Shown here piece after piece: positions 1 through 64,000 of a DNA stretch of 64,000 nt. The notes beneath the pieces were generated by a model that was not told the DNA's origin, searched no databases, and saw only the letters and a list, made by a program, of their open reading frames with translations. This DNA is from Anaeramoeba ignava BMAN. Taxonomy: Eukaryota; Protista; Anaeramoebae. The stretch lies in assembly GCA_028826165.1 (NCBI GenBank), contig JAPDFW010000044.1, positions 434,001-498,000 of the forward strand. The letters are read 5' to 3'. Each line of letters starts with the position of its first letter. The stretch's first letter is position 1. The position numbers and the translations under genes are program-made.

Positions 1-900
1 ATTGAAATATTTTATTAAATTTAAATATTTTATTGAATTTAAATATTTTATTGAATTGAAATATTTTATTGGAATATTTTATTAAATTTAAATATTTTAT
101 TGGAATTTAAATATTTTATTGGATTTAAATATTTTATTAAATTTAAATATTTTATTGAATTTAAATATTTTATTGAATTTAAATATTTTATTGAATTTAA
201 ATATTTTATTAAATTTAAATATTTTATTAAATTTAAATATTTTATTAAATTTAAATATTTTATTAAATTTAAATATTTTATTGAATTTAAATATTTTATT
301 AAATTTAAATATTTTATAAAATATTTTATTGAATTGAAATATTTTATTAAATTTAAATATTTTATAAAATATTTTATTGAATTGAAATATTTTATTAAAT
401 TTAAATATTTTATTAAATTTAAATATTTTATTAAATTTAAATATTTTATTAAATTTAAATATTTTATTAAATTTAAAATATTTTATTAAATTTAAATATT
501 TTTATTGAATTTAAATATTTTATTAAATTTAAATATTTTATTAAATTTAAATATTATATTTAATTGAAATATTTTATTAAATTTAAATATTTTATTAAAT
601 TTAAATATTTTATTGGATTTAAATATTTTATTGAATTTAAATATTTTATTGAATTTAAATATTTTATTTGGAATTAAAATATTTTATTAAATTTAAATAT
701 TTTATTAAATTTAAATATTTTATTAAATTTAAATATTTTATTGAATTTAAATATTTTATTTGAATTTAAATATTTTATTAAATTTAAATATTTTATTAAA
801 TTTAAATATTTTATTGAATTTAAATATTTTATTAAATTGAATTAAATTATTTGAATTAAATTATTTGAATTAAATTATTTGAATTAAAATATTTTATGGA
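1..900. repeat. 18-bp AT-rich tandem minisatellite (aaatattttatt(a/g)aattt) inside a PCID2 intron
   Basis: Unit repeats from the window edge to ~900, just past the minus-strand GT donor at 927. The ORFs 100..489 and 119..319 are translations of the repeat. Confidence 0.9.
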
Positions 901-927
901 ATATTTTATGGATTTGTTAAAATATAC

Positions 928-1778
928 AAGTTGATATTCTTCACTTAAAAGATGCATTCTACCAACATAATATTTATAAGTAACTTTTTCATAAATTGGA
1001 AAATTTTCAAAATTTGGAAAAGAAGAATCTTCAACAACATTAATAAAATGACCACAATTATGAAGTTTATTTGTGAAAAAATAAATTCTAAATAATTCTA
1101 ATATTATTGATAATGCTCCCCATTTTTTTGAAGTTTCTAATGAAGAATGATCATTATTTGTAATTTCCAAACATTTATTCAAAACTCTTGCTGCTTTGGA
1201 TAAAAACTCTTCATTAACTTTGTTTTGTTTATAAATCTTTTTTGTTGATAAAAAAATTTTCATTTTTGAATTTGCAGAATTATTTGTTAAATTTTTGATC
1301 AAATTAATGAATTGAAGGAACAAATCCATAATTATTTTTGATTAGAATATACATGTATTGAAAGTTTTCTTAAGTCTTTTGCCATTTGTTGTAAAACAGA
1401 AATTAACCAATTTGTTTGATCTCTTGCTAAATCAAGAAAATTATTAAGTGATTCTGAATGTGTTTGAAATTTTTGTTCTATTGATATAGATAATAAGGAT
1501 TCTAAATGAGAAATAATGATTTGAACCCAATCATTTGGGAGTAATTTAAAACAATCATCTTCAAAATTGATATTTTGCTAAAAGAAATTTTTTAATTTTT
1601 ATTTTTTATTTTTTTAAATTTTGTTTTTTGTTTTTAAAAAAAAGAAAAAAACCTCTTGAATTTCTTTTATAATTTGATTATTTTGATTTTCTTGAGAAAT
1701 TGATAATAAATGAGCTAATTCAATTCCATTTTTTTCTTGAATATTTTTTTTAATATTTAAAAGATAATTTCTAAACAT
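928..1778 (-). CDS. PCID2: PCI domain-containing protein 2 (Thp1/Csn12-like), 5' part; continues off the left edge
   Basis: ATG at 1778 (MFRNYLLNIK), intron 1652-1578, a probable second intron near 1351-1238, and a donor at 927. The peptide SKKWGALSIILELFRIYFFTNKLHNC...KVTYKYYVGR matches the PCID2 pattern SKKWG...LFKIYFKINKLHLC...VTYKYYVGR. Confidence 0.85.
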
Positions 1779-1887
1779 TTTTTTTTTAAAATGAAAAAAT
1801 GAAAAAATGAAAAATGAAAAAATAAAAAGTGGAATGAAATTAATTAATAAATTTTCATTTTTTTCTTTTCTTCATTATTTTTGGAAA

Positions 1888-3036
1888 ATGATTAATTTCG
1901 AAGATTTTAATCAAGAATATCAACCTTTAGTTATTGATAATGGATCAGGAATGATTAAAGCAGGATTTGCAGGAGATGATGCACCAAGATCAATTTTCCC
2001 ATCAATTTCAATAAAACCAAGATTTTATAATCCTTTAATAACAAATGAAAAACCGAAATTTTTAGGAGGAGATGAACCACAAATAAATAGAGAAATTATG
2101 AAAATCAATTATCCATTAGAAAATGGAATCATTTCAAATTGGGATGATATGGAAAAAATTTGGCATAATGTTTTTTATAATGAATTAAGAGTTTCTCCTG
2201 AAGAACATCCAGTTTTATTAACTCAAATCCCATTTAATCCAAATTCAAACAAAGAAAAAACAGCACAAATTATGTTTGAAACATTCAATGTTCCAGGTTT
2301 TTATATTGCAAATGATTTATGTTTATCAATTTTTTTATCAGGAAAAGAAACTGGAATTGTTATTGATTTGGGTGATAGTATTTCTCATTCTGGAGTTGTT
2401 TATCAACTTAATATTCTGCCTCATTCTGTTCAAAGAATTAATTTTGGAGGAAAACATTTAACTGAATATTTGACTAAAATTGTGAATGAAAAGGGTTTTT
2501 CTTTCACTTCAAAATTATCTGATGTTGAAATTATTAAAGATTTAAAAGAGAAATTTTGTTATGTTGCTTTGGATTTTGAAGAGGAAATGGTTTTGGAAAA
2601 ACAAAATATTGAGAAAATACAAAAAAATTATGAATTACTTGATGGGAAATTTATTCAAGTTTCAAATGAAAGATTTAAAATTCCTGAAATTTTATTTAAT
2701 CCAAATTTATTAGGTTTAGAAACTTATGGAATTCATAATTCAATTTATAAATCAATTATGAGTTGTGATTTAGAACTTCATGATTCTCTTTTTGATAATA
2801 TTGTATTATCTGGAGGTTCATCAATGTTTCCAGGAATTGAAGAAAGATTACAAAAAGAATTTTCTTTTCTTGTAAAAAATCAAAATTTTCAAATTGTTTC
2901 TCCTTCTGAAAGAAAATATTCTGTTTGGATTGGTGGTTCAATTTTAGCATCTCTTTCAACTTTTCGAAATTCTTGGATTTTAAAAGAAGAATATGAAGAA
3001 AATGGAATTAAAATTATTTATCAAAAATTGAATTGA
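1888..3036 (+). CDS. Divergent actin / actin-like protein (~382 aa, intronless)
   Basis: LVIDNGSGMIKAGFAGDDAPR, NWDDMEKIWH, PEEHPVLLT, VLSGGSSMFPG, ERKYSVWIGGSILASL. The ATG at 1888 gives an actin-sized product; the upstream ATG at 1807 lies in AT-rich intergenic sequence. Confidence 0.9.
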   Translation: MINFEDFNQEYQPLVIDNGSGMIKAGFAGDDAPRSIFPSISIKPRFYNPLITNEKPKFLGGDEPQINREIMKINYPLENGIISNWDDMEKIWHNVFYNELRVSPEEHPVLLTQIPFNPNSNKEKTAQIMFETFNVPGFYIANDLCLSIFLSGKETGIVIDLGDSISHSGVVYQLNILPHSVQRINFGGKHLTEYLTKIVNEKGFSFTSKLSDVEIIKDLKEKFCYVALDFEEEMVLEKQNIEKIQKNYELLDGKFIQVSNERFKIPEILFNPNLLGLETYGIHNSIYKSIMSCDLELHDSLFDNIVLSGGSSMFPGIEERLQKEFSFLVKNQNFQIVSPSERKYSVWIGGSILASLSTFRNSWILKEEYEENGIKIIYQKLN

Positions 3037-3142
3037 AAAAAAAAAGAGAAAAAAAATATTTTTTTTTTGTTTTGAGAACTTTTTTTTTTGATTAGTTCAA
3101 ATTAAAAAAAAGTTTGTTTTGTTTTTTTTTGAAATGAATTCC

Positions 3143-5876
3143 TTATTTTTTTTTAATTGGAGAAGGAAATTGAACATTTTTTGAATTTTGTTTTGTAATT
3201 GTTGGTTTTTGATTAGAATATCTTGGTTCTTTTTGGATAATTCTTGAAGGAATTTTTTTGATTTGGGAATTTCTTGATTGTGGATTTCTTGAAGGAGAAG
3301 TTTTTGAAGGAGAAGTTTTTGAAGGAGAAGTTTTTGAAGGAGAATTTGTTGAATTATTTCTTTGAAGTGAAGTTCTTGAAGGAACTTTTCTAATAGGTGA
3401 ACCTCTTGAAGGAACTTTTCTAATTGGAGAAATTCTTGATGGAGAACTTCTTGATGGAGAACTAATTCTATTTTGTAATTCTCTTTTTTCAATTTCCAAA
3501 TTATTAATTTCTTGTTTCAATAAATTTGATTCATTTTCAAGTTCATTATATTCTTTTGTAAGAGATCGATTTTCACTTGATAAAATTTGAGTTTTTTCAC
3601 GAATAACTGAATCTGGATTTTCCAAAATATTACTAACAGTTTTTTCATAACCTTTGTAAACATTTTTATTGGTTTTTGATTGAGGATCTTGATTAATATT
3701 ATTCAAAATTTTTTTGAGTTTTTCATTTTCAGTTTCAAGTTTTGTAATTTTTCCAAGAAGATAAACATCTTCTCTATTAGCACCACCTGATAAAACTCTT
3801 TTAATTTTTCCTTCTTGTTCTTGAGGTTCTGGTTCTGATTTTTGTGTTTGTTTTTCTTGAATTTCCTTTTCGATATTTTCTAATAATTTTTCAAGATTTT
3901 GAATTTCTTTAATTTGATTTTCTTGTTGTTCTTTTTCTGTTTTTTGAAGTTTTTGAATTTCATCTGCTTTTGATTCAAGTGTTTTTGTGCTTTCATTAAT
4001 TTGAGAAAGGATTTTTTCTTCAATTTCAATTGTTTTTTCTTCTTTTTCTAAATTTGATAATTTTTCTAATAATTTTTCATTTTCTTGAGGTTTTGATGAT
4101 AAATTGTTTTGAATTTTTTGAATTTCTTGATTAAATTTAATATTTTCTTCTTGGAATTTTTTGATTTGTTCTCTTAATTCATTTTCATTTTGAGGAAGTG
4201 AAGGATCAAGTTTAATATTTTGAACTAGTGGAACATTTTCAATTTGAATTTGATTTTCATTAATTTCAATTTGATTTTCATTATTTTCAATTTGAATTTG
4301 ATTTTCATTAATTTGATTTTCAATTTTATTTTCAATAATTTCAATATAAGTTGATGGAAATAATCCTTGTTTTTGATTATAAGAAACAATCCACCATCCA
4401 TTTTCTTTTTGTTCAATAATTTCAATTTTTGAATCTTTTTCAATACTAATTTCATCAGGAGCTTGAGCAACATAATTTTCAATTACTAATCCAAATAAAT
4501 TTGAATCTGATTTTTTTTGTTCTGAAATATTTTCCAAAATAATTTCTTGTAAAAATTGAATTTTATTAGAAGGAAATAAAGCAGATTTTCCTTTAAATTG
4601 AATCATCCAAAAATCATTTTGAGGTTTTTCTAAAATAATAACAAAATTTCCTGAAGGAATAGATAACTAATAAAATGAATAAAATATAGATAAAATTTTT
4701 TTTCAATTTTCTTTTTTTTTCAAATTAATTTTCCAATTTTTGGAATTATTACTTCATTATCTTTTTTTGAATAATAATCATTAGTAGTTATTCCAAGTTC
4801 AATTTTTTGTTTATTCATAATTTGGGGTGTAATTTGTTCAATAAAACTTGAAGGAACAGTTCCAATTTTTCCTTGATTGTTTTTAACTAAAATATTTTCA
4901 TCATCTTCATCTTTAATTTTTACAAAAGATTCTCCTAGAAACATTGATAAAGTATTTTCATCATGTGATTCCCAAGTATTAATTGCAAAAAATTTAATTT
5001 CTTGATTTTCTTGATTTTCTTGAATAATTTCTATATAATCAGTTGGAACAAAACCTTCCTTACCTTTTTTATAAATAAATTTTTAATTTTAATTTTATAA
5101 ATGAATTTTAATTTTAATTTTAATTTTAATTTTAATTTTAATTTTAATTTTAATTTTTAATTTTAATTTTAATTTTAATTTTAATTTCATAAATGAATTT
5201 TTAAATGAATTTTTCAACCTGCTGAATTAATTGCTCTTGTCCAACCATAAGAATCTTCATCAACAATAGATAAAATTTCATTTTCTTTAATAGATAAATA
5301 ATCCACTTGATCAGAATTATAATCAAACAAACATTTAGCTTTTTTGAAATTTATAACATTTTCAAAATCCTGAATAGGACTTACATAATCAGGATCAGTT
5401 AATAAATAAATCTTATCCAAATTCAATTGAAATTTAATAGAATCAAAAGGATTTTGAGGGGTAATATTGATAATATTTAAAGGAATAGCTCCTTGTAAAG
5501 AATTATGAGTTGAAATCAATTTAACTTTTGCCCATTGATTTTCTACTTCAAGAATTATAACTTCATCTCCTGGTAAAACTGTTATTTGACCTGCTTCTTT
5601 TCCTTGAAATTCTTCTGTTATTTTTCCTTTATCTGAAAGTAACTCAATTAATTCATTTGATAATTTTATTGATTTTCTGTATTTTGACATGTTTTCTTTA
5701 ATTTCTTTTTTTTGTTTTGATAATTTTTCAAAATCTTCTTTTCTTGATTTTGTTGAACTTTTAAACATTTCTGTTAATTTTTCAACTCCTCCATATTGAA
5801 TTTTAAGTTTTTGTAATTCTTGTTGAAAATTTGTAATTAATTCTTTAACTTTTTGAATTTTTTGTTGATTTGACAT
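3143..5876 (-). CDS. Multi-SH3 adaptor: N-terminal HR1-like coiled coil, five SH3 domains, coiled coil, Ser/Pro/basic tail
   Basis: Exons 5876-5219, 5063-4753 and 4666-3143 join via GT-AG introns that restore SH3 motifs (GWTRAINSAG^KEGFVPTDYI; DYYSKKDNE^LSIPSG...FW...LFPSN). The last SH3 reads NGWWIVSYNQKQGLFPSTYI. Confidence 0.85.
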
Positions 5877-5919
5877 TAATTTAAAAAGAAAGAAAAAAAA
5901 TGAAAAATTTTTTTAAAAT

Positions 5920-5950
5920 ATTTTTTTTCATTTTTTTCTTTTCATTTTTG
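5920..5950 (+). promoter_or_regulatory. Candidate initiator-like TCATTTT elements upstream of SRP54 (mirror copy near 5897-5906 oriented for the SH3 gene)
   Basis: TTTTCATTTT lies on the sense strand shortly upstream of most ATGs in the window and resembles the trichomonad Inr TCA(+1)Y(T/A). Enrichment has not been tested. Confidence 0.35.
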
Positions 5951-5973
5951 CTTTTTAAATAAAATAAAATAAA

Positions 5974-8347
<2,374 letters not shown>

Positions 8348-8504
8348 TTCTTATTTTTTCTTATATTTTTTTCATTTTTTTCATTTTTCATTTTTTCATT
8401 TTTTCATTTTTTTCTTTATAATTAAAAAGAAATAAAATTTTTTATTTTACAAACATAAACACAAAAAAAACACACACAAAACTATAAAAATAAAATTAAA
8501 TAAA

Positions 8505-11500
8505 ATGGTTAAATTTACAATTGAACAAATGTAATATTTTCTTTTTTTAACAAATTTAAAATTAATATTAATATTAATATTAAAATTAAAATTAAAATTA
8601 AAATTAAAATTAAAATTAAAATTAAAATTAAAATTAAAATTAAAATTAAAATTAAAATTAAAATTAAAATTAAAATTAAAATTAAAATTAAAATTAAAAT
8701 TAAAATTAAAATTAAAATTAAAATTAAAATTAAAATTAAAATTAAAATTAAAATTAAAATTAAAATTAAAATTAAAATTTAAAATTAAAATTAAAATTAA
8801 AATTAATATTAAAATTAAAATTAAAAGCAAAATTAAAATTAAAATTAAAATTAAAATTAAAATTAAAATTAAAAATTAAAATTAAAATTAAAATTAATAT
8901 TTTTCTTTAAAATTAAAAAGAAAAATTAAAATTAAAATTAAAATTAAAATTAAAATTAAAAATTAAAAAAAAATTAAAATTAAAAATTAAAAAATAAAAA
9001 TGAAAAATAAAAATTAAAATTAAAATTAAAATTAAAATTAAAATTAAAATTAAAATTAAAATTAAAATTAAAATTAAAATTAAAATTAAAATTAAAATTA
9101 AAATTAAAATTAAAATTAAAATTAAAATTAAAATTAAAATTAAAATTAATATTAAAATTTAAAATTAAAATTAAAATTAAAATTAAAATTAAAATTAAAA
9201 TTAAAAATTAAAAATTAAAATTAAAATTAAAATTAAAATTAAAATTAAAATTAAAAATTAAAATTAAAATTAAAATTAAAATTAAAATTAAAATTAAAAT
9301 TAAAATTAAAATTAAAATTAAAATTAAAATTAAAATTAAAATTAAAATTAAAATTAAAATTAAAATTAATATTAAAATTAAAATTAAAATTAAAATTAAT
9401 ATAAAAATGTTTAGTCGTTCTTTAATGAATAAAAAACAGAATATAAGAAATATTTCTGTTATTGCACATGTTGATCATGGAAAATCAACTTTAACTGATC
9501 ATTTAATCTCTAAAGCTGGTATCATTTCAAATTTAAAAGCAGGTAAAGCAAGATATACTGATGGTAGAAAAGATGAACAAGAAAGATGTATTACAATAAA
9601 AAGTACAGCAGTTTCTTTATGTTATGATTTAGAAAATATAGATATTTCTGATAATGAAAAATCTGTAAATATATATTTTTAAAAATTTAAAATTAAAATT
9701 AAAAAATAAAAAAAAAGTTCTTGATAAATTTAATTGATTCACCTGGTCATGTTGATTTTTCTTCGGAAGTTACAGCTGCTTTAAGAATAACTGATGGAGC
9801 AGTAGTTGTAGTTGATTGTGTTGATGGAGTGTGTGTTCAAACAGAAACAGTTTTAAGACAAGCTTTATCAGAAAGAATTAAACCAATTTTAGTTTTAAAT
9901 AAATTTGATAGAATGTTTTTTGAATTAAAAATGGAACCTGAAGAAATATATCAAAAATGTGTTCAAATAATTGAGGATATAAATAGTATAATATCAACTT
10001 ATAATGATGAATTACTTGGCGATATTTTACTTGATCCTATTAAAGGAAATGTTCTTTTTGCAAGTGGTTTCAAGGTTGGGGTTTTAGTTTGGATACTTTT
10101 TCTAGGAAATATAACCAAAAATCAGATTCAGATTTAGATTGGAAAAATCTTTCAAAACATTTTTGGGGTGAAAATTATTTCGATCCAAAAACTAAAAAAT
10201 GGACTTCAGCAAATGTTAATCAATTTGGTACTTCTTTAAAAAGAGGATTTTGTCAATATATTTTGGAACCTATTCAGGAAATTATTAAAGTATTATCTCA
10301 AAAAAATCAAAAGAAAATTGATGAGTTATTAAATAAATTGAAGATTAATTTGAAAGAGGAGAAAATTGGTGATGATGATGATTTGGATAATGAAAAGGAT
10401 TTAATTAGAAAAGTTTTGAAAAATTATATTCCTGTTGCTGATCCACTTTTAGAAATGATTGTTCTTCATTTACCATCACCAGTTGAATCACAAAAATATA
10501 GAGTAGAAAATTTATATGAAGGACCATTAGATGATGAAGTAAAAAAAAAATAATAATTAGGAAAAATGAAGGAAAAATTTTAAATTTTGATTTATATATA
10601 TTTTTATATAAAAAAAAAGTGTGCAAATGCAATAAGAAATTGTGATGAAAATGGTCCTTTAATGATATACATCTCTAAAATGATTCCAACAACATCAAGT
10701 GGAAAATTTTATGCATTAGGAAGAGTTTTTTCAGGAACAGTATCAACAGGTCAAAAAGTAAGAATAATGGGACCAGATTATAAACCAGATTCAAAAAAGG
10801 ATCTTTTTGAAAAAACGATCCAAAAAACAGTTTTAATGATGGGAAGAACAGTTAGCACAATAAATGATTGTCCATCAGGAAATATCATTGGATTGTTAGG
10901 AATCGATAAGTATTTATTAAAATCAGGAACAATATCAACTCATCCTCAAGCATACAATATCAAAGTTATGAAATTTAGTGTATCACCAGTTGTTAGAGTT
11001 GCTGTCAAACCAAAAAACACTAAGGATTTAACTAAATTTGTTGAAGGATTAAACAGACTCTCAAAATCAGATCCTTGTGTTTTATGTTTCACTGAAAAAA
11101 CTGGTGAACATATTATTGCTGGAGCTGGAGAATTGCATTTGGAAATTTGTTTGAAGGATTTGGAAGAAGAATTTTGCAAATTTCCTATTATTAAATCAAA
11201 TCCAATTGTTACTTTTTGTGAAACAGTTTCAATTCAATCACCATATGAATGTCTTACAAAATCACCAAATTATCAAAATAGATTGTATGGAAAAGCAAAT
11301 GTTTTGGGTGAGGAATTGAGTAAAAAAATTGAAGAAGGAGAAATATCACCAGATATGCAAGTCAAAGAAAGAGCAAAATATTTAGTTGAAAATTTTTTAT
11401 GGAATTCAAATGAATCAAAAAAGATTTGGAGTTTTGGACCTGATCAAAAAGGTCCGAATTTGTTAGTGGATTCAACAAAAGGAATACAATATTTGAATGA

Positions 11501-12056
11501 AATCAAGGATTCAATTTGTTCAGGTTTTCAAGTTGTTACTCAAGAAGGAGTTTTAAGTGAAGAACCTTTAAGAGGAGTTTTATTCAATTTAACAGATGCA
11601 AAATTACATTCAGATTCAGTTCATAGAGGAGATGGACAAATTATTCCAGCAGCAAGAAATCTTTTTTATGGAGCTCAATTAATTGCTGAACCAAGATTAA
11701 TGGAACCTATTTATTTGGTTGAAATTCAATGTTCTCAAAATTCTATTGGTTCTGTTTATTCAATTTTGAATCTTAAAAGAGGAAAAGTTATTTCAGAAGA
11801 AATTAAACAAGGAACAACTGATTCTATTATTTCTGGTTATCTTCCTGTTATGGAATCCTTTAATTTTACTTCAGAATTAAGAAGTGCTGCAAAAGGTGAA
11901 GCTTTTCCTCAAAGTGTTTTTCATCATTGGGATTTAATTCAAATTTCTCCTTTTGAAAATGGTTCAAAAACTAATTTAATTGTTAAGGAAATAAGAAAAA
12001 GAAAAGGATTAAAAGAAGAAATTCCACAAGTTGAAAAATATCTTGATAAATTATAA
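8505..12056 (+). CDS. EEF2: Eukaryotic translation elongation factor 2 (somewhat divergent)
   Basis: Exons 8505-8530 (MVKFTIEQ), 9415-9664, 9718-10538, 10620-12056. Motifs: [68 protein letters not shown]; ends YLDKL. One missing T near 10070 restores [11 protein letters not shown]. Confidence 0.93.
8570..9400. repeat. (AAAATT)n microsatellite filling eEF2 intron 1
   Basis: Directly visible hexamer array between donor 8531 and acceptor 9414. Confidence 0.9.
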
Positions 12057-12114
12057 AATTTATCATTTTTATCAAAATTTCCAAAATAAAAAATTTTCTT
12101 TTTTTTAATTAATT

Positions 12115-15100
12115 TTAATTTTTAAATGTTGAATTATTTTTTCGGAAATCAAGTTTAATTTTTGGACAATGATATTCTTTAATTCCAATTTTTTCTAAAT
12201 TAATTTGAAAATTAATCACTTCACATAAATATTTTAAAATTTCTAAATCATGAATTGTTGGAATATCAAGTAATTTTAAAATTTCTAATTCATTTGAAAT
12301 TAATCCAAATCCATAAATTTCATCTAATTTTTCATTTGAAAATTTTGATAAAAATGATTTAAGAGCTAAACGATGATTTGAAATAGTTAATTGAAAATAA
12401 ATTGTTGCTTTGATTGTAAATTCAAAAAGTATTTGATGAATATTTGCAAGAAATAATTCTTTTCGATAAAGTTGTTTTTGACAATTAATTAATTTCCAAA
12501 TCAAATGTTTTTTAGTAATAGGATTTGCATAAAGAGGAGATATAAATTCTCTTTCTTCAAATTTCATTAATGAAATGAATGGAAGAATATTTTTTTGAAT
12601 TTCAATTTTGGATGATAATCCACAAAGTTTTAAATTTGATAATTCATTAAAAGTTAATGATTCACTTCTCCAATAATCAACTGAATAAGAATTTCCTGGA
12701 ATGAAAATTGAAAGGAATTTAAGAAGTTTTGAAACAATCATTTTGTTTTTTGAACTTGCATGAACAACAATTAATCTTCCTGTTAAAATTGCGAATAAAA
12801 CATGTTCAAAACACCATTCAATTCCTTGTAAAAGATTTTTTATTTCTCGAATTGTAACTCCTGATTGAAGAGATTGTAATTTTTTAGTTTCAAATAATTC
12901 AAGAAATCTCCAATTATTTGGATTAAATGTTGATATGAATTTTTTTTCTGGATTATTTAATATTGAATTATATTCATCTTGTCCTGATAATAAAGATGTA
13001 TCTGATCTAAATAAATTTTCTTTTTGATCTGAAATTTGTCCATCAGAAAATTCATTTGGACTAAATTGGAAAGCATCTGGATCTGAACTAGATTCTGTTG
13101 TCATTTTTATCATTTTAATTTCTTTATTTTCAATTTGATTTTGATTTTGATTTTCATTTTCAATTTCATTTTTATTTTCATTTTTATTTTCATTTTTAAT
13201 TTGATTTTGATTTTGATTTTGATTTTCATTTTGATTTTTATTTTGATTTTTTTGATTTTGATTTTCATTTTTATTTTCATTTTGATTTTCATTTTGATTT
13301 TTGATTTTGATTTTGATTTTCATTTTCATTTTCATTTTTATTTTGATTTTCATTTTCAAATTTTGATTTTCATTTTGATTTTGATTTTGATTTTGATTTT
13401 GATTTTGATTTTCATTTTCATTTTCATTTTCATTTTGATTTTGATTTTGATTTTGATTTTGATTTTCAAATTCATTTTGATTTTTGTTTTCATTTTGATT
13501 TTTATTTTGATTTTGATTTTGATTTTCATTTTCATTTTCATTTTGATTTTCATTTTGATTTTGATTTTGATTTTTGATTTTCATTTTGATTTTCATTTTG
13601 ATTTTGATTTTCATTTTCATTTTCATTTTCATTTTGATTTTGATTTTCAATTTCATTTTGATTTTCATTTTGATTTTTTGATTTTGATTTTTGATTTTCA
13701 TTTTGATTTTGATTTTTGATTTTGATTTTGATTTTGATTTTGATTTTGATTTTCATTTTGATTTTTTTGATTTTGATTTTTCATTTTGATTTTCATTTTG
13801 ATTTTGATTTTGATTTTCATTTTGATTTTGATTTCATTTTGATTTTCATTTTTATTTTCATTTTTTTGATTTTTTTCATTTTTTTTTGATTTTTTCATTT
13901 TTTTTATTTTCAAATTTTGATTTTGAGATTTTGATTTTCATTTGATTTTCATTTTTTGATTTTGATTTTGATTTTGATTTTGATTTTGATTTTGATTTTG
14001 ATTTTGATTTTCATTTTTTGATTTTGATTTTCATTTTGATTTTCATTTTTATTTTGATTTTTATTTTGATTTTGATTTTGATTTTGATTTTGATTTTTAT
14101 TTTGATTTTTATTTTGATTTTGATTTTGATTTTTATTTTGATTTTGATTTTTATTTTGATTTTGATTTTCATTTTGATTTTCAAATTCAAATTCATTTTC
14201 TTTAAATTGTGATATAAAAGAATCCATCATTTCTTTTGTTTTATCAATTGAAATTAAAGAAGATAAAGATTTAAAATATTGAACTTTTTCATTTTTAGGT
14301 TTAAAAAAAGGATTTTGAGAATTAATTTTCAAAAGTAAATTTGAATTAGGTAAATCATATTCAATTTGAGAAGAAAAAAAATTAAGAATAGGAATTCCAC
14401 CAACATATAATAAAAAAGATTGAGGAGAAATCTCTTCAGATAAATTTAAACGAAAAGCTTGTGAAATATCATTAATAAAAAACTTTGGAAATAAAGGTTT
14501 AATTTTTTGCTCCAAAACATCATCATAAATATTTTTACTACAAATATCTCTAACATGAAGTAATTTATCATCAGGAGTCATATAACGTGATATTTTAGGA
14601 ATATATGGTTTTGTAATATAACTAATAATTAATTGTAATAGTTCTTTATTTAGTGATATTTTTATTGGATGAAAATGAATCAATTTGAGATATTTTTGGA
14701 TTTGATATTTTCAAAATTTTCATAAGAATATCAGCTAATTCTTCAGAAATTGATTTCATTACATTCTTTCTAATATGTTCAATATCTGCTAAATATTCTG
14801 GAACTAAAGCAGAAAAAATTACAGAAATCTTTTTTAAATTTTGGAAAAAATTTTTTTTTGATTTGGAATTGATCAGTAAATAAAGATAACAAATAAAGAA
14901 ATCAAAAGAATAATATTACAATATTTGGATTTATTTGTCTTTGTTCGTTTGTATATATTAGGTCTTTATGCCTTAAATCCAATCTTTGAAGAAATATATG
15001 AAGATTATCAAGTTTTAAAATTGTAGTTGCTTTTGAAAAATATTTCATAAATCTTGTAAAATTTTTCATAATTTTATCATAACTATGAGATAAATAACTA

Positions 15101-15501
15101 AAGCATAACGGACGAACACAACCTCTTGCTTCAACATCAAATAAAGTAAAATGATGAACCTAATAAAAAATTTAATAAATTGATTTAAAAAAAATTTTTC
15201 CATTTTTAAATTTTTTAATTTTTTAATTTGAAATTTTTTTTTCTTTTTTTTTTAATTTATTTACATATGAATATATTGGTATTTCTGTGTTTGTATTTAT
15301 TTTTATTACAAATTGTGTGTCTGGAGATGGTTTTCCTACTTTTGAAGATTGATAATTTGTTGCCATTATTTGTAATGCAATTTCATTTAAAGAATTTTTT
15401 TGATTTGGAAAAGTAAATAAAACATCAGGACCTTTTTGTTGACAAAATTCACAAACTAAAATAATATCAGTTTGAATTTCTTGTTGAATTTGATTTTGCA
15501 T
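12115..15501 (-). CDS. SMCR8: SMCR8-like (folliculin family longin/DENN) protein with a long internal N/Q/E low-complexity tract
   Basis: Exon 1 DIILVCEFCQQKGP...IALQIMATNYQ. Intron 15264-15160, then VHHFTLFDVEARGCVRPLCFSYLS (SMCR8 pattern YVHHLTLYDLEARGFVRPFCMAY). C-terminal DENN-like HVLFAILTGRLIVV...LKLCGL. Frame is broken within and near the repeat. Confidence 0.8.
13130..14185. repeat. ~1 kb (TTTTGA/TTTTCA)n hexamer array, encoding NQ/NE repeats on the minus strand
   Basis: Directly visible. It generates the many spurious KI/IL ORFs at 13.1-14.2 kb. Confidence 0.9.
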
Positions 15502-15589
15502 TTAAAAAAATTAAAAATTAAAATGAAAAAAATGAAAAAATGAAAAATTAAAAAAATTTAATTTTTGAAATGAAAAATTAAAAATGAAA

Positions 15590-16065
15590 AATTTGAAATT
15601 AAATTTTCTTTTGATTTGAAATTAAATTTTTCTTTTGATTTGAAATTAAATATTTTCCTTTTGATTTTTTAAATTTTCTTTTTGATTTGAAATTAAATTT
15701 TTTTAAATTTTTGTTTTTGAAGTTAATTTTTTTTTTGTTTTGAATTAATTTTTCTTTTGATTTGAAATTAAATTTTCTTTTGTTTTTGAAGTTAATTTTC
15801 TTTTGATTTGAATTAAATTTTCTTTTGATTTGAAGTTAAATTTTCTTTTGATTTGAAATTAAATTTTCTTTTGATTTGAAGTTAAATTTTTGATTTGAAT
15901 TAAAAATTTTCTTTTGTTTTTGAAATTAAATTTTCTTTTGATTTTGAAATTAAATTTTCTTTTGATTTGAAATTAAAATTTTCTTTTGATTTTGAAATTA
16001 AATTTTCTTTTGATTTTGAAGTTAAATTTTTCTTTTGATTTGAATTAAATTTTCTTTTGTTTTAA
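15590..16065. repeat. ~23-25-bp tandem repeat (aaattttcttttgatttgaaatt) between the dynein stop and the SMCR8 start
   Basis: Directly visible imperfect tandem array beginning immediately 3' of the dynein stop codon. Confidence 0.8.
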
Positions 16066-16067
16066 AG

Positions 16068-19000
16068 TTAATCTGGTGAAGACCAAACAATTAATGCAGT
16101 TCCTCTTTGATACCATGTTTGAATTGGAACATCTTTTGGTGTTGTTAAATCAAGTGAAAATAATAACTCTTTTCTTGTATTATTCAAATAAACAGGTAAA
16201 TTAATTAAATCACTTCCAACTTTTGATTTCACATTCAATTCATTTTCTTGATTAGGAACCCATCTTAATTGAACTCTGGGTAAAGGATTTGAAATATCAC
16301 TTGAAATAGCCAAACAATTATTTTTCCAAATTGCTCCTTCAAGTGTAAAATCATCAACAAAAAAACTTGTGTTTTTAAATTTGGATTGTGTAAACTTCCC
16401 AATTTCAATCTCTAATTTTAAGGTTTCTAAAGACCACATATTAGATTGAGCCGCAGATTGTCTTGTTGCTGTGATAAATGCCTCTGGTGAAAATAACCCA
16501 CCAAGCCATATTCCATCAAGACAATAATTTTTGGATAAAATAATTTTTTGTAACTGTTTGATTCGTTTTGAAAAATCAACAATCCAAATTCCAACAGGAA
16601 TATTAGCAACTGAATAAACTCTCCAAGAAGAAGGAATAGTTGCTTGAGTTAAATCACGAATTAAACCTCTTAAGTAATTTGTGTGTTTCTGTTTTCCTTG
16701 ACATAATAATAAAATCTTCTCAAGATCTTCTCGAACTTTATTCAATAATTTTTTCCCTATTATAATTTCCCTATTGAAACATCTAAACAATGGGTCTTTA
16801 ATACTACTTTCTGTTTTCTTCAATGAATCAAGTGATTTTGGTAAAATATCAATCCATTCTCTTGTTGATTTTTCAAGTTTTTTCATCCATGAAGGTCGAC
16901 GATCTTCTTTTTTTTCTTTTTCAATATCTGATTTTTCTTCTTCATAAATATTTTCCATCTTCAAGAAATTTGCAAGTGTTTCTTTGCCTTGATTTGCTAA
17001 TAAAAGAAGTTCTGCTTTAGCAGGTAATCCGAGCCAAGCAGGATTTTCATTTTTAGGTAATTTCTCAATCCAATCAGCAAAATGTTCCATTTTGGTTCCT
17101 TTTGGAATTTCAAGTGAAAATTTATCAAATCCATCTTCAGTAAGTGAATCATATTCAATCAATTTGAAATTAGAAGAGAAAATTTTTGGAACAAGTAATC
17201 TTTCAAGCATTGAATCAAGAAGTTGTTGATCAAAATCATTATTAATTCTTCCACCATACATAACTTGTCCCAAAATGGTTCTAATTGCAATCCAAGGAAT
17301 TTCTTCAGGATTAACATTGGATCTTCCCTTTGCAACAGATTCAACCCAATAATCAATTGAATCAAGTGAACATCTTTGATCTGCTTCATTGAATTCATAT
17401 ATTTTTGACCATCCCAATGGAACATATCGAAGTCTTTCTTGAATAACAGCATGAAGCCAAGAGAGAATAAAATGCATTCTTGCTCTTTCAACTGGTGCTT
17501 TATCAACTCTTTTACTTGATAGAAGTGAAAATGTGTGGGAAAGATTAGCTTTGATTCCTGGAGGTGCTTCAAACACAAAAATTTGGCACAATCTCAAGAA
17601 ATTAACAGGTAATTTAGGATTAAATTCTGAAGTCATAAACAATCTAAATCCTGGTTCTGGATTGATATTTCTGACTCTTTTTTCTATCTGATTCAACCAT
17701 GGTGGTGCTAAATGAACATTCTTAATCAAAACCCAAGTTCCCATTTTGGATGCTGTTTCAATCGCTTGTTCAGCAAGATGATAACTTTCTTGTGATCCAA
17801 TTGCTATTGATCGTTTTTTCACTTGCAATTCGTTCGCTAATTCATCTACTCTTGTACTAGGATCATATCCTGGTTGTGTGCATAATAATAATGGTTCTCT
17901 TGCATTTGATTCTTTTTCAATAACATTTCTTAAGTTCAATTCTGGTATTGATTGGATATTGTATCCAAATACTGTTTCAACAAGACTTGATGTTCCTGAA
18001 AGAACTCGATCAGGTCTGAAGAATTTCAATAATAATAATCTTCTCAGCATTTTCTTCACATTTAGTTCTCGATTTCTTTCGCTTTCTTCCTCAATTAAAC
18101 TTGTTTGTTTATATTGTTTTTCCCAATTTTCAGGAATATTTGATTCTGGATTTGTTGATTTAATAAATCTTTTCCATTCACTTTGATTCATTCTAATATG
18201 AGAAGGTAATTCTTTAAATGAAGGTAATTCTGAGATAATTTGAAGGTATTTAATTTGAGAAGATGGAATAACTGATTCAGGAATATTATAATAAGAATTA
18301 TCAATTTTATCTTGCAATTTGTTTGGAGAAAGAATTATATCTGAACGTAATAATAGATTCATTTCTTCCTCATCAAAATCTTGTCCCTTTTGTTTCAGAT
18401 AAATTTGGGCAAGTCTTAATGCAAATGTTAGTCTGTCTTTGTGAAGTAATCCATATGAAACTCTTCTGTAAATCACCTTGAAAAGATCGTGTGTTAAAAT
18501 TTTCAATCTTTCTTCATAATCCTTAACATTCATAATATTCTCATTCATGATATTAACAACATTGAAGAAAATTCCAAGAAAGAAATTTAATGAATATTGA
18601 TACAAATAATGAATTGAACTGAGTTGTTCAAGTGTGAAATAAATTCTACTTGAAGATAATGCAAATGGTTCATATTTGGCTGAAATTTTAGTGATATTTT
18701 CTAATGTTTGATCTGCTTGATTTGCCTTTTCTGCAACTTCTGCTGCTTCTGTTTTCAATCTTTCAAGTGAATTGAAAACATAATCATCATCCAAAATATT
18801 TCCTACAACTTTATTCAAAGCATCAAGAACTGATTTTTCCAAATTTCTCAATCTGACTTTGTATTCTCCTTGCAATTTCAAAATATCTGATCTTTGTTGA
18901 TCAATATCAGGTCTTTCATTTCTTAAAATATGATTCAAACATTGTGCTTGTAAACTCTCAAGTGTAACTGTGAAATTGCAGAATGTTACTCTTGAACATA

Positions 19001-22000
19001 AATCAGGTGTGAAATTGAATGAAGGATCTCTTGTTGTCATGAATAAATTAAATGATGGTGAAAAATCAATTTCTTGATCTCCTAATCGAATCAAAAATCT
19101 TCCTCCAGTTTTGTGAACTTCTTTATTCAAAATTGGATTTAAAATTGGATCAATATTCTCAACATCTTGTAAAAGGATAGCTGTTCCAAATCTCAATGCA
19201 CTTTCCAAATTTTTCATGAAAGAATCATCAAGGAAACTTGTTTTCATAATTTTGGATGATTCAAATTGTCTCATTAAAAATTCAGTTGCTTGACCTGATG
19301 GATCAATAACAAGAGGATAACGATTAAATCTTGTTAAAATGATTGCATTTTCAGTGCAAAGATCATCTGCAGGAAGAGAATTAGATTGCCAAATCAATCT
19401 ATCATCAGGAACAGATAGATATTCAATTAATGATAATCCTTCTTTATATTTAATATTAACAGTCATTAAATGCTTTTTCCAAATATTCATTAATACTTGT
19501 CTGTAATGTTGATCAAAAAATCCAATGTAAGTTAAAAATGTTGCTGAAAGTAAAACATCTCCTGGAACTGTTGACATTTGTTCCTGGAAACCCTTTGATT
19601 CCAAACTCCATCTTCCAAGTTCGCTTGATAAACTTTTCATTAATGCAATTGATCTTTCAACTTTTCGTGAAACAACAGTCATTTCTGATTTGATTTCTTG
19701 TGTTTGGGAAATCAATTGTGCGTATTCTTCTTTATATCTTTGAATACTTTTCTCCAAATTTTCAATCATATCATTAAGTTCTTTTTGTTTATCTCTGAGT
19801 GTGTTTGCTTTCTTTTCAAGTGATGCTACTTGTTTTCTTAATGGTTCTACTTTGGAAATTACACCTGAATATTGTGCTTGTGCTTCAAGCCATTTTTGCA
19901 TTGGTCCACATGCTTTACTTGCTCTATTAACATTTTCAAAATTGAATTTTGGATCACTAAGTATTTTTTCAACTGAAGTTCTTATTTTGGGTTTAATTGA
20001 ATAAGTATCAAAATTAACAACACTTGGAATAAAATCATCTTTTCTTAACAATCTTCGAATTTCTCCCCATGAAGTATCTTTACTTCCCAAAAATTGTGAA
20101 ACTCCTTGAAGAGTCATTTTAACTAATTCAGGTGGATTTGCCATTGATTTTAATTCTTCTAAATCTCTTTTCTTGATACTGTTAACACTTTTCTTTGCTG
20201 CTAAAACTGCAGGTTCTGCTTTTGAAAGATCATCCATTGCAATTTTTTGTTGTTCTGCAATTTCCTTGTTTTGTGATTCCAATTTTGTTTGGATTTCAAG
20301 TGAAACTTTTCTTTTTGCTTCTGCTTCTTGTTGATCTTTAACCATTTGTTTCAATTTAGCTTCTGCTTCTTCATTTTTGGATTCAAGTTCTTTTCCCTTT
20401 ATTGTCAAAGTGCTTTGTAATTTCGCAACTTCTTCTTCAGTTTCTTTCATCTTTTTCAATCCAACATTTAAATGTAATTGTTGTTCTTCAAGAGAACTTC
20501 TTTTTTCATTGAAAAGATCCACATAATGTGTAATGAAATCCAAATAATGTCTTGGTGTAACATAATTACTTCTTCCTTGAGTTTTTTGCAATTTCTTTGA
20601 AACTTTTTCAACACTTTTATGAATTGTAACAAAAGAACTAACAATTGATTCTCTATGATTAGGTGAATCTGGGAAATTATCTTTTGCATCAAATTCATGT
20701 GGGAAATGAATAGGTGAAGTATAATTTGGATTTTCCAAATCAAGATATTTTGTGAATTCATATCCAACTTGATACATTGCTGATGGTGACCAATCTCCAA
20801 ACCAATCAAGTACACATCTGTTAAACAAAGCTGGTGAAGTTGCTGCTCGATTTGAAAAATCTCCTGTTGCTGGATTCATTGTGAAAACAATATGTAAATT
20901 GTTTTGAACTTGTTTTGTAAACCAATTAAATAATTCATCATCTGTATCAAGCATTACTCCATCAGAAATTGCTGCTTCTCTGCATTGATTCATTAAAGCT
21001 CCCATTTCATCTCCTTCAAATAAACCTGGTACTTCTCCACTTGCCAATAATGCATTCATTCTTTCCAAAAATGATGTTTCAAGAATATTACTTTCATCAA
21101 AAATAAAACATATTTTTTCTCCTTTAATTCCTGCTCTTTTCATAACAACTCTAAGATCTTCATCAAAATCAAATAATGTGTATTTTCTACTAATTTTGAT
21201 TTGGAAAACTGATAATCCATTCATCCAAGCAACAAATCTTGATAAAACTGTATTATGTGTAACTGTGAAATCTCCAAGTAAAAATCTTCTATTTCCATCA
21301 ATTTCAAATCCACAATAATCTCCTTCTCCAATTAATTCAACTTCAATTTCACTTTCTAAATTTGAATTTTGTATTTTATTTTGATTTCTAATTTTCTTAT
21401 TTGGATTTCTAACAGGAATTTCTTCAATTTCATTTCCTGATATTATAATTTGTTCTTTTTCTTTTTCTTTTTCACAAGAAAATCCAAGTGAACGTGAAAT
21501 GAATTGAATATCTTTATATAATTCTTCTTGATTTTCATTAATTGGAATATTATAACAATTATTCATTTCATCATAAATTATTTCATCATTTGAATCAATT
21601 AATCCTGCCAAAATATTTAATCTTGTTTCACGATCATTAATTTTATAACATTGAGGAATTTTAATTTCTTCATCTGATTTATTGTTTTCCATTCCAAGAT
21701 AAATTCCCAAATTATAAGGATCTATTGGAATATTTGGATTTGAATTGAATTGAATTGGAACTTTAAATCCAACATGATATTTTTTCCAAATTTGAGGTTT
21801 CTTAATATAATCAATAACAGCAATATCAATAACATCTCCTTTATGATTATATTTTTTACTTTCCAAAATTTGATTTATAAATTTGTTTGCGAAATGAAGA
21901 GCATTTAAACTTGAAGTAAAAGATTTAGATTCAGATAATTTTCTTTTTTTACCGTAATTGAAATATTTAATTTTCTCACAATGATTTTCAAAATAAAGAA

Positions 22001-25000
22001 CTGAATATCTTTTAAGATCTTTTTCATGATTAAGAATTGAATTGATTGTTAATTTCAAAGAAAGAATATGAGGTTCATTAACAATATATTCATCACCATT
22101 TGATTGTTTTATTCGATACATATTTTCTCTTCCTTTACAAATACTTAAAACATTTCTTGGATTTGAATCATCACCCATAAGTTGATCATTAACTTTAATA
22201 TTTTTAGCCAATTTTGATTTTCCATTATAAAGCATAACAGGAGTATTTGGATCTAAGCATTTACCAGCACCACTTGATCCAATTAGCAAACAATGACCTA
22301 AAATTTAAATAAAATAAAATTTAAATTTAAATAAAATTAAAATAAAATTTAAATAAAATTTAAATAAAATTAAAAATAAATTTAAATAAAATTTAAATAA
22401 AATTAAAATAAAAATAAAATTAAAATTAAATAAAATTTAAATAAAATTTAAATTTAAATAAAATTTAAATAAAATTAAAATAAAATTTAATTAAAATAAA
22501 ATTAAATTAAAATTAAAATAAAATTTAAATAAAATTTAAATAAAATTAAAATAAAATTTAAAATAAAATTATTTTGAAATTATTTTGAAATTTACCTTGT
22601 GGTTGCTTTAATACTCGATCAATTCTTAAAATATGATCAAGTGCTTCATTAAATAATACTAATTTAACATCCAATTCTTCTTCATAAAATACTTTCAATC
22701 TGGCTTTAACATGTTCTCTTAATTTCTCTCTATCAACATCCATATAATCCTTAGATAACCAATCACTAAATAAAATGGGTCTTTCAATAGCTTTAGGTTT
22801 CATTTTTTTGAAATATTTCTTAGAAACTGAATCTAATTGTTCATCAGTCCAATCTCTTTCTTCTTTATAAACTAATCTATCTTGAAACAATCTTAATCCT
22901 TCATGAACAAATATTCTAACAAGTCCATCTAAATCAAGATCTCCACCTAAAGGTTTTAAAATTTCTCTGAGAGAACGAGTCCATCTACTCAATTCTCTTG
23001 GTGAATAAACATAATGAGGTTGCATATCTTGTGTGAATTTTTGTTGAGAAAGTGAATAAAATTCAACCATTGCATCTGTTAATGGATCTGAATATTCCTT
23101 TAAACGAAGGACACAATCTAAGAACTGCTCTATTAAAAGTTCCATAAATTTGTTTGAGTGAATCTGCAGAAGGATAATCAACAAGAATTACAGGTGCATG
23201 TCTAAGGAATCGATGTGATAAAGGAACTCGACCAACCATTGTTGGTGGATTACATGCTCCTACAAATTGAATTCTTCTTGTTGTTACCCATTGATAATCC
23301 GATATTCTCCAAAATCCTCCTCTTTCAACTAATTGTCTTAAAAATGTTATTACTTTTTGTGTTCCATATCGATCTTGTTTGGGAAGATTAATTTCATCAC
23401 AGAAAATAACAAGCCATTTATCTGATTTTGGCTCGATAATAACTCCATTTGGTGTTTTTTGATATTTGCAATAATGTGTTAATGTTTTCATAACTAATTC
23501 AGGTGTTGTTGCACTTGAAAAATTAATTCCTACAACTTCGAAATTTGGTAATGATCGAAGTGTTGAATATAAAGTCATTGTGTTATGTGTTACAACAAAA
23601 TTATCTGTTAAATATAATTCTTCTGGATGATCAATTGTGATACATGTACATTCATCTTCTCCAACACATTCAATAGAAATTATTCTTCTTTCAAATACAA
23701 ATGGACTTGGTTCTCCAATTTTATCTTTATTTTTGGATAATTTGAATAATTCTTTTGGTGTTTTATAGAAAATTTTGCATAAATTTGTTTTGTTTGAATT
23801 TGTTTCAATTGAACACATTCCTCCTAATGATTGAATAACTTTTTTAAAATCTTGTGATAATTTTGTTGATTTACATTTGAATATAATTGAGTTATCTTTA
23901 TAATTAATGGATGAATTTGAATCTAATAATCCTTTAATAATTTCCAATCTAATTTCTTTAGAATTGAAAATGTAATCTTGAGGAATAAATAATTTATCTT
24001 TTGGTTGATTTAAAAGTCCCAATTCTTCAAGTATTTCTTTATAATGATTTTGTTTTTCAATATTTTCATTTCCAATATAAATTTCTTCTTTTCCAATTAA
24101 AACTCCAAGTAAATAAGGATCAAAAGGAACATTTCTTTCCATAAATAAAATTGGTTTTGGAGTATCAATACTAAATCTAGCTCCTTTTCTTTCAGGAATA
24201 GTTGGGATAATTTGAAGATTATCAATAATTTGTTGAGTTGTAAGAACAAATTTTTGTTTTTTATAATTTGAATGATCATTAACAGTCCAAAGATGATCAG
24301 CAGAACAATCAACAAAATCTCCATCTTCAAATTTAACTCGATAAACATGAAGTTTACCTTGTGGATAAATACCAATAATTTTAGAAGTTTTTCCATCAGG
24401 AGTGCAAACTACATCTCCAATTTTTAATTTTCCATTAATTTTAGGTCCATTTGGAGTATAAACTGTTGCTGAATTTCTAAGTGATTTACCAGATCCAGGT
24501 GGTCCACAAAGTATTAAAGGAAGATGGTCTTTAAGCCAAGAATTAACAACTTCTTCATGTCTTAAAGTATCCACAGTTGGGATAACAACATCTGAACTAG
24601 CAACCATATATGTTTCAATTTCAAGGTTTGGAACTCGATTTTTCCATAAAATCCATTCTCCATCATCAATTTGAACTTCAAAATCAATTAATGGATGAAT
24701 TTTATCTTTAGGTCCTTGAATATCACAATTATTTAATAAAAATGTTCCAAATTCTTCTCGATCTTGTAAAGACATTGATCCTCCAAATCCCCAAATCAAT
24801 GAGAAAAGTAATCTTTTTGTAACATATTTTTGGATATGTTCCTTTTTCATTGAAAAATCAACATGGGCTGAATTATATTCGTGAATATGGTTTATTCCTT
24901 GATCCAAAAGTGAGAATGCTGATGTTAATGAACGAAGATTTGTGAAATCCATTACATTTTGTTTTTTAGAAGCATAATCAATTGCTTTAATAACAACACC

Positions 25001-28000
25001 ATTTGAATCGAAATATTTCCTCAAAACATCAACACAAATTTCTTGAGTTCTTAATACTTCTTCATTTTTTTCTTTTTCATCTGAAAGTTGTTCTTCAAAT
25101 CCAGTTTTTTCACTTTCTAATAAAGGAACATGTTTAGTTTTTTCAAGATAATGAGCAAAATTCATATCTAATGAAATGATATCATCAGAGAACCAAACCA
25201 TTCCACATCTTGAAACTGTTGCTGGTGTTGCATATCTTAAATCTTGAACTTCAAACATTACTCTGACATTAGGAGTCAAAGCAACTCTTTCACCATTAGG
25301 CAAAGTAAGTATTTTATTATCATCAAGAACTGAATTTAAATTCTCAACCCAAATAGAATCAACATCTCCATCAAAAATAATCCAGTGTCTCATATTCAAT
25401 TCTCCTCTTACATTATCAACAATTTTCCTTAAAATATGTGTGAATATTCCATCAGTCCATTCTCTTGTTGTTGGATCAAGAACTCCGAAAAGTTCTTCTT
25501 TAGTAATAGCTTTAGGATCAATCACATGTGATTGTGATTTAATTCCTTCAACTCTTTCAAGTGCTTCCAAAAGAATTTTCCATGCTGTTGATTTTCCACT
25601 TCCTGATGGACCAACCATCATAACTCCATGATGAATTTTTTGTAATTGAAATAATTGAAGCATTTTTTCTATCCATCTTTTTCCTGGAACTAAATAATGT
25701 TGTTTGCAAATATCATAAATAACATTTCTTAATTCTGCCATTTCTAATTCTATTGGAAGTGCTCCTGGGAATACATCTGATAATAAACTGTGTAATAATG
25801 GAATATCATCTGCAACTAATTTTGGAATAACTGTTTCACATATACTTTTAATAACTACAAATTTTTCTTCTTCTCCAAGTTGTTTTCTATCTTTGACTTC
25901 ATCTTGTTTTTTATCTTTAATTTCTAATCTTTTTATATTTCCTGCTGAAACTAATACACTTTTTAAAGCTCTTAATCCAAAATCATAATGAGTTTGTTGT
26001 GAAAGTTGGTCTGCACATAAATTAAATAAAGGAACAACTTTTCCTGATAATTTTTCAGCTGTTTTAAATCCTATTTTAAAAAATTAAAATTAATTAAAAT
26101 TTTATATTCTTATTTTATATTTTTATTTTTGTTTTTACCTTGAGAAAAAAGCATAACTTGAGCAATTAATTCTCTATCAGGTTTAACAACAGAAATTGTT
26201 CTAAATAATGTTTTTAAATTTTCTGGTAATTGAACTCTTCCAGTATAACCAGGATTCCTAAATTAAAAAAAAATTTTTTATTTTATATAAATAAATTTTT
26301 GTGTTTTAAATTTTGTATATTTTTTACATTGTAATAAAAATTCCCATATTTGGATTAATTTTAACATTTCTTCCTATCAATTCAACTTCTTTTAATTGTT
26401 CTTTTAAAGATAATTGAATTGTTTGAATTTGTTGAGAAACTGCTGATAACATTCTTTCTTCTAATCTATTAAATTCATCAAAACATCCCCAAGCTCCACA
26501 TTGACAAAGACCAACAAAAATTCTTCCCATTGCTTGGAAATCGAAATTTTCATCACAATTAAAAACCAAAACAAATCTTCCTAATTGATTTCCAAGTGCT
26601 TTAACAGTTTCTGTATTATGTGTTACAATATGATTTTCTGTGATAAATAAATGATCTGGATGATCAATTAATATGCATTGACATTCATCTTTGCAAATAT
26701 ATTCAATTTTGGAAACAAATCTTTCATTAATAAATTTTTTAGATTTTTTAGCAATTAAAATTTTATCATTTAATGTGAAAAGTTTTTCTGGTTTTTCAAT
26801 TTCAATTCGACAATTAAATATAATTTCCTCGTTTTGTTTTGTTCTGGAAATGTAACAAATTCCTCCAAGTGATTCAATTAATTTCTTTAAATCAAATGCT
26901 AATTGTTGAGATGATGTTGAATAAATTGGTGAATTTGTTTTGGAATCAAAATATCCATTTCTATCAAGAATTCCTTGAAGTAATTGGAATCTTATTTCTT
27001 TGGAATTAAATTGGAATTCATTTGGAATAAATTTATTTTGTGAAAGTTTTGGCATATAATCATTAATTTGATCATAATAAATTTCATAATTTCCATCAGA
27101 TGTAAGATTTAATAAATGCTGAATATTTTGGAAAATTTGTTTGTTAATTGAATTGGAAATTTTGATATTTTGGTTTTCTAATATCTTTTCATTTCCTGCA
27201 ATTAAAACTCCAAAAAGATAAGGAGATATTTTGGTTTTTTGAGTTTTGAAATTTGTATATTTAGGAGTTTCTATTGAAATTTTTTCTTCTCTTCTTAAAC
27301 ATCTTCTCATTTCTTGAGTTGTTATAATTTTAGATGAGTGATCAACAGACCAAAGATGATCATCAGAACAATCAACAAAACCACCATCTTTGAAATGAAC
27401 TCTAAAAACACCAATTTTACCTTGAGGATAAACAGCAAGAATTTTAGCAAATTTTCCATCAGGAGTACAAACTTCATCACCAATTTGTAAATCACCATTT
27501 AATTTAGGACCATTTGGAGTATAAACTATAGTTGAATTTCTTAAAGATTTACCAGTTCCAGCAGGACCAGCAGGAGCACCACCTTTTTATTTATTAAAAA
27601 TATTATTTTATATTTTATATTTTTAATATTTATTTTTATATTTTTATATTTTTATTTACCTAATCTTAAATTTAATGCTTGTGTTAATGTAAGATAACAT
27701 CGATCTGTAAGTGGTGTTTGTACTAATTTATCAACAACTCCTAAATATTCAAATCCATATGCAAATGATGCATTTGCGATTGAAATCATTAATTTCTTTT
27801 CATGACTTTCCTTTTCATTCCAATAAAATCTCATTTCTTGAATCCATGAAAAATTATCCAAAGTTCTAACATTTGTTTGAATCAATCTTCTAATAACATC
27901 TCTTTGATGAATTAATTCAATAATTAAATGCTCATATTTACTTCTTGTAATTGGTTGTAAATCAAAAAGAACATTAAAAGCTAACAAATCTAAAATATTT

Positions 28001-31000
28001 CCAATCCAATCAAGTGTTTTTTTAAGAAGAGTTTCACTTTTATTTGAAAGTGCATTTTCAACTTTTTGTGTCCAAATTGCTTGAATGGTAAGAACTATAA
28101 TTTGAGCAGGTGTTGTTTCAACCCATTTTAAAAAGAGATCCTTATCAAGTTCATCTTTTGAAGATAATTGAATAAATTCTCTTAATGAAATATCCAAACA
28201 ATTTCCCAAAGAAACTCTCATTTGATTTTCAACCAAACTGAGCCATTCATGAATTTTGGGAATTTCTTTATATTTAATAGGATCTGGAAAGTTAATTTCT
28301 TCATGTTCTCTTGATAACATCCCAATAATTGATGTTTCATCATCACTTAATTTAAGTAAAGCAATTCCTGCAAACATTTTCCTTAAATGTCTTTGTATTT
28401 TAAGTACATCTTTGCTGTGTCCAATAATTTCCAAAAGATCTTCATCTCCAACAAAATAAAATCTTGGGAAAGCTGATCTTTGTTTTTCTAGATATTCACC
28501 AAGAGCCTTTTGAATTTTGGAAAGCATATCAGATAATCTTTCCAATGAATTTTGAATTCCAGGTAAATTGAGAACATCAAGAATATGAGGTGATTTTACT
28601 ACTTTTTTCATTGTAATCAAAAAATCATTATCAATATTTCTGAATTTGGATGATTCTTGAGGTAATAATTGTTGGATATCAGCACTTCCACAAAATACTC
28701 CTTCTAAATAAACCCATTTTCTTTGAACATCAATCCATGTATCAAAAAGTAAATGAACTCTGTTTAATTTATCTTCCCATCCAACTGCTTCTTCTTCAAA
28801 TACTTTATAAAATGGAGAGTTTTTCATTGCAGATAGAGAATTTAAATGATCAGAAATTTTGGTAAATAAATCATCCCATCCTCTAATCAATTTACATTTA
28901 TTTCTATAATTCACAAGTTCAAGTTCATAATTTTGCCAATGATCTTTGATTTGTTCAAGAAATTTTTCTAGAGCCAATTCACCTTGGGCAATTCTGATAA
29001 CTTCTTTAAAAATAGTTTCGTTTTTGATTAAATCCACATTGTAGATATCAGCAAGTGTTAATTCAGAAAAAACCCATTTAACTCCCAATTTATTTTGTAT
29101 TTGTTTCCAATGTCTTTCTTTAAGTGATTCTGATTTCAAATCAATAATAGTCACATTGCATTTCAAAAATCCTTTTATCATTGAATGGAAATGTTCATAA
29201 GCATTGTATTGTCTGACTTTACTAGGCAAAGCTCTGAGTTGAGTAATCAAATCATCAAGAGATCCTCTTAATTTTTTGGGAACAATTGCTGACCATGGAG
29301 TTTTTTTGATTTCCTCTAATTTATCCCAAATACTCATCAACTCATTCCAAACTTGTTTCAAGGACACAAGTTCTTCTCGAATTGGAGGGAAAAGGTTTTT
29401 ATCCTGAACATCCATATCAAGAGCTTCTTTTGCCTTTATGATTCTGTTATTGATTTCTTCAATCTCATTTAATCGTGATTCAAATTGAGCAATTTTGGTA
29501 ATTGCATGAGAAGGTTTAGTTTTACCATCTAATGGTTTATCTTTTTCCCAATCTTGATTGAATGATGTTAATTTAGTGCTCAACAATTCATCTTCTTCTG
29601 CGATTTTATGTTGTAATAAAGGTATTTCTTGATTAACTTGAGAGTTTTTTCTTGAGAAAATTTCGTTAAAAGAACTCCAAACTCCATCAACAGTTTCATA
29701 AGAAAGCCAATTTTGACCAAAAGGATAACCTTGTTTTTGCAAAATTTCTTCTCCTGAACGATATAAATCAACAGCACTTTCCCATTCGTTTAAATTTCTT
29801 CTCATGTGAGTTAATTGAGTGACAAAAGTAATGATATCGGAAGTTGTATCTTGATCCAACGAATGTTTTTCGAGTTCTGTTCTTGCATCTGCAACTGTTT
29901 GATGGAATTCTTTCATTGATGAATTTAACCTTTCTGCAAATTTATTAAGGAAATTTTTGTGCCAAGCTGAATATTTATTAGTAACTTTGGTTTGTATTTG
30001 TGAATAATCAACAGTTATTGGTCCAATATCTTTGGATGAAGAATGTGTATCTAAACCTGAACGTTCTGTTTGAATTTCAAGCAATAAATTTTTCAATTTA
30101 TCCAAATCATCGCCAACTTCCTTGTAAACTCTTTCTGGTTCTATATCCCATAAAGCTTGATTTTTGAACCATAATTTCGTGTATTCTTCAACTTGTGATA
30201 AAAGTAATTCAATTTTTTGGTATGCTGTTAATAATAATCCTTTGGGAAGAAATGTTACCAAGTTGAAGTATGTTTTGGTTTCATCAAATGAACGTGTTTT
30301 TTTGGTTCTTGATTTTTTCTCTTTTTTCTCTTTGGTTAAAATTATAATTCTTTTTTGATTACAAATAATTCCTATTGTTTTATGTAATTGTGAAATCCAA
30401 TTTTCTCTTGCTTCTTTAAATGATGGATCTAAATAAATGATTCTGTTTTTGATGTTAATACTGAAAGTCATTTTGGAAAGATTGAGTTTGATTGCGAGAA
30501 TATTTGGATCTTTCTGGATAATTTTCTTTTCCTTTTTTGGGTTTTTTTCCAATTCAATTTGTTCCAAAAATTCATCAAAAGTAATATTCCAAGCATTAAG
30601 ACAATCAGTAAGTCTTTGAAGGAAAATTTGTTCAATTTTCTGGTTTAAGGAGTTGATCCATAAATCTAAATTTGAAAATGATCCTGATTTAAGTTCATCA
30701 ACATTTTTTTGGATTTTACTGAGAATATTTTCAAAATTAGGAGCTTGGAATTCACAATTCTTTAATTCTTCCAAAGATAATTTGATGTCATGATATCTGT
30801 TGATTAATCCATCCACTTGTTCTTCAAAAATGAGTATAGAATTTCCTAATTCAGTTACATAAGAATCCAAATCAATATAATCCCAACCAATAGAACATCC
30901 CTGTTTTAAAGAATCTTGAATTTGAGAACGATAAGAAGCAATTAATGGGAAAATTTCTGTATCAACTGTTTGACAAATATGGAAATAATTTTTAATAGAT

Positions 31001-33692
31001 TCAATCAAAGAAACAGCAAAAGGATAAACTTGACCTGCATTTTTGGCAATATGCATAATTGAGAAAGGTACACGGAATCCAAGCCATTGGAGATTACGGA
31101 CTTCTTTGAAAAGTGTGATGATATCTTGATCAAAAGTAACTTGTAAGTTTAAATTTTCTCTTTTTGGAAATTCTGAAAACTGGACCTGAAACTTCCCATT
31201 TTCTAGTTTCAACTTGACGAACCCAATCATCAAAAATTTTCTGAGGATTCAATTTCTTCTTGAAATTTTCTCCATCAAGTTTAAGTTTTTGACCTTCAAT
31301 ATGATTTTCCCAACTTCTTCCAAGAACATCACCAACTCTTTTAATATAAGTATCCAATTGATTTCTAATTTGTTTAACCCATATAATTGCGCCTGAAATT
31401 GGAGGAATATCTCTTACTTCAGTAATTTTACTTGTTTCTGTTTCGATGTATTGTTGTTTGAATTTTTCATGAAGTGCTTGAATATCTTCTTTGACTCTTT
31501 CTATCAATCTTGTTTGATATTCTTGTATTGCTCCTCTAATTTTGGGTCTTACAAACAGAACATTAAATTGACTAAAAACGTGGAACATTTCACTTGCTTT
31601 TTTTGCTTTTTCAAGTTTTTCTCGAAGAATTTGAATAATTTGTTCTTCGATTGAGTAAATTTTTGTATCGTAATGTTTTAATGATTCACTCCAAGTTTCA
31701 TTTCCTTCTTTTGAAAGAGATAGAGGATCCACATTTCTTACATATTCATAAGCTTCTTTAACTTCCTCTATTGCGTTTATTTCTGTGAATTCTGTTGATG
31801 TTTTTGGAAGGATTCTTGTAATAACATTTTGCAGTTGATCGTGTTGTTTTCTAAATTTTCTAAGTTGTTCTAATCTTTCTTTCAATGGTTGAATTTGTGT
31901 TGATATCTAATAAAATTTTATAAATGAATTTTATAAATGAATTTTATAAATGAATTTTATAAATAAATTTTAATTTTAATTTTATAAATGAATTTTAATT
32001 TTAATTTTATAAATTTTAATTTTATAAATGAATTTTAATTTTATAAATGAATTTTAATTTTATAAATGAATTTTATAAATAAATTTTTTATATTTACTCG
32101 AACTGAAAACTTATTTTCTCCTTTTCTTCTTGCAATTTCCCTAATAATATCTCTTAAATGAGTAACTTGATCTTCCCATGTTTGAAATAAATCAAAAGAT
32201 TTAGCAATTAAATTATCAAATTCATCAAATAGTAAATTAAGTAAATTTTTTGAACTTAAAACACGAATCACTTGCAAACAAAAATCTCTTGAAATTGATT
32301 CAACAAATAATAAGGCTCTTTGAAGAGGATAATTAGTATTTTTAAGTTTTCTTAAGTGACTAAAAATACGTAGAATTGATTCTCTAATTTTATCAAGATC
32401 TTGAGCAGAAAGCATTTCACTAAGTGGGAAATCTTTCATAAGAACATTATAATTTTCTGAAGTATCTAATAGTTTTTTTAATCCTGTATCAGATTCAAAT
32501 GCAAATCCTGCAAAATGTTTTTTCTTTAAATTTAAAAATTCAAGTTGAAGTTGTGTTTCTGTTGTTTTAACTTGTTTATCAATATTTTTTAATGCTTTTT
32601 CTAATGAAATCCAAAAGTTTATTTCTTGTAATGCTGTTCCACTTGAAACATCTCTTTTCATTCTTGTTACTTTTTGTATGTCTGTAATCCATTTATTAAC
32701 ACCATTTTGAACTCTTGTTAAAAATTCAGGATCATCAAATGAATTTCCTAAGTCTGTTAATTTAACTCTTGTTCCATTTTCTTTTGCCTAAATTTACAAA
32801 TAAAAATTAATAAAAATTAATTAAATTATTAAATATTATTATTAAATTAAAATTATTAAAATTATTAAATTAAAATTATTATTAAAATTATTAAATTTAT
32901 TAAAATTATTAAATTAAAATTATTAAATTAAAATTATTAAAATTATTAAATTAAAATTATTAAATTATTAAAATTATTAAAATTATTAAATTATTAAAAT
33001 TATTAAAATTATTAAATTAAAATTATTAAATTATTAAAATTATTAAATTAAAATTTATTAAATTATTAAATTACCTTTTGAATAATTTCAGTAATTTCTG
33101 GTTCAATAAACAAAACAACTTCAGGAATTTCAACATTTTGTTGGCATTGAATCAAAGTTAATTCCAATTCAGCTAATTTTTTCTTAACAGCAGGAGCATC
33201 TTGAGTAATTTGTAATTTGACTTTTGAATTTTGAATAAATTGATTTGATTGTTCTCTTATTTTCAAATCAAAAGAATGAAAAAACGGCCAAACAGAATAA
33301 TGCATAAGATTTTGAATAGTTTCAAAAGGAGAACCTTCACCAATATTCATAACATGAATTTGAGAAGCCAAAGAAGCATCCTGTTTGATTATTGGGAATC
33401 TCTTTATAAAAGCTATGCTAGTTGATTTTCCACCAAGATACATTACTTCTAAATCCAAAGTGAAAATTTCTTCTTCTTCTGTTTCTTTTGGATAACAACC
33501 TATAAAAAGTACGTTAATTTCACTCTCTTTTGCATATTTTGTTATCTTTTCTTCTGTTTCTTTTTCTTCCATTAATTTTTTTATCCCTTTTTCTCGATTT
33601 TCTGATTGAAATGTTGCAAATAATGCTTGACATGCTTTTTCAACGTATTCTAAAAGAATTTTTGTTTCAATTATTGTTTGTGTATCTGCCAT
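16068..33692 (-). CDS. DYNC1H1: Cytoplasmic dynein 1 heavy chain precursor containing three inteins
   Basis: Exons 33692-33075, 32787-32098, 31906-27660, 27582-26328, 26257-26139, 26070-22596, 22297-16068. Motifs: [90 protein letters not shown]. Exons total 16634 nt; removing extra bases at ~31163 and ~23103 gives 5543 aa, and removing the inteins gives ~4595 aa. Confidence 0.96.
21252..22259 (-). mobile_element. Intein (336 aa, class 1, degenerate LAGLIDADG endonuclease) in dynein AAA4 Walker A
   Basis: GSSGAGK|[13 protein letters not shown]...VNEPHILSL...LAGLIDSND...[24 protein letters not shown]|TVLSRFVAW. Has Cys1, block-B His, terminal His-Asn and +1 Thr. Excision restores [16 protein letters not shown]. 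Confidence 0.96.
23582..24484 (-). mobile_element. Intein (301 aa, class-3 signature, degenerate LAGLIDADG endonuclease) in dynein AAA3 Walker A
   Basis: CGPPGSGK|[13 protein letters not shown]...DCSADHLW...[26 protein letters not shown]|TMTL. Excision restores the conserved [12 protein letters not shown]. Confidence 0.96.
26615..27547 (-). mobile_element. Intein (311 aa, class-3 signature, degenerate LAGLIDADG endonuclease) in dynein AAA1 Walker A
   Basis: GPAGTGK|[13 protein letters not shown]...DCSDDHLW...[26 protein letters not shown]|TETVKALG. The N-terminal part was read manually upstream of ORF 26324..27310. Excision restores [15 protein letters not shown]. Confidence 0.96.
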
Positions 33693-33978
33693 TCTATTTT
33701 TATATATTTATTTTTATTTTTATTTATAAAAAAAAATTTACAAATTAAAATTTTAATTTTATTTTTTTTTTGCTTTTTAATTTTAATTTAAATTTTAAAA
33801 ATTTAAAATTAACTTCTTTAATAATTAAAAAATGAAAAAAAAAAAATGAAAAAGAAAAAAATGAAAAAAAAAATTTTTTTATTATTTTTTTAATCTTTTA
33901 AAAAACAAAAATTTTAATTAAATTTAATTAATAATTTCCTTATTATTTTTATTTATAAATAAAATCAAAAAAAAAAAA

Positions 33979-35806
33979 ATGAATATTTGGAAAGTTATTG
34001 AAGAAAATAATATTGAATATTTAAAACAAATTAGAAATATTCCAGAAAATGAATTAAAAAATGGAAATAATTTAATTTTGAATTTTGCAATAGAAAAAAA
34101 AGTTTCAATAGAAATTATTCAAATTATTAATTGAAAAAATTACAAATATAAATTTAAAGAATCAATTTGGAAAGAATTCTTTACATTTAATTTGTCAAAA
34201 TCAAAATATTTCATTTGAAATTATAAAATTATTAATTGAAAAAGGAATTGATATTAATTCAAAAACAAATAATAATGAAACTGCTTTACATTATGCTTTT
34301 GAATATAACTCATTAGAAATTATTCAATTATTGATTGAAAAAGGAATTGATATTAATTCAAAAACAAAATATGATAATGAAACTGTTTTACATTATGCTT
34401 GTAAAAATCAAAATATTTCATTTGAAATTATAAAATTATTGATTGAAAAAGGAATTGATATTAATTCAAAAACAAATAATAATGAAACTGTTTTACATTA
34501 TGCTTGTAAAAATAAAAATATTTCATTTGAAATTATAAAATTATTGATTGAAAAAGGAATTGATATTAATTCAAAAACAAAATATGATAATGAAACTGTT
34601 TTACATTTAATTTGTAAAAATCAAAATATTTCATTTGAAATTATAAAATTATTGATTGAAAAAGGAATTGATATTAATTCAAAAACAAATAATAATGAAA
34701 CTGCTTTACATTATGCTTTTGAATATAACTCATTAGAAATTATTCAATTATTGATTGAAAAAGGGATTGACATTAATGATTATAATATTTATAATCAATC
34801 AGTTCTTTCACTAGCAATTCGCAAACAAAGAAAAGAAATAATTCAATTATTGTTAATGAATGATGCAAATGTTTTTGATCTCACAGAAAATCAAATCACA
34901 AATGAATTTATTCACACATTTTTCGAGGTTTATTCAATTAATCAGGATTTGAACAAATTACTAAATTCAAATGATAATTTCTCAGATTATCAAATTCAAT
35001 CAAATGATGGTTTCAAATTTAATCTTCATAAATTGATTCTTTTAACAAGATTTGATAATAATGAAACAATTTTAAAGAAATTTGTTAATATTTGCTCCAA
35101 AAAATCAAAAGAATATGTTGAATTTATTCTTAATTTTCTTTATACTGGATTTCTTAATTTCCAACAAATTGTTCAAAAATTAGATCAAAATCAAAATCAA
35201 AATCAAAATCAAAATCAAAATCAAAATAAAAACCAAAATGAATCAATTTCAGTAATTTCTCATTCTCATTATTTGAATGTTTGGGATTCTTATTATGATT
35301 TTTCAACTCCTCTTTCTCCTGATCTTGATGAAGATGAAACACAAATTTTTTTGAAAATGAATAAAGAACCTTCAAAAAAAGAAAAAGAAATTAAAGAATT
35401 TTTCAAAGAAATTGGATTTGATTCAAAATGGTTTGAAACGAAAAAAGGAAGAAAAGGAATTTTAAAAGATTTTCATAAATTATATCAACAACAAACAACA
35501 AAAGATTTTACAATTATTATTTCAAATGAAAATGAAGAAGAAAAAGAAATCAAAGTTCATAAATTAATATTAATAATAAGAAGTGAATTATTCAAAGGAA
35601 TGTTCCAATTAAATGTTCAAGATACTTCAAATAAAGTTCATGATTATTCAAGAAAATCTTTTGAAACTATTCAACAATTTATTTATTTTCTTTATCATGA
35701 TAAATTTGAAAAAGAAATCAATTCAGAAATCAGAGAAGAATTTGAAGATTTAAAAGATTATTATCAATTAAATCAAGATTCAATAATTGATTTAATTTTA
35801 AAATAA
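33979..35806 (+). CDS. Ankyrin-repeat plus tandem BTB/POZ domain protein
   Basis: ATG at 33979 with a one-base slip at ~34122. Repeats of ETVLHYAC...IIKLLIEKGIDIN. BTB-like segments FSDYQI...FNLHKLILLTR and KDFTII...IKVHKLILIIRSELFKGMF. Confidence 0.85.
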
Positions 35807-36026
35807 GATTTTTTTTTTCCAACAAAATAATTCAAATCCTATAAGCAAATCCAAATATAAAAAGAAATCTAAATATCAATATTTAAAATATAAATCTAAA
35901 AATCAATTTAAAAAAGAAAAGAAAAGAAAAAAGAAATAAAGGAAAACATTTAATTGTAGATGAAAAATAATTATGATTTGATTTGATTTTTCTTTTATTG
36001 AAAAAAAAAAAGAATTGAAAAAAAAA

Positions 36027-39000
36027 TTAATCTTTTTTGGAATTATTTTTGGAAATTTGTTCCAAATTAAATTGAATTTTCTTTTTAAAAGTAGAAAGAT
36101 TTTGTGAAAATGATTGATGAAAATTATCTTGAAGTTGATTAAAATTTTCCAATTCTCTCCTCAAATGATTAGATAATTTTTCATTTTTATCTCCTCCAAT
36201 TTCAAAAATTCCCCAATGAAATTTTAATAATCCCAAAACAAAAAGAGTTTTTCGAATTTCATTAATTAAAGGAAAATCTGGATCTTCTCTCAAACTTTTT
36301 TGGTTTTTGATCTTATTTGTGGTAATTTGTTGAAATACTGAACCAAATTTCCCAAGGATAGCTCCATCTAAACTCATTAAAATAAAAGAATTTCTTTTAT
36401 CATTATCTTTATAATCATTATAATCTTCATTATTATTGTTATTGCTATTGTTATTGTTATTATTATCTTTCTTGATATTTCTCATTTCCAAATCTAAAAT
36501 AAATTCCATAATATCTTCAATTTCTTGTTGAGTTAAAAATATCCAAATTTTTGATTTTGATTTTGGTTCAATTATTAATAAAATTCTTGTAAAAAATCTT
36601 AATCTAAAATTTAATATTTCTTTTTGATTAATTGGATTGATAAAATTTTGAGTAACATATAAATTGTTTAAGAAATTTTCATTTTGAAATTGGGGATTCA
36701 TTTTTGGATAAATCATTTCTGGAATTTTTTGAATTAATTTGAAATATGAATTTGTTTTAATTTTTGAATTGATATTTTCTTGAATAATAAAAGAAATATT
36801 AATTTTATTTTCTTTATTTGCTGGGAATCGATTTCCAGTCATTAATAATTCATGTTCTTGTTCATGAATTGACATTTCTAATTTTAAATGAGTTTCTTGA
36901 TTTGAATTATCATCTTTTTGTGATGAATAAAATTTTTCAGGTAAAGATTGAAAAGAATTTTCAAAATTAATTTCAATTTTTTCTAAATTATCCAAAATTC
37001 TTTTTTTGATTTGATTTCCTTTTGATTTAAATTCTGAAATTTCTTTTGTAATTTGTTTAAATATATTTTCAATTTGTTGTTTTTTTAATTGAATAAATTT
37101 TTTGATAATTTCTTTAGAATCTTCCATTTCAGTTTGTTGTGAATATTGTTTCCAATAATCTTGAATATTTTGTTTAATAAATATTTCTCCTTCTTTTCCA
37201 AATAATTTAAATAATTTTCTTTTCTTTTCTAATTCTTTAATTTCTAAAATCCATTCAAAAATTTCACTTTTAATAATTGTATTAATTTCTTGAATAATTT
37301 CATAAATTGAAATAAGAGAAAATTGTTTCAAATCATTAATAAAAGTAAATGAAATTATATCTGTTGATTTTAATTTAGATTTATCAATTTCTTTTTTCAT
37401 TTGTTGATTTTTTTTGAGAATTTCTTCTTTCTCTTTTTGTTTCTTTTCAATAAGTTGATTAAAAAATATTTTCATTCCAGGATCATTTCCAGATTTTTTG
37501 TATTGAGTTTCAAAAGATTTAATTTCTTTTCAATTTTTGAAATTTTTGTTTGAATTTTTTCCAATTTTTCTGTTAATTTTTTCATTTTGAATTGGATAAT
37601 TTTAGGATCATTTTCATTATTATCATTGTTATTGTCATTATTATCATTATTATTATTGTTATTGTTATTGTTTTTATTGTTGTTATTGCTATTATTATTG
37701 TTGTTTTGTTGTTTTCTTTTTTTGATAAAGAAAGAATTGATTTTATAAAAATAGATGTTGTTTGTGGAATAACAAATGATATTTTTTGTGTTCCAAAATT
37801 TAATTTTCTCATTCTCATTGCTCCTTGAAGAAGTTGAACTGTTTGTGTTTTTTCAGAAATTGATAAAAGAGCTTCACAAAATAATGGTTGTTGAATATCT
37901 GCTCCAATAGTATGACTTTGATCATAAAAAGTAAATATTTCTTCTTGATTAAGTTGTGTTATTGTTTGAATTGTTTTTGGATCACTTCTTCCAATCGGAA
38001 TTATTGGAAATTTCAAATTAAAATCATTTTCTTCTTCATTTTCTCTGATTATTGAAAGAAAATCTGTTTCATCAAAAAATAAAATTCCTTTGATTTTGTT
38101 TTGTGTTTCTTTTTTATGTTTTGAAAAAAATATCATCATTTCTTTGGCAATTTCTGTATTTGAAAATCCTTTGAAATATGCTCCAACATCAATAAAAGCT
38201 TGAAATGGAAATTTGTTTTCATTCTTTTCAAGAATTTCTTCAAAAAGTTGTAAAGGTGTTTTTTTTGGTTGAATGATAAATATATTTTTATCTTCAATTT
38301 GAAGAAGACTATTAACAACTCTTCCAAGACTTTTGATCTCTTTCTTTGGTTTGTGAAGTTCCTGAATATCCAACAATTAATTGGAAAAAAGAACAAAGAT
38401 CTGATGATGTACTATTAAGTTGTCTTGATTCAGATCCAAATTGTTCTAAAATTTCTTCTTTAATATATTGATGAAAATGTGAATAAACAAATACTTTGGA
38501 ATTAAACAAATTTTCATTAACAATTTTTTGAATTTCTTCAAGTTTTTGTTTTGGTAATTGTTCAATTCTAACTTCAGAAATATCAATTTTAAATTCTTCT
38601 TCAATTTGTTTTTTTAATTTTGAATGTTGAATTGAATTTTGAGAAGTTAATTCTTTGTATTTATTTTGTAAAAATGAAAGGAAATGTTGAATTTTATTTG
38701 AAGGTAATCCAATATAATAATAATAATGAATTGTTTTACACAGAGTTTCAAATATATTTGCAAAAATTGATCCTTCTATTGGTTTATTAGCTGCTTTATA
38801 AGGAATTGCAACATGAATTTGATTTGAATTTGTTTCTTCAAATTTCCATTTTTCTTTTGAAATTCCAAAATGTTCATTTGGTTGTTTATCAATAACTTGT
38901 GGTAATAAATCATTAAGAATATATCTACTCCATGCAAGTTTTTCAGGTAAATTTTGATCTTTTTGTTTTTCAAAATCTTCTTTGGAAAGAGATACTTCAT

Positions 39001-42000
39001 TCATTAAATAATCAAAATATTTTTCATAAGTTTGATTATCAACTTGTTCATGAATTAAAATTTCTAAAATATTTTCAACAATTTTTTTTTGTTTTTCTTC
39101 CATTTCTTTTGAAGTTAATGTTGTATTTTTTTCTTCTTTCAATTCATATCCATATTCTTTATAAATTGTTTTAACAACTTCAATTTGATAATCTTTAAAT
39201 TTTAAATCTTTTTCTCCTGTTGTAAAATTTACATTTCTAAAAACAGAAAGAACATTATCAACTTCATCAATAGTTAAAATTGAATCTTTTTTGATTATTT
39301 CTAAAATTTGATTTAAAATTTTGATTTTTTCAGGAATTTCTTCTTTTTTTTTTTCTTCTTTTTGTTTTTTTGTTTGTGAAATTTGATTTTGATTTTGATT
39401 TTTTTTATATTCTTCCCATTTTTCAAATTCATCAATTAAAGAAATATATTCTAATTCTAAACATTGAATTGATTCAGCTGTTGAAATTATAAATTCATAA
39501 TTTTCTTTGCATTTTTCAATCATTTCAAGAATATTTTTCAAATTTTCTTTTTCAATATTTTCTTCATTTCTTGAAAATTGAAGAAGATTAAGTTTTTGAT
39601 TAAAAGAATATTTTGATGTAATTTTCATATCTTGTGAATTAGTTTCAATTAAAGATTCTGGTGTTAAGAATATTAATAATGGTTTTTTATCTTGAAATAT
39701 TTTACTTTGAAGAAAAGCTAAAATTGGTCCAATTACTTTTGTTTTTCCTTCTCCCATTAATAATTGAATAATTATTTTTTTTTCTTCATTTAAACTTTTT
39801 GAATTTGAATTTAATTTTTGATTTTCATAAAATTCACAAATTTTTGAAAGAATTTGAATTTGTTTTTCTCTTAAAATAATATTATTTCGATATTCAAATA
39901 TTAAAATTTGAGGAATATATTTTTTTAAAGCTTTCAAGTTTCTTTTTGCTTTAATGCATTTTCTCAATTTGTTTGATTTCTTCATTTTTTTTTCTTTTCC
40001 AATTTTGTGAATATTTTTTGAAATTTTCACATAAATTTAATGTTCTTATAATTTTTTGATTTAAAATTTCAGTTTGAAGAAAAATTATCATAATTCCAAA
40101 TAATTTTTTAATATCTTCTTCTTTCAAATTTGGATTTAAAAATTGAAATGGTTCTTTTTCAAAATGTGCAAATAAATTCAATATATCTTCAATTTCATAT
40201 TCTTCAATTTGATTTCCAATTACTTTCAATTCTCTAATTTTCATATTTTCATTTCCTTTTCCTTTTTTATTAAGAATATTATTTATTTCTTGCTTCAAAT
40301 TTTCTGAATATTGTTGGATTTCTTGTTTTCTTCTATTCAAAAATTTTTTTAATAATTGAATTGAATTTTCTTCTTTTGGTTGGAGAATATATTTTTCTTT
40401 TTGATTCATTTCTTTTCCTTTTTCTTCATCTTCTAAAAATTGATTTTGAAATTTTCGAATAAATTTTTGATTTGGTTTGAGTCGATCAAAATTTTGTTGA
40501 GAAATATTCATTTCAAATTTTGATATTTTTGATTCAAGAGTTTTTCTTTCAAATAATTTATCAAATTCTTGAATTATTTCATTTTCAATTTTATTTACTT
40601 CTTTTTGGTTTTTCTTGAATTTCTTTTTGAGAAATAATATCTTTCATTTCCAAATAAGTAAAATTTTGAATATTTGATAATTGATTATTTTCTTGAAAAT
40701 TCTTATTTTCAGATGTTTTTTTAATAATTTGATTTAATAAATTTTCTTCTTCATTAAATTTATCAAAATAATTCATTTGATTAAATCCTTTCAATAATTT
40801 ATCTATTTTTTGTTGAAAAGATGAATCATTCCATTTTTCTTTTTGAGTTAAAAAAGGATTTTTAAATTTTTGAGAATTTGAATTTTTTCTTTTTTCCCAA
40901 TAATCTAAAATAATATTTTTTAATTTAAGATTAAAATTTGTTTTTAAATTAAGAAATTTCATCCAAACTTTGGTATTTAAAAATAATTCTTCATTTTCTT
41001 TAATTCCTGAATTTGGATCACATAATATTTGAAGAATAGATCGAAAATATTTTGGAAATTCTGAAATTAATTTTGAAAAATCTTCTTTAATATTAATTTT
41101 TAATTCGGGAATAAGTTTACTTTTTTTCACTTTCTTAAAAATTGTTTGAAAATTCATTATTAGAATTTTGATGAATTTTAGAAACTAATTCTGTTTTAGA
41201 AAATAATAATTGATTTGAAATATTTTGAGGATAAGAAAGATAAGATTCAAAATAAATAAATTCAAAAGTTTGAGGAAATGGTAAATTTTGATCATAATTT
41301 TCAAAAGTATTTTTAAATATTGAATCTAAATAATAAATATTTTCTTGAAATTTAAATTTTTGGAAAATATTTTCAAAAAATTTAGATCTTTGAAAATGAT
41401 AGAAATAATCAATTTTAGGTGGAATAAATAAATTTCCAAAATTAAGATAAATATTTAAATTAATAGCAAGTGATGTTTGGAAACTTTCAAAATTTTTAAA
41501 TTCCATTTTTCTCCAACTATAAATCATTTCATTATGAAAAATATTATGGAAATCTTCTTTTATATTTTTAGATTGAATTTTTGTGAAATAATTTGAATAA
41601 AGAATTTCAGCACAAATAATTCTAATTGAAGAAGCATATGGATGGCAATCTCGAAATTTTAAATTTTGATTTGTAAATTGAGATAAAATCCAAAATCCAA
41701 TTTCAAATGATAATTTAGAAAGAGGTAAAATTGGTTGAATCATCAAAAGATATTCAATAGATTCTTCATAACATTTATGTTCTAAATATAAAAATGAAAG
41801 AAAAAAATTCTCTTCTTCATTATTTGTTAAAATTTTTCCATTTTCATCAATTTTCATTATAAAACATTGATAATTTGTATTTGGATTTTCATTTGAAGTA
41901 TTCCATGAAAATAATTTAAAATCTTCTGAAAGTGATCTAACTGGAATAATAATTTTCATTTCATTGCTCTCTTCATTTTTCATTAATAAAAACATATCAA

Positions 42001-45000
42001 ATTTTCTTTGAATTAATAAATTTTTGTTTAAAATTTCATATTCTTTTGTTGATTCTTTTAAAGAAATTAAATGAAATCGAGAATCTTGTGAAAATAAATA
42101 TTCATTTTTTTCTTCATTAAAATTAAATGAAATAATTTTTGATTGATGAAAATATCTTGGAAATTCAATTTTAAGTGGAAAATAATTAAATGATTTTTGA
42201 TTTTCATTTTCATTTTCATTTTGATTTTGATTTTGATTTTGATTTTCATTTTGATTTTGATTTTGATTGATTTTTGATTTTCCTTGCCAAATAAGAATTG
42301 AATCAAATTTTTCAAATCCAAAATATTTTGAATTTGAATCTTTAATTGTTAATATTTTTTGAGAAGATGAATTATTAAAATTTTTAATTTGTTTTGATTT
42401 AATTTCTTTTGTAAGAAATTGAATTGATTTTTTTTGTTTTTCATTCATATTTTTTTGATCAAGTAAATTTATTAATTTTAATGAATTTTTCATTTCAATT
42501 AATTCATAATTATTTTCAGAATTTTTTTGAATTAAATATTCTGGTTGAGTTTCTGAAATCCATTTAGAAATTTTAACAAAATCATTTGATAATTGAATTT
42601 CTTTTGGAATTTTTTGAATATAAATTTTGGAATTTTCATTATTTATCCAATGTAAATAATTCTTATTTTGAAAAATTAATGGAATTTCTTTTCTATTATT
42701 TGGAAAGAAATTAAGTATTTTCTTTTCTTTTTCATTTTGATTTTGGTTTTGATTTTGATTTGGAATTGAAATTTGATGTTTGAAAAGTAAAATATTGTTT
42801 TCATTTCCAATAATTTGAAAAAATGGTTTTTGATTTTTTGAATCTTCAAATGTTGTAAGAAAAATAGGATTTGAAGATTTAGAATTTTGTTGAATAATTT
42901 TTCTTTGAATTTGAAATAAAGGATTATTTCCAAAAATTTGTTTATAAATTGGATCTGAAATATAAGAATCTAATTTTTTAATATTTGATGTTCCATTTTT
43001 GAATAATTCTCCTGTTAAAATATTGATTAAATATAAATTATTTTCTTTTGTTTTTAAATTGATAAATGGGAAATTTTTTGATAATGAACCCCTTTTGAAT
43101 TTTTCATTTTCAGAAATAATTTCCATATTTTTCAAAATAGAAATAATATTTTTCTTTTCAATCTTTTCAAAAATAATTTTTAAAATTGAAAAATAAAAGA
43201 AATCAAATTTTTGTTGAATAAGAAATATTTCTTGTTGATTTTCATTTTTAAATCCAAAGAAAGAAATCCTCATTTTAGCAAGTAAACATTTTTCAATTTG
43301 TGATTCTTTTAATTTTTCTGGATTATTTTGATAATGTTGATATAATAAAACTAAAAGAGAATAAAAAAAGTTGAGATTCATTTTCAATTCCATTTTTTCA
43401 TTTTCTGTTTTTGTTTCTTTCATTTCTTTTTCAATTTTTTTCATTTCTTTTTCAATTTCTTTTTCAATTTCTTCTTCAATTTCATTTTCAATTTCATTTT
43501 CAATTTCATTTTGTGAATTTGAATTGTTTTTGTTTTTGTTGTTTGAAAAGAATAAATATTCATTGAAATAAATTTTTAAAAAGTAATAAAAAAATTTGAG
43601 AAGAGGTTGAATTGAATGAGGAGAACTTTCAATAAAATTTCTTAATATTGACAAAAATTTATCAATTTGTTTGATAATTTCTGGTTCTATTTGAATTTGT
43701 TTAAATAAATAATCTTTTTCAAAAAATGTAAGTAATACAAAAATTCTAAATGATTCTTTTTCTAATAATGAAATATCTGATAATAAATATTCAATTAATA
43801 ATGAACTTTGAATTAAAGGTTTAGTTCTTATTAAACAGAATTCTTCAATTAATTCTAAACTACTCTTTGATTGAATAGTTGAAATTATTTCATTTTCTTG
43901 AATATATTTTTTATTTTCATTTTCTTCAAATTCTCTTCTTTTTTCATTTATAATTTTGATTGATTGTGAAATACTTTGAGAAAAATAATCTTGTTTTTCT
44001 TCTTCAATTAATATTTGATTTTGATTTTGATTTTGATTTTGATTTTGATTTTGATTTTGATTTTGATTTGAAATAAATGGATTGAAAAAAGGATTAATTT
44101 CAAAATTTCGATATCTTTTGAATGTAAAAGAAAAACTATTTTTCTTTCATTCTTCCTATTGGTGGATTATGATTTTGTGAATCAATAATAAAATTTTCTT
44201 TGGGTTTAAGATTTGAAATATAAGGAGATAAATTAGGTTGATATAATGATTCTATACTTTCAATAATTTTTCTTGATTGATTTTGTTGATATTTTCTTTG
44301 AACAATTTTAAAAACAAATTTTGAAGTTTGAAATATTGAATCACAAATAATTTTATAAATTTTTAATCCATTTCTTTTTTTAATTTCTTCTTCAAAATTT
44401 ATTAAATTTTGGACATAATAATCTTTAGAATCAATTTGAATAGAATATTTTTCTTTTTGTTGACAAAATAATTCATAAAAAATTAATTTTTGGAAATTTC
44501 TTTTCAATTCAAAATCTAATTTCCTTCTTTTTTCTTTTTTAAAATTTTGTAATTGTTCTAATTTGAAAAGAAAAATTTTAAGAATTGAAGAATCTGGATA
44601 TTCTGAATAAACTTGTGAAAATAATTCATATGATTTTGAATAATTTTTGGAATTAAATTGTTTTTGAGCTTCAAATAATTTCATTTTATTTTCTAATTCT
44701 TTTAATTTATTTGAATTAAATGTTTTTTCATTAAATTTATTTCTTAAAATATTAGCAATTTTAATAGCTTCATTAAATTGATTCTTTTGGAAATATGCCC
44801 ATAATTTAAGAAATAAATAATAAGGATTTGAATCTGAATCTTTTATTTCTTCAATAATTTCATCAAATTTTCCTAATTCAATTAAACATATTTTTCTATT
44901 ATAAATAAAAAGATCTTGATATTTTTTAATTAATTCTTCATTTGAAAAGGCATTTTGAAGTAAATATTTAAAAATTGAATGATGTTTTCCAATATTTTCT

Positions 45001-47424
45001 TTCCATTGCTAAATCAGACACAATCCCAGCAAAAAGAATTTTTTCTTCATTATTTCCACTTTTTTTAATATATTCTTTATATACCCGAAAGCTATTGCGA
45101 TCTGAATATGAAGAGTTATAAAGATGAAAAGCAGAAATTTTAAGGAAATTTATTTTATTTTTGATTTTTTCAACTTCATTTTTTGGAAGAATTTGTTGGA
45201 AATTTTTCAAACTTTCTTGAATTGTGTAAAGTTTTTTGTTTTCATCAAAATTTCCTCTTTTTTCTAAATTGTTTTTAGCTTTTTCAAAAATTGATTGATC
45301 TGAAATTGATTGATTGTTTTGTTCAAAATATTTTAAATAATATTCACAAGTTTTAAATGTATTTCCTCCTTGTTCTCCTTCAGAAATTTGAGTTTCATAA
45401 AATAATCCTAAATGTAAATATTTTTTTTCTTTTTCCCATTTTTGTTTAATTTCTTTAATTTGTGTTTTAAGAAAAGAATGAATTCCATTTTTAAAATGTT
45501 TTTCATAAAATTTCTCTTTTCTGATAAAATCATCTTTTTTAATTTCAGGAGAAACAATAATTTGAAAATTTGAAATTAATTCATCATTTGAAAATTCATT
45601 TTCAACAAATGAATTAAGAAATTGAATTTCTTCTTGAATATCTGATGAAGATAAATTGTTTGTTACTCTAAATCCAAATCCATTTTGTTTTGTTCCAAAT
45701 TTATCATAAAATTGTTTAAGTTCTGAAATTTTATTTGCTTCTAAAATATTTAAGAATAAATTTCCTTGATAATAAAATTGATAAAAAGGTTCAGAATGAA
45801 TTTTAAATTTATCAATTCTTTGATCAATATGTGTTTCAAAAATTTCATCATAAATTTGAATAATTCTAATTAAAATTGCTAAATTATTGAAAACAGCTAA
45901 TCCGAAAAAAGAAGATCCAATTTCAATTTCAATAATATTTTTCAAAAAATTTTGAAAATGATTGATAAGAGAAAATAATTCATTTCTTGTTTCTTCATTT
46001 TTAATTGAATTTTGAATTTGATAAAATGAATAAGGTTTTTCTATTTTTGGAGTTGGAATTATCATTAAAAGATTTGCAATAAAATAATTTGAATTTTGAT
46101 TTGAATTTTGATTTGAATTTAAATTATCAAGAAAAGATTGAAATTGATTAAGTTCATTTAATAATTCTTTTAATGTGAAATTATTTTTTTGAAATTTGAG
46201 AGGATCAATAATATATTTTGTTTTATTTTCTTCTTGTTTTGAAAGAGATAAATTTGAATTTTGGTTTCGTAAAATATAATTTTGAATTTTTTCAATTTGT
46301 TCAATTTGGTTATTGATATTTTCTTTCCAATTTTTGAAATAAACATTATATTCTTGTTTAAGTTCTTCAATATTTATTGGAATTGGTTTGAAAAATTGAA
46401 TTTTTTTCATTTCATTTTTTAAATTTTTAATTATTTCCCATCTACTTCCGATTTTTGTTGATTGTTTTTGAAAAATTTTACAAATATAATTTGAATATTT
46501 TTGTAAACTTGATTCTAAAATTTGATAAAATTTGAAAGAAATTGTTTTGGTTTCTTCTTTTTGAATAAGTTTAAGGATTGAGGAAAAAATCAAAAAATAA
46601 ATAAATTCTTTAAATTTTTGATAAATAATTTTGCTATCAAAAATATTTCTGAAAATAGAAAGTAATGTTTTCCAAATTAAACTATTTTCTGATTTAGCAA
46701 CATTCATCATTTTATTTGAATCAAACATTTTTTTAATTGAATGAGATTTATTACGAAATAGAAATGTATTATAAAAATCAGATCTTTCAAATTTTTGTTG
46801 ATTTTCAGCAATTTCTAAAATTCTTAAGCATTCTTCTTTTAATAAATTTTCTTTTGATTCTTCAATATGAAGAATTGGAATAATTTTCTTTTTGATTATT
46901 ATTTTCTTTTTCTTATTTCTTTCTAAAACATTTTCTCTTTCAATAATTTTATAAGTAAAAGGATGATTTTTATCATAAGAATAAAAATTGAAAATGTTAA
47001 TAAAATCTTGATTTTGAGAATTAGTTCCAATTTCATAAATAATTGGTTTTGAAATATCATGATTTCTTTTATCAAAAATATAAATAGAATCTAATTCTTT
47101 CAATTCAGCAAGAAGAATTTGAGAAGGAATTGATTTACTTTTTTTGAGTAAATTAAATTTTTGATAAATTTTTTTTTCTTTTAAGATTTGAAATTGTTGA
47201 GGAATTTGATTAAGAATTAAACAAAAGAAATCAATAAAAGTAACAGGAGAAACAAGATTTGGAGATTTTTCATTATGAAGGAAAAAAGAACAAAAAATTT
47301 CAGAAAGGAAAGAGTTTAATTCTTCTTCTTTTTGTTTATCAAAAAAATATATCAGTTCATTGATTAATTTGACTTCTTTTTCTTTTTGGATTTGCTCAAA
47401 CACAAATTTTTGAAGCTTCGACAT
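36027..47424 (-). CDS. Giant (~3,800 aa) DUF3638/DUF3645 SF2-helicase-like protein, fragmented by frameshifts (possible pseudogene)
   Basis: Consecutive abutting minus-strand ORFs. Motifs: LREKQ, QLLMGEGKTKVIGPILA, IDEVD, VAIPYKAANKP..GS.F, GYSGT, AFIDVGA, FYDQSHTIGADI, LLQGAMRMRKL. TPR-like helices at ~44550-44910. Confidence 0.75.
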
Positions 47425-47624
47425 TTTCAAAATAAATTTTTTTGAAATTCAAAGGAAAAAAATGATTTTCAATTTCCAAGTAGACATTTTTTCCTTTTTT
47501 TTCCTTTTAAAAAATTGAAAACCGGAAAAAAAATTTAAAACAATAATTCAAACAATTTCCTCAAGTTTTGATCAAGAAAATCGATTTGAAAAGTTGATCG
47601 AAAATTCTTTTCCAATTATTTACC

Positions 47625-48540
47625 ATTTTGTAATAAAATTAATTAAGAAATGATTTTAAAACGTTTTTTATTATTAATAATAAATAAATATAATTAAAAA
47701 TAAAGAAATAAAATTAATTAAAATATTTTATTTATTATTTTATTTAATTTTTAATAATAATTTATTTATTATTTTGTAATAAAATTAATTAAGAAATGAT
47801 TTTAAAACTTTTTTATTATTAATATTAAATAAATATAATTAAAAATAAAGAAATAAAATTAATTAAAATATTTTATTTATTATTTTGTTTAATTTTTAAT
47901 AATAATTAATTTATTATTTTGTAATAAAATTAATTAAGAAATGATTTTAAAACTTTTTTTATTATTAATATTAAATAAATATTATTAAAAATAAAGAAAT
48001 AAATTTAATTAAAATATTTTATTTATTATTTTGTTTAATTTTTAATAATAATTAATAAAAATAAGTTAATAAAATTAATTAAGAAATGATTTTAAAACCT
48101 TTTTTATTATTAATATTAAATAAATATAATTAAAAATAAAGAAATAAATTTAATTAAAATATTTTATTTATTATTTTATTTAATTTTTAATAATAATTAA
48201 TTTATTATTTTGTAATAAAATTAATTAAGAAATGATTTTAAAACTTTTTTATTATTAATATTAAATAAATATAATTAAAAATAAAGAAATAAAATTAATT
48301 AAAATATTTTATTTATTATTTTATTTAATTTTTAATAATAATTAATTTATTATTTTGTAATAAAATTAATTAAGAAATGATTTAAAAACTTTTTTTATTA
48401 TTAATATTAAATAAATATAATTAAAAATAAAGAAATAAAATTAATTAAAATATTTTATTTATTATTTTATTTAATTTTTAATAATAATTAATTTATTATT
48501 TTGTAATAAAATTAATTAAGAAATGATTTTAAAACTTTTT
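47625..48540. repeat. Satellite A, ~145-bp unit, ~6 copies
   Basis: Anchor aagaaatgattt recurs at about 47646, 47791, 47936, 48081, 48227, 48372 and 48518. Confidence 0.9.
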
Positions 48541-48569
48541 ATTTTTTTATTTTTTTATTTTTTTTCCAA

Positions 48570-50120
48570 TTAAAAGATAAAAAGAAAAATCAAGTAAAAA
48601 TCCTAAAAACAAAAATATAAAAAAATTAAATAATAAAAATTAAAATTAAAATATAAAATAATTTACTTTATATAATTTATAAAAAGATTTTATTATCCAA
48701 ATTAATTCAAAATAGATTTAAAAAATATATATTTAAAATCAAAAAATAAATTTAATTAATTTTATTTCCAAAAAAATAAAATAATTTAAATAAATAAATT
48801 TAAATAATAATATTTAATTAAATTTAAAGTATAAATTATTTTTGAAATAAATTATTAATATAAAATATAATTTTTATTATTAATTTTACTTATTAAAAAT
48901 TAAAAAATTAAAAAAGATAAAAAAGAAAAAATCAAATAAAAATCCTAAAAACAAAAATATAAAAATAATAAAAAATTAAAAATTAAAATATAAAATAATT
49001 TACTTATATAATTTATAAAAAGATTTTATTATTAATATTAATTCAAAATAGATTTAAAAATATATATTTAAAATCAAAAAAATAAATTTAATTAATTTTA
49101 TTTCCAAAAAAAATAAAATAAATTTAAATAAATTTAAATAATAATATTTAATTAAATTTAAAAGTATAAATTATTTTGAAATAAATTATTAATATAAAAT
49201 TAATTTTATTATTAATTTTACTTATTAAAAATTAAAAAATTAAAAAAGATAAAAAAAGAAAAAATCAAGTAAAAATCCTAAAAACAAAAATATAAAAATT
49301 AAATAATAAAAATTAAAAATTAAAATATAAAATAATTTACTTATATAATTTATAAAAAGATTTTATTATCCAAATTAATTCAAAATAGATTTAAAAATAA
49401 ATATATTTAAAATCAAAAATTCAAATTAATTATTTTTAAAAAAAATAAAATAAATTTAAATAAATTTAAATAATAATATTTAATTAAATTTAAAGTATAA
49501 ATTATTTTGAAATAAATTATTAATATAAAATATAATTTTATTATTAATTTTACTTATTAAAAATTAAAAAATTAAAAAGATAAAAAAGAAAAATCAAATA
49601 AAAATCCTAAAAACAAAAATATAAAAAAAATAATAAAAATTAAAATTAAAATATAAAATAATTTACTTATATAATTTATAAAAAGATTTTATTATCCAAA
49701 TTAATTCAAAATAGATTTAAAAATATATATTTAAAATCAAAAAAATTAAATTTAATTAATTTTATTTCCAAAAAAAATAAAATAAATTTAAATAAATTTA
49801 AATAATAATATTTAATTAAATTTAAAGTATAAATTATTTTGAAATAAATTATTAATATAAAATATAATTTAATTATTAATTTTACTTATTAAAAATTAAA
49901 AAATTAAAAAGATAAAAAAGAAAAACCAAGTAAAAATCCTAAAAACAAAAATATAAAAAAAAAATAATAAAAATTAAAATTAAAATATAAAATAATTTAC
50001 TTATACAATTTATAAAAATATTTTATTATCCAAATTAATTCAAAATAGATTTAAAAAATATAAATTTAAATCAAAAAAATTCAAATTAATTAATTTTATT
50101 TTTAAATAAATTTAAATAAA
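48570..50120. repeat. Satellite B, ~330-340-bp unit, ~4.6 copies
   Basis: Anchor aatcctaaaaac recurs at about 48599, 48941, 49274, 49603 and 49935. Confidence 0.88.
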
Positions 50121-50614
50121 TTTAGAGGATTTGAATAAAAAATCTGCTTAAGGCCTGACAGAAATGAAAGTAACAACCTACGATTTTGGAAAATGGAAAA
50201 ATTTTTTTTTGGAAATTGAGTTTGGAATCTCAAAATCACTCGTGATAAACTTGGGTATTCATCTGTCTTTCATTATATTTTTTTTTATAAAATGGAATAT
50301 TTCATCGTAAATACTTACCATTTTACTTATTAAAAGAGAAAAGAAGCATTGAAAGAAAATGTTCGTAAAATTATCAAAACTTATAATGATCAACAGTTGT
50401 TTGAGTTTTGGAGCAACCAAAAACGTTCCATCAATGAATATCTGAGGGGAATTAAATAAAGTATCTGCTAATTTATCGCTTCCCCAAATAATTTCTGTTT
50501 CCTTTTGTTCTCCTAATTTGAAACCTTAATGTTGCTCTCCAAAATGATTTACTTTTTTTCGTGAGAGAATATGTTTCTTCTCCTATTAGTTGTATAGTAT
50601 CAGCTGCGAGTTCA

Positions 50615-50971
50615 TCACTTCTTCTTTTTGGAAATTTTTGAACTAATTTGGGATTTGGAGGGTAAAGTGATATCAATCTGTAACTCTTTTTCGATAACTA
50701 TAATTTTCTCTGAAACTATATCATAAATCTTGTTGGGCTGGTATTGAGTTAAAGGAATATAAAGTTCAATTTCCTCATAAAAACGTTTTAAGAGATCCGT
50801 TTCTGATGTCGTGTACTTTGCAATACATTCGGATGTATGAGGTTTGTTCGGATAATCTTTTCCTTCACTCCTTTTTAAAGTTGATGTACATCCTGGAGTT
50901 GAACATACATAATATATATCGCCATTCTTGCTTTTGTTTTTTTTCCACCACTTGAAACCTAGGCTTTCCAT
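50615..50971 (-). mobile_element. FLYWCH/WRKY-like zinc finger, probable N-terminus of a decayed MULE-type transposase
   Basis: FKWWKK...YYVCSTPGC...H-x3-C. The ORF ends in an A-run and no DDE domain is seen. Confidence 0.45.
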
Positions 50972-51899
50972 TTGGAATTTGTGTTTTAAAAAAAATGAAA
51001 AAAAAATGATTTAAATTGCTTTTTGGATAATTTTTTTCAATTGAGAAAAAACAATTTTATTTTGTTTAGAATTTCTTTTATTTTTTCGAATGTGCTTATT
51101 TGTAAGTTTTTTGTATTTTTTTTTAAGTAGTTTTTGGTATTTATATAAAAGGAGTATGTTAGTGATTAAAACAATTTTATTTTGGTTAAGCTCATCTCTT
51201 AAATTTGGGACTAAAATAAAACCCTGACCAGAATCAAAAAAATTAAAACAAAAAAACAAAATTAAAACAAAAAATAAAACTGCTCTTAGGTAGAATCGAA
51301 TTCAAGATCAATCTTCTTAGTACTTATATCAGATGCATGATTTCTCATCTTTTTTCATCTTCTCAATTTAAATTTTGTTTTCTTTTCTTTTACACTTTTA
51401 TATTATTTAATAAAAAAATTTGCTATTAGTCGTATTCCAATTTTTGGAAATTGGGGTTTCAGTTCAAAATAGCATTTAACCGCTTTATGAAAAGTGTTTT
51501 GAAGATTTTTAATTTCCTCCTCTGAACAAAAGTATTCAATAAAGAAAAGACAATTTCTGTTTTTGATAATTTTTTACCATCAATTTCATTAATATTTTGA
51601 TTCTCTGAATTAATAAGAGGAAGGTTTTCTTTTACTTCTATTTTCATTTCCATCTTTTCTTCACATTAATTCCTGGAATCAAAACTCAAATCTGTCAGTT
51701 TGGCACATAAATTTGAATTTAATTGAATTTCTCCATCATTCTTATTACTTTGGATTTTATCTGATCTTTTCTCATTATCCTTTAATTGCTTATTTTGATT
51801 GAAAAATCGAACTTGGAAAGAAGTTAATTTTTTTTCAAAATTTATCAAAATTCCTTTAAATCTTCTTTCTCTATTTCTGCTTATTCTCAATATTTGGGT

Positions 51900-52741
51900 C
51901 ATTTGTGTGTTCATAAGAGTATTTATTTGTTTATATTCTTGGATTGAGAATTCGTGTGTTTCGGTTCCATATAGGATTTGTGGGATGATAGCAACTTTAT
52001 ATATTGTGATTTTTAACTGATTATTAATATGTGGAATCATAATTCTATTTGATTTTATGAATGTATTTTTTCGCTTTTTCTATATTATTCATGGTATGTT
52101 TTAGAGTCTACTGTGATCCCCAAATATTTAATTTCATTTAATTATTTACTCATTTTGTTTTGTTCTTATTTGGTTATACTTCATATTCTCTCAGTATTTG
52201 ATATATGGATTGAATTATTTCCTCTGTGGTTTCTCTTCCATTGTTAATTATCACTATTAGATCATCCGCATACATCTGGATATGTGATACAAAATTGTCG
52301 ATCTCTTTATTTATTAAATGATTAATCATGGCAAAAATAAATGGAGAAAGAAGATCCCCTTAATAGATTCCATATCCTTCACCTTCGTAGCATTTCAATC
52401 AAAAATATACTCGTTTTTCATGAATTTCTCTACAACTCTTCTAATGATTTGATAGTCGATAGCGTCAAAGCATTTCTTAACCTATTTATGCTTTTCTTTA
52501 ATTCTAATACTGAAATTCTTGTGTCTAACCCTTTCCTAAATCCCATTTGTTTCGGTGTAATATGATTCCAAATATGTTCAATTTCTCCTAAAATTCTCTT
52601 TAACAAGATTCTCTCTAATTCATTGTTAATTGAGATTGGCCTGTAGTTGTTTATGTTTTTTGGATCACCTTGTTTAAATATAAATATAATTCTTCTTTTT
52701 CTTAAATAATTGATGGTTATCTCATTTGGATTTTTATTCAT
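51900..52741 (-). mobile_element. Degenerate non-LTR retrotransposon reverse transcriptase (RTE/L2-like)
   Basis: In order across frameshifts: FKQGDPKNINNYRPIS, QMGFRKG, KCFDAID, GIY*GDLLSPFIF, QMYADDL (~52261-52275), IKYLGIT, IYKVAIIPQILYGTET. Confidence 0.9.
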
Positions 52742-52929
52742 GTTTTGAACATTCGATTAATTAATTTTAGTATTTCTTTTTTTTTTATTCAAAGGACAAA
52801 TGTTCTAATCGTTCTCTTTTGGTGGGATGAAAATAAAAATTCATTCACCAGAGTTAATTCTTCTTCATTTTATGTTGTGTGTTTCAAAAATTAACTTGAT
52901 TTTATTTGATCCAATCATTTCCATCAATT

Positions 52930-53450
52930 TTTTCCTCAGTTCTTCTCTTTTTTTCTCATAGTGGAGGCATTTCCAAAGGATGTGTCCGATTGATTCCTGG
53001 TATTCTGTTTTTTGTACGTTTTTGTTCTTTCTTTTTTTTTTTTGGTTTAGTTTTTTGTCTTTTTGTTTTCTGTCCTTTTTTCTAATTTTACTATTTCTTC
53101 GTGTCTCTCATCGTTTTCATCAATATATGGGTTCTTATAAAATTCTATTTTGTCATACTCACATGTAGCAGAGTTTTTACTCATTTTAATTTGTTTTAAT
53201 CTTTCTAAAGAAAATATTAAATTTGTTTTTCTTATTTCTTCTAGAATTTCAATTTTATGATTTTTGATTTTTGATTTTTTAAATTGTTGTTTCCTTTGGT
53301 TGATTTTTGATAAGCTTCTTTTTTTAGGTTAATCTTTAGATTTCTGTTCAGTTGTTTGTTTTTCGTTCATTTTATCCATTTCTATGCCTTTGATCGTTTT
53401 CTTCCATTTTTTTCTCAATATTTCCTTCCAATTTAGATTAAGAATCAAGG
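52930..53450 (-). mobile_element. 3' fragment of a non-LTR element (post-RT region with zinc-knuckle remnant)
   Basis: QESIGHILWKCLHYEKKREEL at ~52990-52930 matches the E(S/T)xxHxxxxCxxYxxxR half of the LINE C-terminal knuckle. WKEILRKKWKKTI lies further upstream. Confidence 0.55.
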
Positions 53451-53659
53451 ATTGAAAAAGAGAAATGGATTTTAGATTTATTGTCTTTGATATTTTGAAA
53501 ATTACAAAAAAAATTGATGAATCAAGTAATTAATTGATTGAAATTTGTGCTTTGTCAAATAAAGGTGATTCAATTCCAGGATCCAAACATTTGGAAAAAT
53601 ATGAAGGTATATGAACCGATGTAGAATCTGTGTTGATCAAATCCAGATAATGGCTTGAA

Positions 53660-54077
53660 TTTTTTTTGATTTGATTTCTTTTTTTTTTGATGACTCGTTG
53701 TGAAGAGAAGTTGTTCTTCTTCATAATCTCTGAAATTCTTTGTGAAGAAATGTTTTTGTGAAATTTCTTTTGCATATATTGTTGAATTTGCTTTCCTTTG
53801 ACAATCCTCTTTTTGTTCCTAAGTTTTTTAACATAACGAACTAATCTTTTCTCCATTTTAATATCGATCTTTTTTTTTTCTTCCTCTATTACTCAGTCGA
53901 ATCTTGTTCTGTTCTTCTGATAAATCCTTTTTTGCTTCAGTTTATAACTGTTTGTACTGAAACTCCATAATGATCAGCAATTTTGTAAAAATTTCCATAA
54001 AAATTGGACTGCAGATCTAAATAATTATTCATTGCTTGCTTTTTAAAAGTTAAAGAAATATAATTTTTTTGTTCCAT
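53660..54077 (-). mobile_element. Bipartite HTH DNA-binding region of a decayed IS630/Tc1/pogo-like transposase
   Basis: KIADHYGVSVQTVIN*(W) HTH followed by EKRLVRYVKKLR...IQQYMQKKFHKNISSQRISEIMKKNNFS. Broken by a frameshift and a stop; no DDE seen. Confidence 0.6.
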
Positions 54078-54871
54078 TAATTTCAAAAAAAATTTGAAAG
54101 AAAATTAATCTTTTATATCAAAAACTAATTCATTTTTAACAAATAAATTGAGAAAAATTATTCAAATTTATTGGAGGGAAATTTATTGATTCCATCCAAT
54201 AAATCAATAATAAGAAATAATTCAAAAAAAAAAAGAAAAAAAAGAGAATTAATTTTAAAAAAATTTCAAGTGAAAATTATTTCAAAAATTTTTTGATTTT
54301 CCATATTTTTTTTTTGGAATTTTTTTTAAATTTTAATTTTTCATTTTTATTTATTTTTTATACAAAAAGTGAGAAGAAAATCATTATAAAAATTTGAATT
54401 ATTCTAAATTGAAATTATTTAAATATTAATTATGATAGTTTATTAACCTTAAAAGAAAAAGTTTTATTTCCATTATCATTTGATTTTGTTTGAATTTCTT
54501 TTTTCATTATACTTTTTTGCAACAGAAAAGAATAATAATGATTTTTTTTCAAATTCTCAAATTTTAGATTGATTTTATATTTGTAAATTTAAATAAATAT
54601 TGAGATTATTTTAAAAATCTTTATTGTTTGAAGTAAAACAAATTATTGATTACAAAATAAATTAACAGAAAGAAAAATGTTTCTAAAAAAGAAAAAAACA
54701 TTCAAAAATCATATTTTGTTTTTAATTTTTTCAATTTTCATTTTTCATTTTTTTCATTTTCATTCAATAAAAGTTCATGCCTCTACTGTTAATAGGTTAA
54801 AAAAATACAAAGGGAAAGATTTTTCTCTTGAATTTTTGATTAATTTATTAATTGACTTTTTTTTTTCGAAA

Positions 54872-55129
54872 ATGGATTATAACAATTTTCATTGGTGGTC
54901 AAAAGGTCAACCCATAAAAGGAGCACATTATTTTAAATGTTCCAGACCTGGATGCCCAGCGATACTTAAAATAACATCAGATGGTGTATATATTCAAACT
55001 GGATATCACAACCATAATTATGAAAAAAAAAAAGAAAAAGGTTGTGATCTCGAAAAATTCGAGATATTTTTGAAGAAATTAAGGATTTCCCAAAAAGAGA
55101 TTTTTCAATATGACTGGAGAAACTTTTGA
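54872..55129 (+). mobile_element. WRKY/FLYWCH-like C2H2 zinc finger, probable MULE transposase remnant
   Basis: FHWWSKGQPIKGAHYFKCSRPGCPA...TGYHNH (C-x4-C-x17-H-x-H). Confidence 0.55.
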
Positions 55130-55589
55130 AACTTATTGATATATTCTAAAAAAAGTATTGGATTATCAAAATTCACATACATCAAAACGAAAAACAATCA
55201 TGCTTAAATATTCAAAATCAGTTATTACTATTTCTCATTTGGAATCACTATAATTTTCCATATTCTATTCTTGGTTTTATTTGGAGAATTAGTGATAGTA
55301 CAGCCAAAAGATATATCAACAAATTACTTCCTATTTTAGCAAAAGTTTTAAGGGATGAGATTCCAAAAAAATTTTGATTTTGAAATTTTTTTTTATATAT
55401 AATTTCCATTGAAATTGTCTGGTAAATGAGGGCGAATTGGAACCAATAAATTATTATTCAAACCTAATTTGATGTTTGTTTTTCATTTGTTTATTATCTG
55501 AATTAATATAAAACGAAATCCTTAGACCTAAAATTGATCAAACATCCAAAGAATCCAGACTAAGAATTTCATTTTTTTTCCACCTTTTG

Positions 55590-56050
55590 CTTAATTTTAA
55601 TTTTAATTTTAATTTTATAAATGAATTTTAATTTTGATTATAATTTTAATTTTGAATTTTAATTTTAATTTTAATTTTAATTTTAATTTTAATTTTAATT
55701 TTAATTTTAATTTTAATTTTAATTTTAATTTTAATTTTAATTTTTTTAAAATTTTAATTTTAATTTTAATTTTAATTTTAATTTTAATTTTAATTTTAAT
55801 TTTAATTTTAATTTTAATTTTAATTTTTTAATTTTAATTTTAATTTTAATTTTAATTTTAATTTTAATTTTAATTTTAATTTTAATTTTAATTTTAATTT
55901 TAATTTTTATTTTAATTTTAATTTTAATTTTAATTTTTAATTTTAATTTTAATTTTAATTTTAATTTTAATTTTAATTTTAATTTTAATTTTAATTTTAA
56001 TTTTGATTTTAATTTTGATTTTAATTTTAATTTTAATTTTAATTTTAATA
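55590..56050. repeat. (TTTTAA)n microsatellite
   Basis: Directly visible. It is the reverse complement of the intronic AAAATT repeat. Confidence 0.9.
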
Positions 56051-56075
56051 TTGTTTTATTTTTTCATTTTTTTTC

Positions 56076-56225
56076 TCACGAAAAACATGGGAAAGTGTAT
56101 TTTCTCACTGGAAAAGAAAGAAAATTCTAAGCCAACCCGTAAAATTAGAACTCAAATTCCACAAGAAAGTAATTTGTGTATGTGCTTACTTATATAATTT
56201 GACTGCCAAAAATCGTAATTTAAGG
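56076..56225 (+). mobile_element. C-terminal fragment of an IS4/IS5/PIF-Harbinger-like transposase
   Basis: Manual translation SRKTWESVFSHWKRKKILSQPV...VICVCAYLYN shows the R-x3-E-x6-K signature and a CxxLxN tail. Confidence 0.45.
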
Positions 56226-56379
56226 AAAGAGAACCGAACCCAAACAGAACAAAAAATTTTGCTAAAAGTAAAGGAAAAAAACGAATAGAAAGAAAAAAGA
56301 AAAAAAATGAAACCATTTCAAATGATAAATCAGAAAAAAGAAATTCCGAATGAAAATATGATTGGAATCACCAATTGTC

Positions 56380-56754
56380 AAGGAGAGAATTCTCGGAATT
56401 ATAATTCCAATAAATGGAAAGGCTGAAACATTAACAACAATATTAAATTAATTTATTAAGAGAATATGAAGAGATTCTCCAAAAAGGAAACAAAAAGCAG
56501 TCATTATTTGGAAAAAAATTTCTGCGATCATTTCTGATAATTGCTACAAAATGAGAGAAGGAGATAATTCAGAAATAACAAAATTTTTCCAATTTCTCAA
56601 AGAGAGTAGCAATGCAAAATTTGTCAGCATTAGATGCATGGAGCATTTAGGGAATCTGGTATATGATTACTTGAATGGTTTTCTGGATCTTCTTGAGAAT
56701 TTATTTGTTAACAAAGGAAATGAAAATTCCTTCTCAAAAATGGTACATTCCTAA
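56380..56754 (+). mobile_element. Decayed hAT-like DDE transposase fragment (copy 1)
   Basis: ERILGIIIPINGKAETL..., SAIISDNCYKM, then IRCMEHLGNLV (second catalytic D plus CxxH). Confidence 0.65.
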
Positions 56755-57859
56755 CTTCTTTAAAAGAAAAAAAATTTGGTCGAAATCCACGAGTTTTCCC
56801 AACAAGATTTGCAACAGAAGCAATACGTTTTTCGTTATTGTTAGATTTTTATCCACAAATAGCAGAATTTGTCACACAAGAAAGGCAGACCGAACAAGTC
56901 CTTGAGTATGGATCAGATTATCTAAAGTTTCATGTATCCTTTGTGATTCTTCTTTTTGGAATTAGTTGAGAGGCTTGATTTTCTATTTATATCACGCAAA
57001 GTAATAAATTACAAACTTTTCAACAACTGAAGAATCTGATTAACCAACAAAAATATTTTATTATCTAAATTAATTCAAAATTAGTTTAAAAATGAATATA
57101 AATTTAAATAAATTTAAATAATAATATTTAATTAATTTTCTTTGTTAAATAATTTAATCCAAATTAAAATAAAAATAGAAATCAAAATAATAATAATAAT
57201 AGGATTCAAAATTAATTCCAATAAACACAAAAAAATTTATTGCAAAGGTATGTGTTTCAATTTCTTGTTCTTACATATTGGATCACAATAATAAATCTAA
57301 TTGTTTCAATGACAAATTCTTCCTAAAGAAAATGTGATTGAATATATCTCTTTTTGAATCTATTTGAAACAATCACAAAAAATTAACTAAATGAATTCTT
57401 CTTTTATTCTTTATTCAAGTATATATGCACGGAGACCACTCCTAAGAAAGAGAAGATTCAAAAAAGAATAGAAACAAAGGATAAAAAAATAGCATTTTTT
57501 GACAAAAAAGAAAAATTATTCAATAAATGAATTTAAATCCGGACAAGTTTCTGAAGAAATTCATTCAAAAAGATGTTAAATGTCAAATCCAAAGTGAATG
57601 GCTCAAAAATAGAAAGCAAACAATGAAATCCTTGATTGAAGAAAAGGAAGAATTGAAAAAATGTAAGATTTCAAAAGAAACAAAAAAAATCTCTTTAAAG
57701 AGAAAAATAAATATATACCCAAAATGAGATAAACGGCTGCATCTTTGGTTGAAATAACCTGATCATCAACAACAACAATAATCTGCTGAACTTAATTTCA
57801 ACCGAGTCTCAATATCGGGAAGTATTAGAAAAAAAATGATATTTTTGTGAATTTCGATA

Positions 57860-58410
57860 ATTTTGTCTCATCTGAAAGTAGCGTTTCAAATTTTATTAAA
57901 GAGCAAGTTCTTGCGGATAAAATTCGGAATTGGATTTTGATAGAAAAATCCAAGAATATACAAATAAGCATGTATGATGGTTCTTTTTTGATACCTATAC
58001 TCACTTAAATGACTAGGAGTGTTCAAATGGAAAACCGAGAAAATGATCAAAATAGAAAGAAAAAAAAATGAAACTAAATCAAGCGATAAACAAACATCTT
58101 AGTTAGAAAAAGGAAATCGAAGAAAATAAACCTGAGTTTATAGAAAGGTTATTGAGAATTGTTAGTCCCTTCAATTCTAAAGCCGAAACATTGAATACTA
58201 TTTTAATTCAAATATTGGGATTGTATGAAGCTCTGTAAAAATAGGGGTGAAAAGCAAAAAAATATTCCCTTTTCCAAAAAATTAATTCCTCTATTAGTGA
58301 TAGTTGCTATACAATCAGAGGTAAAAAGAATGGAGTTATCGTAAAAATTTCGGAATTTCTTTAATAATTAGGAAATATTATTTATGATCTCTCAAATCAA
58401 TTCATCGATT
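57860..58410 (+). mobile_element. Decayed hAT-like transposase fragment (copy 2, related to copy 1)
   Basis: ISMYDGS (first-D-like), ERLLRIVSPFNSKAETL, SSISDSCYTIRGKKNGV, LGNIIYD. The CxxH segment is deleted and there are several stops. Confidence 0.55.
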
Positions 58411-59329
58411 GAATCAATCAAATTATAAATGGAAATCAAAATAAAATTCGGAAAGCTGAAGATCACTATCATTATGTGACAAGAAATGAACTCTATTTAA
58501 ATCTGAATAATCTCATTAATGTAAGAAATTTTGATTCATACTTTTTTTCTTGAATTTAAAAATTAATATCAACCTATATTCCTCTCTTCATTCTCAATTC
58601 TATAATAAGAGAAAAAAAAATATAAGAGGATTCCAATTCTACTCATATTGAAGATGAAAAGAATAACAGCAATCAAATTTGGGATGTGGAAACAAAGGCT
58701 CGATGTGGGAAATCAAGATACAAAATATGATGAAAATCTAGCACAACAAATCGAAATTGATAACAAAAAGAAGGAGGAAAATCAAAACAGAATAAATTTT
58801 AATCTTAATTTTGATAATATAAGAAATATATTCTAATCTTTTTTTAACTTGATTATAACTAATAAAAACATTAAAAATTTCCACAATAATTAAAGCTTTT
58901 TCTCAATTTTCAAATCTCAAAGAATAAGAATTTTCACCATAAACACAAACATTAATAATAATTTTATAATCAAAAAATGAATTTGATTATAATTTTTAAT
59001 TGAAAAATTTAGATGTAAATATTTTTCTCTCTTGTATATCTCAAAGAATTAAATTTATCTTTTTATTTTCAAAAATAATCCTATTTAGTTTTTCATTTTA
59101 TAATTTTTATTTTTTTTTTTAATTAAAATAATTATACAAACTTAAATAAATTGTTGATAAAAAATTGTGTAATTAACACAAAGTTTTTCTGATTAGCAAT
59201 TACACTGGTATCAATTATAAATGCGGAAAGAAGTATTTGTGATGTTTGTTTCTTTTTTTTTTTGTTAATTGCGAAAAATTTATTTTTTTTTTAAAAAATG
59301 AAAAGAAAAAAATGAAAAAAATTTTAATT

Positions 59330-61680
59330 ATAATTAATTTATTATTTTGTAATAAAATTAATTAAGAAATGATTTTAAAACTTTTTATTATTAATAATAA
59401 ATAAATATAATTAAAAATAAAGAAATAAATTTAATTAAAATATTTTATTTATTATTTTATTTAATTTTTAATAATAATTAATAAAAATAAATTAATAAAA
59501 TTAATTAAGAAATGATTTTAAAACTTTTTTATTATTAATATTAAATAAATATAATTAAAAATAAAGAAATAAAATTAATTAAAATATTTTATTTATTATT
59601 TTATTTAATTTTTAATAATAATTAATTAAAAATAAATTAATAAAATTAATTAAGAAAATGATTTTAAAACTTTTTATTATTAATATTAAATAAATATTAT
59701 TAAAAATAAAGAAATAAATTTAATTAAAATATTTTATTTATTATTTTATTTAATTTTTAATAATAATTAATAAAAATAAGTTAATAAAATTAATTAAGAA
59801 ATGATTTTAAAAACTTTTTATTATTAATTATTAAATAAATATAATTAAAAATAAAGAAATAAAATTAATTAAAATATTTTATTTTTATTTTATTTAATTT
59901 TTAATAATAATTAATTTATTATTTTGTAATAAAATTAATTAAGAAATGATTTTAAAAACTTTTTATTATTAATATTAAATAAATATTATTAAAAATAAAG
60001 GAAATAAAATTAATTAAAATATTTTATTTATTATTTTATTTAATTTTTAATAATAATTAATAAAAATAAATTAATAAAATTAATTAAGAAATGATTTTAA
60101 AATGTTTTTATTATTATTAATATTAAATAAAAATTATTAAAAATTAAGAAATAAAATTTAATTAAAATATTTTATTTATTATTTTATTTAATTTTTAATA
60201 ATAATTAATAAAAAATAAATTAATAAAATTAATTAAGAAATGATTTTAAAACTTTTTTTTTATTATTAATATTAAATAAATATAATTAAAAATAAAGAAA
60301 TAAATTTAATTAAAATATTTTATTTATTATTTTATTTAATTTTTAATAATAATTAATAAAAATAAATTAATAAAATTAATTAAGAAATGATTTTAAAACT
60401 TTTTTATTATTAATATTAAATAAATATAATTAAAAATAAAGAAATAAATTTAATTAAAATATTTTATTTATTATTTTATTTAATTTTTAATTATAATTAA
60501 TAAAAATAAATTAATAAAATTAATTAAGAAATGATTTTAAAAAAACTTTTTATTATTAATATTAAATAAATATAATTAAAAATAAAGAAATAAAATTAAT
60601 TAAAAATATTTTATTTATTATTTTATTTAATTTTTAAAATAATTTAAAAATTTTTAATAAAATTAATTAAGAAATGATTTTAAAAACTTTTTATTATTAA
60701 TATTAAATAAATATAATTAAAAATAATGAAATAAAATTAATTAAAATATTTTATTTATTATTTTTATTTAATTTTTAATAATAATTATTAAAAATAAATT
60801 AATAAAATTAATTAAGAAATGATTTTAAAACTTTTTATTATTAATATTAAATAAATATAATTAAAAATAAAGAAATAAATTTAATTAAAAATATTTTATT
60901 TTATTTTTATTTTTATTATTTTTTATTTAATTTTTAATAATAATTAATAAAAATAATTAATAAAATTAATTAAGAAATGATTTTAAAAATTTATTTATTT
61001 TTTATTATTATTATTAAATAAAATAATTAAAAAAAAAGAAATAAATTTAATTAAAAATATTTTATTTATTATTTTATTTAATTTTTAATAATAATTTAAT
61101 TATTTTAATAAAATTAATTAAGAAATGATTTTAAAAGTTAATAAAAAATTAAGAAATAAATTTAATTAAAATATTTTATTTAATTTTTAATAATAATTAT
61201 TAATAAAAAAATAAATTAATTAAAAATGATTTTAAAACTTTTTATTATTATTAAAAATAAAAAAATTAAAAAAAAGAAATAAAATTTAATTAAAATATTT
61301 TTTATTTTTTTATTTTATTTAATTTTAATAATAAAATTTATTATTTTGTAATAAAATTAATTAAGAAATGATTTTAAAACTTTTTTATTATTAATATTAA
61401 ATAAATATAATTAAAAATAAAGAAATAAAATTAATTAAAATATTTTATTTATTATTTTATTTAATTTTTAATAATAATTAATAAAAATAAGTTAATAAAA
61501 TTAATTAAGAAATGATTTTAAAATGTTTTTTATTATTAATATTAAATAAATATTATTAAAAATAAAGAAATAAAATTAATTAAAATATTTTATTTATTAT
61601 TTTATTTAATTTTTAATTATAATTAATAAAAACAAATTAATAAAATTAATTAAGAAATGATTTTAAAATGCTTTTTATTA
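59330..61680. repeat. Satellite A, second array, ~145-bp unit, ~16 copies, same orientation as 47625-48540
   Basis: Same unit (ttaattaagaaatgattttaaaac...aaataaagaaataaa...), with more degenerate units at ~60900-61320. Confidence 0.9.
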
Positions 61681-61813
61681 TTAAAGCTCCACTCCCACTC
61701 CCATAATGACTCATTTTTTCTTTCCATTTTTTCTTTCCATTTTTTCTTTCCATTTTTCTTTCCATTTTTCTTTCCATTTCTTCTTTCCATTTCTTCTTTC
61801 TTTGTTTTTGAAA

Positions 61814-62173
61814 ATGGATAATATTCTTGCGCAAATTTCCCGAAAAAAATACAATTCAAATAAAAAATTTGTACAGATTCCAATCTCATTGTTTGATCAG
61901 CTAACCGAAATGAAAACTCAATTAAATTTTAAAAGTTTGGGTGATGTTATTCAGCACCTTTTTAATAATTTTCAAAACATACAAATAATCAGCGAAGATA
62001 CTGACCCAAAATTTAAGTTTTGTGAAACTGAAGTTTTTTCAAGAGGAAAACGAAAAAAAGATTATGGAGAATCAGATATAATTGAAAAAATATCTTTATT
62101 TAAAGTAGCCCGATCATTGAGTAAAAAAGAAGTGGATCCACTTGTGATGAAATTTGGATCCAGATTTTTTTGA
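61814..62173 (+). CDS. Small ORF with a ribbon-helix-helix-like segment; probably a transposon accessory fragment
   Basis: KFVQIPISLFDQLTEMKTQLNFKSLGDVIQHLF shows strand-helix-helix patterning. Pattern recognition only. Confidence 0.3.
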   Translation: MDNILAQISRKKYNSNKKFVQIPISLFDQLTEMKTQLNFKSLGDVIQHLFNNFQNIQIISEDTDPKFKFCETEVFSRGKRKKDYGESDIIEKISLFKVARSLSKKEVDPLVMKFGSRFF

Positions 62174-62330
62174 TTTGGAAAAAAAAATAAAAGGAGAAAA
62201 AAAGAAAAAAGTTTGAACGAAAACTATTCAAGAATCAAATTTCTCAAATTTCAGTTTAAAAGCAGAATGAAAATTTTTTTTTCTTTCATTTCTCTTTAAT
62301 GAGATCTGTTGAAGATTATAAAAAAAAAAA

Positions 62331-62550
62331 ATTCCCATAAACACATAAAAAGCAATTAATGTAATTGGGGATAAATGGGAAACTTTTTTAAAAGCCGAGA
62401 ATATTATTTTAGAACAATCAGACCTTAGAGATACTATTTGTAGATTTTTCATCCAATTAAAAAGAAAAGATGGAAAAGAATATAAACTAAAAACTTATAG
62501 GAGTTATTGCTCTAACCTTTTATCATTTCTCAATCAAAAAAAATTAGATT
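62331..62550 (+). mobile_element. Crypton-like (tyrosine recombinase, DUF3504/ZMYM-type) N-terminal fragment
   Basis: Manual translation IPINT*KAINVIGDKWETFL...LRDTICRFFIQLKRKDGKEYKLKTYRSYCSNLLSFL matches the LxxFxxxxRKxDGxxY...LxxYL pattern. No catalytic domain follows. Confidence 0.55.
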
Positions 62551-63149
62551 CGTTAATTAAATTTTTGAAAAAATTTTTTTTTTTCTTTTTTTTTAAATAA
62601 TAAAAATCAACTTTCCCACATTACATTTCATTTTTAATTTTTTTCATTTTTATTTTCAAATTTTTTCTAAGTTGGTTTTTCTCTTCCTTTCCCTTCTTGT
62701 TAAAAAATGGAAACCCAAGAAATTTATCAAATATTACAGGATTTAAATAAATTGGCAAAGTGGGATGAAATTTGTTCATTATTTTTAATTTTTTCAGAAA
62801 TTGTATCTCCAAATATCCAAATAGAGAAAATTGGTGAAATTTTAGAAACCCTTCAAGAAATAACTAAAAAAGAATACATTTCATCTCAGGTCCATTATTG
62901 GGCAATTTCTTCTCTTGAAAAATTCATCCACCAAAATCTCCTGACACAAATTTCTCAATCATTTCCCGACTTGGATATCGAGAATATCCTTTATCATACA
63001 CACAAATTTTGTATATTTTTCTCTAATAAATATTAAAAAAAGCCTTACTTTTTTATTTCTCAAAAAACTCAAAAATTGTTTCTCGGAGACAATAGGAATG
63101 AAAAAGAAAAAGAAAATCAAAAACAAAATGAATTAAAAAATTCAGAAAA

Positions 63150-63780
63150 TTGTATGAAAACGACCACGAAATGAGATCAGCATTTAACATCGGAACCAAA
63201 ATTGTAGGAATCAGTATCTCGAAATTTTATAGATTCCTCAACTTATTTGATATTAAAACACAAAATAGATTACAAGATTATTGTGACGAAATCAAATTCA
63301 AATTAACTCCAATCGTTAATCACATGGCAGAATCAATTCTAGATTCATCTGCAGAGGAACTAGAACAATCTACTGATCCTTCATCAACACAAATCATGGA
63401 ACACATGAAAAATCATTTTATATCTGATAAAGATATTGATAAAATCGCTAACTGCTCAAGAAAGTTATTTATTAATAAAGAATTGACAGATTGATCTTCT
63501 CTTCTAGATCTCAAAGAAAAAATACATCAATTAGTCACAAGTAAGGAAAGAAAAAATCCAAAAATCAAAAGAAAAAAAACATTCAACAGATAAAAAAATC
63601 ACAAACAAAGAGGAGGAAGCATTTTTCGAAATTATTCTCTCAGATTTCACTATTATCAAAAAATTAATATTTTGTCGGTATGATCTCTCCACTCGTCATT
63701 GTGAATCTTTTCTCAGCATTTTAAATAATTATAGAGAGAAATCAAAAGATTTTCCAAATTATGATCTTCTCAATAAAATC
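63150..63780 (+). mobile_element. Internally deleted Mutator-like transposase remnant
   Basis: AFNIGTKIVGISISKFYRFLNLFDI...IVNHMAESILDSSAEE, and later CRYDLSTRHCESFLSILNNYREKSKDF (terminal E motif). The central DD region is not seen. Confidence 0.45.
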
Positions 63781-64000
63781 CCAATGATAGATGGGAATTC
63801 CAATCACAAATCAGAAAAAAATAAATTGATGGAATATGAAAAGAGAAGTCGATCAAAGAAAATCACTTCAACCGAAAAATCTCAGAAAAAAAAAAGAAAA
63901 AAAATTGAGTATGGAAACCACTTTTTAATATTTTTCTTTCCAAAATTTATACGTCTCATTCAAATTCATGTTTAACCTATTTGTTCCGTTAATAGAAGGT

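Follow-up and report, generated by a model that had tools for sequence, protein, structure and literature searches.

Three predicted inteins from two families interrupt the P-loops of an Anaeramoeba ignava cytoplasmic dynein-1 heavy chain

Results

A dynein-1 heavy chain gene with three in-frame inserts

The window analyzed in this work is a stretch of 64,000 nt from contig JAPDFW010000044.1 of A. ignava BMAN (434,001-498,000), and coordinates are given as positions within it. A gene of seven exons occupies the minus strand (Table 1). Its exons contain the complete Pfam series of a dynein heavy chain, in which AAA_6, AAA_7, and AAA_8 are each split by an insert. The exon encoding the tail and linker scored 1125 bits against cytoplasmic dynein-1 and less than 300 bits against axonemal and dynein-2 chains. 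With a dynein-1-type tail and linker, six AAA modules, a stalk, and a C-terminal domain, the product is, judged by its sequence, a cytoplasmic dynein-1 heavy chain, which agrees with the initial annotation of this DNA. The six introns are all of the GT-AG type and very AT-rich, with a GC content of 1-7%.

The three inserts have lengths divisible by 3, and each is placed at GK|T, directly after the Gly-Lys of a Walker A motif. All three end with Thr-His-Asn and are followed by Thr at position +1, and they have a GC content of 23-25% and no GT-AG ends. The initial annotation had described in-frame inserts of 311, 301, and 336 aa ending with His-Asn before Thr, and its coordinates and junctions turned out to be exact. 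By exon count, skipping one base at each of two +1 frameshifts, the precursor has 5543 aa and the mature chain without the inserts has 4595 aa, in which all four P-loops are intact. This count bears out the earlier claim that excision regenerates canonical P-loops and a 4595-aa chain, although that claim was silent on the two frameshifts it ignored. It should be noted that the joined model was used for counting alone and that the database searches were run exon by exon. The GenBank model of the gene, named 'intein-containing dynein heavy chain precursor', has 3291 aa and stops at the second frameshift.

Table 1. Positions of the dynein-1 heavy chain gene and its features in the 64,000-nt window
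Feature	Position	Strand	Description
Cytoplasmic dynein-1 heavy chain gene (by sequence)	16068..33692	-	7 exons; GenBank KAJ5078912.1
Spliceosomal intron 1	32788..33074	-	287 nt
Spliceosomal intron 2	31907..32097	-	191 nt
First +1 frameshift	31130..31170	-	near 31144, with some ambiguity as to the base; the paralog keeps the frame
Spliceosomal intron 3	27583..27659	-	77 nt; intein 1 follows 35 nt downstream
Intein 1 (predicted)	26615..27547	-	311 aa, AAA1 Walker A; Ser1, His64, Trp66, Cys291, Thr309-His-Asn; class 3 signature; decayed LAGLIDADG domain
Spliceosomal intron 4	26258..26327	-	70 nt
Spliceosomal intron 5	26071..26138	-	68 nt
AAA2 Walker A, intein-free	25589..25612	-	ends with Gly-Lys-Ser (TCA) versus Thr (ACA) at the three occupied sites
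Intein 2 (predicted)	23582..24484	-	301 aa, AAA3 Walker A; Ser1, class 3 signature; decayed LAGLIDADG domain; intein 1 family
Second +1 frameshift	23095..23110	-	near 23104, in a T run that lies between intein 2 and intein 3; both paralog contigs keep the frame
Spliceosomal intron 6	22298..22595	-	298 nt; intein 3 follows 38 nt downstream
Intein 3 (predicted)	21252..22259	-	336 aa, AAA4 Walker A; class 1 with Cys1; VMA-like, from the Hom_end_hint family; endonuclease decayed

Two intein families with decayed endonucleases

In-frame removal of each insert restores the host protein, as expected of an intein. Intein 3 matched Hom_end_hint (PF05203) over its full length with an E value of 1.7e-17, above the cut-off, and Hom_end was matched as well. 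In inteins 1 and 2, neither Pfam nor NCBIfam profiles detected a Hint domain above the cut-offs. The profile search recommended in the initial annotation thus succeeded for intein 3, and inteins 1 and 2 were instead recognized through sequences and folds in the PDB. The sequence of intein 1 matched the gp41-1 and class 3 DnaB inteins, and its predicted structure (pLDDT 84) matched the folds of PI-SceI, TliVMA, and class 3 DnaB inteins. For intein 3, a model built from its sequence alone reached a pLDDT of 36 and could not be used. Blocks A, B, F, and G of the Hint fold in inteins 1 and 2 are supported by these PDB matches together with a family alignment. Inteins 1 and 2 share 45-50% identity, and both are about 21% identical to intein 3. 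We therefore assign the three inserts, from profile, PDB sequence, and fold matches, as inteins of two unrelated families, and the proposed occupation of AAA1, AAA3, and AAA4 by inteins stands. Intein 3 has 281 database relatives, and GK|T is the insertion site in most of the scorable ones.

A LAGLIDADG-type middle domain is kept in all three inteins. An active LAGLIDADG endonuclease is expected to carry an acidic residue in blocks C and E, and this catalytic residue is missing from both blocks in each intein. Among 109 relatives of intein 1, 91 have the catalytic acidic residue per block (C, E), and Asp-Gly predominates in the same two blocks among the relatives of intein 3. Because the acidic residues are lost here while most relatives keep them, the endonucleases are probably inactive and the three inteins no longer mobile.

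Two candidate splicing routes

Class 3 inteins are defined by a triplet of Trp at B12, Cys at F4, and Thr at G5 (PMC5050341, PMC5222942), and a nucleophile at position 1 is 'not required' (PMC5222942). Inteins 1 and 2 contain His64, Trp66, a Cys that precedes the last Asn by 20 residues, and the terminal Thr-His-Asn, which together make up the Trp-Cys-Thr triplet. In an alignment of eight members of the intein 1 family, Trp66, Cys291, and Thr309 are invariant. By pattern-based residue counts over the 109 scorable database relatives of intein 1, the full triplet occurs in 98, the first residue is Ala in 68, and it is Ser in only 4, indicating that a nucleophile at position 1 is not needed in this family. 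Since this nucleophile is dispensable, the Cys in block F would be the residue that starts splicing in inteins 1 and 2, and we consider it likely that both follow the class 3 route with a dispensable Ser1. However, classic class 3 members have no Ser, Cys, or Thr at position 1. Because inteins 1 and 2 both begin with Ser, we filed them as class 3-like and not as proven class 3 inteins, and Ser1 could still be able to act. The combination of Ser1 with the class 3 triplet makes these two inteins a clean test of which nucleophile initiates splicing when both are present.

In intein 3, Cys1 and His64 (B10) are accompanied by Leu at B12 and Gly at F4 in the alignment. Because Cys1 is present and the Trp-Cys-Thr triplet is absent, we assigned it to class 1. 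The standard Ser1 start implied in the initial annotation is doubtful for inteins 1 and 2, given their class 3 signature.

Choice of the insertion sites

AAA1, AAA3, and AAA4 are the active ATPases of dynein (PMC7683685), and the Walker B motif of AAA2 in the window dynein has no glutamate. The initial annotation had read this as occupation of the hydrolysis-competent sites, and the rule does not survive comparison with the rest of the genome. In another dynein, on contig C126, a sequence resembling intein 3 begins at 525173 in the same open frame, directly after position 326 of the AAA_6 profile. This profile position corresponds to the AAA2 lysine in the window dynein, the C126 insertion site being placed by coordinates alone. 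An intein after the AAA2 lysine means that AAA2 is open to invasion. Relatives of intein 1 in the A. ignava genome are found at GK|T of, among others, two DEAH-type helicases and two kinesin-like P-loops, with Thr at +1 in every site read out. Relatives of intein 3 account for 80 matches across the genome assembly, which comprises 147 contigs and 42.8 Mb. Restriction to hydrolyzing sites is therefore not supported as a rule, given the AAA2 intein and the presence of the same families in helicase and kinesin P-loops. The DNA at the three occupied sites has CTGGTAAA/ACA in common while the AAA2 site differs, and the occupancy pattern is better accounted for by target sequence or by chance than by hydrolysis. 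In a tree, inteins 1 and 2 fall in an unresolved group with helicase inteins, and a direct jump from AAA1 to AAA3 is possible. The AKWK/TAEE intein site known from the literature is present in Prp8 of the same genome.

A paralog with a nearly identical motor block

A second dynein-1 gene with all three inteins lies at the ends of contigs C92 and C113 (GenBank model KAJ5071176.1), which are 98% identical where they overlap. Its tail shares 66% protein identity with that of the window copy, at a fourfold-site divergence of 0.38. The corresponding divergence is 0.076 in the linker, 0.013 or less in the AAA1-AAA4 block including the inteins, and 0.02-0.05 from the stalk onward. The inteins of the two copies differ in 7-8 of approximately 920 codons and the exteins between them in 41-55 of approximately 990 codons, where the differences are mostly amino-acid changes and lie in patches. 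This pattern fits homogenization of the two motor blocks by gene conversion with retention of some paralog-specific patches. The data do not favor a recent transfer of just the inteins by homing from one paralog to the other over conversion of the complete block: at fourfold sites the inteins and the intervening exteins are homogenized to the same degree, and the endonucleases look dead. Assembly polishing could have exaggerated the similarity of such near-identical paralogs. The paralog's shared, near-identical, intein-bearing motor block was not found in the main text of PMC10710043. Paralogs with divergent tails and a homogenized intein-bearing motor may offer a route by which endonuclease-dead inteins are kept or passed from one paralog to another.

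Discussion

We favor, with a probability of roughly 0.88, the explanation that the window holds a dynein-1 gene with three cis-splicing inteins of two families, which arrived by homing, are retained in the mRNA, and are spliced out of a precursor of about 5540 aa, and whose endonucleases have decayed. Protein splicing is inferred here from the sequence features described above. In the proposed sequence of events, the inteins would have reached the GK|T P-loop DNA by homing, like their relatives in the helicases and kinesins of the same genome, and the endonucleases would have decayed after arrival. The spliced mRNA would retain the inserts and yield the precursor of about 5540 aa, from which each intein would excise itself and join Lys to Thr, rebuilding the P-loop. 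For intein 3, the class 1 route would comprise an acyl shift at Cys1, transfer to Thr+1, and Asn cyclization, while in inteins 1 and 2 the Cys in block F would attack the upstream peptide bond before transfer to Thr+1. The inteins would persist because only exact loss yields a working P-loop.

Could the inserts instead be introns, removed at the RNA level? We rejected this explanation, whose probability is close to nil, on composition, ends, and homology: the inserts are open frames with Hint and LAGLIDADG homology, their GC content stands far above the 1-7% of the true introns, and GT-AG ends are absent. In addition, intein 1 is retained in frame in an A. ignava protein in EukProt, which ends before inteins 2 and 3. 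The TransDecoder-style header of this entry suggests a transcript assembly. From position 1400 on, 45 of its 53 diagnostic residues are those of the window copy, and its tail matches the paralog; because a paralog tail switches to a window-copy motor, the entry is probably a chimera of both transcripts. This entry also bears on whether the inteins are real but the window copy is a recent pseudogene, with the work done by the C92/C113 paralog carrying the same three inteins. The two +1 frameshifts, neither of which is present in the paralog, and the GenBank model that ends at the second of them are in line with a pseudogene. Against it, the transcript-type sequence follows the window copy in the motor, and 16.6 kb of AT-rich coding DNA contains no premature in-frame stop. 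At both frameshifts one base has been gained within or next to a homopolymer, the assembly is Nanopore-based (PMC11550330), and a neighboring gene shows approximately seven similar intron-free frame changes. The frameshifts are probably assembly errors, and we regard a pseudogene as unlikely.

In another conceivable explanation, the inteins have been recruited as a switch, with dynein maturation depending on conditional, for example redox-sensitive, splicing at three active ATPase sites. Occupation of AAA1, AAA3, and AAA4, all three hydrolyzing sites (PMC7683685), would suit such a role, as would the retention of inteins with dead endonucleases in both paralogs, and PMC6195587 presents a class 3 DnaB intein as a sensor of oxidative stress. 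However, the same intein families sit in many unrelated P-loops of the genome, AAA2 is occupied in the C126 dynein, and the difficulty of exact loss accounts for the retention, so that we judge recruitment as a switch quite improbable, more so than a pseudogene. A specific form of the idea, in which oxygen or redox state would affect dynein maturation in this anaerobe through the two class 3-like inteins that start from a cysteine, and gene conversion would keep the intein-bearing AAA1-AAA4 block identical across two dynein-1 paralogs with different tails, appears equally far-fetched. If true, it would amount to a protein-splicing switch on a cytoskeletal motor.

Comparison with known systems

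The triple-intein dynein is already known, having been published in 2023 and labeled in GenBank. The initial annotation had suspected that the locus was catalogued, and the name of KAJ5078912.1 and PMC10710043 prove it right. In the latter, Gallot-Lavallee et al. 2023 report three inteins in one dynein paralog of A. ignava BMAN, name the cytoplasmic dynein 1 heavy chain among the intein hosts, describe the spread of class 3-like cluster 1 inteins among P-loops (Fig. 6B), and demonstrate splicing for three other Anaeramoeba inteins; the main text contains no list of AAA sites and no endonuclease state for the three dynein inteins. Since the triple-intein dynein is published, the headline adds little by itself. 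What the present analysis contributes is a likely class 3-like route for two of the inteins, the decay of all three endonucleases, an occupied AAA2 site that breaks the hydrolysis rule, and the homogenization of the paralog.

The closest known system is this published dynein of the same organism, where the window gene corresponds to KAJ5078912.1 and the paralog to KAJ5071176.1. The Anaeramoeba cluster 1 inteins, as described in PMC10710043, resemble inteins 1 and 2 in the P-loop site, the Trp-Cys-Thr triplet, and the relatives in DEAH-type helicases and kinesins; on that description, as distinct from the dataset of the paper, inteins 1 and 2 would belong to cluster 1. Class 3 inteins such as Mycobacterium smegmatis DnaB-1 and MchDnaB1 share with inteins 1 and 2 the His at B10, Trp at B12, Thr at G5, and the GK| site, as well as the fold and a Cys at F4, which in inteins 1 and 2 lies 20 residues before the Asn at G7. 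In contrast to the classic members, which have no Ser or Cys at position 1, inteins 1 and 2 combine Ser1 with a decayed endonuclease domain. Intein 3 resembles the class 1 inteins of the Sce VMA/PI-SceI type (PF05203, PF05204) in Cys1, His at B10, Gly at F4, Thr-His-Asn, and the P-loop location, whereas it differs from them in having Thr at +1, in being shorter, and in having lost the aspartate-glycine pairs of blocks C and E.

A second dynein-1 paralog with a near-identical motor block

The ends of contigs C92 and C113 of the same assembly (G000; L055-L060) carry a second paralog of the cytoplasmic dynein-1 gene found at window 16068-33692. Its tail shares 66% protein identity with that of the window copy, whereas the block from AAA1 to AAA4, together with all three inteins, is nearly identical between the two. 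As judged from sequence, the motors of the two paralogs appear to be under concerted evolution, with divergent tails. No mention of this second paralog and its near-identical motor block was found in the main text of PMC10710043.

Inteins elsewhere in the genome

In the other dynein heavy chain of this genome, an insert resembling intein 3 was matched at G000:C126:524970-526420 (minus strand), and these match coordinates suggest that it begins directly after the AAA2 lysine. Prp8 (L061-L062, G000:C98:194552-204331) harbors several inteins, including one at the published AKWK/TAEE site, which served as confirmation that the organism is Anaeramoeba ignava. A DEAH-type helicase with a relative of intein 1 is present on C68 in two near-identical copies (L007, L010), and the copy at C68:374472 has a frame change within the intein. 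At one contig end (G000:C103:1-2028, L024), the intein of the C75 helicase recurs as a broken copy.

Neighboring genes and introns

Approximately seven frame changes interrupt the DUF3638 gene, with no intron-like sequence at them, and may represent either assembly indels or gene decay.

Genes and introns around the inteins in the window
Feature	Position	Strand	Remark
Actin-family gene	1807-3036		ordinary neighbor
SH3-domain gene	3143-5876		ordinary neighbor
EF-G/EFL1-like GTPase gene	10587-12056		ordinary neighbor
Spliceosomal intron	22298-22595		38 nt upstream of intein 3
Spliceosomal intron	27583-27659		35 nt upstream of intein 1
Ankyrin-BTB gene	34112-35806		ordinary neighbor
DUF3638-domain gene	36030-47448	minus	apparent single giant gene

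Introns have been proposed as barriers to homing (PMC10710043), whereas introns and inteins lie close together in the window dynein gene.
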